Both the position numbers and the translations under genes were made by a program. A stretch of DNA of 64,000 nucleotides. Source: Prorocentrum cordatum. Lineage: Eukaryota. The notes beneath the pieces are model-generated. The model was not told where the DNA came from and did no database searches. It saw nothing but the letters and a program-made list of their open reading frames with translations. The stretch spans positions 2,170,001 to 2,234,000 of the forward strand of contig CAUYUJ010000001.1 in NCBI GenBank assembly GCA_963575745.1. The letters run 5' to 3'. This document shows, piece by piece, positions 1 to 64,000 of this stretch; within the stretch, counting starts at the first letter, position 1, and each line of letters begins with the position of its first letter.

Positions 1-800
1 TTGGTTTTGCAGTGTTCTTAGCACTGCAGTTGTTTTTGCATCTGGTCTGACTGGTCTGATTAGTCTGGTTTGAGCTGCGTGCTCAAGCCTTAGCTTAGGA
101 TTCGGGCGAGAGTGGTTTAGGGGAGGTCCAGGGAGGCCACCGAAACCAGTTGTTGTTGCATGCCAGCTTTTGTTGTAGTGCAGTTTGTTTTGCATCTGGT
201 CAGGCTGGCTGGTCGGTCTGGTTTGAGCTTTGTGCTGAAGCCTTGGTTCTTCAGTTTGGTTTGCACTGCTGTTTGTTTTGCATCTGGTCTGGCTGGTCTG
301 GTTGGTCGGGTTCGAGTTTCACCCTGAAGCCGTAGCTTAGGATTCGGGCGAGAGTGGTTTAGGGGAGGTCCAGTGATGCCACTGTCAATCAATTGTTTTT
401 GCTGTGCAGTTGTTTTGCATTGCAGGTTGTTTTGCCTCTGGTCTGGCTTGTCTGGTTGGTCTGGTTTGAGCTTCGTGCCTTAAGCCTTAGTTTAGATTTC
501 AAGCGAGAGTGGCTTGATGGGGGATCCAGGGAGGCAGCGCCTACCACTACGACCACCGCAAAACAGTTGTTGTTTGCATTGCAGGTTGTTTGTTTTGCAG
601 TTTGTCTTGCATTGCAGCTGTTCTGTGTTGCACTTCATTTTGCATCTGGCCTGGCTGGTCTGGTTGGTTTGGTTTGAGCTCAGTGCTAAAGCTTTAGCTT
701 GGGATTCGGGCGAGAGTGGTTTAGGGGAGCCAGGGAGGCAGCGCCAACAACTACGACCTCCGAATCACAGCTTTTGTATTTTTGCATTGCAGTAATTTTG
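1..800. repeat. Degenerate tandem repeat with irregular ~120-240 bp units
   Basis: Blocks TTTGCATCTGGTCTGGCTGGTCTGGTTGG and GGATTCGGGCGAGAGTGGTTTAGGGG recur at ~99, 339, 495 and 702. Confidence 0.85.
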
Positions 801-1273
801 CTTTGCAAGAGGAAGATGGTGATGAGGAGGAGGAGGAGGAGGAGGAGCGGGAGGAAGATGGCGACGAGGTGGAGAAAGAGGAACAGCAGGAAAAGCCAGG
901 GGAGGACGACGACAAGGCGCGCGAGAACTAACGCGAAGAGGGGGACTAGCAGGATGACGTTGAGCAGGAGGAGGGGGAGGAGGAGGAGGACGAGCACCGT
1001 TTCTGACGGTTCCAGGGCCCGGCGACTGGTCTGGAGGGGTCGACATCCAGCAAAAACGCCGTCGTTGCTGTCAGCCTCGCCCTCGCCATCGACCCCCTCG
1101 TCGTCGTCAACGTCGCCGGGGCTGGGACCGAGAACGCTGCTGCGTCAAGTCCAGCTGCGGCGGAAAGGGAGGTGGGAAGGAAGGTAACATCAGAACCCAT
1201 ATCAGTTCATATGCCGTAAAGCAAAGTAAGGCGCTGGGGCATAAGAACTTTTCGCCTCGAGCGGCTTAGAATA

Positions 1274-1705
1274 CGTAGCACCCCGCAGTTGCGGATAAGA
1301 GTGAGGGGACGGCGGGGATGTCTGCAGTCTGCGAGGCTCTGAAGAAGTCAACCGCAGGCGCAACATTTGCAAGCTATACAACGAGCCCGTCGCAGGCGCC
1401 GATTTTTTGTTAAAACAAGTTAGGTGGGTCGCGGGTGGGTCGACGGTGGGTCGCGGGTGGGTGGCAGGCCAGGTCGCGGGTGGGTCGCGGGTTGGTCGCG
1501 AGCGGGTCGCGGGGTGGGTCGCGGGTGGGTCGCGGGGTGCGTCGCGGGCCGGGTCGCGGGCCGGGTCGTTGAGGGGACGACGACAACAAACAATAATAAC
1601 AACAACAGCAACAACAACGCAACAAGCAGAATCCTCACCACGGATCCGCGCTTAAGCTACGCACCCAGGGACAATCAATGACCGTTTGGCCCTCTTACTC
1701 TGATA
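1274..1705 (-). mobile_element. Truncated, inverted copy of the TA-flanked MITE at 1770-3001
   Basis: Starts TA|CGTAGCACCCCGCA, matching the reverse complement of the 2860-3001 end. It carries (GGGTCGCGGGT)n and ends at an AT microsatellite. Confidence 0.8.
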
Positions 1706-1769
1706 TTTATATATACACGATTTTATATGTGCATATACACATATATATATGTATATATATACAGATATA

Positions 1770-3001
1770 CGTAGCACCCGCATTTGCGGCTAAGAGTGAG
1801 GGGGCGGTGGGGACGTCGGCATTCTGCGAGACTCTGGAGAAGCCCGGCACAGGCGACAACATTTCACAAATCATCAGAGTGAGGGGGCCGAACGGTCATT
1901 CATTGTCCCTGGGTGCGTGGCTGAAGTGGGGATCCGTGGCGAGGATTATGTTTGTTGCGTTGTTGCGTTGTTGTTTGTTTGTTGTCGTCGTCCCACCCGC
2001 GACCCACCCGCGACCCACCCCGCGACCCATCACGCGACCCACTCCGCGACCCAACCCGCGACCGACCCCGCGACCCACTCCGCGACCCACCCCGCGACCC
2101 ACCCCACGACCCACCCGCGACTCACTCGCGACCCACCCCGCGACCCACCCGCGACCCACCCCGCGACCCATCCGCGACCCACCCGCGACCCACCCCGCGA
2201 CCCACCCCGCGACCCAGTTGCGACCCACCCCGCGACCCACCCCGCGACCCACCCCGCGACCCTCTCGCGACCCACCCCGCGACCCAACAACGACCCACCT
2301 GCGACCCACCCGCGACCCAACCGCGACCCATTTGCGATCCACCCGCGACCCACCCGCGACCTACCCTCATTGGCTCAACGAAAGAATGATCGCTTGCGGC
2401 GGGCTCGTTGTCAGAGTGAGGGGGCCGAACGGTCATTCATTGTCCCTGGGTGCGTGGCTGAAGTGTGGATCCGTGGTGAGGAGTCTGCTTGTTGCGTTGT
2501 TGCGTTGTGATTGGTTTGTTGTCGTCGTCCATCCCCGCGACCCACCCCGCGACCCATCACGCGACCCACTCCGCGACCCACTCCGCGACCCACCCCCGCC
2601 CGCGACCCACCACGACCCACCCGCGACCCACCCCGCGACCCACGCCGCGACCCACCCCGCGACCACCCCGCGACCCACGCCGCGACCCACCCCGCGACCC
2701 ACCCCGCGACCCATCCGCGACCCACCCACGACCCACTTGCGACCTGGCCGCGGCCTATCCCGCGGTCCTCCCGCGACCCACCCGCCACCCAACAACGACC
2801 CACCCGCGACCCAGCCGCGAGCCAGTTGCAACCCACCCGCGACCTACCCACATGGATTTAACGAAAAAAGTTTGCGCCCGCGGCGGGCTCGTTGTATAAT
2901 TTGTGAAATGTTGGCGCCTGCGGCGGGCTTCTCTAGAGTCTCGCGGAATGCCGACGTCCCCACCGCCTCCTCACTCTTGTCCGCGTATGCGGGGTGCTAC
3001 G
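1770..3001 (+). mobile_element. Non-autonomous TIR element (MITE, Tc1/mariner-like TA target) filled with a CCCGCGACCCA minisatellite
   Basis: ~95-bp imperfect TIRs (CGTAGCACCCGCATTTGCGG...GAGACTCT versus AGAGTCTCGCGG...GGGGTGCTACG) with TA on both sides. The internal module is duplicated at ~1875 and ~2412. Confidence 0.85.
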
Positions 3002-3314
3002 TACTAGTCAGGATATTGGGACACACTTACATCTTTGGAACGCTCCCACGACCCAGAATTTGCGCCCCGAGTCCACAAGACAACTTGGTCAGGCTAGTAC
3101 GTTTGCAAATTCCTAGGCCCTTAGTAATCCCTGTCTTACTGGCGCCTGGGATCTCTCTGAGCGGTGCCTTCCACCAACTATTAGGCCCGTCGGATTTCCT
3201 GAATGCAGCAAGGTAGTTTCAATTGCAATGCAATCGCGCACAGTTCCACGAATTTCGGCTGCAGGCTCGTATCATGCCGAATACTCGAAGTCACCCAGCA
3301 TGTGTGTAAAACCG

Positions 3315-3652
3315 GGGCTGGCTAGGCCTGGGGCTAGGACCCGGCCAGCGCACCCCAGGGGCTAGGGCTAGGGCCCCCAGGGTTGGGGTTGGGCCAGAGG
3401 GGTTGGGGCTGGGGCCAAGGCCAGAACCTAGCTAGGGGCCAGGGCTGGGGCCGCGGGGCTAGGGACAGGGTCCTGGAGCCAAGGCCAGGGCTGTGGCTAG
3501 GGCCACGGCTGGGGCAAGAGCCAGGGCGCGCTAGGGCCCCATGGGCCCAGGGCCAGGGCTAGGGCTAGGGCCATGGCGCGCTAGGGCCCTGGGGCTGGGG
3601 TTAAGGCTGGGACCAGGGCCAGAGGGGCCAGGGCAGGGCGAGGGCCCTGGGA
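3315..3652. repeat. Degenerate (GGGCTA/GGGCCA)n hexamer repeat
   Basis: Read directly from the sequence. Confidence 0.85.
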
Positions 3653-6600
3653 CTACTGAGTATGTTTGACATCAGTGACTCTCTTCTCGGGTTTCACAGC
3701 GCGCTCGGTACCTCCCAGCGCTTGCACGTAACAGTTGCCGCTCTCGGCCTCCCACGGGCTAGCTGTTCTATCGGCGTTGTCCTTTGCACATTTCCTTCTG
3801 TACCGCCGGCGACACAAGCGCCGCGCGGCCGCAACATTTGCCGGGGCAGCACCGTTCGTACTCAGATTCAAGCGGTGGCGAAGCGTCCTGGCGTGCCTAC
3901 AGGCCTACCAAACAATGTTCTAAGAAGCCCTTGAGGTTTGCACGACATGTAAGAGCATTTCTGGTTGATGACTGTCTTGTTTTAACACATCGGTTTTATG
4001 TTGAACATTTGTGGGTTCTAAGGACACTTCATGGTAGGACTATAGGAATGCCGGGACGGTCGGTCCCTGCTCAACAGATGTTATTGTCAGCAGTGCCTGC
4101 GGATACCAAGCAGCCACTGCTAGAGTGTGGCCTCACAGCAGCTGGCGTCAACATACAGGCTGTCCAGCGCGCGCCAGGTCAGGTGTGGTTTTGGCTCGGC
4201 CGCAGAAAGGGGCATTCTAGCCTGTCCTCCGAGCCCCTTCCAGCTCCCCCTGAAGTCTCACTCCACTTCTCCCTTCTCCACTGGCCGAGGAGGACAGCCC
4301 TCGTCAGGCAGCACATGACTTGTTTCACCAGCGTTATTTGGAGCGTACAAAGAGTCCCATTTGGCTTGGTGGCGACGCGTAACTGGCACACCTGAGGTGT
4401 TCCCATGCGTTGTAAGCTTACGCAACACACTTCGGAGGCAAACAGTTCCGATGTTGCGCCAGCCGCTCTAAGCACCAAGATGGATGATTGCACCCAGGAC
4501 CAGAATGAAGGGCACAAGGGGTCGTTGATAACACTGAGTTGAAAGGCCATATCTCAAAGGGTAGCCGTGTACAAAGTTTGCAGGGCGGCATTGTGAGATT
4601 GACAGGTTTTGGTGGGCAGCATTTCGAGACAACATCTTTTATTCCTTCAGTCCGTAACTTCTGCTGTAACGGGGTGGTCGTCGAAGACGCCGCTGACGCA
4701 GCCGCGCTTTCTGAGTCAAGTACTCGTATGTTTGGTAGGCTGATTGATCCGAGCATGCAGTTTCGCACCATTCTGTGATTCCCCCTCCCCCTCCCCCTCC
4801 TCCTCCTCTTCCTCCTCCTCCTCCTCCTCCTCCTCCTCCTCCTCCTCCTCCCCGTCCCCCTCCATCTCTTCCACCCTCAGCGCGTGCATTTGGCAAGCAT
4901 GCAGGTCATGTTACGAATTCTGTGGGTGCACAGGGCCGGCCTCCATAGAATGTAGGTCTGCAACACTTTCGGTCTTCCTGCCAATCTGTTTTGCTCCTGC
5001 CGAGTCCTTGCCGATGCGCTGTTGCCTGGCGCCTAGCTTGACTGACTGACTGACTGTAAGCTTACGCCATTCTGCTGACACAGAAGGGGGGGCAATGATG
5101 AGGAGAGGCAAGGAGAAACATTGAAGGGTTATTCAAGAGGCTTGCGTCATTCCGTCGACCACCAGCAGATGAAATGCGCCGCTTCCGATTTCGTATGCGG
5201 TGTTTATTGCGCCCCATCGTACTGCCTGCGTGTATTTGCTTATTGTTTCTGGTTTGCACTTCTCTTCCCCTACGTCTGTTGCGGGGCTACCTGGTGGTTT
5301 CGTGGAGGCCTCGGGGGCGGCTTTTTGGGAGCCTTTTCAGGGCCCCTTGGTGCTTTCTGGGCCCCTGTGAGGGCTTCTTGGAGGTCTCTTGGGGGGCATA
5401 CTGGGGGAATGTTGAGCTTCTTGGAGGCCATCTTGCGGGGGATGGCTGCTGGGGCCCTTGCGAATTCCCTCTTGGGCCTCCCCGGCCCCTCTTGAGGCCC
5501 TCTCGGAGGCCTTTTTTTATGGCGGTCTTGGAAGGCCTCTTGGGCAGTTGTGGTTCCTCTTGGGCCATCTTTGGGGGCCTCTTCGGCCGTCTTGGACCAA
5601 TCTGGGGTGCTTCTCGGGCCGTCTCGGGGTTCAGATGCCTTAGACATGGCGAGATGCGAAAGTCCTGCAACAATCCCACGAAACAGGCGATTCGGTCCGC
5701 ATCTCGTGGTCGCCTTGTGGGCCCTCTTTGGCAGGGTCTGGGCGTCTGCCAGGCTTCTTGGGCCGTCCTGAGGCAACCTTGGATGTTCTGCGGGCATCTT
5801 GGAGGGCATCTTGGGCATCTTGAGGGCCGCCATGGGTGGAGTTGAAAGCTCCGACGGCCAGGGGGGTGCGCCAGGGAGCTCGCACTCCGCCCCCCTTTGA
5901 ACGGGACTTCGGGCCCCGGGAGGGGAGCGGGGAGCCGCCAGATGTCTCGCACGCCTTGTCGTTCCCGGCAGGCGAGGTCAGCGGATCTCCTTGTCCTGGG
6001 GCCGACTTGGGCACTTGAGAGGCATGTCGGTGACGTTTTAGGGCCTTTGGGTGGTTCGCCTAGCCTTTGGATGCCCTCTTCTCTTGGGGCCTCTGCGGGC
6101 GATCTCTGCGTCCCTTTGAGGGTCCAGGGGCCGTATTGGAATGCGCTTGCGGCAAAGTTGGAGTCGTCTTCTGGCCGTCTTGGAGGCAAGCGTGGAGAAT
6201 CTGGGCCATCTTGTGGATCGGGGCTGTCTTGGCGGCCTCCTGGGCCTGGGGGCCTTCTGAGGGTCTCTGGAGAAGCCTCGGAGGGTTGCCTTTCGTACTT
6301 CGTCCGTATGTCGCGTCATCTCTCTGATCGTTGCCACGGGGGCCTTTCTTCGCATGCAAAGCATGTGGACTCAATCTTGAGATCAGATTGAATTGACAAC
6401 TGGGGATGCGGATCAAAGAAGCACGCGGACCCCCTCAGGATTTTAACGACGTTTATCTTTGGTCCTCTGCGATACCATCTTGGGGCCACTTTGGGCTTTT
6501 CGCGGGCACGCGGGGAGCCAATGTGGATGTGTTCGTGGCTGTCTTTGGCCGCGTCAGGTGGCGTGAGAACAGCCTGGAACACTTATGAGGGTATCCCGTG

Positions 6601-8239
6601 CCAGGCGAGAAATTTGGAGTGGAGAGCCTCTGGGCGAAAAATTAACAGATCTTCTTAGGGAGCCAGGGGCCTAACAAGACCGTGAGGAGCTCAGGGTGAG
6701 CATCCCCCTCCGCTCCCCCCCCCGCCGCCCCTTCTCCCTCGCTTGAGTTTCTGAACTTCAGGGAGGGGGTGTAAGGAGAGAGGGACAGCCAATCATCTCA
6801 CACGCCTTCTCACCCACAGGCAGCGGGGATGGGCAGATTCCATGGTCCCAAAGATGGAAGGCTTCGCCCCACCCCTTGGCTCTCGTGTGCGATATCGCTG
6901 GTCGTTCAGGTCAGCACGGGGTGCTTGCACACATTTTTTGTTTGCATTTTGCCCGAGGAAGCCACGATTTGATGCCCGGCTTCGCCTCTGTGTGGTTTCA
7001 ATTGTTTTGTGTTTCCAGTTTGTTTGGTGCTCCCGGTTTGTTTTGCGCTCCCGTGATTACCGCGGTTGCATTTCTCACGCGCATGTTCGCCATTCGGTGG
7101 CCACCTAATGTGGTGTCTACGAAATCTGTAAGTCGATGGCCGACCATAGTGACTCATATGCCAGCCGCACCTAGGACAAAGGACCAGCGTATGTTCCTAT
7201 GCATTTGTCCTGCACTTTCATATGGACTCCTGCGGAGAATGCAGGGAGGAGCCGGTGGAAACATGCAGAAGCACTGCATAGGACGGTGCAGGAAAAATGC
7301 AGGAAGGAGTTATGCATTCCACGGCGCACACGTGTCTCCTGTGCTGTTCCGGCTCTTGCCGGTGCGCCCGTCTGTTCGCGGCGGGCCCTGCGCGGGAGCG
7401 CGTGGCAGGACCAGAGCACGGCGTGTGCAGGATGCGCGCCGCAAAAAACACACAGCGGGGGCTCCAGGGAGGACGGGGCCACCTCCTGTGCGGGACTTGC
7501 GCGGATGAGGTCTCGAGGCGGCTGGCTGCGCAATTGGTAGATTGGCGCGCCGTCTCAAGTCTCTGCGGCCCGCGGTGGAATCACTGGAGCAACCCATGCT
7601 GCAACCCGTGGAGCATCCTGTGGCGAAGCCAATGGCACAGGTCGTGGCACCTTGCCTGGCGACACCCATGGCGCGGCCGATGCTTCTGCCAACTTCTTCC
7701 GAGCGGCTCGCATGCGACTGCGTTGAGGCTCCTGTGAGATTGTCAGCATGCATGTTCAGATCATCGAGCGGAGGGGGGTGCAGCTCACGCGAGTCCGTTT
7801 CAAGTCGCACACGTGCCGGCAGGCTGGCTCGGGGCGAGGAGTTGTCGTCGTTTGACGCCCCTCGCGGGGGGTCGAGACCAGTTGGATGCAGCTCATTGTG
7901 TGAGGCGTCGTGTTGTCCCCTCCTCCTCCTCCTCCTCTGGTGTCTTTTGCCAGGGGTGCACCCCAGAAGGCTCTCAGATGGTCAAAGAGGTGCCAGGAAC
8001 ATCCGATGACTTTGTTCTTGGAGGTTCGATCTTCGAACCCCTTCGTCATTATCCTCTCTACTCGTTTCTCGCATGTCTCCTCATCACACTGTGTTATTTG
8101 ATGTGTCGTTCCTCGTCTCCCTCGTCCTCGAAATGTTCGTCCCGCTCTTGATCCCTGCTCCCTTCATCCGTCTCATTGGCCTCACCCTCCTCCTCCTCCT
8201 CCTCTTCCTTCTCCTCCTCCTTCTCCTCCTCCTCCTCTT

Positions 8240-10080
8240 CGTGGGCGTGGGGGGAGGAGCGGGACGCCGTTCTTCAGCCACGATCCAGAACCAGACGGGC
8301 AGCCGACAGAAACGTTCTGGGCGGATGCGGCGCTCCACGGCAAAGGTTCGCCCAGGCGTCAGATCGACGGTATCGTCCAGGCTATCGTGGCACCCGCCGC
8401 GGCTCCCGAATGGCCGCTGTGACACGTTGGCATGCCTTGTTGCGACAGCTATGCCCGGCGCGATGACTGCTCCGCCTTCGTCTGTCTCCATCGGGGCACG
8501 GAGCGCCAGGGCTCTAATAGAGGTGGCGGGGCCTCAAGTCCATGGAGAAAGCTACCTATCTGCAATCACTGGTCATTCGGGCAACCACCCGCGTTTCAAG
8601 AGGTGCAACTCAACATGCTCATTCGCAAGGTCGCCCCCTTCTCGGTCGTGCTTTCCTCGTCCATTCATGGCAGTGCGCAGCGTGCCAGAGGCGGCGCTAA
8701 ACTATCGTTCATGTTGCGCGCGGGTCTGGGGGGGATGTCGCTTCTCTCGTGTCGGCCACCGGTAGGGCTATTCGCGCTACAATTAGGACGCTTCTGCGGA
8801 GGTCAAGCGCTGCAATATATACAACCACAAGCTTTCCTGACGGCAGGTCTAGTCCGCAATTTCGGCGACCACATATGGTGCTGTGGGCCACAGGTGGCCC
8901 ACAGCACCATATGACGGCCGTGGTTGGCGAGTTCATCTTCGTTGCCAGCATCGCGATGTATATGTTCCCGCTTACTGCCAAGGTTAAGACGATTACTCCT
9001 CCTTCCGATAGAAGCCGTGTGCATCCGAAGGAGTGGGAGAAAGTTTTGTAATCCATGATTGAGATGGTCTGCGAGGAGCCCGCCCACTTCTGCGAGGGGA
9101 CGGCCAAACTCGCCTCGATCGATCGCATATGCGTATCCGCCCCGCCGTGGTTCTCGTGTCAAGTCGCTGCCTCTTGCAACGTGGCCTTGTCTCCTGAACC
9201 TCTCAGGGATGCTGGTATCTCGGATCACGCTGGCGTGCGAGTCGTTCTGAAGTCAAGATCCCGCACGTCGACTTGGTTGCTCCCTGTGCCGCGCGTGGTG
9301 TGCGATATTTATATATATATATATAGAGAGAGAGAGAGAAAGAGAAAGAGAGAGAGAGAGACAGAGATAGAGACAGAGACAGAGACAGAGAAGCTAGGTG
9401 CGCCAGCGTCATGTGTGACGTCCGACCCTATCCCCCCCACCCCTTGCCATTACTTAGATCCTCTCTATGTTCGCACAGTGGGATGTCGAGCTGGACAATG
9501 GACGCGAGAGAGTACGCGATGCATGGTACAGCACGGCATAGCATGACATAAAAGAGCACGGCCACAGCCGACGTGGTCGGGTCGAGAACGCAACGCGTGT
9601 CGACAAGCAGGTCGGTTTGCAAAGCGGGAATCGCAAAGTGCGATCAACTTTGCAGCGGGAGCACGATTTCGAAGGACCGAAACCGCGGAAATGAAACCAT
9701 CGTTGCAGTGGGAGCACGATCAGGAAGGACTGGACGCCCGGAACCGGAGCCAACGCTACAGCATCAGCACGATCTGGAAGAACCGAAACAGAGAAAAGAG
9801 GTCAGCGCTGCAGCGGCATGATTTGGAGGGACTGAGAACGGGAAAATAGAGCCAACGCTGTAGCGGATGCGCCATTCTGAAACGACTGGAAACGCTCGGA
9901 TTGGAGAAGTACATCATAATTTTCAATTCGGCGGCATCCTGTATGTGTAGAAAACGATACGCAGAGGAAGCCAGGACACCTCACCAACGTCTTTTGTGTA
10001 GTCCGGCAGGCTCTTTGATCAGCACACGGAACATGAGTATGATCGATGGTTCTTTCGCTCTGGTTGCAAACGAGAGACCA
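8240..10080 (+). mobile_element. Decayed non-LTR retrotransposon (LINE) fragment with an APE-type endonuclease
   Basis: Frameshifted motifs VVGEFIF (GDFN-like) and ASIDRICVSAPPW...AGISDHAGVRV (9110-9245). Interrupted by (TA)n(GA)n at 9305-9390 and preceded by (CCT)n at 8183-8240. Confidence 0.7.
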
Positions 10081-10991
10081 TGTGACCATTTGGGGCCTCC
10101 TGCGACTCCCAGGTGCTTCCTAAGGTCTCCTGGGGCCTCCTTGGGCCTGTTGCGGCCTCCTGGAGCCTCTCCTGGGGCTTGCTGCGGCCTCTTGCAGCCT
10201 CCTGTTGCCTCCTGCGGCCCACTGGGGCGTCCCGGAGCCTCCTAGCCATTTGGGGGCCTCTTGGAGCTCCCTGGGGCCTCCTGGAGCCTCCTTGCGCTTC
10301 TTGGGACCTGGAGCGTGCTGGGTTCTCCTGGGGGCCTCGCGGGATGTCCTGAGGCCTCCTGGGACCTCGTGGCACCTCCTGGGGCCTCCTGGGGCCTCCT
10401 GTGATCCCCTGAGCCCCAGAGGCATCCTGGGACATCCTGGGGCCTCCGAGGCCGTCGAGGGATCCGCTTCAGGGAGCGGCCCCCTGCGTTGCTGTGCGAT
10501 GTGCGTTCCCCTGCCCGTCCTGGCGGGCCCTGCGCACAAGCCCGCCCAGGGCTCTCAGGTGACGGCAGTCTCGAGGAGGGTAGCTTCTGCGCTGAAAAAA
10601 GGCGGCCCCGGGAACGTCCAAAAAGTGATGACCGTATCATTCTTGAGGCCCCAGATATCTACGACGCCCAGCGGCGCAAAGCTTGATTCCCTGCGGCACG
10701 GTGCGGTTTTGACCCTCCCCCCGCTGTTCCGCCTGGCTCACGGAGGGTTGTTCTTTTCGTTTCCGCTGGTAAGGGACATTTCCCCCACTCTCGGCGGTGA
10801 CGGAGGGCAGGCGGCGGGTTGGCGGGTTGGCTGGGTGGCGGGGTGGCTGATTGGGCTGGTTGGCCGACGGATTGGCTGTGTGGCGGGGTGGCTGTATGGG
10901 CTGGTTGGCTGGTTGGGTCAGTTGGGTTGGCAGGCTGAGCTGGCCCTGGCAGTTCGCTCCGCCGGAGAGGGGGGAGGTCGAAAGTCCCCAC

Positions 10992-11149
10992 CCACCAAAC
11001 CACCCCAACCCAACCCGAAGGCTCAGATTTACCCTCGATTTCTAGTGGGGGGGGGGGGGTCGGGAAACGTCGAAAAAACACGCGTGGAACCCTTACCCCC
11101 CCCCAACCCGAAATTCGGGTCTTCGGGTTGGGTTGGGGTGGTCTGGTAG
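10992..11149. mobile_element. Small hairpin element (~30-bp inverted repeats)
   Basis: CCACCAAACCACCCCAACCCAACCCGAAG pairs with CTTCGGGTTGGGTTGGGGTGGTCTGGTAG. GAAAGTCCC occurs a few bases outside each end. Confidence 0.6.
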
Positions 11150-11189
11150 GTAGTCAGAAAGTCCCAGAGCACGGTGCGGTGACCACACC

Positions 11190-11345
11190 ATCGATTGCAA
11201 AAAACCCTCCGTGGATTGCAAAAAAACCCGTGGGTTTTTTTTGCAATCCGTGGTTTTTTTTGCAATCCGTGGGTTTTCAAAAAAACCCTCCGGGTTTTTT
11301 TTTGCAATCCGTGGGTTTTTTTTGCAATCCTTTTTTGCAATCCTC
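11190..11345. repeat. TTTTTGCAATCCGTGGG short tandem and inverted repeat
   Basis: Several direct copies preceded by inverted GATTGCAAAAAAA copies. Confidence 0.75.
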
Positions 11346-11522
11346 CGTGAGTCACACTGGGGCCTCGGGGTGACCGCACGCTTCTGGGGCCCCTGGGCCG
11401 TTCTCCCACGGCGTCGGGGGCGACGGGGGCACGGGGCCCGTGCGGTGACGGGCGGGGGCGCGCCGTGTTTTGACGACGCGCAGGCCTCGGCATCCTCCCT
11501 CCGGACGGCGCCAGTGCCGCGC

Positions 11523-12113
11523 TCACAGCGCAAGGGAACAGCGAAGCAGCATGCAGGGACAGTTTTCTTGGCGCGAGCCAGGGCCCTTGCCCGCCGCGCG
11601 CCGGGCAAGCCGGGAGTCGACGGCCAAGTTGAAGAGATGGGCAGGTTTCGTTGTGATCAGCTCTTGGACCAACTTGTCCTTGCGGGCTGCCTCCTTCGCG
11701 CGGGCCTTGGCGGCGGCAGCGTGGGCGACCGTCTTCGCGCAGAGGACGTTCGCCTTGGCCGTGATCTGAACCACGGACACGCCAGCATCGAGAAGGCCGG
11801 TCTCTGAATCCACGCCTCCTTCCAGATCAAGGTCCAGAGCTGCAATGGACTCCTCGGTGCATGCTGTATGGTTTCCACAATTTCCAGTCGGATGTAGAGA
11901 GCGGTCCCTGAGTAATTAATTTCTTGGAGTCGCCACGCGACGAGTATAGTCCACGATCGAAGACTCCTCGATGTGCGATGTGACAGACGAAGCGCACTGC
12001 TGCACGATATGGTCCTTCCGCGTCAGGCGACGGAATGCCTCGCGTTGCCGAGCCATGAAGATCAAGTCAAGCTTCTTCTGGACCGCAGTGTGGTAACCGT
12101 ACACATTGTTCAT
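11523..12113 (-). pseudogene. Frameshifted coding-like remnant of unknown family (possibly a TE ORF)
   Basis: Protein-like helical segments in different frames (YGYHTAVQKKLDLIFMARQREAFRRL; AKARAKEAARKDKLVQELITTKPAHLFNLAVD). Confidence 0.35.
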
Positions 12114-12647
12114 ATCTATGTGTTCGAAAGTTCTTTGATTTTTTGGGGGGCCACGATCCTTTCATTTCCAATTGTTCTGTCCTGGACCTCTTCCTGGCCA
12201 CTAGGGGGCCAGGAACAATTAGAAACGAGCACAATTAGAAATGAGCACGATTAGGAATGAACGACGTGTATGCTGCCTTCTTGGCCTCGCGCACAGTCTT
12301 CCCTGTCAAGTCCAGCCTCATCTCGAGCTGGTCCACGCGGGATGTGTCCCAACAGGGGCGACTCGTGTGACCGAGTGCGGCGAGGCCCTTCTGGGGGCTT
12401 TCGAGGTCGCCGCACGGTCTGCCACCGCACCGTCGTGGGGCCCCCGAGGAGGGCCGTGGGGCCCTCGGGCGGGCGGGCCCTGCCCTTCTCGCGTCGTGGG
12501 AGCAGCACGGCGGGAGGTGTCTGTTGCTGCCGTGTGCTGCCTGAGGGGGCTCACGCTGCCGGACCCCGGGGCCGTCAGAAACTCAGGACCTGTAGGAGGG
12601 CCTCGGTGTGTACACCACGACGTCTTTGTCTGGCTAGCCGATGAGCC

Positions 12648-15600
12648 ACGGAGTCAAGCTACCCCCCTTTCCGCCCCTCTTTTTGAAACAGAAAGTGAGC
12701 CTGGGCTTACGTTTCAGAGGGGGGGGGCTTCGAAAGCTACCCCCCCTCTTTTTGTTTTTGGCTTGGACACAGGAGGGGGCGGCTTCAAGCTACCCCCCCC
12801 CTGTGCAAAGGGGGGGAAGGGGCGGGTTCCGAAGCTACCTCCCCCCCCCTCCGCTCCGGGGCTCTGGCAATATGGCGGAATCCCTGACGACAGGTGCGCA
12901 CCGCAGCGCTAGAGAACGAATTGGAGAATAAAGTCGACCCCTGGTTCGTTTTCTTGTTTGTTGTTTTTCCGGCCCCTGGTTCGTAGCCTCGTGTTCTCGG
13001 GCCCTGCTTCGTTTTCTTGTGTTCTCGTTTTCTTGTTTTTATTGTTTTCTCGTGTTTTCGGTTCCTGGGTCGCGGTCTCGTTTTCTCTGATCCTGGTTCG
13101 CGTTCTCGTTTTCTCGTTTTCTCGGCGCCTGGGTCGTGGTCCAGTTTTCTCGGACCCTGTTTCGTTTTCTCGTTGTCTCGGCCCCTGGGTCGTGGTTTTG
13201 TTTTCTCGGACGCTGATTCGTATTCTCGTTTTCTCGTTGTCTCGGCCCCCGGGTGGTGGTCGTGTATTCTCTGACCCTGCTTCGTTTTCTCGTTTCTTCA
13301 TTCTCTCGGCTCCTGGGTCGTGGTCTCGGATCTTGGTCCCTGGGTCGTGGTTTCCTCGGACCCTGGTTCGTTTTCTCTTTTTCTCGTTTTCTCTGCCCCT
13401 TGGTCGTGGGTCGTTTTCGCGTTTTCTCATTTCCTCGGCTCCTGGGTCGTGGTCTCGTTTTCTCGGGGCCTGGTTCGTTTTCTGTTTTTTTGTTTTCTAG
13501 GCCCCTGGGTCGTGGTTTCGTTCTCTCTGTTCCGGCTCGTTTTTTCGTTTTCTTGTTTTATCGGCCCCTGGTTCGTAGTCCCGTTTTCTCGCGCCCGGAT
13601 TCCTTTTATCGTTTTCTCGTTTTCTCGGCCCCTGGGTCGTGGTCGTGTTTTCTCTGACCCTGGTTCGTTTTCGCGTTTTCTCAGCCTCTGGGTCGTGGTC
13701 TCGTTTTCCCGTGTTCTCGGACCTTGATTCGTTGTTTTGTTTTCTCGCTTTCTCGGCTTTTGTTGTTTTGTGTTGTTTTTTTCGGGGCCTGGTTCGTGAT
13801 CCAATTTTTGTGTTTTCTCGGCCCCTGGGTCGTGGTGTCAATTTTCCTGGGACCCTTTTTAATTTCCTCGTTTTCTCGTGTTCTCGACCCCTGGGTCGTG
13901 GTCTCGTTTTCTGTCACCCTGGTTCGTTTTTTGTCTCTCGGCCCCTGGGTCGTGGTCTCCTTTTCTCTGATCCGGGTTCGGGTTCTCGTGTTCTCCGTAT
14001 CTCGGCCCCTGGATTGTGGTTTTGTCTCTCTGACCTTGGTTAGTATTCTCGTTTTCTCGTTGTCTCGGCCCCTGGGTCGTGGTCTCGTTTTCTCGGGCTC
14101 CAGTTCGTTTTCTCGTTTCTTCATTATCTCGGCTCCTGGGTTGTTGTCTCGTTTTCTCGGCACCTGGTCCGTTGTCTTGTTTTCTTGTTTTGTCGGCCCC
14201 TGGGTCGTGGTTTCGTTTTCTCTGACCCTGATTCGTTGTCTTGTTTTCTTGTTTTATCGTCCCTGGGGTCGTGTTTTTTTTTCTCGGACCTGGTTCGTTT
14301 TCTCGTTTTCTTGTTTTCTCGGTCCCTGGCTCCGACCCTGGTTTGTTTTACCGTTTTCGCATTATGTCTGCCCCTTGGTCGTGGTCTCGTTTTCTCGGAC
14401 CCCGTTTCGTTTTCTCGTTGTCTTGTTGTTTCGTCTCCTGGGTCGTGGTCTTCTTTTCACCCTGGTTCGTTTTCTCGCTTTCTCGGCCCCTGGGTCGTGG
14501 TTTGGTTTTCTCGGGGCATCGTTCGTTTTCTTGGTTTCTCGATTTCTCTGCCCCTGGGTCGTGGTCTCGTTTTTTCTTACCCTGGTTCGTTTTCTCGTTT
14601 TCTCTTACCCTGGGTCGTGGTCGCGTTTTGTCTGGCCCTGGTTCGTGTTCTCGTTTCTTGCTCTCTCGGCGCCTGGGTCGTGCTCCAGTTTTCTCGGACC
14701 CTGTTTCGTTTTCTGATTGTCTAATTTCCTCGGCCCCTGGGTCGCGGTTTCGTTTTCTCGGAAGTTGGTTTGTTTTCTCGCTGCCTCGTTTTCTCGGCCC
14801 CTGGTTCGTAGTCTCGTTTTCTCGGGCCCTTATTCCTTTTTTCCGTTTTCTCGTTTTCTCGGCCCTTGGGTCGTGGTCTCGTTCTCTAGGACCGATATTA
14901 GCGTTTTCTCGTCCTGGGTCATGGTTTCGTTTGTTCGGACCTTCGTTTGTTTTATTGTTTTCTCGTGTTCTCGGCCCCTGGGTCGTTATCGTGTTTTCTC
15001 GGACCCTGGTTCATTGTCTCCTTTTCTCGTTTCTTGGCTTCTGGATGTTTGTTTTGTTTTCTCGGGCCCTGGTTCGTTGTCTCGTTTTTCTAGTTTTCTC
15101 GGCCCTTGGGTTGTCATCTCGTTTTCTTGTGCCCTTGTTCGTTTTCTCGTTATCTCGTTTTCTCGGCCCCTGGGTCGTGGTTTCGTTTTTTCGGGCACGG
15201 GTTTGTTTTCTCGTTGTCTCGGCTCCTGGGTCGTGGTCGCGTTTTCTCGGACCCTGTCTCGTTTTTCGGGACCCTGGTTCGTTTTCTCGTTTTCTCGGTC
15301 CCTGGGCCGTGGTCTCGTTTTCTCGGACCCTGCTTCGTTTCCTCGTTTTCTCAGCCTCTGGGTCGTGGTCTCGTTTTCTTTGACCCTGGGTCGTTGTCGT
15401 CGGTCGCGCGTCGTCCGTCGTCCGTCGCCGTCTTCGTATGACCTCGTCCTCGTCGTGACGACCACGACGAGGTCATGCGAAGACGGCGACAATGACGGCG
15501 ACGGCGGCGACAACGACGACGAGGACGACGACGGTGTCGTACGAAGACGTCGAGCGACGGCGACGGCAACGACGACGGCGACAGGGGAGGATCGTCCGGC

Positions 15601-15927
15601 AGGGGGAGTTCAAGGGGGGAGGTGGTAGCTTCCAGCAGGGGGGGGTCAAAGGGGGGGGGGGGTAGCTAAGCCCTTTGGAAAGTGGGGGAGGGGGGGAGCT
15701 TCCGGAGCGGCAAAGGGGAGACGGGGGTAGCTTCCGGGGGGGGAACAAGAAAAAAGGGGAGGGGGGAGGGGTCCGGCAGAGGGGGGCCAAAGGGGGGAGG
15801 GTAGCTAAGCCCCCCCCTCCTTTGGAAAGGGGAGGGAGGGGGGGGGGGGGGGGGGTAGGGGGGGCGAAACAGGGAGAAGGGGGGAGGGGGGGGGGGGGGG
15901 GGGGGGAGACCCCCCCCCTTGCTCCGT
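12648..15927. mobile_element. Foldback-like element with inverted subterminal repeats enclosing a satellite
   Basis: The left arm repeats AAGCTACCCCCC and the right arm repeats GGGGGTAGCT. Short terminal match ACGGAG(T)CAAG / CTTGCTCCGT. Confidence 0.55.
12935..15392. repeat. ~55-60 bp minisatellite (TTTTCTCGGCCCCTGGGTCGTGGTCTCGTTTTCTCGGACCCTGGTTCG)
   Basis: Dozens of degenerate tandem copies with a strong T-rich strand bias. Confidence 0.95.
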
Positions 15928-16109
15928 CACTGTGGGCACGCTCTCTCCAACATGTTGACGGTCGGGCGTTGCGTAATGGGGGGGGGCGACAACTGGGGGG
16001 GCGAGGAAAGGTGAACCTTTTGTGCCCGAAATGGGGCCTGAAGGGAGCCCCTGGGCCCCAAAAGGAGAACGAAAGGTGCACGCTTACTCCCCCCACTTAT
16101 CGCCCCACT

Positions 16110-16495
16110 CCTCCCCCTCCTCCTCCTCCTCCTCCTCCTCCTCCTCCTCCTCCTCCTCCTCCTCTTCCTCCTCCTCCTCCTCCTCCTCCTCCTCCTCCTC
16201 CTCCTCGTCCTCCTCCTCCTCCTCCTCCTCCTCCTCCTGCTAAGCAACGCCCAACTCGGACATCTGGGTGAATCCAGGACCTCGAGGCGAATCCAGCAGT
16301 GGCGGCGAGGGGCGGGGAGCGGGAGCGGTAGGCTCCCATCGGAGATCTCAGGGAAAAACAACAACTTCTGTGGGTGTCAGCTCCTCTCTCCTCCTCCTCC
16401 TCCTCCTCCTCCTCCTCCTCCTCCTCCTCCTCCTCCTCCTCCTCCTCCTCCTCCTCCTCCCCCTCCTCCTTCCCCTCCTCCTCCTCCTCCTCCTG
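16110..16495. repeat. Two (CCT)n microsatellites
   Basis: 16110-16238 and 16381-16495. Confidence 0.95.
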
Positions 16496-17691
16496 GGCGT
16501 TTTCTCGGAGCTTCCTTCTGTCCTCAGAACTTTCGTCCGCCTGGCCCTGGACTGCTGCTTCAGAGCACGTTGCGAGCGATGCCTACTTGCTTAGCGTCCC
16601 GATGTCTTAACTCTGAGCAGGGGTGTAGCTTCTTCATACGAGTTTGCGAACGCAGGCATTGTGCTCGCATGTTCCCCGCGCCGCCCCCAATCTGCGACCA
16701 AATGCGACCCCCTCCCCTGCTGGCCCCAATCGACGAGGTGGTATCGGACACCCCCGCTGAGGCCCACCTGGCTGCAGACCTCCCTCGAGTTCTGAACCCC
16801 AGCCGGCGTCTCAGCAATCGGACCTGCTCGGGACCCGAGAGACGGGGGTCAATGCAAACGGGGGCCAGCCAGAGCGCCAGACCCTGCAGGATCCTGCAGA
16901 GCCAGGGCTGCACTGACCGGGACTTGGTTGCAGGATGCTGCCGGATCCTGCGGGGCCTGGACTGACCCGGGCCTGGACCGACCTGGGCCAGCAGATCCCC
17001 GCCCTGCCGGGGGAGAGGTTCACATGCGGTTGCCTGCCGCATGGCCCGGCCCCGGCAGGCGAGGCGCGCGCGCGCCGCCGCCCTCGCGGCGGCGCCGCCG
17101 CTCCTGCTGCTCCTCGGCGCCAGCCTGGCCTTCGCGGCCAGGCCCTCTACGGGGCGGCGCCCCTCGGGGCCGCCAGCCCCCTCGGCCTGGTCGGGCTCCG
17201 CGCTGGGACCGTCCTGGGGGTCAAAGTTCGGGGAGGCGTCAGGTTCGAGTTCCCCTGAGCTCAGGTTCGCAGGCGCTTTTTGACGGGCCTGGCCTGGGAT
17301 TTGACGGTCCAGTTTTCGTGAAGCCGGGAGCGCGCGTCAAATTTCAGCGTGGGTATCGTCATTTTCTCGACGGCTCCGTCAGGCCAGCCCGAGCCCCCCG
17401 AGCTGGACCTCACGTCTCCACGAAAAGGAAGGGCAGGAAGTGGATCAACTTCCCCCGATTGGATTTGCTCCATCCGCGGCCCCAGAGGTTCCGACTCCCT
17501 CCCCGGGGCCAGTCTGTCAGAAAGAGCGCCGTGCTCGCAGAACCCCGCCCCCCCTTCAAAGGGAATCGGAGAATTTCGGACCCCCCCCTCCCCTAAAAAA
17601 AAGAAGGGGGGGGCTTTCGCCCCCCCCCCCCCACCCCCCCACTTTGAAAGGGGGGGTCGGGACACCCTGCCCTCCCCCCTTTGCGATGGAA

Positions 17692-18472
17692 GTGTGTGTG
17701 TGTGTGTCTGTGTGTGTGTGTGTGTCTGTGTGTGTGTGTGTCTGTGTGTCTGTGTGTGTCTGTGTGTCTGTGTCTCTGTGTGTCTGTGTGTCTGTGTGTG
17801 TGTGTCTCTGTGTCTCTGTGTCTCTGTGTCTCTGTGTCTCTGTGTCTCTGTGTCTCTGTGTCTCTGTGTCTCTGTGTCTCTGTGTCTCTGTGTCTCTGTG
17901 TCTCTGTGTCTCTGTGTCTCTGTGTCTCTGTGTCTCTGTGTCTCTGTGTCTCTGTGTCTCTGTGTCTCTGTGTCTCTGTGTCTCTGTGTCTCTGTGTCTC
18001 TGTGTCTCTGTGTCTCTGTGTCTCTGTGTCTCTGTGTCTCTGTGTCTCTGTGTCTCTGTGTCTCTGTGTCTCTGTGTCTCTGTGTCTCTGTGTCTCTGTG
18101 TCTCTGTGTCTCTGTGTCTCTGTGTCTCTGTGTCTCTGTGTCTCTGTGTCTCTGTGTCTCTGTGTCTCTGTGTCTCTGTGTCTCTGTGTCTCTGTGTCTG
18201 TGTCTCTGTGTCTCTGTGTCTCTGTGTCTCTGTGTCTCTGTGTCTCTGTGTCTCTGTGTCTCTGTGTCTCTGTGTCTCTCTCTCTCTGTGTCTCTGTGTC
18301 TCTGTGTCTCTGTGTCTCTGTGTCTGTGTCTCTGTCTCTGTGTGTCTGTGTGTCTGTGTGTCTGTGTGTCTCTCTCTGTGTCTCTGTGTCTGTGTGTCTG
18401 TGTGTCTGTGTGTCTGTGTGTCTGTGTGTCTGTGTGTCTGTGTCTGTGTCTGTGTCTGTGTCTGTGTCTGTG
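17692..18472. repeat. (TGTGTCTC)n octamer microsatellite grading into TG/TGTC variants
   Basis: Read directly from the sequence. Confidence 0.97.
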
Positions 18473-18614
18473 GGTGGGTGGGTGGGTGGGTGGGTGTGTG
18501 TGTGTAGGGGGGGGGGGGGCGTTTTCGGACCCCCCCCTCTTCCCGCTTGCGCCGGACAGGGGACCGGGAAGGAAGCTTCTCCCGCTTCTCTTTTCTGCGC
18601 CCGAGAAGGTGGGA

Positions 18615-19018
18615 TGAGGGTTAGGGTTTTGAGTTTCGGGTCAGGGTTGAGGCTAGGGTTTAGGGGTAGGGCTTGGGGGTTAGGTTCAGGGGTTAGGGTT
18701 AGGGTTAGGGTCGGGGTCAGGGTTAGGGTTTAGGGCTTAGGGCTTGTAGTGGTTAGGGTTAGGGGTTAACGTATAGGGTTAGTGGTTAGGGTCAGGTTTA
18801 TGGGTTTGGGTAGGGGTCAGGGTTAGGGTTTAGGTTTAGGGTTTAGGGCTCGTAGTGGTTTGGGTTGGGGGTTTAGGGGTTAAGGGTAAGGTTCGGGTTA
18901 AGGTTACGGGTATCGGGTCCAGGTTATGGGGTTAGGGGCAGGGGTTCGGGTTAGGGATTAGGGGTGGGTTTTCGGGTTTGGGGTTACGGGTTAGGGTTAG
19001 GGTTAAAGGTTAGGGCTC
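18615..19018 (+). repeat. Degenerate telomere-like (TTAGGG/TTTAGGG) tract
   Basis: Many TTAGGG, TTTAGGG, TCAGGG and TTCGGG units with the G-rich strand on +. Confidence 0.85.
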
Positions 19019-20074
19019 GGGTCCACTAGCCTCTATTCGAAATCCGCTGGACGTATCCCACCCACCCATGACCCATGACATACAGAACTTCACGCGTCAA
19101 TGACGTCAGCGCGATGCGTCATGCGCAGTACTTACGCAGCGCCTCAACCCGATGCAGCAGCTGTATGAACGGAGATCTCACGCGCCGTCACTCGTGGGTC
19201 TGCATCGTTCGCTGCATCGCCCCAAGTGGCCATTCCCTCGGCGGGTCTCAGTGGAAGGATGCGCTGGGGGCCTCGCAGAGGCGCTGCGGAAGCGGGCGCG
19301 TAAGCAAGGCGCAAAGCGCGGGGATGTGTTCCTATGCCATTATGGTACCAGGGCAGCTGGAGCGCAGGTCTGGCGCGCCAGTCCCGCACCACCAACTCTT
19401 GGTCGGTCGAGGATGCAACGGCGTTGCGGCGCACGAGTGACAGGAGCACGTCTTTGAGATACTCCAGTGGCTGGGCCGCAGCGCATGGGCGATGCATCGC
19501 CTCGGCCGGTCTGTGGGGGCTGGCGCGGGAGTGCGATGAGCCACCGGCTTCCACACGCATTGGCGATGCATGGGCCGGCTTAGCGCGTGACCAGGGCGTA
19601 GCGCTTCGCGACGTCCGCGGACTTTGGTTCGAGTGTTTTCGCGCCCGACCGGACCTCGACCGCCTGCGCGCCGCTTGCCGCTAGCGCCTTGCTGCCATGG
19701 CCGAGGGTTCCGACGCGGCCGGCCTGTTCTTGGGCACCCATCCACGCGCCGCCGCTGGCGGCGCCGATTCAAAGAAGCGGCGCTTCGAGCCGCCCGCGGC
19801 GGAGGAGGAGGAGGGGCGCGAGAAACTCCGTCGTGCTGACCACGCCTATTTCGCGCTGCTCGACCACGAGGGGGAGTCCGTGATCGACGCGGCGAGCGGC
19901 GCAGAGAACGAGGGCCGTTTGCATGGGCGGTGGCGCGTAGTTTTCGGGAGTGCGGCCGCACGTAAGGTCCCTCCTTCTCCACGCGGCGTGCCGCGTAAGA
20001 GGCCCGCGTGGGCCACCGCGCGTGACCGCCGCCGTCCTCGCACGCGCGCCCCCTGGTTTTTGCGTCGCCGAGGT

Positions 20075-20690
20075 GCCGCTCGATAAGCTCTGGGAAGCGG
20101 CAGCGCAGGAGGGCCAGTGGGCGAAGACCCACACGAACTTGGCACGGGTTTCCGAGTACTGCGTGGGCGTCGGCGTCAGCCAGACGTCACAGGTCCTCGC
20201 CGTCGCCATCCGGAAGCTCCAGTCCGACTCCAACGTGCGGGCGGTCTTGCTGAAGGAGACCCACACGAAGGCCACGGCAGAGGCGACGGCCCTGCTACAT
20301 CACTTGGACTTGCTCCACCGCAGGAAGGGCTCGGAGGAGCCTTACGGCGGCGAGGCAAAGGGCGTCAGCTTCGCGAAGCTGAAGGCGCCCGTGCCCCCGC
20401 GCAGCGCGCCGGCGGGAGCGCTGGCGCGAGCGGCAGCGGCGGCGCCGCCGCCGGCGCGGCAGCCCCTACGAAGCCCGAGGAGGTGGTGGCGGCCGCCAAG
20501 GCGCTGCACGCGTGGCTGTGGCGACCCCGGTCCGCGCTGCGCCGCCTCCCGAGCATCCTCGCAGGCGGGGGCGCGCATTGGACGGCGTACGCCCCCGAGA
20601 AGGTTGCCAGGGCTGGGGTCCACCACCATCCCATCGACGAGAAGGCTTTCGGGAACGCGGCCGCGGTCGCCTCGCCGGCGGCGGCTCGGG
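20075..20690 (+). pseudogene. Frameshifted ORF remnant of unknown function within the array
   Basis: Protein-like DKLWEAAAQEG...TALLHHLDLLH, then a different frame with AAAKALHAWLWRPRSALRRLPSILAGGG...EKVARAGVHH. Codon third positions are GC-rich. Confidence 0.45.
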
Positions 20691-22827
20691 CGTCTCCGCC
20701 GCGGAGCGGGGCGTGGACGACACCCGCGGCCTCTTCGCGTCAACGTGGCGGCGTGGAGATGGGCTGGCTGCGTGGCCATCGCAGCCGCGTTTGGAGCGCG
20801 CGGCGCACTTGCTGGGCATAGGGCCGCGGGGAAAACGTGGATGGGGAGAGGTCATACAGGCATAGCGCGGCAGGGCAGAGGGGTGCGCATTTGGATACTT
20901 AGGTCCAGGCTGGGATCGATAGCTTGGGGGGGCGAGAAAAAGGACAGCCGTGGCCGCCCTCTTCTGTCCTGCCCTGCGCAAGCGAGGCAAAGGGGGGCGA
21001 AGCTCTCGCGCCATCCCCGACACTCTCCCGGTCCCAATGCCCCGCGCGCGCTGGGCAGATTTGGGGTGGCGCCAGGGAAAAGGCGAGGACTTTGTGTCCA
21101 CTGTGCGTCGTTGGCGCGTGGCCGCGTGCTCCTCCTCGGCTTCTCAGACGCCGCTCTCCTCAGGTCGCCCAAGCGCGCGCGGCGATGGTGGGCGACTGCC
21201 TCGCGCCACCTCCGGGCGCTTTCTGGGCCCTCATGCACAGCGCACGCTGGGCGGGGCTGGGGAAGCGCAAGGGCTCTGCGCATGGGCCTCGACCCCCCCC
21301 CGGGGCTGCGCGTTTGGCCGAACCCTCTTCCCCACCCGCCCACCCAGCGCTCTGGATTTCGGCCGTGCGCGCGCGAGGCGATCGGGCGCGACGCCTTTGC
21401 GCCAACCCCGACGCTTTCCCGGCCCATCTGCCCGCGGCTGTTCGGCGGGGCGGGGAGAGCGCCAGGCTGACGGCTGGTGGGCCGGCCCTGTCGTCGGCGT
21501 CGCTGGCGCGTGGCCGAGCCCCCTGGCGCATCTCGAGGGCGACGCGATTACATGTGAAACATGTTGTGTAGGGAGACGATCTGCGTCACAGCCGACATTG
21601 CGCGGCGAACGCCGCCCACCCCTCCCCCCACACCCCCACAGACAGCGTCGGCGCCGCATCCAAAACAATCCATGCTATGCTACGCCATACTACGGCACCA
21701 TCATGTAACCATGTGCTGTGCTATGGGACGCCCCGCCATGCGACGCTGGCATGCTACGGTGTCTTGTGTATGCAACGTATTGCAATGCTGCGAGATGAGG
21801 CGACAGGCGGGTGCTACGCTACGAGATGCCTTGCCAAGCTCGCAATGCACTGCGTCGCATTGCAGTTGCGCCCCCCACTGGGAGCTTCTTGGCGAAAGGC
21901 TCTCGGTGGTAGGCTTTTTTTTTGCGCGGCCGTGGCCGCCTCGCCGCGTCGGCTCCACGGCGCTTCATTGCGCCGCGGAGTGGCCGCGCGACGAGGCGGC
22001 CATAATCGCGCGGAAACCCAAGTGGCCATTGTCCGGCCTCACGTGGCGGCCCTTGGGGAAGGGCGCGGGCGCGGCCCTTGACCCGCAAGGGTCGAGGTCG
22101 CGTTCGTGCCCCTCGCGAAGGACATTCTGAGTAATTTGGCAAACGCATCGCGGTCGCATCTGCCCAAGACGCGCGCGCGCGCACCCGCGCGCCGTGCGTC
22201 GAGCGGCGGGGGCGCCTGGGAAACGCTGAGGAGCGCCTGGGTCGTTCGAAGAGCCCCGGGGAACCTCCGGGGACGCTCAGGAGCCTTCGGGGAGCGCCTG
22301 GGCAGAACCCGCGGGCTCGTGTGAACGCCCGGGAGCGTTTGGTGGCGCCTGGCAACGCCTGCGAGCGCCCGGGGGGCGCTTGGGAACGCCTCGGGCTCGC
22401 GTTTGGCGGTGCTTGGGGCCTGCTCAAGGGGCGTTCAGGAGCGCCGGGGGCGGGGCGCTTGGGGGCGCTTGGAGGCCCCCGGAGGAGAGCCCGGGCCGCG
22501 CCAGAGCCGGCCATGGGGACGCCTGAGAATCTCCTGACGAGCGCCTGGGAGCGCCTGCGGCACAAACACACGCAGGCGTGCTCGGGATTGTATTTTTTGA
22601 TCGAGGTGGCACGAGTTGGAAGGGCCCATGTGCTCCGCGACAAATATGTGTGCAAGGCCTCCGTGCCGCATGCATGGGACACCGCATTTGTTGCAAAGGA
22701 TCCCGGCCACATCGGTACAAAACCGTATTTCGTCACATGAGAAAGTGGGGGGCGCCGAGGGGGCAGCATAAAGGGGTGTCCGTAAAAGGATCCCAGGACT
22801 GAGATACGTATAGGCTCTTAGTTTTTT

Positions 22828-22952
22828 GGGTGGGGGTTAGGGTGAAGGTTTGGGGCTTAGGATTCAGATTCGGGTTCGGGGTTAAGGTTTAGGGTTGGGG
22901 CTAGGGTTGGGGTTTCGGGCTAGGGTTAGGCCTTGCGGTGGGGGTTAGGGTC
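22828..22952 (+). repeat. Degenerate telomere-like tract
   Basis: TTAGGG, TTTAGGG and CTAGGG variants. Confidence 0.75.
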
Positions 22953-24640
22953 AAGACCCCCTCCCCGCCCGCAAGCCGTCTCGCTCACTCCAACCCGCCC
23001 TCCCAACATTGCGTCCGCGCCCACTTGGGCTCTGGGCGGGCTGCTCGCGCAACCCTCCCAGACCCCCGACGTCATGATTTTTTCATGACGTCGACCCCCA
23101 GAGATCTCGACCCTTTCCCTATGACCGGCTTTGCATCCTGAGTCGTTTTTTGACGCTCCCGAGGCCCGGTGAGGGCCCCAGGAGGCCGAAAATTAGGAAA
23201 AACCTCCCGTCGTGATTTTTTCATTACTCGAGGGGGTCTGGGCTGGCAGAGTGCTGCCCCCTGGTTCACGCAGCCATGCCTCGCAAGCGCCCGGCGGCTT
23301 CCGGGGCAGCCGACTCCGCGGGCGCGGCGCGGCGGAGGCGGCGGCCGCGCGGGGGCGGGCCCCGCGCCGGGTGACTCGCGCCCGCAGGGCGCGCGCGCCG
23401 CGCGGGGGCGGCGCGGGGCGACGCAGCGGTAGGCGACCTGATCAGGGATGCGGGCCGCACGCATGGGAAACCGTATTTTCAAGGGCTCCCTCGAGGGCGC
23501 GAAGTTATTCGCGCTTCGCGCTTCGCGGTCCTCGTTCCTTCTCCCCCTCCTCCTCGTCCTCCTATTCTCCCTTTGGGGGGGCGGCGCGAGAGCGCGAAGT
23601 TATTCGCGCTTCGCGCTTCGCGCAGCGCGAAGCGCGAAGTTGGGAGCCCTTGTATTTTGGGGGGAAGGGGATTCCGGCCGCATGGTCACAAAACCATATG
23701 TCCTACAAGAAGGGAAAGTGGGGGGCGCCGACGGGGCGGCATAAAGGGGAGCCCATAAAAGGGGTCTCAGGGCTCAATCTCGACAAGGCTCCTAGCGACT
23801 AGGGTTTAGGATTTAGGGTCCACTCGCCTTTATTCGAAGCCCGCTGGGCGCGCCCCACCCGCCCATGACCCATCACATGCAGAACTCAACGAGTCGAGGA
23901 CGTCAGTGCGATACGTCATGCGCAGTAGTTGCGCAGCGCCTCAACCCGATGCAGCGGCAATGCGGCGCAGGATCGAAGCGACCAGTGAGTGGCTCCACAC
24001 AGCAGGTTGCCGACGCATTGGCGATGTGCTGCGCTGGTTCGCGCGCTGCTGGGGGGCTATGAGAGACCTCCCCCCCCGCCCCTCTCTCAGGGGTGGACAG
24101 AACCCCCAACAGTGACACGTCGATTAGTGAATTGTCCGTTTTCGGTTCTCGAGAGGGCGCCGTGGTCGTTATTTTCCAGGCTTGCGCCCGCCAGGTTTGG
24201 GTCTCAGGTCGTTTTCACTAAACCACGTTTTACTAAAGGGGGGTCTGTCCAGCCCCGACTCTCGCGCTCGTGCCAATTTGGGCTCTGGGCGGGCTGTTCG
24301 CGCAGCGCCCGGGGCCTCCGAGGGGGCGCGCAGTGGCGCCAGGGGCGCCCCGGGGGCGCTTGGAAGCCCCCGGGAGGAGCGCCCGGGCCGCGCTTGAACC
24401 GCGCTCAGGGAGCTCAGGAAGCGCCTGGCGAGCGCCTGGGATCTCACGAGTTGGGAGGCGCCCACGTGCTCCGCGAAGTATTTTGTTGAGGGATTCGGAC
24501 CGCACGCGTGGGAACCCGTATTTCGCGCAAAGGATTCCGGCCGCATGGGCGCAACGCCGTATCTTTCACCGGGGAGAGTGTAGGGCGCCGAATGGAGCTC
24601 GTAAGGGATCTCAGGGCTTAGATTGTTATAGGCATTTGAT

Positions 24641-24848
24641 TGTTAGGGTTTGGGGCTCGGGTGGGGCTTCGGGCTAGGGTTACAGGTTGAGGTTGGGGGT
24701 TGAGGTGGGGTTTCAGGTAGGGGTTTTGGGTTTAGAGGGTAGGGGTTAGGATTGGCGTTAGAGGTTCGAGTTTAGGGTTGGTGTCAGGGTAAGGGTTATG
24801 GGTTAGGGTGGGGGTTAAAGTGGGGGTTCGGGTCACGGTTGCGGGTTA
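24641..24848 (+). repeat. Degenerate telomere-like tract
   Basis: TTAGGG and TTTAGGG variants between two array units. Confidence 0.75.
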
Positions 24849-27800
24849 CTCGAAGCCCGTTGGACGTAACCCGCCAGCCCATGACCCATGACATACAAAC
24901 TCCACGCGTCGACGACGCTGGCGATGCTTTTGCCAATCAAACAAGAGGACGCATCGCCGATGCTTCGGCGCTGCATCGCCGATTCCAGGTCGCTCCCCCG
25001 GAGCTGAGCCCGTGTTGGGGTGGCCATGCCCTCGCGGACACGTGAGGGGCCATTGCCCAGCCTCTACGTGGCGGCCCCTGGGGAAGGGCATTGGCGCGGC
25101 CGTTGACCCGCAAAGGTCGAGGTCGTGGCTTGCGCGACAGATGTATTGCGGGCACATCGGCCCAGGGGGCGCGCGCGCGCGCGCCCGCGCGCCGCGCGTC
25201 GAGCGACGGCGTCACGCGCCCTGGAGTCGCCCCAGAAGCCTCCAGAGTTCACCGACGCGGAGTGGCGCGCGTTGGAGCGCCTGGAGCGCCCGGGGAGGCC
25301 TGGAGCTGCTGTGGCAGCGACTGGGCCGCGCTTGGAAGCGCCTGGGGGACGCTTGGGGATTGTTTGGAAAAGCTCTGGGAACGCCTGGGAGCGCTCCCAA
25401 GAGTTCACCGACGCGGAGGGGCGCGCTTCGAGGCGCCCGGAGCGTTTGGGGGAATTTGGAGCCGCTGTGGCAGCTCCTGGGCCGCGCCTGGAAGCGCTTG
25501 GGGGACTCCTTGGAAGCGCCTGAGCAGCGCCCTGGGGCCGCCTGGGAGCGCCGAGGGCACCGACGCGCGCAGGCGTGCACAGGGTCGCTTTTTTTTCCGC
25601 GCGGGATCGCACGAGTTGGAGGCGCTCCTATGCGCGGCGGAGTTTTTTTTTGCAAGGGATTCGGGCCGCGCGCACGGGAAACCATATTTGTTGCGAGGGC
25701 TTCGGGCCACACGGGCAGGAAACCGCATTTTCCCTTCAATGGAAAGTGGGGGCCGATAAAAGGAGCGGCCGAAGGGGCGGCGCAAGGGATTTGCGAGTTT
25801 TCCAGTATTTTTAAGTTTTTACTTATTCCGGCTAGGGCCAACGAGCCCCGCTCGAAGCCCGTTGCGCGCATCCCACCCGCCCATGACCCATGACATACAT
25901 AAACGCAGAAATCAACGCGTCGACGATGCCGGCGATGCTCTTGCCAATCTGACAGGACGACGCATCGCCGATGCATCGGCGTTGCATCGCCGATTCCAGA
26001 TCGCCCCCTCAGAGCTGAGCCCCCGGCCATGGCCTCGCGAATACCTGGGGTGCTATTGCCCAGCCTTCGCGTGACGGCCCCTGGGGAAGGCGCGGGCGTG
26101 TTTCTTAACACGCAAGGTTCGAGGTCGCGCCCGTGCCCTTCGCGAAGGACATTATGAGCGAACATTTGCGCGACCGATGTATCGCGAGCGCATATGCCCA
26201 GGGGACGCGCGCGGGAACCCGCGCGCCGCGCGTCGACCGGCGGCGTCACGCGCTCTGGAGTCGCCCCAGAAGCCTCCAGAGTTCATCGACGCGGAGTGGC
26301 GCGCTTTGCGGAGCGCTTCGGGGAACCTGGAGCCGTTGTGGCAGCTTCTGATCAGAGCATCCGTTCGGCCCAGGGATGCTTTGCGCTAAGCATTCCGGCG
26401 CTTGGTGGGCGCATTGGAAGCGCCCGGGCAGCGCTTGGGAACCGCCTGGGGGCGCCACGGGCACAGACGCGCGCTCGCGTGCACGGCATCGATTTTCGTT
26501 TGACCGGGATCGCAAACATTGGAGGCGCCTCCATGCGCCGCGGAACTTGTTTTGGAATGGGCTTCGGGCCGCATGCTCGGGAAACCATATCTGTTGCAAG
26601 GGATTCGGGGCGCACGGGCAGAAGACCGTATTCGCACGATGCAAAGCGGGGCGGATAGAAGGGTCGGCCTAAGGGAGGACAAGACACCCCCTAGATAGCA
26701 AGCCGTCTAGCTCACGCCCACCCTCCCTCCCAACACATAAGTAGCACCCGAGCCTCAACACGTGCAGCGGTTGTCTTTGGATGGACTGGGAACCAAAACC
26801 GGCCCCATGCGCGCGACGCTGGGGCGAGGTGCGCCGCGCGTGCCAGGCGCGCCACGCGCGCCAGGCACCCTTGGGGCCCGAGCGTGCCATCCACGCCTGG
26901 TGCGCCAGATGCACCACGTGCTCCGCGTGCGCCTGGTGTGCCGAATGATTATTCCAGCCGCGCCAGGTGCGCCGCGTTCGGGGCACGCGCAGACTGCGTC
27001 AGGTGCGCCTGCGCACGTGACAGCGCGCATCGGGAAACATAGATCGGCCCCCACCATCCTTGTCGAAAAGCAATGCCCATCATTGTGTCTGGTAGGCCGT
27101 ATCCCACCCACCCAGGAACCCATGACACTCAGAACTCAACGCGTCGACGACGGCGGTGCTCTTGCCAATCGGACAAGACGACGCATCGCCGACCCATCGG
27201 CGTTGCATCGCCGATTCCAGGTCGGTCCCTCGGAGCTGAGCACCCGTATCGAGGCGGCCATGGCCTCGCGGAAACCCGGGGGGCCATTGCCCAGCTTCCA
27301 AGTGGCCTTCCCCGGGGAAGCCTCCGCGTGCCCTTCGCGAAGGACACTTTGAGCGAACATTTGCGCGACAGATTTATCGCGAGCACATCTGCCCAGGGCG
27401 CGCGCTCGGTCACACGCTCGCCGCGCGTCGACCGGCGGCGCCACGCGCCCCGAAGTCGCCCAAGAAGCCTCCAGAGTTCACCGACGCGAGGGGCGCGCTT
27501 TGGAGCGCCTGGGCGACGCTCGGGACTCGCTTGGGAAAGCTTTGGGAACGCCTGGGAGCGCCTCCAAGAGTTCACCGACGCGGAAGGGCGCGCTTTGAGG
27601 CGCCCTGAGCGCTTGGGGGAATTTGGAGCCGCTGTGGCAACTCCTGGGCCGCGCCTGGAAGCGCTTGGGGGACGCCTTGGAAGCGCCTGAGCAGCGCCTG
27701 AGAACCGCCTGGGAGCGCCACGGGCGCAAACGCGCGCAGGCGCACACGGAGCCGTATTTTTTGACGGGGGTCGCACGAGTTGGAGGCGCCTCTGTGCGCC

Positions 27801-29665
27801 GCGGAGCGTTTTATGCAAGGGGCCCGGGCCGCGCGCGCGGGAAACATTTGTCGCAATGGATTTGGGCTGCATGGACGGGAAACCACATTTTCTACTATGG
27901 AAAGCGGTGGCTGTTATAAGGAGCGGCCGACGTGGCGGCCTAAGGGACTCGAGGGTTTTATCATTTATAGGCTTTTCGTGATTAGGGTTCGGGTCCACTA
28001 GCCCCTCTCGAAGCCGGTTGGCGCGCATCCCACCCACCCATGACCCACGACGCGCAGAACTCAACGCATCGACGACGACGGCGATGCTCTTGCCAACCAG
28101 ACGAGACGACGTATCGCCGATGCATCGGCGTTGATCGCCGATTCCAGGCCGCCCCCTCGGAGCGGAGCCCCCGCATCGAGGCGGCCATGGCCTCGCGGAA
28201 AGGGCCATTGTCCAGCCTCCACGCGGCGGCCCCCTTGGGAAGGGCACGGGCGCGGCTCTTGGCCGGCAAGGGCCGAGGTCGCGCCCGTGCCCGTCGCGAA
28301 GGACGCTCTGGGCGAACACTTGCGCGACAGACGCGTCGCGGGCACATCTGCCCAGGGGGCGGGCACGTGCACCCGCGCGCCGCGCGTCGAGCGGCGGCGG
28401 CGCGCGCCCCGGAGTTGCCCAGGAAGCTTCAGAGTTCACCGGCGCGGAGGGGCGCGCTTTCGAGCGCCCAGAGCGCCTGGGGAAACCTGGAGCCGCTGCG
28501 GCAGCTCCATGGGCCACGCGCCCGGGTGCGCCTGGGGGGGCGCCTTGGAAGCGCCAGGGCAGCGCCTGGGAACCGCCTGGGAGCGCCGCGGGCACAGACG
28601 CGCGCAGGCGCGCACGGGATTTTAGTTTTTTGTTGGAAGGGATCGTACGAGTTAGAGGCGCTTCTGTGCGCCGCGGAGCAGTTCGTTGCAAGGGATCCGG
28701 GCCGCATGCACGGGAAACCATATTTGCTGCAAGGGTTTCAGGCCGCACGGGCAGAAAACCGTATTTTCTAGAATGGGAAGTGGGCGCGGATATAAGGAGC
28801 GACCGAAGGGGCGGCCTAAGGGATTTGAGGGCTTATATATGCGTATTATATAGATACACTCTCCGCCATAGGGTCCACTAGCCCCTCTCGAAGCCCGTTG
28901 GACGTATCCCACCCACCCACGACCCACGACGTGCAGAACTCAACGCGTCGATGAAGACGGCGATGGTCTTGCCAATCACTGTCGAGAAGCATCCCGAACT
29001 CACCGAGCGGGGTCTGCGCTTTGGAGCGCCTGGAGCGCCTGGGCAGGCCCGGAGCTGTTGTGGCAGCAATTGGGCCGCGCCTGGAAGCGCTCGGGGGACG
29101 CCTAGGGATCGCTTGGGAAAGCTTGGGGAACGCCTGCGAGCGCCTCCAAGAGTTCACCGACGCGGAGGGGGGCGCGCTTTGAGTTGCCCAGAGCGCCTGG
29201 GGAAACCTGGAGCGCCACGGGCACAGACGCGCGCAGGCGTGAAGGGTATCGTATTTGTTTGACGGAGATCGCACGAGTTGGAGGCGCCTCTGTGCGCCGC
29301 GGAGTGTTTTATGCAAAGAACTCGGGCCGCATGCACGGGGCACCACATGTTGCTGCAAGGGACCCGTGCCGCATGGGCAGAAACCTGTATGTGTTACATG
29401 GGAGGGTGAGGGCGGACATATTGGGCAGCCGAAGGGGCGGCCTCAGGAAATTGCTGCTGTTTATGATCACTACGGCGGCGGCATCGGATAAGGAACGTCT
29501 TCCTGGGGCCCAGACCCTGGCGCACTCCTTGTTGTTTCGAGGCGAGGTCGGTGGCCCAGGTTTGGCCGCCCGTCGGTCGCGACACCTTGGATTCCTTATC
29601 GAAGGCATCCTTATTTAAAACCTCCACCGTATGATTTTTATTGGTATTAATGCATGTTTTTGTTA

Positions 29666-30905
29666 TATAGGAAAGAGCGTGTTCTACCGCTGCTGGCGGA
29701 AAACCGGGGGGGGTCACTACCGGTTCGAACCCCTCCCCCTCCCCCCCCCTTCCGGAAAACCGGGGGGGGTCACTACCGGTTCGAACCCCTCCACCCCCCC
29801 CCCCAGCTCATCATGAAAAGGGGGGGGGGTCACTACCGGTTCGAACCCCCCCCCCCCTCAAAAAACCGAGGGGGGGGGTCACTACTAGTTCGAACCCCCA
29901 CCCCCTCGAAAACCGAGTGGGGGTGCGGACAGTGGTGGAAACGGTGTTGGTGGGGACAGTGGTGAGGGGACAGCGGGACAGTGGTGGGGACAGTGGGACA
30001 GTGGGACAGTGGTGGGGACGGTAGTGGTGGGGACAGTGGTGGGGACAATGGTGGGAACAGGGGGGGACAGTGGACAGTGGTGGGGAAGGTGGTGGGGATA
30101 GTGGTTTGGGGACAGTGGGAATGAGGTGGAAACAGTGGGACAGTGGAGGGTACAATGGTGGTGGGGACAGTGGTGAAGGCGGTGGCGAGGACGGCGGTGG
30201 GACAATGAGACAGAGGTACAGTGGGGACAGTGGTGGGGACAGTGGGGACAGTGGTGGGAACAGTGGGACAGCTCAGTGGGACAGCGGAGGGGTCAGTGGG
30301 ACAGTGGGGACAGTGGGGATAGTCGGGCAGTGGTTGGGGCCGTGGAGACAGTGGGGAGAGTGGAACCGTGGTGGGAACAGTGGTGGGGACAGTGGGGACA
30401 GTGCGACAGTGGTGGGGGCACTGGTGGGGACAGTAGGGACGGTGGTGGAACCAGTGGGGACAGTGGTGGTGAGGACAGTGGTGCTGGGAACAACAGTGGG
30501 GGATGTGATGCGGACGGTGGTAGGGACCGGGAGTCGTTTGCTGGCGGTGCGTGGGGGGGGGGGGTCGAACCGGTAGTGGGTCCGGTCGGAACCCCCCCCT
30601 CCGGTTTTCGAGGGGGGGGGGGTTCGAACCGGTAGTGACCCCCCCCGGTTTTCCGGATCCGGAGGGGGGGGGGGGGGGAGGGGTTCGAACCGGTAGTGAC
30701 CCCCCCGGTTTTCGAGGGGGAGGGGGGGGGGGGGGGAGGGGGGGGGGGAGGGGGGGGGTTTGCCGGGGGAGGGGGGGGCGGGGAGGGGTTAGGGGAAGGG
30801 GGGGGATTTTCGGAGGGGGGGGGGGGGGGGGCACCCCCGGGTTCCGGAGGAAAAGGTTGGCAATGTTCCACAGTAAAGCGGCGGTGGATCACGCTCTCTC
30901 TTATA
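29666..30905. mobile_element. Foldback element with TIRs, inverted subterminal repeats and an internal (GGGACAGTG)n satellite
   Basis: Terminal TATAGGAAAGAGCGTGTTCTACCGC pairs imperfectly with GCGGTGGATCACGCTCTCTCTTATA. GGGGGTCACTACCGGTTCGAACCCC occurs ~4 times on the left and its reverse complement 2-3 times on the right. Confidence 0.8.
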
Positions 30906-30934
30906 TTGATACATGCTCTTAGTTTTCGCGGTTC

Positions 30935-31340
30935 GGGATTTGGTTCAGGGGTTACGGTAGGGTTTACGTTTAGGGTTATGGGTGAAGGTTAGGGGTTAAG
31001 GTGGGGGTGAGGGTTAAGGCTAGGAGTGGTTAGGGTTGGGGGTGTAGGGTTACGGGTCAGGGGTCTAGAGTTAAAGGTTAGGGTTTGGGGTCAAAGTGGG
31101 GGGTAGGGTTAGGGGTTTGGTAGGGATTGGGGTGGGGGTTAGGGGTCCCGGCTAACGGTTAGGGTAGGGGCTAGGATTGGGGTATGGAGTGGGGTAAAGT
31201 GTAGGGATTCGGGTTAGGGGTTATGGGCTGGGGTTCGGGTGTAGGGTTAGGGTTTTGGTTAGGGTTTTGGATTTGGTGTTCGGCTTAGGGGCTGGGGTTA
31301 GGGGTTAGGGCAGGGGTTCGGATTAGGGTTAGGGGTGGTA
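30935..31340 (+). repeat. Degenerate telomere-like tract
   Basis: TTAGGG, TTTAGGG and GTAGGG variants in the same orientation as the other tracts. Confidence 0.8.
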
Positions 31341-32179
31341 GGGATCGGGCTCCAGAGCGAAGAGGCGGCGTGGCGAAAGGGGGGGGGAGGAGGGGGATCC
31401 GAAGTTTGAGTCACAAGGGGGGATCCTCCTCCTCCTCCTCCTCCTCCTCCTCCTCCTCCTCCTCCTCCTCCTCCTCCTCCTCCTCTCTCCTCCTCCCTCC
31501 TCCCTCCTCCCTCCTCCCTCTTCCCTCCTCCCTCCTCCCTCCGCCGACGACGGACCGGGAAAGGGTGGGGCGTGCGCCGACTACGAACCGGGAAGCGGGG
31601 GGGGTTCGCCGACGACGGACCGGGGAAAGGCGGGGTGGTCCCGGACCTTCCCACCTTGGGGGGATCCAGCGGCGCGTCTTCAGTCTTTCACCCCAGATGC
31701 GCTTTTGATGTCCCCCCGCACCGGAAGGGGCCCCGAAGCGTGTTCGAGGAAACACGCCCGGATTGAAACAAGTTGATCGTCGGAAGTCTGATCTTCAGAT
31801 AGGCCCAGAGGACGCGCTCCGCATTGGCGGCTCGCTCGCACGTTCGCTCACCCATCCCTCAAGGCCTGGTTGTCGGGTCGGACGAACGGGGGGGATCTGC
31901 AGAGAGGGGGGCACGGAATTTGCTGCATGCAGCTGGTTTCGGAACCCAATCCCCTCCGATCGTTTCATCCGAATCATTGAACCACGCCTGCGATCCGACG
32001 CTGCGGAAAAAAACACAACATCCCGAAAAAACACTCCCGGAACCCTAGACCCCATGTTTTCCCTGCCTAGGCTCTGCCTAGAAGGGTTCTTACTCTCTGG
32101 GCTTAAAGGGGCCGGGCAGTGGAAAGCGCCCCGGGCGGTTCCCCCAGTACCCGCCCCGCGGTTCCCCCAGTTACGTCCC

Positions 32180-32656
32180 CTTAGCTTAGCGTTGCTTATC
32201 TCATCTTAGCTTAGCTTATTTCATCTTAGCTTAGCTTAGCTTCATCTGAGCTCAGGTTTATCTTAGCTTAGCTTATCTTCATCTTAGCTTCGCTGAGCTT
32301 TAGCATAGCAGAGCACAGCATAGCATAGCATAGCGTAGGATAGCACAGCACATCATGTCATAGCATAGCCCAGCATAGCATAGCACAGCGCAGCATATCA
32401 TAGCGCAGCATAGCATAGCATAGCGTAGCATAGCATAGCATAGCATAGCGCAGCGTAGCATATCATAGCATAGCATGGCATTGCATAGCTTAGCATGGCA
32501 CAGCGCAGCATGACATAGCATAGCTTAGCATGGCTTAGCATAGCATATCATATCATAGCACAGCATAGCATAGCATAGCATAACGCAGCATAGCATAGCA
32601 TAGCATTGCATAGCATAGCGCAGCATAGCATGGCATTGCATAGCATAGCATAGCAA
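32180..32656. repeat. Adjacent pentamer satellites (CTTAG)n then (TAGCA)n
   Basis: Read directly, with the switch at ~32300. Confidence 0.95.
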
Positions 32657-33470
32657 CTAATGCTGCTTTCCTAGGGGCTCCAACTTCTGGGTAGGGTCGC
32701 ACTGGGGTAATCTGCGGTATTTCTCGAGCCGCATCGCTCTGTGATGGCCCTGGGACCCGAAACCAGGCGAAAACGCCGGGTGTGCAGAGACTGCAACGCC
32801 CGCCCAGACAACAGGCGCTTTAACTTTTTCGACACATGAGCCCCCGACCTCGCGACCACTTCCCCAGGACCGGCTTTTCACCCCGAGCCGTTTCTTGACA
32901 TCCCCAGGGCCCGGGGAGGTCCCCCAGAGGCCGAACGTGGCGAAAAACCTCCCGCCGTGATTTTCTTCACGTCCCGAGGGGCTCTGGGATCGCAGGGGCC
33001 GCAGGACCGCCCAGCGGGCCCGGCTCCGGCCGCCCCCGCCCGGCGGCGGGGCCGCGGCCGCGCGGCGCGACGGAGGCGGCCTCGGCGTGCGGCGCCGCGG
33101 GCGCGGCCCTCCTCGGCGCCCGCCACCGCGGGCGCGGGGTGCCTCGCCGAGGCGCGGGGGGCGCGGCCCGGCCAGGCGCCGAGGGAGCCGCCGCGAGCGC
33201 GGGGGAGCGCGGAAAGGACCCCGAGGGGGGCTGCAGATTGTCCAGTTCGCTGGCCAGCCAGCCGATTGGCTGGCTGGCCGCGGGCTGGTCGGCTGGCCGA
33301 TTGGCTCGCGGGTTCGCTGGTTCGCTGGCTCGCTGGCCCAGCCGATGTGGAGGCCAGCCAACCAGCCTTGCAACCAGCCAGGAAGCCGAAATCCACCGCC
33401 AGAATATGTCCACTTCCACCGCTTCTCGGAGTCGTGTTCTGAGATTCCGAGGAGCGGTGAGCATGGATAT

Positions 33471-33635
33471 CCAAGGGCTCCCTCGAGGGCGCGAAGTTAT
33501 TCGCGCTTCGCGCTTCGCGGTCCTCGTTCCTTCTCCCCCTCCTCCTCGTCCTCCTATTCTCCCTTTGGGAGGGCGGCGCGAGAGCGCGAAGTTATTCGCG
33601 CTTCGCGCAGCGCGAAGCGCGAAGTTGGGAGCCCT
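33471..33635 (+). repeat. Dispersed repeat, near-identical to 23480-23650
   Basis: AAGGGCTCCCTCGAGGGCGCGAAGTTATTCGCGCTTCGCG...GCGAAGTTGGGAGCCC at both sites. Confidence 0.85.
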
Positions 33636-34037
33636 AGGATATCTGCCCGCAGTGGATAAGGTCATGTTCTAGCGGCGCAGGACAGGTGCCGGTGCTCGGC
33701 CGCGCGCCTGGGGGGAAGTGAGAAGGTGCGGGCCTCCCCAGGCTAGGAAGGCCTCGGGCCTCTGGCAAAGTTGCCCGAGCCTTCCCCGACGCAAAAAACT
33801 GTTCAGAAGGCTGGAGGGCTTCGGAGAAGCCCCGCCGCCTTCTGAGAAGGCCTGCTCCTCTTCACTTCCCCCCGGGCGCGCCACCAAGATACCGCTATCC
33901 TGAGTTGCAGGCGTTGCAGGCGTTGCAAGATTTTGCCACACCCTGCGCTTTCATCCAGTTTCGTGCCCTGGGACCATCACAGATCGATCAGGCTCGGAAA
34001 GTGCAGCAGAAAGGTTGGGTCTAGGGTCTCGGTCGTG

Positions 34038-34532
<495 letters not shown>

Positions 34533-34703
34533 CGTCGCATTGTTTTCGCAACGTCGGATCTCAGGTTACCGTTGCTTCGGTTTCGTCTTGGTTGGCCTCC
34601 TGGGAGGCCATCGTCGCCACCGCCGGGTTCGCCTCGCAATTCTGATCAGAACGCACCCGGGGAGAGGTACGGGGAGAATTTGTATCGGTACCTCTTGCTG
34701 TCC

Positions 34704-35102
34704 CTGAAGGAACTCTTTGTCGACGCGGCCATCTTCGTCGCGTGCCAGGTGTTCTTCCGCGCCACGGACTGCACCAACGCCTCCAGCTGCGCCATCCCGT
34801 GGGTACTGCCGGCCGCCCGCGTGTTCTTTGTGTGCTTCAACGTGCTGCTCCTCGGCTCCCAGGTTTTCTTGAGCAGGAGAGCCCGGCAGATCGGGGGGGC
34901 GGACGCGATCGAGGACGCAGAGTACATGGAGGCGCGCCTCAAGAAGTTCTCCGTCAAAGCGTTGTTGCTCTATTCTGTGCATTCTTATTTCGGACTCATG
35001 GCTCCGTTGGTGTGCAGTTGTCTCATCACTGCGTACGGGCTGCCTTTCTTCCGTGATCGAGAGAAGTCTTATTGGGCGAAGTACGGAGATCTTAATTCTT
35101 AG
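34704..35102 (+). CDS. Small membrane protein, Pho88/Snd3-like, paralogue 1 (CTG where paralogue 2 has ATG, so it may be a terminal exon)
   Basis: Gap-free 132-codon alignment to 43033-43431 with mostly synonymous differences. It has hydrophobic segments and EDAEYMEARLKKFSVKALLLYSVHSYFGLMAPLV, resembling the Pho88 D..E....K........H......PL pattern. The family call is by eye. Confidence 0.75.
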   Translation: MKELFVDAAIFVACQVFFRATDCTNASSCAIPWVLPAARVFFVCFNVLLLGSQVFLSRRARQIGGADAIEDAEYMEARLKKFSVKALLLYSVHSYFGLMAPLVCSCLITAYGLPFFRDREKSYWAKYGDLNS

Positions 35103-35439
35103 GCGATGATGCGTCGCACCTCGACCAGCGTTGGAACGATGTTCAGCCGACATGGATTGTCTCGTCAACGTGGGGTCCCGTTACCCGACCGTCCTCCTGC
35201 GTAACCTCTGGGAGGCGCCGACTACACAGTGAGACCGAATTCGGCCAGGTCCGTCTGTGTCAGACCAAGTATATGTCTGGTTAGGCTTGGTGCCAGCGCA
35301 GTCGACGAGCCTTCTCCGGCTGGGAATAGACATGTAAGTGTCTGGAGAGAGGCCCTTCGGCCAGGTAGCTGGTTCGCTGCCATTCGAAGGGAGTTTAGGT
35401 CCGCAGCTAAGCAGGGCCATAGCACTCACGTTCTGTTTT

Positions 35440-37500
35440 GATGTTCCTGACATGTTTATCGAAGACGCCTGCGGCGAACCACCGCCGCTCCCTACCGTTT
35501 GGAAATGATTATGTGGCCAAACGTTGGGCCCAATTTTGGCCAAGCCATTGGACTAATATGTGCCCCCCTCCTCTCTGGGGCCGTCTTATGGCCCTCTTGG
35601 GTCGGTCTTGTGGCCCTCTTGGCCCGTCCTGGGAACCTCTTGAGGGCTCTGGGGGCCGCCTCGGAATAACTTGGAGGCAGCTTGGGCCGTCTTCGGCTGT
35701 CGGATGCCCAAAACGGGGAGAACGCGAACATCGTTCAACTACCAATTGTAAATCAGTGAGTTTGGTTTCTTCAGGTCCTCCTGGAGAGCCCTCTTAGAGC
35801 CCTCTTGGGCGGCATCTGGGACTCATGAGGCAATGTTGGCGGTCTTCGCCGCGTCTTGGAACCATCTCGGAGGCCATCTTGGGGCACCTAGGCCTTGCTG
35901 GGGCACGTATTGGAGCCATCTTGCCTTGCGGAAGGGCCAACAGCGAATGATGAAGTATGGTACGCCAGGCATGTTTGTGGCAGGCCAACGGGCGCGGCAG
36001 ATCGAAGACGCTTGCGGCGAATCACCGCCGCCCCCTTGCCTTTTTGGACGCGCCCGTGTTGCCGAGCGTTGCAGCCAGAGCTCGGCCAAGCTATCGGAGT
36101 CTGTGTTCCAGCCGTTGTGGAAACCCGCCGGGGCGATCGTGGGGGTAAAAAGAAGAAGAGGAGGAGAGAGAGGAGCAATGAGGAGGAGGAGGAGGAGGAG
36201 GAGTCTTCGTGGGAGCCTCTTCGGGCACTCCTGGGGTCTCCTGGGAGCTTCCTGGGGGGCCTCTTCGAGGCCTCTCGGGGGCCTCCTTGGGTATCGAGGG
36301 GGCCTTTGGGGACTTCCTGATGGCCTTTTCTGGTAGTCTTGGTTTGTTTCTGGCGCGTCTGACGCCGTCGGGTGCCGCCTTGGGGGCCTCTCTGAACCGA
36401 TGTGGGGCCGTCTTGGGGCGCTTCAGGGCCACATCTGAGGCCATCTTGGGTATCTTGGAGACCTCTTGGGCCGTCGTGGGGCCATCTTGGGGTCTCTTGG
36501 GCCGTCATGGGGGCATCGGGGAGGTCTCTTCGGCGATCTCGAGGGCATCTTGGGACGTCGGGAGGCCGAACAGGAGCAGATGCCCCAATCCTTCAAACAC
36601 CGAAGGTACAGCAATGCTTTGTGTCTCTTCTGGTTCTTCTGGAGGACCCCTTTAGGGCCTCTTGGGCCGCATTCGATGCCCCGTTAGGGCCTCTCGGGCC
36701 ATCTTGATTGAGGCAATCTTAGGCCGTCTTGGGTGCATCTTGAGTCGTCTTGGGAGCCTCTTGCGGTTATGGCCATCTTGGCCGTCTTGCAGGCCATCTT
36801 GACCGTCTTGCGGTGGTTCGGCATGGATCTACGCAGCCTTTCGGGTGGTCGGCGGGTTGGGCCGCGACCCCATTGGGATCTCTAACAAGAACTAAGCCCA
36901 CTCAGAAGTTCAGCGCGCCGTGCACCCTGTGGCACACCACGGAGGGCGGCGGGTCGAAGACGCCTACGGCGAACCACCGCAGCCCCTTGCATTTGGAAAC
37001 GCCCACGCGGCCAAACGTTGGACCGAAGCCTGGCCACGCTATCGGACTATGTGTTCCCCCAGCCGTTGTGGAACCTCTGGGGGGGAACACTTGGGAGAAG
37101 AAGAGGAAGGAGCAGGCGAGGGAGGAGAAGGAGGACGAGGAGGCGAGGAAGGAGAAGGAGGAGGAGGAGGAGGAGAAGGAGGAGGAGGAGGAGGAGGGAG
37201 AGGAATAAGACGAGGCTTGGTTATGTCCTCTTGGGGCCTCATGCTTCCTGGGAGCCTCTTGGGGGCACCCGAAGGGCCTCTTCCTGGGGCCTCGTGGGGC
37301 CTGCTGGGGCCTCTTGGTGGCATCCTGGGAGCTTCTGGGAGCCTCTCGGCCCGTCTTGGAGACATTTTGGGACCGTCTCGGAGGCCATCATGGGCCATCT
37401 AGGCCGTCTTTGAAGTATCCTAGCGGCCATCTTGGCCGTCTTGGGGAGAGTTGGTTTGCACGTTGAAGTCGTCATGCGTCCTTGCGCGTCCTTCCGCGTC
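35440..37500. repeat. Composite repeat family of GGCCTCTTGGG/GGCCATCTTGG low-complexity arrays with a conserved block
   Basis: CGAAGACGCCTGCGGCGAACCACCGC variants at ~35460, 36003 and 36955. Similar arrays at 5300-6290 and 10085-10450. Confidence 0.75.
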
Positions 37501-37730
37501 CTTCTGGGCGGCCAGTTGGTTGAGCCGAAGGCCCACGGCATTTTTGTGACAGCGAAAAACCAACAATTGCCTAACGTTCGGCACGCCGTGCACCCTTGCG
37601 GCAAGCTAACAGGGGGCGGCGGATCTTGTGGCCGTCGGCCTCTTCCGCCAACGTGCTTGGGTTCTGGGTCAGGGTCCTCTTGGATGCCTTTTGGGTCTTG
37701 GGGTCGGAGGCAACGACAAAAGGGGATAGG

Positions 37731-37781
<51 letters not shown>

Positions 37782-39619
37782 GGGGGGGACGCATCGACCC
37801 CGAATCGCCCATTGATCGCCGATAGAGGCCCGATAGCCCCGATATGCCCAGGAACTTGCAGCTTCACTTTCGGAGGCCTATCGCTGACCTATCGGCGATG
37901 TGTTGTTCCCCTCTTGTGCCTATCCCCCCTATCGTTGCCCCTCGTTTGGTCTCTTGGAATGCCTCCTCGGGGCCACGTGTATGCCCCTTGGGGCCTTGGC
38001 GGGGGATCCTGGGGTCCTGGCGGGGGCCTCGCGGGGACCTCTCCGGAGCCTCCTGGCGATCTCGTGTGCCGTCTTGGCAAAAGAGGGTTCCTGGGGGCAG
38101 TTCGGGCGCACCCCTCGAGGGCCGAGTAAACTTCTGAATCTAAGTTGTGATCCACGCTCTTCGGCATCGGCAAAAGTCATGCGGGCCGCCCCGAAAGCCA
38201 CGCGGAACGCCCAAAAAGCGCCCAGAATTTGGGGTTCGGGCCCCTTTCACAGAGTATTGACGATACCCCACATACGTACATTCGAAGGGACTCGATGACT
38301 TTCCGCTTCGTGCCCTGCGGCACCGTGGCGGAAAACGCTATAGCCAAGCCCATCCTGCTGGACACCTGTTCCGCGTTTCAAAACAAAAGTCGAGCGCGAC
38401 AACTGACAGGTCTTCAATATTCCAACGCGTGCAATCCGCCGCCGACCCGTTCAGCCATGTAGTTTCGATCATGGACGGACCGCGCAGTGGAAGCGTATAC
38501 GCAAGTCAACAAACATATAAGCAGGGCGATGGTAGAAATGAGCCGAGCGAAGGACCAAATCCTGTGCAGCTGCAAATCATGCAGGGCGCGGCCTTGTCCT
38601 CATGTTCTGCGCGCCGCGGGGGAGATGGAGTCCAGGGCAGTGCGGAGTGGGGGCTGGGGCATAGTCACGCAGGTGCTCGCTGAAATCTCAATGGGACACG
38701 GTCCATGTGAGGCTTGTGCTGACATTGGTCGGGGACCGCGTGCAAGAGCTCCCTCTTTGGCCGTACGTGGAGCTCCCCACGGGGCACAACACGATTGAGG
38801 GGAGTGCCAGGACGGGTTGGGAATCGCATCCGAGTGCGCAAAGATGCCAAAAGGGTGGACGCCAGGCTTGTCGCGCACGACATACGGGACACTCCAGGGC
38901 GGGACTCGCCTTCGGAGCAGCCTCGCACCCGACGGAAGCTGGCGGGATGGACAGCGGAAGCCGGCGGAAGCGTGGGGCCGTGCGGCTGGGTATTTAGTCC
39001 AACAGTTCCGCCTTCCTGCCTCTGCGCCCCTTTTCTGGCCCCAGCTCATCTCGAGGTTTCTGAGATTGGTGCTGCGCCGAGGCATCGGTAGGTTTTGACT
39101 GGGCCCGTCGCAAGACAGCCCAGTGACATTTCAAGGGTGCAGCGCGGGAAGCGGAAGCAGAACGGCGGCGTGTCCGCAGGCGGAAGCCAGCGGAAGGCCA
39201 GAGGCGGCGGGCAGTGGAAGCGAGACCCGAGACGCTTACTTTGTGTGTTCCGGGTTTTGGGAGCCGTCCGTACGGGTTCCCGCGGTTCTCGCCAGCCACA
39301 GCGCGCAGCATCGCAACCAGCTCCCAGCGACGGCAACAATCAGGAGGGGAAAAAACACACAGACACAATTAATCGGCCACTCCCAGGAAAATATGGGAAA
39401 ATATGGGAAGTGGTGGGGAAGACAGAAACCTAGAAAATATGTGGAAATATGGAGAATATTTACCTAACAGCGTAGACTGATAGGTTTCTAGTTGACTCAA
39501 AAGAGCTCACAGATCACTCCACAGGGGGGTCCGGGCAGGCGTTGGGAGTTGCCGGCCGGGCCTGTGCCGGGCTCGTTTTTCACCAACAGTCACACACTTC
39601 GTGCTCGTCGACCTCTCAG

Positions 39620-40034
39620 AACCCCATTCCCAGGCCACATTCTGAATAACCGGATGCAACAGTCACACAACAGTCTCACTTGAATCCCAGAACTCCATTC
39701 CCGGGCCACATTTTGGATGCCCGGAGCCAACTGTAGGCCACTTCGGTCATTTTGGATGCCCGGAGCCAACTGTAGGCCACTTCGTGTTCCCAGAACTCCA
39801 TTCCCGGGCCACATTTTTGCCCGGAGCCAACTGTAGGCCACTTCGTGCTCTTCGAGTTCCCAGAACTCCATTCCCGGGCCACATTTTGAATGCGGAGCCA
39901 ACTGTAGGCCATCTTCAAGTTCCCAGGCCAAGTTCCCCATTCCTGGGCATGATTTTGAATGCCCGGAGCCAACTGTAGGCCACTTCGTGTTCTTCGAGTT
40001 CCCAGAATTCCATTCCCGGGCCACATTTTGAATG
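39620..40034. repeat. ~60-bp minisatellite (CCCAGAACTCCATTCCCGGGCCACATTTTGAATGCCCGGAGCCAACTGTAGGCCACTTCG)
   Basis: About 5-6 tandem copies. Confidence 0.9.
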
Positions 40035-41671
40035 CTGAGGCAGGCTGAGGCTGAGGCTGAGGCAGGCTGAGGCTGAGGCAGGCTGAGGCTGAGGCCGAGG
40101 CTGAAGGCAGACTGAGGCTGAGGCTGAAGGCAGGCTGAGGCTGAGGCAGAGGCAGGCTGAGGCTGAGGCAGGCTGATGAGGCTGAGGCAGGCTGAGGCTG
40201 AGGCTGAGGCTGATGCAGGCTGAGGCTGAGGCAGGCTGAGGCTGAGGCTGAGGCCGAGGCTGAAGGCAGAGGCTGAGGCTGAGGCTGAGGCAGGCTGAGG
40301 CTGAGGCTGAGGCAGGCTGAGGCTGAGGCTGAGGCTGAGGCAGGCTGAGGCTGAGGCTGAGGCAGGCTGAGGCTGAGGCTGAGGCAGGCTGAGGCTGAGG
40401 CAGGCTGAGGCTGAGGCTGAGGCTGAGGCTGAGGCTGCAGGCTGAGGCTGAGGCTGAGGCTGAGGCTGAGGCTGAGGCAGGCTGAGGCTGAGGCTGAGGC
40501 AGGCTGATGCTGAGGCTGAGGCAGGCTGAGGCTGAGGCTGAGGCTGAGGCTGAGGCTGAGGCTGAGGCTGATGCAGGCTGAGGCTGAGGCAGGCTGAGGC
40601 TGAGGCCGAGGCTGAAGGCAGACTGAGGCTGAGGCTGAAGCAGGCTGAGGCTGAGGCTGAGGCAGGCTGAGGCTGAGGCTGAGGCTGAGGCTGAGGCTGC
40701 AGGCTGAGGCTGAGGCTGAGGCAGGCTGAGGCTGAGGCTGAGGCTGAGGGCTGAGGCTGAGGCTGCAGGCTGAGGCTGAGGCTGAGGCTGAGGCGGCTTG
40801 AGGCTGAGGCTGAGGCAGGCTGAGGCTGAGGCCGAGGCTGAAGGCAGACTGAGGCTGAGGCTGAAGCAGGCTGAGGCTGAGGCCAAGGCAGGCTGAGGCT
40901 GAGGCTGAGGCAGGCTGAGGCTGAGGCAGGCTGAGGCTGAGGCTGAGGCTCATGCAGGCTGAGGCTGAGGCAGGCGGAGGCTGAGGCCGAGGCTGAAGGC
41001 AGACTGAGGCTGAGGCTGAAGCAGGCTGAGGCTGAGGCTGAGGCAGGCTGAGGCTGAGGCTGATGCAGGCTGAGGCTGAGGCAGGCTGAGGCTAAGGCTG
41101 AGGCTGATGCAGCTGAGGCTGCGGCAGGCTGAGGCTGAGGCGGAGGCTGAAGGCAGACTGAGGCTGAGGCTGAAGCAGGCTGAGGCTGAGGCTGAGGCAG
41201 GCTGAGGCTGAGGCTGAGGCAGGCTGAGGCTGAGGCAGGCTGAGGCCGAGGCCGAGGCTGCAGGCAGACTGAGGCTGAGGCTGAAGCAGGCTGAGGCTGA
41301 GGCTGAGGCAGGCTGAGGCTGAGGCTGAGGCTGAGGCAGGCTGATGCTGAGGCAGGCTGAGGCTGAGGCTGAGGCTGATGCAGGCTGAGGCTGAGGCAGG
41401 CTGAGGCTGAGGCCGAGGCCGACGGCAGACTGAGGCTGAGGCTGAAGCAGGCTGAGGCTGAGGCAGAGGCAGGCTGAGGCTGAGGCTGAGGCAGGCTGAT
41501 GCTGAGGCAGGCTGAGGCTGAGGCTGAGGCTGATGCAGGCTGAGGCTGCAGGCAGGCTGAGGCCGAGGCTGAAGGCAGACTGATGCTGAGGCTGAAGCAG
41601 GCTGAGGCTGAGGCTGAGGCTGAGGCTGAGGCAGGCTGAGGCTGAGGCTGAGGCAGGCTGAGGCTGAGGCT
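40035..41671. repeat. (GCTGAG)n satellite punctuated by GCAG
   Basis: 1.6 kb read directly from the sequence. Confidence 0.98.
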
Positions 41672-42023
41672 GTGACTGCGACTGCCGTTGCCACTGCGAC
41701 TGTCATCGCGAATGCGACTACGACTGCGAGAACAGCAGAATTCTACAACTGGATTCTCATCCGAATCTTAAGGGGAATGCTTCCAGATATGCTCCTACAC
41801 ATCGATGTTAGGTTGCTTTGCCGGGATAATTTTATTTGTGTGTATTTATTTGTGTGTCCTGGGGCCCGGACGATCCAACTGGGGCCGCGGGTGGAGCTCC
41901 CCACCGCGCACGAGCCACGCGAGGCCTCTCGGGCAGTGCTGGGGTGACGTTGGGGGCCTCTCGTGCCGTCCTGGGCACGCGACTGAAAATGCAGTGAGGT
42001 CAAAATCCGACGAGAGTAGTCTA

Positions 42024-42081
42024 CTCTGTAAGAACGGTTTTTTGAAGGCAGATCTGCCTTCAAAAAACCGTTCTTACAGAG
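42024..42081. repeat. Perfect 58-bp palindrome between two 95-bp direct repeats
   Basis: CTCTGTAAGAACGGTTTTTTGAAGGCAGA|TCTGCCTTCAAAAAACCGTTCTTACAGAG. Direct repeats at 41922-42016 and 42083-42177. Confidence 0.95.
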
Positions 42082-42925
42082 AAGGCCTTTCGGGCAGTGC
42101 TGGGGTGATGTTGGGGGCCTCTCGTGCCGTCCTGGACACGCGACTGAAAATGCAGTGAGGTCAAAATCCGACGAGAGGGCCACAGTGGTGTCGATACTTC
42201 CAGCCACCCGGAACGGCCCCCAGGGCCTCCCAAGACGGCCAGGGATGCCCCGGAGGGGCCCGCAGCACGGCCCGAGGGCTTCAGGACGCTCCCCGGGACC
42301 GTCTTCGGCCACGGCGGAAGCGTGGAGTCCCAGCCACGCTCCTGAGGCCTTTGAAAGAGCCATGTGGGCCGCCCTGGTAGCGCCGCCCAGGAGCGCCCAG
42401 GGCTCCAGTCCCCAGGCTTTGGACCCGTGAGACAGCATCTGCGGCACGGAGTGCGGGGCGTTCGAAGGGGCTTGGGTTGACTACATTGAGTGTCCACGGC
42501 ATGGTGGCGAATCCTCCAAGCAGGCTCCCGCCAGTGATCTTCCACACCTGACATGTGTTTCGGCGGCGAGCAAGGGGGGAAGTGATAAGTAGAAGGCCTC
42601 TCAGAAGGCGGCAGGACTTCTCAGAAGCCCTCGCGCCTTCTGAGAGGCTTGTTTGTGTCTTCGGGGAAGGCTGAAGAACTTTTCAGAAGACTGGGGGACT
42701 TCCGAACCTTCTGAGAAGGCCTCCACCTTCTCACTCCCCCCCTCGCACGCCGCCGAGTATTATGGGGCATGTTGCTATGTGTTTGCGTATTTCAGGAGGC
42801 GCACCCTCTTGCTGCACAATGTCTTAGCACTTGCGGCCACCTCCCCATACGCCAGAAATGACGCACCCCCTGTATAACACATGATATCAGGTCCTCGTCA
42901 GGTTTGGACGAATGTTATGTCTGTT

Positions 42926-42947
42926 TGTGTAGCCATTCTGGTCCAAG
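42926..42947 (+). other. Relict dinoflagellate spliced leader upstream of Pho88-like paralogue 2
   Basis: GTAGCCATTCTGGTCCAAG versus GTAGCCATTTTGGCTCAAG (16/19), 85 nt before the ATG at 43033. Confidence 0.65.
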
Positions 42948-43032
42948 ACCCCTGCGCTATCTCCTTGTGGTTACCGCCGGCTTGTCCCCAGCCCAACTGG
43001 CCAGGGGCGAGGTCGCCAATTCGGAGGAGCAC

Positions 43033-43431
43033 ATGAAGGAACTCTTTGTCGACGCGGCCATCTTCGTCGCGTGCCAGGTATTCTTCCGCGCCACGGACTG
43101 CACCAACGCCTCCAACTGCGCCATCCCGTGGGTGCTGCCGGCCGCCCGCGTGTTCTTTGTATGTTTTAATGTGCTACTCCTCGGCTCCCAGCTTCTCTTG
43201 AGCAGGAGAGCGCGGCAGATCGGTGGAGCGGACGCGATCGAGGACGCAGAGTACATGGAGAAGCGCTTCCAGAAGTTCTTTGTCAAAGCGCTGGTGCTCT
43301 ATTCCGTGCACTCCTATTTTGGACTTATGGCTCCGCTGGTCTGCAGTTGTCTCATCACTGCGTACGGGCTGCCGTTTTTCCAGGACCGGGAGCACTCTTG
43401 TTGGGCGAAGTATGGGCGCTCAAAACCCTAA
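43033..43431 (+). CDS. Small membrane protein, Pho88/Snd3-like, paralogue 2 (132 aa, intronless, probable retrogene)
   Basis: ATG...TAA ORF MKELFVDAAIF...WAKYGRSKP, conserved with 34704-35102, with an upstream SL relic. Confidence 0.8.
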   Translation: MKELFVDAAIFVACQVFFRATDCTNASNCAIPWVLPAARVFFVCFNVLLLGSQLLLSRRARQIGGADAIEDAEYMEKRFQKFFVKALVLYSVHSYFGLMAPLVCSCLITAYGLPFFQDREHSCWAKYGRSKP

Positions 43432-43965
43432 GCGTTGACGCGCCGCGTCTCGACATGTGTGTTGAGCGATGCCCGACAGAGAAAGAACAATTGCATCCAC
43501 GCTCAGTCCTGACGCCATCCTTCTCCGTTCCCTCGGGGGGACGCCGAACAAATCGAGTCTCGAGATGAGCCTGAGCAGACCCATCAAGCAACCATAAATA
43601 GCTTATCGGACCTTTCGGTCTGGGAGCCTCTTGGTAGCCTAACGGGGCAATCTTGCAGCACTCTTGGGGCCTTTTGGGCTCTCTTGGGGCCCTCGTTTGG
43701 CCCTCTGAGGGTCATCTTCGTGGTATTGGGGGCTATTTTGGAGGACATCGATCAAAGAAGGGGGCGCCAACCGCCGCGTGACAAGGATTTGCCCAGGCCC
43801 ACCCGCGCGGGGCCTGGGACAGGTCTGGCCAGTCTTAGTGCCAGCGCAGTCGGTGGTCGACCTGCACTTGCGCTGACCGCCTCCCCGCGTTCCTTCTCCC
43901 CCCCCCTCCCCCTCACCCCACCCCGTCGTGCACCCCCCTCTTCCTTCTCCTCCTCCTCCTCCTCC

Positions 43966-43999
<34 letters not shown>

Positions 44000-44014
44000 T
44001 CTCCTCCTCCTCCT

Positions 44015-44051
44015 TCCGTAGCCAGTTTGGCTCAAGCCATGATGGCTCAAG
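44015..44051 (+). other. Genomic dinoSL copy plus tandem 15-nt SL relic
   Basis: TCCGTAGCCAGTTTGGCTCAAG (21/22 to dinoSL) immediately followed by CCATGATGGCTCAAG (13/15 to SL nt 8-22). Confidence 0.93.
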
Positions 44052-45339
44052 GGATGCCGCTGTCATCGCGGCTAGTTTGCCGCGGCCGCGCCCAGCCCTT
44101 GTCTCCCGATCGCGCTTGCTCATGCCTGGGACGAATGGCGGGGGCTCCAAGCGCAGAGGTACAAAGAAGAACATGTCGTGGTGTGCTCGCCGTGCTGCTG
44201 CTAGTGCAGGTGATGGTGTTCGTGGGGATGAGGGTCCATCGACGGGAAACGACGATAGGTATCGTTCCAGCCGCGCCTACAACGATGACGAAGACGGAAT
44301 GGATCCAGGAAGTTGGGGCGCATACATGAATGGACCCCATTGACGAATTCGGTACCAAATTCAAGGTTTTCCGGGTCGAGCTCGCAAGTGTGGTTGCCAG
44401 CACAGCGAATGCAGCCGCAGGTAAAGCTGTGGACCCTGTCATGTCAGCCATCAAAGCGCTGGAGGAGGCGGCCAAGTCGGATGCGAACACTCGCAAGGCG
44501 CACGTGGAGGCGGTTTTCCGCCTTGTGATCTTCCAAGCGAAGCTGGACTCGCTTTCTGCCTAGGTGGCGGCGACCGGCTGTAGGACTGACAGTATTGCGG
44601 AAGAGCGGGCAGAGATGCGCTCACCCATAGAGGATATGCGGCGCGAGATTACTCCCGCCAACATGGCCCCGCCGCCGCCCAAGCCTCCCAGCGCCGGGCT
44701 CCACCGGGAAGCCCGCGCTATCATTATCAAGATTGTCGCGCCCACCGTGGTCAAGTAGGCGGACTTTGCATCTCACGTTGGCAAGTGGCTCAACGACGCG
44801 AAGATCGAGGGCTTCACGTTGGTGGGCGAGGAGCAGGATCGGACCTTCATAATGCAGCTCACAGGTGCAGTTGTTGTCGCTGGACGCTGTGTCGTTCAGG
44901 CTCTCGGCGCTTTTCGCCCCCCTGGCAAACGGCAGCGCGTGCGTTTTCCAGTCGCTGCGGCGTCTGGAGGTTCTACGCAAGTGCATGCGGGCTCTGACAA
45001 GAGCCCGTTTCAGATCACAGTCGACATCGTTGGGGGGATCGTTGCAATTATTCTCCGTCAGCGCTTCCACGGGGTCCGACTCTTCTTCGACAGGCAGAAT
45101 GGTTGGATCACCGAGAACTGGAGCCCGATCCTCAGGCTGGAGCCCCATGCTGGTCGCGACCCTGGCCTGTGTTTCTAGCATGATGTAGCGCTCGCCAATC
45201 GCGGTTGGACCCGCGCTGAGGCGCGGACGCGCACGGTGCACACTCTTGAACCCAATGCAGCACCAGAGATGTCTCTGCAGCGTTTTCGACGACATCGTTG
45301 CGCACGCGGCGAACGGCTGGCGCGCCCTAGAGGCCGAGG

Positions 45340-46095
45340 AGCTGACGTTCACTTCGTGGAGCGAAAGGGCTTTATTACGCTGTCGTGGTGATCATGCTAT
45401 AGCTAGGGCGACCTACTTGCAAAAGCGGGCTCTCGCACCCGGTGTCTGCGACCCAAGAGGTCCAACAGTCGTTGGAGGCAGAGTGGCGCCGTTGCCGGCG
45501 GTTGTTGGGTCGTTTGCATGTGACCGGGAAGGACACGCGCGCGGTGGCGCTGCCACGCTCGCGCCCTTATCGTCATCAGCCCCAGTGCCGAGTCGTCCAC
45601 CTGTCGTTCTGGCCAGAGTGCTTCAGACGATTGCACGTGGCTCACGATCAGAGATTCGGCGCTACAGCTGTCGCAGCAACGATCGATCGGCAGAGGATGT
45701 TCGGAAGGTGGCCTCTGGGCTGGAAGACGATACTTCTTGGGGCCAAGCGGGTGCTAACTCGCGGTTGGTTGTGGCACGTGGCGATTTCATATCTGCTTCC
45801 CGCGACCCCCTGAGCCCGCTCGCCCATCGGGCCGCCAGGGGCACCGAGGTCGTCGACAACGCGTGCAAAGATATGAAGACCTGGATGGCAGAGCCATGTA
45901 AGATGCCGGAACTGGCTTACGAGGACCCCGCGCGCTTCTGCAAGGAGTCCAATGCGCCGGCGCAGATGGAGCGCATCTGGGTGTCTGGGCCGGACTGGCC
46001 ACCCTCGCAACTTCAACGCGCGGCGCGCGCTGTCTCGACACCCGAGGAGCTGCCCGCCCAAGCTATTTCCGGCCACGCCGCCGTTTGGTCTCGCT
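45340..46095 (+). pseudogene. APE endonuclease domain of LINE ORF2 (degenerate)
   Basis: LTFTSWSERALL (SWN-like), LVVARGDF and MERIWVSGPDW...AISGHAAV (SDH motif mutated). It resembles the 9110-9245 remnant. Confidence 0.8.
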
Positions 46096-46834
46096 CAGCA
46101 TCGCCAACGGGACGCAGCGTCTCGGAAGGCGGTGCGAGCGGCCATTGACCAGCGTCTTGAATTTCGATTGCGACTAGAGGTTTCACTTTCGCAAGATGGC
46201 TGCCCATCCCCCTCCGCGTCGCCCCCTCGGCACCTCGGGCGGCGCAAGGACCTGGCGGGCGCAGCCGCATGCGATGCGCTTCGCCAACTGCTAGTCAACG
46301 ACGCGCCCGGCACAGATGCCTGGCGCATCCTCGGTCGGCAGATGGCGCGGGCACTCTGCAGGCAAGATGCGGATTTCGCGCGGAAGGTCTGCGACGCGTC
46401 GGAGGCGGCTCGCATTCGCGCTGATTGATTTAGGAATGGCGCAAGTTTGATCGGCCCAGCGGCGCCCCGGGCGCGGGCGGGGCGGATGCGCCCAACGCGC
46501 TGCTGCAGGACAGGAACTCGCTGACCTCCAATGCGAGCATGCGCGCGGTCGCGCTAAGCCCACTGCGGGCGCCATCGCTGCCAAGCAGAGGAGAGCTCGC
46601 TTGCGGGCGCCCTTCGCGAAAAGGCTCGCGCTGCGCGCAGCGAGGGTCGGCGTCTGCTGCGTCGACCCTGTGGCGAAGCTTGATGCATTGGCGAGACTAC
46701 TGGGCCCCCATCTCGGCGAAGTCCCCGCCCTTTCCACGTCGCGCGAGGGCGCGCGCCCAGGGGCCCGCGGCGCATTGCGATTTCCCCCAGATAATACCGC
46801 CCTCGCGCGAGCTTCTTTCTCGAACACTTCCCAG

Positions 46835-47950
46835 ATTGGCGCCGTCGAGATCTGCGCCGGGCGTCGATGGTCTCTCCTGCTCGGCGCGGGCTACAAGCCC
46901 AGCAAGAGCGGATGTCCTTTGAAGCGCGCGCGCATGGATCATGAATTTCCAGTAGCTCTTCTCCTCATCTGGCGCGACCCTGCAGGCGTTCCTGCCGAAA
47001 GGGCGCCAAGCTGGCGACGACGGCGAGAAGTGGGCCACGCGCGCGCCTGACACCGTCAGAACCTTGGGGCTGCGCAGTGCGGATGCGAAGAACGTTCAAC
47101 ATCGCACGTGCCCCGATCGCTCAGCAGACCTCGTCGGCGGCCCAGCGAGGCATTATCGCGGGCGCGCAACTCATTTCCAACATCCTCGGGTTGGACGCCA
47201 CGGCGCGCATCCCCTTGCCACTTCTTGCGGCGGAGCGCGAGCAGCCGCTGCGCGTCGCGCTCGACTCCGGACTAGCACTTGCCTCCGCCAGGAACTGCTC
47301 TTCACTGTCGTAGAGCGGCTTGAGATTCCTTCTGCATTGCGCGCGGCCCTCCGGCCATTATGCGGAGTGGCGGCGGCCGCGGGGCGGGCAGCAGGCGTGC
47401 CCTCGGACCGTCCGCGTCTGCTGCTTGATCATTCAGAGGCGCGCGCTCTGGCCGTCTCTCCGCAGCGGCGACGTCGCCCACCTTGGAGGACCTCAGGTTG
47501 GGCCTCGAGGCGGCTGGGCGTGGGATTTACAGCCTGCGGCGCAGCCTGCGGCGGGGCGTAGTTTGACATGATCGACCTTCGCGTCTCGGCTAGCGAGGCG
47601 GCAGTTACGGAGAAAGTGGCGAACTTGAAGCTCTAGCCAACGAAGTGCGTCCTCGCGCAACTGGGCGGCGCCTTTTCGATCCAGAATCAGTTCGAGATCC
47701 AGCGGAACCTGGGGGGGCACCTGAAAGCATGGAAGTTGTTCAGGGTCGCGCCAACATTGCTGCATCTTGGCACGCGGTTGGGGCCGGCGGCAACTGCGAT
47801 GCAATTCTGGGGCGCGCGGTGGCTCGATTGCAAATCAGGGGTCGCCGCGTCGGCTGCTCCGTCTGCCCGCGCGCCCCCCGCAGCCACCTGACGCGTCGCG
47901 AGGGCGCGCCCTACCAAGAGCTGCGTCGCGCACTTCTCACCGCTGCCAGA
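46835..47950 (+). pseudogene. Reverse transcriptase domain of LINE ORF2 (frameshifted)
   Basis: SAPGVDGL (PGPDG), DTVRTLGLRSADAK (RPL), AQRGIIAGAQLISNILGLD (QxGF), ANLKL*PTKCVL and LLHLGTRLGP (YLG) in order. The YADD core is not clearly recognisable. Confidence 0.8.
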
Positions 47951-50900
47951 TCAGGCGCTTGCTTTTTCTAGCCCGGGCGATAACGCGCGCGATCGCCCCT
48001 GCCCCCCCCCCATCGCGTCGCGCCGCCCCCCCATCGCGCCCCCCCCCTTCCCCTGGGGGAGGGGGGGCGGGCGGGGGGAGCTACGCGAAGAAGAGGGGCA
48101 GGAAGCGGAGGACGATGGCGAGGAAGGGGAAGGGGGCGACGACGACGACGACGACGACGACGACAACGACTACGAGCCCGACGTCAACGATCGCGACGAC
48201 GACGACGACGCTGGCGACTCCGACGACGACGATTGCGACGGCGACTCCGACGCTGACGACGACGACGGCGACGACCCCGACGACAATTCTCGCGACTCCG
48301 ATGGGGCGACGACGACGCCGAGGACGACGACTGCGAACATTCCGACGACCGCGGCGACTTCGCCGGCGACGACGACGACGACCCGGACGACACCCGAAGC
48401 TTCCGATTGGGGGGGGGCACGTGAAGGATGGGGAGGGGGGGGCCTCTGGGGCCCTTCTCATCCTCCTCCTCCGGGCGCCCGTCTCCTCTGCCCCCTCCCC
48501 TTTTTTCTGCGTGAAAAACAAAGAACACGTGCGAGCGCGCCTGCTTCGGCATCCTGCTGGAGCCCGCCGCTGAATCGATTTCTTCTATCTTGGGCAGTGG
48601 GGGGGGGCCCAAGCTGAGGGCGCTCGCTGCTTCGCCCTCGGCCGTGCGAGTGCGGTCTGGACTTGTCGCGCGCCCTGAAAATCGCCGCCGCCTCCGTCGC
48701 CTTCGCATTTTCCCCGGGCGGTGGGCGCGGCATCGGCGACGCGCGGGCCCCAGTGGAACAATGCTCCCGCCCCCTTTGGCGGCCACCTTCGCTCGTGGAA
48801 TGTTTGGAAAAGGTGGGCACTGAAGCGCCGCCTTCTGGGGCTGCGGCGGCTTAGCAACTTCTGCGCGAGCCCGAGTCGAGACTATCTGTCCAGGAGACGG
48901 CGCGCGCGGCCTTCCTCGCGAACGTACCCAAGCTTTTCCTCGCATCCCGCGATGGTTCAGAGTCTCCTTTAACCGATGCGATCATCAAGCGCTGGATGAA
49001 ATGGCCCCCGCTCAAACACAAAAGACTTGTCAAGCTTCAGCGGGGGAAGCTGCGACAGAAGATGCTCTCCCTTCCAGTGGCCTGGGCTTCGAGCGCACTC
49101 CGTGGACTCGTCGGTGGATGGCTCGCGTAAGCTCGGATGTCTGCACCTGCTGAGCCGCGCAATTTCGCCTTTCCGCTGCGAAGGCTGCAGCGACGAGACA
49201 GGTCATAGGCTGCAGCGACGAGATAGGTCATGATTGGGAGTGTTGGAATCTCGCGCGGGGCATCGCCGTGGCCAGATCTGGCCGGCGGCAACTTCCCCCA
49301 TCGGACGCGCGGCTTCGCTGGGGACTTCGGAGGGCTGTAGACGACGACCTGATGAACACCCAGCTCGCTCCCATCATCTACCACGAACGTCACCACCTCG
49401 ACTTGGCGTAGCCGGGCGCCCTGCTCAAAGCTGCGCGCGGCGCCCTTCGCGCGCGCGTTCTGGCGCGCCCGACTTCGAGGCGGGATCGCGCGGCCCAACG
49501 CGTTCCCCCCCCGGCGTCGAGTACGCCGAATGGTGATTTGGCTACCGGCGTGCGCGACCATGGCTTTGTGAAGGTCGAACTCCTGGCCGAGTTGCCCTTC
49601 GGTCGACGCGCCCTGCGCGATGGTCTTCCGCGCCGTGCCCGATTCCTCTGGCGGTTGGGAGGGCGCGTTGTTGTATTGAGGCCCCACTGGACGCTGGTAG
49701 TGCGGTAGTTGAACGGCTGTGTGCCCTCCTCCTACGCGTCGAGTCTCGGGCGCGAAACTGGCCGCCCTCGATTGAGCCGGAAGATCCGCGCCACTTCGGC
49801 TTCGAGGATTGGGCGAGTTGGAGCGCCGATTTCGCGGCCGACATTTCCAGATGCAGGGCGCCCAGTGGGCCCCTCTTTAACATGGACGCCGCAGATGGCG
49901 AGCGCCTCTCCCTGAGCTCGGCGTTGCGCCGCCGCGCGGGGTGGCGCAGATCCTCGGTGGGCCGCGCAACCCCGACCGCCCATCTTGCCAGGCCCTGGCC
50001 CGGACGCGACCGCGCGCGATTGCCAGCGCTGCGCGCTCGTGGCGAAGAGCTTCTCGCGATGCGACAGTGGCAACAGCGAGCTCAGCGTGTCTACGCCGCA
50101 GTGAGAGCTCATGATGGCTCACCAGCTGGATCAGGGTAGAAACGTGGATTGGGGGCTTCTCCCAACCATTGAGGGCGAGACGCAAGATAGAGTCGAACGT
50201 TGTTACCCTGATTGTGACGAGCTCACCTTGGACATCGACACTATCGAAGAGGGCAGACATCACGGACCTGGGATCAGAGGGCAAATCCAGTGGTTGGCCT
50301 TCCTGGCCCGTGCGTCGCCGTTTTGCGGGTGACAACGTCGCCCTCCATCTTGCCTTTGCGAAGTGGGTGGTAGTGATGATGCTCGCGGCGTTAGATCTCA
50401 TGCCCCGCTGTCACGCTCGGGCTCAGGCCCCGCGTCTGCGCCGGCGCCTCGGATGCAAGAAAATCCAGGGAGTGGCCTTCCTGGCTCATTTTCGCCACTT
50501 GTGGGGGCGGGTCGCAGCGAGGAAGAGGGTTGACTCTGCCTCCGCAGCTCGGGCGACGTCGCCGAGATCTGGCAGGCTGCATTTCTGTCTGGGTGCAGAT
50601 CTGGATTCTCACCTTGCTTGTCAAACCCGAGGGCAGCGACTTCCAACAGTGGGCGGAGCGGCGCGCCCCATATCTGGCGGATCGTCTTCGCCACCCCAGC
50701 CTTCGGGCATTGGTCCGCGCATCGCCGCCAGACATCCCCGGGGCGCCCGCCTGCCCGACAGACAGATGGAACCAAGCGACCGAGATGCGCGCGAGTGGGC
50801 GGCGCACCCTGACCACCCCTCGCGAGCAGAGGAGGATGCGCGCGAGGTCGGCTCGGCCTGTGCACGACGACAAGCGGGCCGCCGTTCTACGCCAACGAGC

Positions 50901-52577
50901 TCCCGCACATCTTTGGCAGAAAGGGCGGGTTGCAGACCTCGCCAGGATGGCCACTAACGAGCAGTCGGATGTAGAAGCTATTCAGCGGACCAGCAACACG
51001 AGCCCCGACATTTCTGATCAGTCACATCTTGACATTCTGCCACATCTACGGATTGATCCTGCGCCTTGCGGGTCTGACGGCGGTGGAATTTACGTGTCCG
51101 GCGACGATAACGGCAGCGTGGACCATTTTGAGCACCTTGCCCCAACTGGCGCGGACATTGCGCTCGTGCGCGCGACGGAGGTAGAGGACGAACAGATGGC
51201 AGTTGAGCAGGTTGCTGCAAGCGAGGCGCATCACGAGAACGACGCCATGTGCAATGCTGAATCTGCGCGCCACTTTGGGCCCGTTATTACTGACGATGAA
51301 TTTGTCGCGCAGGTTCAAGGGATCGCGAGGTGGTCAGCGGGCGGGCTGCGGCGACGCTCCTTTTGACCCTGCGGCGACGTCATTGGGCCCCCCCCACCAA
51401 TGTCTCCGTCTCACTCGGCGGGCGAGGCCGACGACTCTGACTGCAGCGACGAGGACGGCGATTTTGACCGGCGGATGGCGGAGCGAGTGCTTGGAGTCAT
51501 TTGCCCAGGCGGCCCTGTTGGCGGAGCTGCCATGCTCTTCGCGGGCGCGCGCGGTGTTGCTGCAGGAGCGTCATCGGAGGCGGCGTCGAGCTCGGCGCCC
51601 GCGAGCTGCCTGGGCGCATGTCTGTTTGGTATGCCGGTTGGTATTCCGACGCTGGCAGGAGGCTCCCCCGCGGCCTTACATGATGCTCGTCTTCCCGACC
51701 ATGGTGCTGCAGAGCACGATGGTTTTGAACAGTTCGTTGGAAATCTGACGGAGGCGGGGGCCTTCCCCGCGGCCCTGTATGAAGGCGAGCTATTTGGTCT
51801 TGAAGGTGCGTGAGAAGGGGTGCCTCACGTGTCCGCTGGTGGACCGACAGATATATGCGGGCCTTCTCCGCGACCTCGCATCCTGAGGAGTTTCTTGCTG
51901 TTGACGCTGAAGCTGAAGAGCTCTCTCCCGCATTGGCTGGCGACCCAGCGGCGGCGGGTCCCGTCCCAGTGTGGCATGACGGGTTCGATGGTGAAGTGCG
52001 CAGCCCAGACGAGCTCCCAGAGCTGATTGCTGCCGCCCAAATCGGCGATCGTCCTGACTGGCCCCACGACCATCATGCAGCACGGGGTGTCGTGGACAGC
52101 GACGGCATAGCCCCAACTAGCGTGCTCGATACCAACGGGATGGCCAACTTGCACCTCGTTCCCGACGGTGTGTTGGGGCTCTCGGAGGAGACGTCGGCGG
52201 CGTTCGGTGTTGTCTCGGCTGCATTGTTCGATTCCACCGACTGCCAACCTACTTGGCAATGTCTTGGGTTCGGCGGAAGGACCACCGGCCGAATCCGTTG
52301 AAGGTGATCGACGCACGGCTGCTGCACATCAGCGAGGAGGGCAAGCGCATGTTGATCCACCTGTGCAGCCAGTCCCCGACGGCGCCGCCATCGCGGCGCC
52401 GCCCGTCGACGGCGACAGCTTCATCGACGACTTCTTCGGGGAGCAAGACGTCCGACACTCCACGCTCCCGAGAGGTCCCGCCGCCAACGGCGCCTAAGGT
52501 GGCGGACGGGAGACTCTCTTCGAGGCGTGGGTTCTTCCTCCCCTTCCGCCTCCTCCTCCTCCTCCTCCTCCTCCTCC

Positions 52578-52608
<31 letters not shown>

Positions 52609-53847
52609 CTCTTCCCCCTCCCGGAAGCCAGCGCCGAGAAGGACATCCGCCGGAACTTCCGGGGACCCTGCATGGAAAATATCTGGACAGCGCAGGTCTG
52701 GGTCAGTCCCCGGCCGCTTCCCTCGGGCCAGTTTTTCGCCCCCGATCCAGTTTTCATGGCCCCAAGGCTGGGCAAATGGCCCCATGCGTGGAGGGGCTTC
52801 CGTGCATGGAAACGCCGCCAGGATAGAAACGGTCATGTCGACGGAGTTTGGGCGCCCCAACGCCCCTCGGCGGGACGTCTGCGGGCCGCAGGCCCCCAGG
52901 CCCGCCGGGACCCGCCGCCAGCCGGCGCGCTGCGGGAGGCCAGCGCAGTGATGGCGGGAACCCCGCCCCCCGCCAACTGCGGGGAGCTGGCCGCATGCGC
53001 CGAGCAGGCCCGCCTGATGGGGGGCTGCGCGCGTGTTCCTCGTGCTCCCCGTCGAGTTTCGCGCCGATGCGGGGGCGCTCGCGTGCCCGTCCCGTGCCCG
53101 CAGGCCTGGAATCGCCGTGCCGAAGGCTCGCGTGGTTTTCACCAGCTGCGCCTCGTCGAGGGCGGTCTGGGCGTGCCGGAATCGTCCCGGACGGCCGCCC
53201 GAGAGCCGAGTTATGACCCAGAAGCCAGGGGGCAACGTTAGGGGGGGTCGGGTCAGGGGGGGACGCGTTGACCCCCAATCGCCCACTCATCGCCGACGGA
53301 AGCTTGATAGCCCACCTCGCCCAGGAGTGTTCAGTGTCGCCATCGGGGGCCTATCGCCGATCTGTCCGCGATGCATTGCGGATGCGAGCTCGATGTTTTC
53401 TCCCACTCAGCCGGTTCCCCCCCCCTGCTCGTTGCCACTCTCAGCGGCACAGCAACGGGCATTCACAAACGAGGACTCATTAACGGAAATTTGCCGAAAG
53501 TTGCCGCTTTAGGGCCTCTTTCTGGCATGGCAGCGTTGCCCACATCGGGAACGGTTGGCTTCGCCCGGTCAGTGGCCAAAGTACCCATTATTGGAGTCCC
53601 CGTGCTCTCCTTCTCCTTCTCCTTCCTCCCTCGTGATCCCCTCTCCTTGCGTCGCATAACAGTTACGTCTTCCTGACGGCTCACGGTGTGTGGGTCCTTG
53701 GAATCTCGGCGTCCCGTTGGGTGCCCCCCAAAAAGTGGAGTCCCCGTTAGATGGGCGCTGACACCTCGGCATCGCTCGGACGTGTGCGTGTTCTCCTCGG
53801 CGAGGACCATCGAGGAGCATCTTGACCATCCTGCGAAAACAAAAAAC

Positions 53848-54240
53848 GTACGAAGTCGAACCATGCACGGGGAACGGACGTCTGAGCGATGGCGAGTGTC
53901 GTTGCTTCGAGACGCTTCGGAGGAGGAGGAGGAAAAGGAGAAGGAGGAGGAGGAGGAGGAGGAGGAGGAGGAGGAGGAGGAGGAGGAGGAGAGGCATCTC
54001 CGGTGACAAACTGAGCGCACGAAGATGAACTATGCACGGGGAACGGAAGTCCGAGCGAGGGCGAGTGTCGTTGCTTCGAGGCACTTCGGAGGGGGAGGAG
54101 GAGGAGGAGGAGGAGGAGGAGGAGGAGGAGGAGGAGGAGGGGCACCTCTGGCGACAAACTAAACGCACGAAGTCGAAAAATGCATGGGGCATGGACGTCC
54201 GATCGATGGCGAGTGTCGTTGCCACTCGCTGGATGGGGGG
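53848..54240. repeat. Tandem ~150-170 bp units each containing a (GAG)n run
   Basis: ATGCACGGGGAACGGA.GTC.GAGCGA.GGCGAGTGTCGTTGC occurs three times, the third diverged. Confidence 0.85.
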
Positions 54241-54374
54241 GGAGGGTTCTGCGCGCCTGCTCTCGTGGGGTGTCGCCCAGTCGCGCCCGTTTCTGGAGAC
54301 CTTGGCGTGTCTGCTAGCGCCCGAATGCCTGGTAGGTGCTCCCCTTCTCCTCCTCCTCCGCCTCCTCCTCCTCC

Positions 54375-54890
54375 TGCGCCCCCACCTGAGGCAGTGTCCG
54401 ATGGTCACACCAGTGCCTCTTAAAGAGTCGGGCCAGGCGAGAGCAACTCTCCCCTGACCCCTGGCCCGACCCCTTCCACCAGCCCTGGGCCAGTGGATCC
54501 AGCTCGACAACAAGGCCACCCTCCCCCTGGCATGCTCGTCCGACGAACCCAGCGGGCAGTCGTCGGTGGGCGGTCGGGGGGAGGACAAAGTGGCTGCACC
54601 TTCAAGCCTCCTTCTCATCAGGCCACTGCTTGATACCCTTAGGCTTCTTGCCCTGGTCTATCTGCTGAAGGGTCATTCTCCCCTCCTTGTTGAGCCCTGG
54701 AACACACGGGCTAGCTAACTTCAAAAAACACGTACTGCCCTGTGCTGCACACGCCCTGCAAAACCACAGTCCTCTACACTGCTCCAGTCTATGCGAGCTA
54801 TGGATAGCAAACGGCTTCTTTTCACATATCGTCTCACAAAATTGGATCAGCCCAGCTTTGCCGGTAGATCTTAGACAAAATTTACAGTTG
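54375..54890 (-). mobile_element. 5'-truncated LINE 3' end (Cys/His-rich ORF2 C-terminus and 3' UTR) within a (GGA)n tract
   Basis: CKFC...IHSSHRLEQCRGLWFCRACAAQG...KLASPC...QGKKPKGIKQWP* (stop at 54602). CCT tracts on + at 54342-54374 and 54892-55082. Confidence 0.6.
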
Positions 54891-55342
54891 CTCCCCTCCT
54901 CCTCCTCCTCCTCCTCCTCCTCCTCCTCCTCCTCCTCCTCCTCCTCCTCTCCTCCTCCTCCCCTCCTCCCCCTCCTCCTCCTCCTCCTCCTCCTCCTCCT
55001 CATCATCATCATCATCATCTTCCTCCTCCTCCTCCTCCTCCTCCTCCTCCCCCTCCTCCTCCCCCTTCTCCACCTCCTCCTCGGTTTAACCGAACCTGCA
55101 GGGTTGGCCCTTTCCCGAATCCTTGCTTCGGTGCGGATCTTCTGCGCGGCTCGTCTCCGTCGTCGTCGTTGTTGTTGTCGGCATCGTCGTGGTGGTGGTG
55201 CGTCATGCTCTGCTCGGGACTTGTTGCCCTTATGCAATGACCACCACCCACGACCCCGCCCACCCTGATCTTCGTTCTCGATCCCCCAAATCCTCCTCGA
55301 TCCTCCTCCTCCTCTTCCTCCTCCTCGTCCTCTTCCTCCTCC

Positions 55343-55364
55343 TTCGTAGCCACTGTGGCTCAAG
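55343..55364 (+). other. Genomic dinoSL copy
   Basis: TTCGTAGCCACTGTGGCTCAAG (19/22), directly after a CCT-rich tract. Confidence 0.8.
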
Positions 55365-57220
55365 GTGTAACGTCCGCCCCGAAATGATAGTTTGACTGCA
55401 GCGAAGGGGTTGGCTCGAAGGCTCCAGCCCGAAGACTGCACATTCACCCACGTCCCCTACCTGAGCTTCAGGCCTGGCAGGTCCCAGCTTCCAGCCGTTC
55501 ATCTCTCAGTGCCGCTGTGTGCGTGTGTCCGCCGACCAGCTCGCGCAGATCCTGGCAGGCATCAGTGGAATCAACGGCCGTCTCCATGGTGTGGACCATT
55601 CGCTGAAAGATGTCGCCGAGATGAAGGCGATCGCACAGCATGACGAGAAACTTGAAGCAATGCAGGACAAGCTAAACCAGCATCAGCAGAAGACCGACGA
55701 GGCGATCGCGAGCCTTGCCCAGCACGAAGTAATTCTCCGCCTGCAGGAGAAGTGTGACACGGCAGCTGCCCAGATTCAGAGTCTGACGAGTCCGGACACT
55801 AGTTTGGCTGCTTCGGGAGGCCCTAGTGGCTGGAGTTCGGTCGGTGTTCGCTCCAAGCGTGCGCGTAATGGCGTTCCTCGTGCCAGCCCGACCGTCGTCA
55901 TCGACGACGCTGAGCCCGTCTCCAACCCTTGTCGCCTGTTCATCGGAGGTTTACCAGACCAGTGCTGGCCAAGATCACGACCAATTTCGCAGAGTCCCTG
56001 CGCTCGAGTCCGGTGCTGCCGAACGTTTCCACGTCCACGGTGAAGACCCACAACATTAATAAGTCCTTCAGCAATGACTTCGATGAGCAGATGCATGTTC
56101 GCTCGTTCGTCGACACGTCACGGAGCGTGGCGTTATTTGGACGGACGTGAAGCACTTGTATCAGGTGCCCATGCGGGCTCGATTGGGCGCCTCTTCTGGC
56201 GTTAGACGTCGCAACAAGGCGCTTGGGCTTCTGTGGACCAAGGTTCACGAACAGATGCGCGAGAATGGGATCTGGCGTCCCACGATGAAGCTCGGCAGCC
56301 AGGGCTTCGAATAATTCCTTTACCCTATCGAGAATGAAGACTGCACGGTGCTGCACAACATCAAGGAACTCGAGCAGGACCAGTTTTAGATCGGGGCGCA
56401 CTACAGCGAACTGCTCATCCTCGGCATCAATGAGGAGCAGACTGACAAGATCAGCCCGGCCATCGCGCTAGAGGCTTCCCTTGCTGTCTTAGAGTGTCTC
56501 TGCGGCTGCGACGATGAGATTTGGGATGGTGCACGGGGCGCGCTGCACCGACTCCTCTTCGCATCGTTGAGGCACCATGCAGCACGTGCAGCAGTTCCAG
56601 GAGTGGTTCGTCTTCCCTCTCGCCGCCCTCTGGAGGATCCGATGTCTCTGGAATGGATTTCTTTGGTCTCAGTTCGCACTTGCCCAAGCAGGCCTGTTCA
56701 ATTGTCCTTTGGGCCGCCTGGTCTATATACGGTGTTACTTTCGCCCCGCAAGCCTCGCGTAAGCAGGCGCATGGAATGGCTGACTGCGCATTGTTCCAGA
56801 CGTGACATTGCCCGCGTTCAGGAGGCTCGCGGGTCGGAGGCCCACCTGGAGTGCGCCGGCAAGGAAGCGCGCCAAACTTCCGGTGTCGGCGCGTTCCTCG
56901 ACTCCTCTTCTTCCGGCGGCTGTCTCGCGTTCGCTCATCCTCAGCTCCAGGCGTCATTCGCGCGCGCATCGCCGCCATCTCGAGCGCGGGCGCACCAGTA
57001 GCTCAGTTTATTCATGTGCAATACCAAGGAGCGTTTGCAAATCGGTGCGCCGCGCGGGCCGCGCCTGCGGGGCGTGCGGCGGAGCTCGCTATGGGGCCGC
57101 GAAGCGCGTGATGGGGCGTGCTGGATCGGGCGCGGGTACGCCGCGCGGACTGCGCCGCCGGCGCCTCTCTGCGGAGCCCCCCGCGGGGCCGCGAAGCGCG
57201 GGAAGTGCGCCCCGGAACCG
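55343..57220 (+). mobile_element. SL-headed decayed element with a LINE ORF1-like coiled-coil region, 3' truncated
   Basis: Coiled-coil ADQLAQILAGI...DEKLEAMQDKLNQHQQKTDEAIASL, then NPCRLFIGGLP (RRM-like). It is frameshifted, has no RT and ends at (GAT)n. Confidence 0.5.
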
Positions 57221-57467
57221 ATGGCGATGATGATGATGACGATGATGCTATTTGTCGCAAGTAAAATCATAACGATGAGAATTATCTGAGAATGCCAACA
57301 ATGATAATGATTCCCCATCAGAGCTTGCTTCTGTAGGGGTCCTAGCGGATATAAAGCTGAGGTGAGGTGAGCGGCCGATTTCGGTGGCCGGGGCCGGGTG
57401 CCCGGGTGCCCGGGGGTGCCTTGGTGGCCGATTTCGGTGGCCGGGCCAGGGTGCCCGGGGGCGCCCA

Positions 57468-57702
57468 ATAGCCCACTAGCCCAGTAGCCCTATAGCCCTA
57501 TAGCCGCATAGCCCTATAGCCCTCTAGCCCTACAGCTTTATATCCCTATAGCCCTAATAGCCTTATATCCCTATAGCCCCATAGCCCATTTAGCTCTATA
57601 GCTCCATAGCCCTATGGCCCTATAGGTCGCAGTCCTATAGCCCGATAGCCCTACAGCCCGATAGCCGTATAGCCCAATAGCCCTATAGCCCTATAGCCCT
57701 AA
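57468..57702. repeat. (TATAGCCC)n octamer satellite
   Basis: Read directly from the sequence. Confidence 0.93.
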
Positions 57703-59859
57703 CAAAAATATGATTGGGGCTTATCTCCGGTATCATATAATGATAGCGTGAATTGTAAGAATACGAATATGACTAATCATTTTGTAGACTAATATGAACA
57801 ACAATAATAGCACTAGTGATGATGACGATGATGAGGAGGAGGGCGATGATGATGATGTTGAGTTTGATGATCGCGGCTACGATGGCGGTGAAAATGATGG
57901 CGATGATGACGCCGATGACGCGGGCGGCGGCGACGAGGAAGGCAGAGATTGGGACGGGGGGGAAGGGGGAGAGGGAAGAGGAGGAGAGGAGCGACGCGGG
58001 TCGCTGTCCCTTCAACACGAGGCCCCAACACCAAAGGATCATTGAGAAACGAATAACAACGCTTTCGAAACCGTAGATGGGGCGCAGAAGACAGTTCGGT
58101 AACGATCACGAGCGGGGAGTTAACATTGAGCCGGTGCACCAAGGCGCCGGGAAATCAAATGACAAAAGGAAGGCGGAACAGGAAATTCCGAGTTGGACGA
58201 GGACGATCCTGCCCAGTTGGACGCGAACCTCTGGCATTTTTTGATGGCGAGCTTAAAAGGGAAATCCGCGGGGGAGCGCGAGTGTCCACGTGAAGGAGAC
58301 GTCTTGATGGTTCATCGTTAAAAATGAGCGTTGTGGCCGTGCAGCTTGAGCACTGGAGCGCGCCAGTAGAAGCCCTGGGAAGAAGTGCGGGTCTAGTTAT
58401 TCGTTGCCGCTGCCATTCAGGGCTACAGCCTCGAGGGTCATCATGGCCCGTGCAGGCGATTGGTTTGCCGACTAGCAATGACGTTGCTTGAATACCGCAG
58501 GGTCGTTCAACACCGGCACCTAACAAACGCGCTTCGTCATGCGCGAGGATTGGGCATTGGGGGAAATGGCTGGACGCCGATGCGATGAGCAATGGCGCAA
58601 TGGCAACTGGCCAGGCTGACGAAGACGACCGTGGAAACTTGGGGCACGAATGGAGACGTCGCAGGTTCCCCTTGCGAGGCAGGCACTTGGCGGTCCCGGA
58701 ACGTGGAAAATATAGCCGGGAACGGCAACGCGAACGAAACAAGCTAAGACAGGTGCGGAAGAAGTTTGGCGCTGATCAGTTAGAGGGAGTTTTACAAGTG
58801 CGGCGAGAAGGATCACGTCGCAGCCCGCAATCCCAAAAACGCCAGCGATGTCACCGCCGGCCATGGCGGCAGGAGGCCCAGGGGAGCTGCGCAGCTGTCA
58901 GGACAACCTCTGCCAGGGCCGGGATACCATCGCGTCGAGGTGGGCGAACTAACTGACGCGCGCGGAGCCGTGGACAACCACCATTGGGGCCGGATGAAAT
59001 GGCCGAGGAGTGGAGGACGCAGCGCCAGGCGACAAGGAGGAGGAACAAAGAGGCAAGGTAAGATGTCAAGAAGAAGCACGCATCACAGTAGCGCGGCGTT
59101 GTTGACTCGGACCACGGAACCGGCCCGGACAACCGAATTACGGAGCGCATCGAGCAGGGCGGAAGTTGGACGCACAAAAAAGCGCCGAACATGCGAATTT
59201 GCCGAGACGGGCGGATCCAACAATAAAGTCAGCGACATGGACAGACTAGTTGTCGGAGTGTCTCCAGGGGCCCACAGCGTTGTTGGACGTCAAACAAATG
59301 AAAACCCACTTCCCTGACATACCCGAGGAGATTTCCAAGAGCGGCAAACCCTGCAGCGCAGCTGTGCAGGGCAGTCATCAGGGACCGTAGGCAACGGGTC
59401 ATTGAGCGCGCCCATCCACGTGGCTGAAATTAAAGGGGGGCCCGGGCCTGCTCGTGAAATGGTCAGAGCGGGGAATCGCAGAGGCTAATTTCGAGACGAC
59501 GATGCGCGACCCTGCAGGTGCGTCGAGCACGAGGCACTTGGGCAAAATGCGATTACTATCGAGACATTGGCAAGCTCCTGTTCACTATCTGGGCCCCGAG
59601 AAGGGCTGCGAGTCATGAGGTTAGCGCGGAGAGATGCGGGGATCTTCCCAGGCAGGGGGCTTTCATGGCGGACCTGTTCTACTGCGCCCGATTGAGCCCG
59701 CGAGCGCCAGTTAAACATTCTGGCGCCCTGCCTGATTCTGGAGGGCGACCAAGAGGGCAAGGATGCGGGGAAGCGAGCGAAGTGGCGCGAAGGATGCCCA
59801 TGTGGCTGGAGGCCCAGGTGCCCAAAATAGCTACATGTGACCTTGGACCAAGCGGAATA

Positions 59860-62060
59860 AGTTTTGAGTTGCACAATGCAACTCACTCGCCCCACCGAAG
59901 CTGGAGAAACAGCAGGAAAGACACTGCAAAGGAAGAAAAAAAGAGGCGCCTAAGCAAGGCGCACCAGTGATCTCATCCGACTACCTGTGGCTGAGCGGGA
60001 AAAGAGGAGACAGCGCGGTTGGGGGCGGAGGGCGCCCAGTCACGAAGTGCGCCGCCGGGGCACCAAGTCAAGCGGGGCTCAGCGCGTTCCGAAGGGGGCG
60101 TGGATTCATGTTTTCTGTCATTAGTTTATCATATAGGATTGCTCACTGGGCACAGAACAGCAGTCTTCAAGAGTGGTGCGAAGTAATCCAGCACGGCGCT
60201 CAAGGAAGCCGTCAAAGTTTCGCGCGACCTCTACATGGGAGTGCAAGTTAAACCGGCCGGAGACCCCCGAGCAAATGGTGATGTCGCAAGGGCCATCGGA
60301 ACAGCGCACGACCAACTTGAACCGTTAAAGCATGCTTTGGACGACGCATGTGAAATTTGGGCAGGCGAAGAGCACGTCATTACGCCTTGATTTGCGATTC
60401 GTGCATCTTCCCCCATCAACAAGATCATGCTAGACACCGACGGCATGACGTCTCACGGAAGAGGCCATTCGCGGGAACTCAACATTGTTGTTGGAGCTTG
60501 CGGGGTAAACCATGCACCTGGAGACTCCGCCAACAAAAGGGAGGCAATGACTCCAGAGCAAGGCGGGGGAGTGGCATCTTCCTGGGGGCGCGTGAAACCA
60601 GCAGAGAGCTCATTGTCGCCACTCCAGAAGGCGCCATCGAGTCTCGCGAGGTCAGGCACTGAAGAAGCGAGGCGGAGAAGTTGATTTTAGACGCGGTAAA
60701 CAACGTCGAAGGGACCCCTACGTAAGCTGACCTCGACATGTTTGAAATGGACGTTCAAGCCGGAGGGATGCTGCCGATGCGCGTGCCCAGTCCAGGCACG
60801 GCTGTCGAGACCCGGCCGTTAGTTGCTCGGGGGGCAGATGTAAAGAAGTCGGATCGCATGGCGACGGGGCCAACGCCGGGGCGTCGCGGGCGGGGAGCGA
60901 TATCCAGGGGAAACGCCGCCCATGAACCGCGCGGCGCGGAGCGCCATGGGCCCGTGATCGAGCGGCTCTAAAGATCTGGCGGCCCCATCAACCACGAAAT
61001 GTCAGCTGAGGCCCAGCTGGGGGTGGAGTCCGACAGTTCCAGGCAGGGCCATGCAGAGGCAATTGGATATCTCAAGGTGGATGAGCGAACCCAGATCAGA
61101 AATTCACCCGCCCAGAGGCATCGGGGCTCGAGCCCCATGAGCGATGGAGCAATGAAAGAGGACGTTGGTGAGATGGGGGATATGATCGGCGATTGGCACG
61201 GGCTGCGGTGGCCCTGGGCGGGATGGCTTGAGTTCCTCGTTATCCGCGGCGGCGATGATGACGAGCGCCCGGCCAGCGCTGCTCCGCCAAGGTCAGCGGC
61301 AGTGGACGGAGAGGCAGAGGATCCAGGGGGCGATGGGATGGCCAGGGATGTCAGGGATAAACGGGACGAGGACAAATATATACAACGATAGGATGTAGAA
61401 GCTGAGGGAGGCAAGGGGCCCGATGACGAAATCGCGCAAGAAAATAGATCTGAGCATGTAGGTGAAGAGCAGGACGATTTGAACACCGATGAGGTACGTG
61501 CCTGACTAGATCAGGGAAGCTGTGAGGTCACGAGGCTAATACCGTCGCAATGTGAAGTCGCACGCTGCCGAGGCTTTCTTGCCCGCGCGAGCTACTGGCA
61601 CGGTGGAGATAATGCGATGAATGCGGAGCCCATGGGATTTCAATTGCGAAGCCACGCGTGCAAAAGCCAAGGAGATATCCAGCGCCAAGCAGACCTACTG
61701 TTAATCGCAAGCCCAATTTGCACGGCCTTCAGTCGGCTGTAAGCATTCACTTCCAAGAGGCTGGCCAAGGCAAGATGAGGAACATGCTTTGAAACTTTTC
61801 CGAATTACACAGGAAGACTGGGTTTTCTTGTCTCTTTGGATCTCCTGCAGGAGCCTTAAGATGGACGGCGGCACCATGTCAGATAATGTCACAGCGTGAA
61901 CGAGATCAGACTTATGACAGGGACCCATGCTTTGACAACCCGCAGCACACTTCTTAGTTGAGAGGAGACCCGAGTAAGAAACCCACCAGGCTAATGACCA
62001 GCAGCCCCGTTAGGGCCTTCAGTATGACACCGCAGCTTCGACGATCTAGGGCAGTTGCCC
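59860..62060 (+). mobile_element. Decayed Ty1/Copia-type pol (integrase plus DNMT-like insert, RT and LTRs not seen; gag may extend to ~58040)
   Basis: HNATHSPHRSW (integrase zinc finger), VISSDYLWL, PAGDPRANGDVARAI, DGMTSHGR, GIFLGARETSRELIVATPEGAIESREVR and GPTPG. These are followed by PWDF, LLLIASPICTAFSR and KKPTRLMTSSP. Confidence 0.75.
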
Positions 62061-62957
62061 CCAGTGCAGAAGGCACCCACACCCTGCGCCCATCCCTTCC
62101 CCAACACCTCCCCCCTTTCCTTCCATTCCTTTCCCTGATAAAAAACTTGTCCCTGTCGTACCCCGAGGTCGAAGGGGCGGGCCGGGCGTTTCGCTTGAGA
62201 CTTCATGGCCGCTTGTGGTCCGGACGGTTTATTTGAATTCGCCACAGTTCCATGGATGAAGGGCGGGTGGTTTTCAACATGCGGTTCTCGGTTTAGCGCC
62301 GCGCACGTTCGTTGTGACAAACTACGAGAGCCTCACGGATGGAAGGCGGCTCCTTTTGCTAAGTGCGGCTATCTTTTTTAATGCCGCGCACATTCGCTTA
62401 TGATTGTGCAGCACTTTCAGGGTCTCTCCTGGTTCAGGTACCAGAAACGGTGTTTCGGCACGATGTCGGGCTGTCGGGGCGCAACAGTTCCGTTGATTCG
62501 TGGCGTTGTACTCCCAGGAATGGCGTTCTGGCACGATTCAGGATCGCCGAGACGCAACAGTAATGGTAATTCGCGGCGTTGAAGTCTTTTGGCGCAGTTC
62601 AGTTGTTTCCAAACTGTTGTTTTCCAGCGGGGCATTTCTGTCAGTGAAAGGGATTTTTTGTAGGAAAACCCACGGGGGGAAATTTTGAGAGAGGGATTCT
62701 TGCAATATCGTTGATGAGTTCCGGGTTTGCACCGGTCCTTCCCCTCCTCTCCCTTTACAGCCACCGCCTCAAGGAAACGATGTTCTTGAACTTCGGCAGG
62801 TGGTGGATATGGATACGTTTGGCCCCTCAGGCGGTGGTTGTGGATGAAGCCCCGCCCCGCACCCAGGTTTTCTGCGAGCCGCGAGGTGACAGAGCACTTT
62901 TCTGCTTGTAGGGAGGGGTGGGAAGAGGTGCAGGCCGGTCCGGCCGGGGGGGGGGGG

Positions 62958-64000
62958 ATGTCCTCGGGCCCCGCGGCGCGTGGCCGAAGGCTGGAGCGCT
63001 GCGGGAGGCATCGCCTGCGGGAGCGTCGGCGGGGGCACGTGCGGCACAGCGTCGCAGCAGCGGGGCTGGTCCTCGGCGTGGCCACGGCCTGGACACGGAG
63101 CGGCGTCGAGGCCTTCGCGCGCCTGGAGCAGGCCCAGGCCGGCTGGGACCGCCACCTGGACGCCGCGGCGGCGCCCGTCTGGCGCCTCGTGGAGCCGCTG
63201 GCCGCCCTGGCGGGCTACGTGTTCCTCGGCCCGGTTCGCCTCCACTTCCACGCCGAAAGCCTGCGCGCGCGCGCGGACGCGGGCGGACAGCTGGCGGTGC
63301 TGCAGGCGAAGCTGGAGGAGGCAGCCGCGGACGCTTGCGGCCGACTGCAGCGGGCGTTCGGGGCGCAGCTCGCCGCAGTGCAGTGCCCGGAAGTGCAGGT
63401 CATCCGTGGAGCGCGGCCGCAGCTGGCCATGTTCCGCCTCGGCGCTGGGCGCCGGTGGCGGCTGGTTGCCACCGAGCCAGTGGGGCGGCTGTTCGAGGGT
63501 GATGAGCTGCGCTTCCTGATCGGGCGAGAAGTAGGGCGCGTGGCCCTGCACCACAGCGCCCCGCTGCTGTCGTGGCCCCTGGCCCGCTTTGCCTCCGACG
63601 TCTTCGCGCTGCCGCGCTTCGTGCTCGGGGGCGCCGCTCGCCGAGGGGGCCCCTCGGCCGGCACGCAGCGGCGGTCGCGGGCTCCGGACCCGGCGCGCGA
63701 GATGCGCAGGGCCTTGGGCCGCGCAGCGGACCAGCTGGTGGAAGTTTGCCAGTTGTACCAGGGGCTGCGCTTCGGTTGCTGGCCCGGCCTCGTGGACCTG
63801 GCCCTAGACCTGGACCTGCTGCTGGCTGGCCAGCGCGCGGAGCCGGTGGCGGCGCGCGAGCTGCGGGCGCTGGACTTGGCAGCGGCGGCGTGCGCGAAGC
63901 TGCGCGCCCCCGGGGGCGCCTCTGCGCTCTGCGTGGCCACAGCGGGCGTCGCGGCTCCCCGGGTAGCGGGCGCCGCGCTGGGCCTCAGCCGGCAGGAGGA
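62958..64000 (+). CDS. Peptidase M48 (HtpX/Ste24-like) homologue, probably catalytically inactive, runs off the window
   Basis: At least 347 uninterrupted codons from ATG 62958, with high GC3 (absent from the ORF track because there is no stop). It contains CPEVQVI...LVATEPVGRLFEGDELRFLIGREVGRVALHH and ends LSRQE. A pyrimidine tract plus AG acceptor lies at 62895-62911. Confidence 0.75.
   Translation, partial: MSSGPAARGRRLERCGRHRLRERRRGHVRHSVAAAGLVLGVATAWTRSGVEAFARLEQAQAGWDRHLDAAAAPVWRLVEPLAALAGYVFLGPVRLHFHAESLRARADAGGQLAVLQAKLEEAAADACGRLQRAFGAQLAAVQCPEVQVIRGARPQLAMFRLGAGRRWRLVATEPVGRLFEGDELRFLIGREVGRVALHHSAPLLSWPLARFASDVFALPRFVLGGAARRGGPSAGTQRRSRAPDPAREMRRALGRAADQLVEVCQLYQGLRFGCWPGLVDLALDLDLLLAGQRAEPVAARELRALDLAAAACAKLRAPGGASALCVATAGVAAPRVAGAALGLSRQE

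Follow-up and report, generated by a model that had tools for sequence, protein, structure and literature searches.

A decayed LINE headed by a genome-encoded spliced leader beside a (CCT)n tract of the Prorocentrum cordatum genome

In the window analysed here, a stretch of 64,000 nucleotides of Prorocentrum cordatum DNA, a (CCT)n tract near 44 kb runs into a genome-encoded copy of the dinoflagellate spliced leader (SL), behind which the remains of a LINE extend over about 5 kbp. The features of this element, all on the forward strand, are as follows.

43937..44014, + strand: (CCT)n tract of 26 units with 86% matches (Tandem Repeats Finder), abutting the SL copy without a spacer
44015..44036, + strand: genome-encoded dinoflagellate SL, the 5' end of the element (21 of 22 nucleotides; T to G at SL position 11)
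44037..44051, + strand: relic of SL nucleotides 8-22, directly behind the SL (13 of 15)
44309..45229, + strand: N-terminal (ORF1-like) part with a coiled coil and a conserved 'GxDKSP' block (tblastn with P0022, residues 5-320, sum E 9e-33)
45342..46088, + strand: APE domain, in the single open frame 45189-46145 (phmmer, tblastn, HMM i-E 1.3e-18, hhalign 97.6%)
46144..46401, + strand: APE-RT linker (HMM positions 597-680, i-E 0.0018)
46674..47858, + strand: RT in five colinear pieces with frame changes between them (46674-46919, 46956-47093, 47089-47286, 47441-47527 and 47640-47858)
47994..48500, + strand: low-complexity block of C runs, (CGA)n and G runs (Tandem Repeats Finder), where HMM positions 1120-1263 are absent
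48945..49387, + strand: C-terminal part with a Cys-His remnant (CxxC...H...C at about 49170-49260), followed by a stop at 49409

The head of the element is built just as the initial annotation had described it, with the tract ending exactly at the SL copy and the 15-nt relic following at once. When the window was searched with the dinoSL consensus, in the form printed in passages of PMC7245778 and PMC5585692, two matches with at most three mismatches were found (44015-44036 with one mismatch and 55343-55364 with three), as against none in 100 shuffles. The relic motif gave three matches in the window (44037-44051 with two mismatches), the mean of the shuffles being 0.15. Both SL-like sites lie directly behind (CCT)4 (at most one mismatch), a position shared by 0.76% of the window (p ~5.7e-5). 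The deviations from the SL consensus fall at different positions in the two 15-nt units of the 44-kb element, and thus neither unit was recently copied from the other.

Using LINE proteins of Prorocentrum cordatum (phmmer, tblastn, a family HMM and hhalign), the parts of the LINE were located in colinear order on 44.3-49.4 kb. By its sequence, this region is a real but decayed LINE, in which a coiled-coil N-terminal part, APE, RT and a Cys-His part follow one another; the ORF1-like, APE, RT and Cys-His remnants named in the initial annotation are thus present, but in this interval and not at 49-52 kb. From 44570 to 49387 the family HMM matched in 11 pieces, all in colinear order. In the N-terminal part it matched 44771-45163 with an i-E of 1.4e-18 (hhalign 98.1%). 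The open frame 45189-46145 gave 12 phmmer matches at E<=1e-3 (best 6.6e-19), seven of which carry Exo_endo_phos at E<=0.01, and one of these proteins, P0009, has RVT_1 as well. The five RT pieces have i-E values of 7.9e-6, 5.4e-7, 5.2e-6, 0.054 and 9e-7, in this order, and tblastn with RVT_1-bearing proteins covered 46692-47822 (P0024, residues 120-248, at E 7.8e-20). For the C-terminal part the support is weak but colinear (tblastn 48966-49172 at E 0.002-0.009; HMM i-E 0.13 and 0.84). The APE domain lies N-terminal to the RT, and the RT follows downstream on the same strand, as in LINEs of the APE type. No LTRs were found, since blastn of 43900-52700 against the window gave no second copy of any part.

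The decay of this copy amounts to seven frame changes, as derived from the HMM coordinates, and two in-frame stops (TAG at 44561-44563 and at 44756-44758, both in the N-terminal part). By eye, the APE motifs also appear altered, with GDFI for the GDFNF of P0003, P0006 and P0009, and SGH for the SDH of P0006 and P0009. A tandem duplication of 25 bp (49182-49231; Tandem Repeats Finder) interrupts the Cys-His remnant, and the low-complexity block, over which the read depth is very high, as is usual for simple repeats, is a later insertion or expansion. Pfam gave no RVT_1 or Exo_endo_phos match in the window (106 ORFs of the + strand, 98 ORFs of the - strand and three whole + frames with X at the stops), nor any zinc-finger match; it is too insensitive for so decayed a copy, and its blank result does not speak for absence.

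As judged from these similarities, the 44-kb LINE belongs to the P0009/P0022 family, which is otherwise represented by gene models of Prorocentrum cordatum. Neither P0001 and P0002, from the family of the metagenome locus L132, nor the proteins of the metagenome element L155 matched the window below an E-value of 0.4, and BLASTP of the ORF 45189-46145 against P0001 gave no significant match. When the ORF1-like frame, its two stops replaced by X, was used in a word-based search, none of 3148 candidates proved to be a homologue, and no loci related to P0022 were found in viral contigs. In the DNA read set X1, identical short contigs cover the LINE body at a depth of about 0.2-6.6; none of the contigs in the read sets X1-X3 spans the element or joins its two flanks, X2 and X3 giving simple repeats only.

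The 3' side of the element is less clearly bounded and comprises two features.

49410..52535, + strand: stretch from the end of the LINE homology to the following (TCC)n, which may or may not belong to the element
52536..52621, + strand: (TCC)n tract of 29 units (Tandem Repeats Finder), a possible 3' flank by analogy with L155

The initial annotation had taken the element to end in (CCT)n again. Such a tract does exist, 3.1 kb past the last LINE homology, but the 49.5-52.5 kb interval matches nothing and the tract is therefore only a possible 3' flank. Searches of 49.4-52.5 kb with Pfam, the family HMM and the proteins of L155 and P0001 gave no match, none of the 24 ORFs in 49.3-52.8 kb reached more than 1% with a two-sequence RNase H profile, and no poly(A) was found before 52536 or near 49.5-49.8 kb. 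Nor was a target-site duplication recognisable at the element, such a duplication being unreadable inside a repeat. There is nearly an even chance that the LINE stops near 49.5-49.8 kb and that the repeat on its two sides is a coincidence, the tract at 52536 being one of many: the window holds about 20 tracts of the CCT type, the last family homology at 49387 corresponds to position 1393 of the 1438 in the HMM, the family proteins stop about 130 residues past the Cys-His motif, and the homology searches of the interval were blank. On the other hand, L155 is an SL-headed LINE of 8.9 kb flanked by one repeat at both ends, and 44015-52535 would give an element of 8.5 kb.

Two further sites in the window concern the SL and this LINE family.

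55291..55364, + strand: second (TCC)n with an SL-like 22-mer, without a gap and with GT next (three mismatches to the SL; TCG for TCCG)
8521..9291, + strand: lone APE fragment from this LINE family (tblastn with P0006, residues 110-353, E 1.4e-15; HMM i-E 2.9e-10)

The unit behind the second SL-like sequence (55343-57000) shares nothing with the 44-kb unit beyond the SL, did not match the family HMM at i-E<=1, and had none of its 13 ORFs above 1% in hhalign, so that it is not assigned to a LINE; its resemblance to the start of an APE, seen by eye, was not borne out by HMM or hhalign. Both SL-headed copies in the window are dead. The isolated APE fragment is preceded, at a distance of 280 nt, by a (CCT)n tract (8186-8239) and followed by (TA)n(GA)n.

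SL-headed LINEs were also found outside the window, as the initial annotation had led one to expect. Among metagenome contigs, 14 loci with a (CCT)n-SL junction include three or four LINE heads and a retrogene of RPL28e (L128); these loci were picked for the junction and thus show its recurrence, not its frequency. L132 carries Exo_endo_phos and has 53% identity to an APE+RT protein, and L125 and L131, both behind (CCT)n, match the family HMM of the window at 1.3e-23 and 3.4e-21. By eye the metagenome loci had seemed to resemble the flanks in the window; blastn shows that the SL alone is common to them.

Genome-encoded SLs were also sampled without selection, on contigs assigned to bacterial MAGs; this small sample yielded 10 evaluable heads of the retrocopy type. 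Four of the 10 abut a microsatellite, namely (AG)n, GT-rich, (TCA)n and (GACA)n, and none abuts CCT. L155, which belongs to this sample, is an intact LINE: its SL stands behind (AG)n, which is purine on the SL strand, and is followed by ORF1 and then by APE, RT and RNase H, after which come a short run of A and (GA)n. No LINE domains were detected by Pfam on the SL-headed contigs L156, L157, L149 and L144, and three GC-rich SL loci of the viral collection have no upstream repeat. Assemblies tend to break at microsatellites, which accounts for contigs ending at such repeats but not for the flush position of the SL.

The 44-kb element is a dead LINE, originally full-length, that probably arose from an RNA with a trans-spliced SL at its 5' end, after an earlier round of the same kind and with the microsatellite as its integration site. 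The LINE RNA would have been processed like any dinoflagellate mRNA, the host SL being trans-spliced onto its 5' end, and the element's own enzymes would then have reverse-transcribed the whole RNA into the genome, giving a DNA copy from SL nucleotide 1. The copy at 44 kb does begin at SL nucleotide 1, which points to a trans-spliced mRNA as its source and agrees with the initial annotation in this respect. In the earlier round, most likely, a genomic SL-headed copy would have been read through from upstream and re-spliced at the AG within its SL, leaving the relic, as in the model of recycling by SL plus relic set out in passages of PMC7245778 and PMC12014239. The (CCT)n that abuts the SL would be the site of integration, as SL-headed LINEs and cellular retrocopies often join microsatellites of several kinds. 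The flush repeats other than CCT, the position of L155 inside (AG)n and the junction at RPL28e together suggest that this junction is a footprint of where the machinery integrates, with microsatellites as its probable preferred target.

The initial annotation had given the tract a different role, in which (CCT)n and TCCGTAG together rebuild a trans-splice acceptor. The lineage would then depend on such landings, as only copies behind the tract would be re-expressed and propagate, and this would account for the (CCT)n before the SL. A pyrimidine run of 16-83 nt does lead directly into CCGTAG at 12 of the 14 metagenome loci and at both window copies (83 nt, unbroken, at the 44-kb element), the relic of nt 8-22 indicates that splicing can make use of the AG in a genomic SL, and relic-like sequence stands behind the SL in L121, L124/L129 and L128 as well. 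The 14 supporting loci had been chosen for CCT, however, whereas the unselected flush repeats contain no pyrimidine tract, and the intact L155 stands behind (AG)n and is flanked by this repeat at either end, as an inserted element would be. At eight of the 14 loci the repeat runs in phase into the SL with no nucleotide between them, which an acceptor does not need and which is expected from end-joining; both window copies are dead; and (CCT)n-SL heads retrocopies other than LINEs too, such as RPL28e. Dependence of the lineage on a rebuilt acceptor is thus unlikely, and this part of the earlier interpretation was not upheld.

The at least two cycles claimed for the lineage fare better, as the SL with its relic of nt 8-22 fits a second addition of the SL, but they are not forced. 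Passages of PMC6616646 propose, for Fugacium kawagutii, SL RNA genes carrying an SL plus a partial SL in tandem and a one-step interpretation, by which SL and relic would have been added together in a single round of trans-splicing. Such an origin seems improbable for the 44-kb element: the relic begins at CCA (nt 8), as splicing at the AG of the SL predicts, and in L131 an older, decayed full SL lies 77 nt inside the newer head, which needs two separate events. Repeated recycling is also the usual reading in the relevant parts of PMC7245778 and PMC5585692. A LINE inserted into an SL RNA gene, in the manner of CRE, SLACS and NeSL, would make the SL target DNA instead of copied RNA, and might account for the GT after the SL-like 22-mer of the second window copy, where SL RNA genes have it too, and for the SL-then-GT contexts, similar to those of SL RNA genes, at seven of the 19 loci in the SL sample. 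It can hardly apply to the 44-kb element, as the initial annotation had already maintained: the SL there leads into the relic and a 5' UTR, not into an SL intron, a microsatellite and no SL gene array lies upstream, the endonuclease is of the APE type and N-terminal to the RT, and the identical junction heads the RPL28e retrogene.

In dinoflagellates, all mRNAs are trans-spliced. We suggest, tentatively and from sequence comparison, that dinoflagellate LINEs might have no 5' end device of their own and might rely on SL trans-splicing for any read-through transcript to be cut, capped and made translatable. As the copied SL carries its own AG, each new copy could be re-spliced. This would offer a simple answer to the question of how a LINE without a promoter obtains a capped 5' end. 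The same machinery, by which SL-capped RNAs become linked to DNA of microsatellites, would then also drive, as its long-sought engine, the formation of the very numerous SL-tagged retrogenes; full-length LINE RNAs would take the same SL-capped route as cellular retrogenes, and the junction common to LINEs and to retrocopies of the RPL28e type would be the footprint linking the two. In a full-text literature search, confined to the main texts of the papers, we found no description of SL-headed LINEs or of the SL-to-microsatellite junction; the prediction is open to testing in any dinoflagellate assembly.

DinoSL-tagged retrogenes and the recycling of mRNA were reportedly described by Slamovits and Keeling in 2008. 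The present element is similar to such retrogenes, as presented in parts of PMC7245778, PMC5585692 and PMC12014239, in its encoded 5' SL, its relic of nt 8-22 and its probable origin from a trans-spliced mRNA. SL-tagged RT genes have been seen in bulk, the GO term 'RNA-dependent DNA replication' being enriched in both bouts of retroposition according to PMC5585692, in which the words 'pyrimidine' and 'microsatellite' occur 0 times; the corresponding parts of PMC7245778, PMC5585692 and PMC12014239 do not mention the microsatellite junction. Here, by contrast, the RNA being recycled would be that of an APE- and RT-encoding retrotransposon.

Non-LTR elements that target microsatellites include Dong, Waldo, Mino, Kibi and Koshi. 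They share with L155, and possibly with the window copy, the embedding of LINE copies in a simple repeat that lies on both sides. Target specificity of the microsatellite type is mostly tied to elements with a restriction-like endonuclease, as stated in a section of PMC4640811. In the dinoflagellate loci, however, the repeats are of several types, cellular mRNA retrocopies share the junction, and the endonuclease is of the APE type. CRE1/2, SLACS and CZAR of trypanosomatids and NeSL-1 of C. elegans have SL RNA genes as their insertion sites and possess a restriction-like endonuclease C-terminal to the RT. They resemble the 44-kb element in being LINEs beside SL sequence, but here the SL would have been copied as the 5' terminus of the RNA, and the endonuclease is of the APE type. 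In R2 an HDV-like ribozyme defines the 5' end (PMC3774820, in part), and L1Tc/ingi have the internal promoter Pr77 and unspliced transcripts (PMC1874656 and PMC8190864, in part). The same problem is faced in all of these cases, namely how a copy that lacks a promoter or is co-transcribed can yield RNA with a defined 5' end fit for translation. Unlike the R2 ribozyme or Pr77, the solution that we infer here from DNA copies is one in which host trans-splicing would cut and cap the RNA.

The spliced leader of dinoflagellates (dinoSL, or SL; 22 nt) was searched for in the window by its consensus, allowing up to 3 mismatches, and two matches were found in 64 kb (44015–44036 and 55343–55364), versus none in 100 shuffles. 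The first heads unit 1, a decayed LINE, and the second unit 2. The window is GC-rich (0.56–0.68 per 4 kb) and contains the SL, which marks it as dinoflagellate DNA. The structure around the two matches is as follows:

43937–44014: (CCT)26 (Tandem Repeats Finder)
44015–44036: SL copy of unit 1, 1 mismatch to the 22-nt consensus
44037–44051: relic (SL nt 8–22), 2 mismatches
44309–45229, + strand: N-terminal part (tblastn with P0022, a protein of the LINE's own family; sum E 9e-33 jointly with the APE)
45342–46088, + strand: APE (tblastn with P0022, same joint sum E)
46692–47096, 47068–47286 and 47574–47822, + strand: RT (tblastn with family proteins)
48966–49172, + strand: C-terminal stretch (tblastn, E 0.002–0.009)
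52536–52621: (TCC)29 (Tandem Repeats Finder)
55343–55364: SL-like 22-mer of unit 2, 3 mismatches, directly behind (TCC)n with no spacer (window stretch 55291–57000)

The initial annotation had a (CCT)n run ending exactly at a dinoSL copy with a 15-nt relic behind it, and both points are borne out: the SL of unit 1 starts at the base immediately after the tract, with no spacer, and the relic follows directly. Because the mismatches to the consensus do not fall at the same positions in the SL's nt 8–22 as in the relic, each arose from the consensus independently, and neither from the other.

Pfam recognized no RVT_1, Exo_endo_phos or zinc-finger domain, either in the 106 plus-strand and 98 minus-strand stop-to-stop ORFs of at least 50 aa at 42.9–58.1 kb or in the three plus-strand frames of 43940–52623 with X at stops. 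Judged by sequence comparison, the LINE is real, yet visible only through its relatives. A full HMMER search with the ORF at 45189–46145 had 12 protein hits with E ≤ 1e-3, the strongest at 6.6e-19, seven of them with Exo_endo_phos at E ≤ 0.01; one of the seven, P0009 (1123 aa, Prorocentrum cordatum), contains both Exo_endo_phos and RVT_1, and a search seeded with it found 18 proteins, 16 being P. cordatum gene models. The family proteins are colinear on the plus strand of the window. An HMM built from eight of them (1438 positions) matched in 11 ordered pieces over 44570–49387 (best i-E 1.4e-18 and 1.3e-18), of which the last two, aligning the His and Cys of the Cys-His motif and the RWGL block, are weak (i-E 0.13 and 0.84); hhalign gave 98.1% for 44759–45175 and 97.6% for 45189–46145. 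Of the LINE annotated with ORF1-like, APE, RT and Cys-His remnants, the domains thus stand, colinear over 44309–49387, whereas nothing was identified from there to 52536. The family is also represented at 8521–9291 (stretch 8186–9310) by a lone APE fragment, for which no N-terminal or RT part was detected; a (CCT)n tract precedes it by 280 nt, and (TA)n(GA)n follows immediately.

Unit 1 is a dead copy: TAG occurs in frame twice (44561 and 44756), the frame changes seven times among the 11 HMM pieces (arithmetic on piece coordinates), and the Cys-His motif contains a 25-bp duplication; HMM positions 1120–1263 are absent, a 1.1 kb stretch with a low-complexity block (47994–48500) standing instead. 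Read depth over the LINE body, in one DNA run containing the locus, was 0.2–6.6, so close sister copies (likeness of 85% or more) are absent. Family homology stops at 49387 and a stop codon lies at 49409; from 49387 to the (TCC)n at 52536, neither Pfam nor the family HMM gave a match, and neither did proteins from two further LINE families or a small profile for RNase H. The 3' end may lie near 49.5–49.8 kb or at 52535.

In the unit 2 head, TCG replaces TCCG, a variant described for Fugacium SL-like genes (PMC6616646), and GT comes next. The coiled-coil-like frame behind it (55465–56040) showed no similarity to unit 1 or the LINE family and is assignable to no family. Positions 0–2 nt behind (CCT)4 (≤1 mismatch) make up 0.76% of the window, versus two of two SL-like sites (about 5.7e-5 under independence); of the CCT-type tracts there, about 20 in all, only two lead into SL-like sequence.

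Other repeats were also recognized. The 11-mer GGCCCCAAGAG / GCCCAAGAGGC (≤1 mismatch), almost always on the minus strand, is clustered at 5467–6477, 10127–10413, 35647–37985 and 43661–43681, and such a cluster also lies a short way upstream of where (CCT)n meets the SL in two metagenome loci (L124 and L129). A (GCTGAG)n satellite (1.6 kb, about 290 units) occupies 40034–41672, and a 148-bp tandem repeat with a (GGA)n tract in each unit occupies 53919–54222. CCCTATAG-like short repeats (57350–57710) reach a word depth of 17940 per bin in the DNA run, versus 0.2–6.6 for the LINE body, and hence are a high-copy satellite of this genome.

The (CCT)n-SL junction is found again elsewhere, at the head of cellular retrocopies and of members of at least two LINE families. 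Metagenomes were scanned for (CCT)4 followed after 0–6 nt by SL, which gave 14 loci, about 11 of them distinct (L124=L129, L123~L126, L120~L132); because the scan required CCT, they are uninformative on junction frequency. Eight of the 14 have a perfect, in-phase tract whose last T is also SL nt 1 (P 2.3e-4 versus a uniform 0–6 nt spacer), and in 12 an unbroken pyrimidine run of 16–57 nt reaches the SL. In L132, of which L120 is a 5' homologue, ORF1 is open and Exo_endo_phos is found in a second frame (53% identity to a 1604-aa APE+RT protein); the window family HMM matches L125 (1.3e-23) and L131 (3.4e-21); L128 is a retrogene for ribosomal protein L28e (Pfam 4.7e-21), and the others carry unrelated ORFs. 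The SL-headed LINE L131 has an older, decayed full-length SL inside its 5' UTR, 77 nt behind its SL, so an earlier copy apparently used an acceptor 75 nt upstream of the old SL for splicing, not that SL's own AG.

A small unselected sample consisted of exact SLs in contigs binned into bacterial MAGs: 20 loci, or 19 distinct contexts. Seven have GT after the SL, as in SL RNA genes, and in 10 of the remaining 12 the sequence upstream of the SL is 12 nt or longer. A microsatellite is flush with the SL in four of these 10 (L134, GT-rich; L137, (TCA)10; L147, (AG)n; L149, (GACA)6), and CCT adjoins it in none. The whole contig of L147 (L155, 9096 nt) is organized as follows:

1–114: (AG)n
117–137: SL
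123–1340: ORF1 with RanBP-type zinc ribbon
1358–8965: open frame with Exo_endo_phos, RVT_1 and RNase_H
9006–9073: (GA)n, preceded by a run of six A

L155 is an SL-headed LINE, apparently intact, within a purine-strand microsatellite. Exact dinoSL also occurs in 119 viral-contig stretches (IMG/VR, L001–L119; e.g., L012, L024 and L061), for the most part on giant-virus MAG contigs rich in AT. Genes begin shortly after it, and a conserved AAAAATTGA-like motif precedes it by about 45 nt; some loci, such as L024, have three SL units spaced 50 nt. These contigs look like dinoflagellate giant viruses in which the host's spliced leader is written into the DNA where genes start.

The SL stands at the start of the unit 1 DNA copy, as it does in LINEs of three families. 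DinoSL reaches mRNAs solely via trans-splicing, and an SL with a nt 8–22 relic marks a retroposed copy spliced anew at the SL's AG (PMC7245778, PMC12014239, PMC5585692). The LINE RNA would then receive the SL cap like any mRNA, its own APE and RT would copy it full length and, since the copied SL supplies its own AG, promoter-less copies could be re-expressed from read-through transcripts. The SL-headed retroposition proposed initially stands as to the DNA start, while trans-splicing and re-expression are inferred. The (CCT)n had further been proposed as a rebuilt splice acceptor, and it may still aid splicing by serving as a polypyrimidine tract, though nothing in the data demands this. The repeat type varies and is not always pyrimidine, some repeats being purine; it flanks L155 on both sides and heads cellular retrocopies too. 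The microsatellite is thus best explained as a preferred or permissive integration target, with in-phase joining through short homology in the CCT case.

The published full texts searched gave no account of LINEs headed by the SL or of a junction between SL and microsatellite. In the work of Song et al. (PMC5585692), 'RNA-dependent DNA replication' is a GO term enriched in both retroposition bouts, so that SL-tagged RT genes have already been seen in bulk. The distinction drawn initially from CRE/SLACS/NeSL elements is upheld: the window element is not of that type, but is at once an APE-type LINE and a DinoSL-tagged retrocopy.

Follow-up and report, generated by a model that had tools for sequence, protein, structure and literature searches.

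On the plus strand of the 64-kb window of Prorocentrum cordatum DNA analyzed here, a long (CTC)n microsatellite of 65 copies (54891-55082, Tandem Repeats Finder) is followed, 208 nt further on, by a (TCC)n tract of about 17 units (55291-55342). This tract lies directly 5' of a relic of the dinoflagellate spliced leader (DinoSL, here SL; 55343-55364), which marks the 5' end of a retro-copied RNA. Downstream of the relic and on the same strand are a 5' UTR-like stretch (55365-55524), an ORF1 remnant with a helical N-terminal part, an RLFIGG motif and RRM-like and C-terminal parts (55525-56470), a spacer (56471-56652) and an ORF2 remnant that holds the N-terminal part of an APE-type endonuclease (56653-57043). 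A preliminary description of the locus had let the element end at 57250. This boundary has to be moved, as similarity to LINE proteins stops at 57043 and 57044-57250 is a different repeat to which we assign no strand and which is high-copy in the sequencing runs; its GC-rich part contains a 69-nt internal duplication and is followed by (GAT)n.

Scored against the DinoSL consensus DCCGTAGCCATTTTGGCTCAAG (as given in an excerpt of PMC2606063), the 22-mer at 55343-55364 has three mismatches. The 19/22 leader copy fused directly to a CCT-rich tract that had been described earlier is therefore present, with the relic abutting the tract at 55291-55342. Tandem Repeats Finder reports the repeat at 55291-55343 with a period of 3, 17.3 copies and 80% matches, continuous into the SL. 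Searching the 64-kb window with a 21-mer and up to three mismatches yields two sites, 44016-44036 and 55344-55364, where 0.01 are expected from shuffled sequence. With a 16-mer, the SL search of the window picks up no more than a second, stacked relic (44036-44051) and a single weak site at 42932. The bases that follow the relic at 55 kb are unlike those of the 27 SL RNA genes of our metagenome survey, the SL intron and T-run being missing, and an Rfam scan of 53-59 kb returned no family. A DinoSL-like 22-mer opens the copied sequence, as in DinoSL-relic retrocopies. To judge by its sequence context, the 55-kb leader is part of a retrocopy and not of an SL RNA gene.

Three-frame translation of the 5' UTR-like stretch gives no in-frame ATG before the ORF1 homology begins; the ORF1 start may have mutated to the GTG now at 55525. 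The path of ORF1 begins in frame 0 (about 55525 to 55953), switches to frame 2 until about 56120 and continues in frame 1 until about 56470, with frameshifts near 55954 and 56120 and in-frame stops at 56312-56314 (TAA) and 56387-56389 (TAG). RLFIGG is encoded at 55933-55950. The decayed coiled-coil and RLFIGG reading frame said to be headed by the leader copy is borne out as a broken frame over 55525-56470, and relatives of it were found. The ORF1-side search with the frame-1 read-through retrieved 14 of 1.84 billion representatives at E≤1e-3, 13 of which align to the ORF1 part and one (P0006) to the APE part. Using tblastn, the ORF1 relatives map co-linearly onto 55570-56464, across both frameshifts. 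Those that are named are entries called 'unnamed protein product' from P. cordatum and Polarella glacialis. P. cordatum alone has at least seven members that are mutually less than 50% identical (P0007, P0008, P0014, P0015, P0017, P0018 and P0019). In EukProt, three of the closest protein relatives are labeled as green-algal. Neither the window frames nor seven relatives matched Pfam, including its L1 ORF1 family, at E up to 1, and a profile search of PDB sequences with the ORF1 family found nothing. These alignments place the ORF1 frame in a family of unannotated dinoflagellate proteins.

The predicted model of the P. cordatum relative P0017 consists of a helix (residues 66-138), a beta-alpha-beta-beta-alpha-beta unit (146-223) and an alpha/beta domain (230-316). 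Its best Foldseek match is the human L1 ORF1p trimer (2yko_C), which is weak at E 0.15. With VIA-align, the model and 2ykp_B superimpose with Z 5.6 over 174 residues across all three parts, and residues 149-230 align with RRM chains at Z 4.0-4.8; all structural scores for P0017 lie within the range that the tool itself grades as middling. In a wide structural search most matches were coiled coils that aligned with the long helix, which makes it uninformative on the globular parts. The ESM Atlas returned only unnamed clusters and Baculo_FP at 0.84-0.85, below the reliability line of the tool. Weak as the scores are, the model suggests that the ORF1 relative folds in the layout of L1 ORF1p, with a long helix, an RRM-like domain and an alpha/beta C-terminal domain. 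RLFIGG would then sit on the first strand of the RRM-like domain, and the RRM-like domain predicted in P0017 makes ORF1 a putative nucleic-acid-binding protein.

The ORF2 remnant comprises about 130 residues on the same strand as ORF1 and 180 nt downstream of it. It matches residues 78-206 of P0006 (tblastn of P0006 against 56653-57043: 42-54% identity, E 4e-21), with a frameshift near 56763 and a stop at 57002-57004. P0006 passes the Pfam family Exo_endo_phos (PF03372) with 39.3 bits at a cut-off of 24.5; Pfam gave no direct match for the window's own APE fragment. The start of an APE endonuclease at 56653-57043 was missing from the preliminary description. P0006 comes from a 1,483-nt contig in which no other relatives were found, and the search for longer ORF2 relatives drew a blank in the longer length class and retrieved P0006 alone among proteins of near length. 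It had 0 matches among PDB sequences, and its fold, predicted without an alignment, was unusable (mean pLDDT 38.6). Outside the window, no contig was found that joins an ORF1 relative to an APE relative.

In agreement with what had been stated before, no reverse transcriptase (RT) was detected by Pfam, either in the three read-through frames of 55343-58002 or in the 15 scanned of 16 listed downstream ORFs of at least 130 aa. Pfam likewise assigned no family to the minus-strand and flanking ORFs around the element. Because the copy is cut before the expected place of the RT, its absence limits what can be claimed for this copy, not for the family. The similarity stops abruptly inside ORF2 at 57043, so the 3' end, with the tail and the region of a target-site duplication, is absent from the copy; neither a poly(A)-like or repeat tail nor a target-site duplication was noticed. 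Three frameshifts and three in-frame stops, together with the end of similarity at 57043, characterize a dead copy that is complete at its 5' end and cut at its 3' end. The LINE identity proposed earlier gains from the ORF1-family homologs, from the coiled-coil, RRM-like and C-terminal fold predicted for a relative and from the APE remnant directly downstream. As the copy is without an RT, the LINE call rests on ORF1 and the APE remnant.

Sequencing run X1 has two contigs of the element, with 0 differences and at a depth of about 9, and the element thus appears single-copy there at ≥80% identity; run X5 contained one piece at about 86% identity, the only such piece seen. A single-copy state at ≥80% identity is unusual for a repeat family, yet it fits an old one. 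Pattern scans for the family gave 277 pattern matches in metagenomes and 32 in viral contigs, with 0 confirmed in either. The runs guessed to be RNA (X6 and X10) yielded no contig over 55343-57025, which has no bearing on expression either way.

The other SL relic of the window lies about 11 kb away on an unrelated element. It matches the leader at 21 of 22 positions, is followed by a truncated second relic at 44037-44051 (together 44015-44051, plus strand) and sits directly 3' of a (CCT)n tract of 26 copies and 86% matches (43937-44014, plus strand). Such stacked relics are the mark of a twice-recycled RNA. That the two elements share nothing beyond the SL holds at both nucleotide and protein level: searching the window with 55201-57400 by blastn and tblastx found nothing in the 44-kb element, and hhalign assigned a probability of 0.08% to the alignment of the ORF1 family profile with the ORF1-like frame of the 44-kb element. 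Within the window, 0.9% of positions on the plus strand and 0.26% on the minus strand are preceded by a sense CCT-type tract, and the plus strand has no CCT tract after 55342. Both SL relics (2/2) follow such a tract, for which the chance is about 3e-5 to 8e-5. We reject a chance origin of the (CCT)n-SL junction on these grounds (two SL sites versus 0.01 expected; CCT before about 0.9% of positions), and its recurrence within this window is not chance. The (TCC)n at 55291-55342 is most likely the 5' flank or upstream half of the insertion target, and the (CTC)n at 54891-55082 may be part of the same repeat tract as that of the junction.

Environmental contigs provide a wider view of SL relics. 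Our survey covered 126 SL-bearing loci and found 27 SL RNA genes, and in these contigs exact SL relics adjoin varied simple repeats such as (TA)n, (CA)n, (TG)n, (CAT)n and (GGGT)n, that is, not pyrimidine tracts specifically. The simple-repeat enrichment depends on the baseline and vanishes if the genomic repeat baseline is ≥10%. None of the 27 SL RNA genes has a simple repeat upstream. Where a simple repeat precedes the leader (19 loci), its motif was not found again in the downstream sequence covered, which probably stops short of the 3' ends. Pfam analysis of 103 sense ORFs downstream of 41 retrocopy-like leaders identified host-type domains and one zinc knuckle, and neither APE nor RT within 2 kb of these leaders. 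The long unannotated ORFs behind environmental leaders are unrelated to each other and to the 55-kb ORF1 family, and tblastn of all family proteins against the 126 loci gave no match. The preliminary description had taken the recurring junction as a general mechanism across families. The recurrence itself stands for this window; its extension to other families draws on two cases, and the environmental flanks are not specifically pyrimidine-rich.

Taken together, we interpret 55343-57043 as a dead copy of an APE-type LINE that was retro-copied from a trans-spliced, SL-capped RNA at a TCC target and has lost its 3' part (probability about 0.7). The family would be dinoflagellate-specific, and the copy retains the 5' UTR, an L1-ORF1p-like ORF1 and the first 130 or so residues of the ORF2 endonuclease. 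As the copy starts exactly with the 22-nt leader, we infer that the template RNA was mature, trans-spliced and SL-capped. The element's own message would have been trans-spliced and thereby gained its SL cap; target-primed reverse transcription would then have run to the 5' end of the template and integrated the full leader. For the junction we favor insertion into a pre-existing repeat, with the (TCC)n tract as the upstream half of the insertion target, and SL-capped retrocopies of this genome would tend to land in, or join, sense-oriented TCC repeats. This target preference rests on the two junctions in the window; the downstream flank that would show insertion within a repeat is missing. 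A later deletion or rearrangement at about 57044 would have removed the rest of ORF2 including the RT, the tail and the downstream target.

The repeat next to the leader could also have other origins. A working trans-splice acceptor would consist of a polypyrimidine tract and an AG, and (CCT)n with an AG within the relic or at its end might have been kept for this use, so that copies are re-expressed from read-through transcripts and seed more copies. Indeed, the first AG in the relic comes 6 nt after the end of the long pyrimidine run, and in the 44-kb neighbor the relic behind the full SL is cut precisely at this internal AG, which indicates that such splicing occurred in the lineage of the neighbor. 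However, a daughter copy inserts independently of the site of its parent, so this leaves two dead copies at CCT unexplained, and the repeats beside exact environmental SL relics are mostly not pyrimidine tracts; we regard this origin as unlikely. The same doubt applies in equal measure to slippage, in which the reverse transcriptase recopies the 5'-terminal UCC of the leader and makes a sense (TCC)n at insertion, whatever the family. The leader does begin with TCC, the 55-kb repeat runs in phase into the relic and both junctions have the same orientation. Repeat purity tracks SL decay as well (86% with 1/22 changes versus 80% with 3/22), a hint only at n=2. On the other hand, the 44-kb junction is one base out of phase, the motifs of the repeats that abut environmental relics bear no relation to how the leader begins, and the 190-nt (CTC)n tract 208 nt further upstream implies that the region carried such a repeat anyway. 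A somewhat better, though still doubtful, prospect is that the leader steers integration, the cDNA end complementary to UCC pairing with TCC repeats or being reiteratively copied into them. If this were true, any trans-spliced RNA, of a LINE or of a host gene, would give a full-length copy with a sense (TCC)n-SL junction; a host RNA-processing tag would serve as an integration guide, which would account for the junction having one orientation and recurring in different families.

Other alternatives concern the leader and the nature of the copied gene. The SL-like 5' end might be hard-wired, i.e. transcribed from the element's own start instead of being trans-spliced on. A LINE copy begins where its RNA begins, and a promoter inside the relic would drop the first bases of the leader, but the relic here is full length; the stacked relic of the neighbor, moreover, is a fresh leader added over an old one. 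These observations make hard-wiring rather improbable, even though the TTT(T/G) of SL relics was proposed as a promoter element by Song et al. (in an excerpt of PMC5585692). That the sequence is the retro-pseudogene of an ordinary host gene and not a transposon appears very improbable. Its single-copy state at ≥80% identity in run X1, the annotation of its relatives merely as unnamed proteins and the lack of an RT in the copy would all suit a host gene, but an endonuclease/exonuclease/phosphatase-type remnant lies 180 nt downstream on the same strand, the model predicts a three-part ORF1p layout for the protein, and at least seven P. cordatum members with less than 50% mutual identity are what is expected of a repeat family. 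Least credible of all is a site-specific LINE inserted in an SL RNA gene in the manner of SLACS/CRE or NeSL, with the leader belonging to the target. In SL RNA genes a GT stands at the exon-intron border, and a GT also comes after the leader here, yet nothing of an SL RNA gene is found beyond the exon, both intron and T-run being missing. The upstream flank is a microsatellite, in contrast to the 0/27 environmental SL RNA genes with a simple repeat there, and the nuclease remnant is APE-type and not restriction-like.

The LINE copy shares features with several known systems. DinoSL-relic retrocopies were reportedly described by Slamovits and Keeling in 2008 as 'recycled' processed cDNAs of dinoflagellates, a work cited by Song et al. 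2017 (PMC5585692) and in PMC6050394. As in these, the 22-nt leader is encoded in the DNA and shows where an mRNA that was reverse-transcribed had its 5' end, and the 44-kb neighbor has the classic stacked relic; unlike in these, the message copied at 55 kb appears to be that of a retrotransposon and not of a host gene. L1 elements encode an ORF1p with a coiled coil, an RRM and a C-terminal domain, and an ORF2p with an N-terminal APE endonuclease and an RT. The order of ORF1 and APE on one strand is the same at 55 kb, and the three-part ORF1 layout predicted for P0017 is similar when compared with the human L1 ORF1p structures 2yko, 2ykp and 2ldy. In contrast to L1, the sequence matches neither the L1 ORF1 family of Pfam (Transposase_22) nor any PDB sequence, and the structural E 0.15 and Z 5.6 are weak. 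The 55-kb copy is without an RT, hence we make no clade assignment, and its 5' end is a host-added leader instead of an internal-promoter UTR.

APE LINEs that target microsatellites are said to have been described by Kojima and Fujiwara, among them Kibi and Koshi of the Tx1 clade and Waldo and Mino of the R1 clade. At 55 kb, too, a LINE abuts one strand of a simple repeat, and the orientation is fixed in 2/2 cases of the window. Here, however, the 3' end is missing, the flanking repeat is seen on the upstream side alone and the target is common to two unrelated elements. Such a common target could stem from the nature of the target or of SL-capped RNA just as well as from enzyme specificity. 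SLACS, CZAR, CRE and NeSL are LINEs that interrupt SL RNA genes and have a restriction-like endonuclease. They share with the 55-kb element the position of a LINE next to spliced-leader sequence, but the element analyzed here has the complete leader at its start, nothing else of an SL RNA gene beside it and a nuclease of APE type; the endonuclease type of SL-gene LINEs is given as a general statement in an excerpt of PMC4640811. In the literature searched, we found no description of SL-headed LINEs or of the repeat-SL junction.

What the old and broken 55-kb copy contributes is one more family and one more junction, rather than a clean model case. Dinoflagellate genomes contain thousands of leader-tagged retrogenes. 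A leader-headed LINE copy would mean that LINE messages take the same route of trans-splicing and reverse transcription as these retrogenes, which would make APE-type LINEs direct candidates for the retrogene machinery. In an excerpt of PMC6050394, the type of element that mediates dinoflagellate retrogenes is given as unknown, leaning toward LTR/copia. The (CCT)n-SL junction, finally, would provide a countable signature for the mode and site of cDNA integration in a nucleosome-free genome.

Within the 64-kb window, whose DNA is of eukaryote type, 55-70% GC and rich in simple repeats, we looked for the 21-nt core of the dinoflagellate spliced leader (SL) with up to 3 mismatches and found two sites, 44016-44036 and 55344-55364, versus 0.01 expected from shuffles. 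Once the variable first base is counted, the latter is a 19/22 SL copy at 55343-55364. It directly abuts a period-3 TCC/CCT tract of 17 copies with 80% matches (55291-55343, forward strand). With core site and abutting tract both recovered, the preliminary description of an SL copy fused to a CCT tract is correct at its start. A much longer forward-strand tract, (CTC)65, lies 208 nt further upstream (54891-55082). The two tracts (190 nt and 52 nt, spanning 54891-55343) enclose a 208-nt unique segment containing (GTC)n, (GTT)n and (GTG)n runs. Comparable pairs occur in the window at 16116-16237/16388-16494 and 7919-7936/8186-8237, and such pairs may be marks of small insertions into one repeat. 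A 148-nt tandem duplication at 53919-54222 carries runs of (GGA)n, which correspond to the CCT tracts in antisense orientation.

Three-frame translation downstream of the SL relic yields a single co-linear ORF1 path on the forward strand. Frame 0 (~55525-55953) ends in CRLFIGGL; after a one-base loss near 55954 the path follows frame 2 to ~56120, where it shifts again and continues in frame 1, interrupted by stops at 56312 and 56387, to ~56470. The translation has no in-frame ATG upstream of the start of homology, and Pfam gave no match on any ORF1 piece. Searching 1.84 billion representatives with the frame-1 read-through, X placed at stops, returned 14 matches at E ≤ 1e-3, of which 13 form one protein family of roughly 100-330 residues. 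Its full-length members terminate at the same point as the ORF1 homology in the window, and the closest long relative, P0011, likewise shows the N-terminal helical part together with motif CRVFVGGFLRPVLAK. Where a source is named, the entries read 'unnamed protein product' and come from Prorocentrum cordatum and Polarella glacialis. The relatives nearest to the window ORF1 (P0004, P0005, P0013 and P0020-P0023; 45-70% identity) bear the EukProt label of a Pyramimonas species (green alga), a label noted on three short, close relatives, and those with other names are all dinoflagellate. Contaminating sequence, a mistaken label or a broader range of hosts could account for this. One gene model, P0008, fuses a guanylate-binding-protein N-terminal domain to the family and is probably a chimeric prediction.

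AlphaFold2, run on the ORF1 relative P0017 with the 13-sequence alignment, gave a model with mean pLDDT 71. In it, a predicted helix of 73 residues is followed by a beta-alpha-beta-beta-alpha-beta domain, which has the xIGGF motif as its first strand, and by an alpha/beta C-terminal domain. The best Foldseek row was the human L1 ORF1p trimer, at a weak E of 0.15. VIA-align scores, all middling by the tool's scale, were Z 5.6 against L1 ORF1p (174 residues across all three parts), 4.0-4.8 for the middle domain against RRM chains and ~6 for the last domain against frataxin-like chains. Coiled coils swamped an unbiased wide structural search with this model, and the ORF1 profile had zero matches among PDB sequences. 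As modeled, the family is L1-ORF1p-like in its three-part layout, a likeness of layout and not a family assignment.

The fourteenth match, P0006, passes the Pfam endonuclease/exonuclease/phosphatase model (39.3 bits, cut-off 24.5). It aligns with 56653-57043 at 42-54% identity (E 4e-21) through a frameshift near 56763 and a stop at 57002, both on the forward strand, and similarity ends at residue 206 of 335. This APE-type remnant lies ~180 nt 3' of ORF1 on the same strand, which is a LINE arrangement and supports the LINE identity proposed previously; its presence also makes a host retro-pseudogene unlikely. The search for an RT domain, already reported missing, was negative in the read-through frames, which extended to 58002, in 44-55 kb, and in 15 of 16 long ORFs listed beyond that point. 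The element is shorter than the extent to 57250 described before, as LINE-protein similarity ends at 57043; beyond it come GC-rich sequence, which contains a 69-nt internal duplication, and then (GAT)n, each present in very many copies in the sequencing runs. The 5' end of the copy is complete, whereas its 3' end is cut. LINEs are usually truncated the other way round, so the 3' part was lost at a later time. In run X1, contigs that include positions 57317-57350 reach a depth of 176, which makes this stretch part of a high-copy repeat, and an 8-nt GCCCTATA satellite of ~30 copies occupies 57463-57701, just 3' of the element.

In X1, the best run, two contigs cover 55366-57031 with 0 differences at depth ~9, and no diverged copies were found at ≥80% identity. 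Run X5 yielded three pieces, two of 151 nt that match exactly and a third that differs at 18 positions over 125 nt. The family is thus old or rare at the nucleotide level in this genome. Scans of metagenome and viral contigs found no relatives of the element.

Both SL relics in the window (2/2) follow a sense-strand CCT tract with zero spacer. Sense CCT-type tracts precede only 0.9% (forward strand) and 0.26% (reverse strand) of window positions, and any simple repeat 2.6-3.6%; the chance of two such relics is ~3e-5 to 8e-5. The 44-kb element is sequence-unrelated, as had been stated, with no nucleotide, tblastx or profile similarity to the 55-kb element. Its ORF1-like frame (44330-45175, two stops) does not belong to the 55-kb ORF1 family, hhalign giving a probability of 0.08%, and the sequence as far as 54.9 kb yielded neither an RT nor an APE domain. 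At 44015-44051 a 21/22 relic runs directly into another relic, 15 nt long, whose first bases are the internal AG of the leader. Truncation at this AG is a known mark of repeated recycling; the stacked relics therefore indicate that RNA of the 44-kb element was reverse-copied, expressed again, given a new leader by trans-splicing at the AG of the relic, and copied a second time.

To ask whether SL flanks are generally pyrimidine-rich, we scanned metagenome contigs for the exact 21-mer leader and found at least 126 loci. Among the matches listed, 125 distinct sites had ≥24 nt upstream; classified by rule, 27 of them are SL RNA genes, 75 are retrocopy-like and 23 lie in contigs that are AT-rich and virus-like. 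A simple repeat fills the 24 nt upstream in 5 (self-match ≥0.85) or 10 (≥0.80) of these 75, in none of the other 50, and at 0.5-0.8% of control positions in the same contigs. This control is too low because contigs break at repeats, and the enrichment disappears if the real baseline is ≥10% (in Polarella genomes the share of simple repeats is 25%; PMC7245778). The survey's enrichment 5' of retrocopy-like SL sites is suggestive only. The motifs at the listed sites differ, being (TA)n, (CA)n, (TG)n, (CAT)n, (CT)n and (GGGT)n, and a high pyrimidine content is therefore not what these flanks share. In 19 loci the upstream motif did not recur downstream within the available contig sequence. Three loci (L006, L037, L044) carry a tandem palindromic ~20-nt unit (AAAGGACCCCGGGGTCCTTT-like) 5' of the exact leader.

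The start of a LINE copy is the start of its template RNA. Because the element starts with the full leader, its template was most likely a trans-spliced message, from which the element would have been copied. That the leader is instead hard-wired in the element seems improbable. An element targeting SL genes is unlikely, given the comparison with the 27 environmental SL RNA genes and the APE-type remnant.

For the junction repeat we favor a target effect, in which the copy would have inserted into, or been end-joined at, TCC tracts, because CCT-type repeat is already in the region and the repeats flanking SL relics in environmental contigs bear no relation to the leader. It is doubtful that the tract has a splice-acceptor role, and we likewise think it unlikely that the reverse transcriptase reiteratively copied the leader's first UCC.

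The AT-rich contigs with the exact 21-nt leader (GC 0.16-0.31; L002, L016, L017, L018, L030, L043, L045, L047, L061-L063 and others), some of which reach 64-118 kb, carry it ~45 nt 3' of a AAAAATTGA-like word and just 5' of ORFs, with as many as three occurrences in one contig. The word AAAATTGA is a mimivirus-type early promoter. The contigs encode RNase H, a PIF1-like helicase, DUF5847, RNA polymerase Rpb2 and DNA polymerase X, a gene set that we read as giant-virus-type, which suggests dinoflagellate viruses encoding the host leader in cis. A literature search gave no description of such viruses.

Leader-tagged retrogenes are well known (PMC5585692, PMC6050394 and PMC12014239). In full-text literature searches we found no description of leader-headed LINEs or of a repeat-leader junction, and no paper combining 'DinoSL' with 'ORF1'. 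The element adds an unrelated, unannotated LINE family and a second repeat-leader junction within one window.
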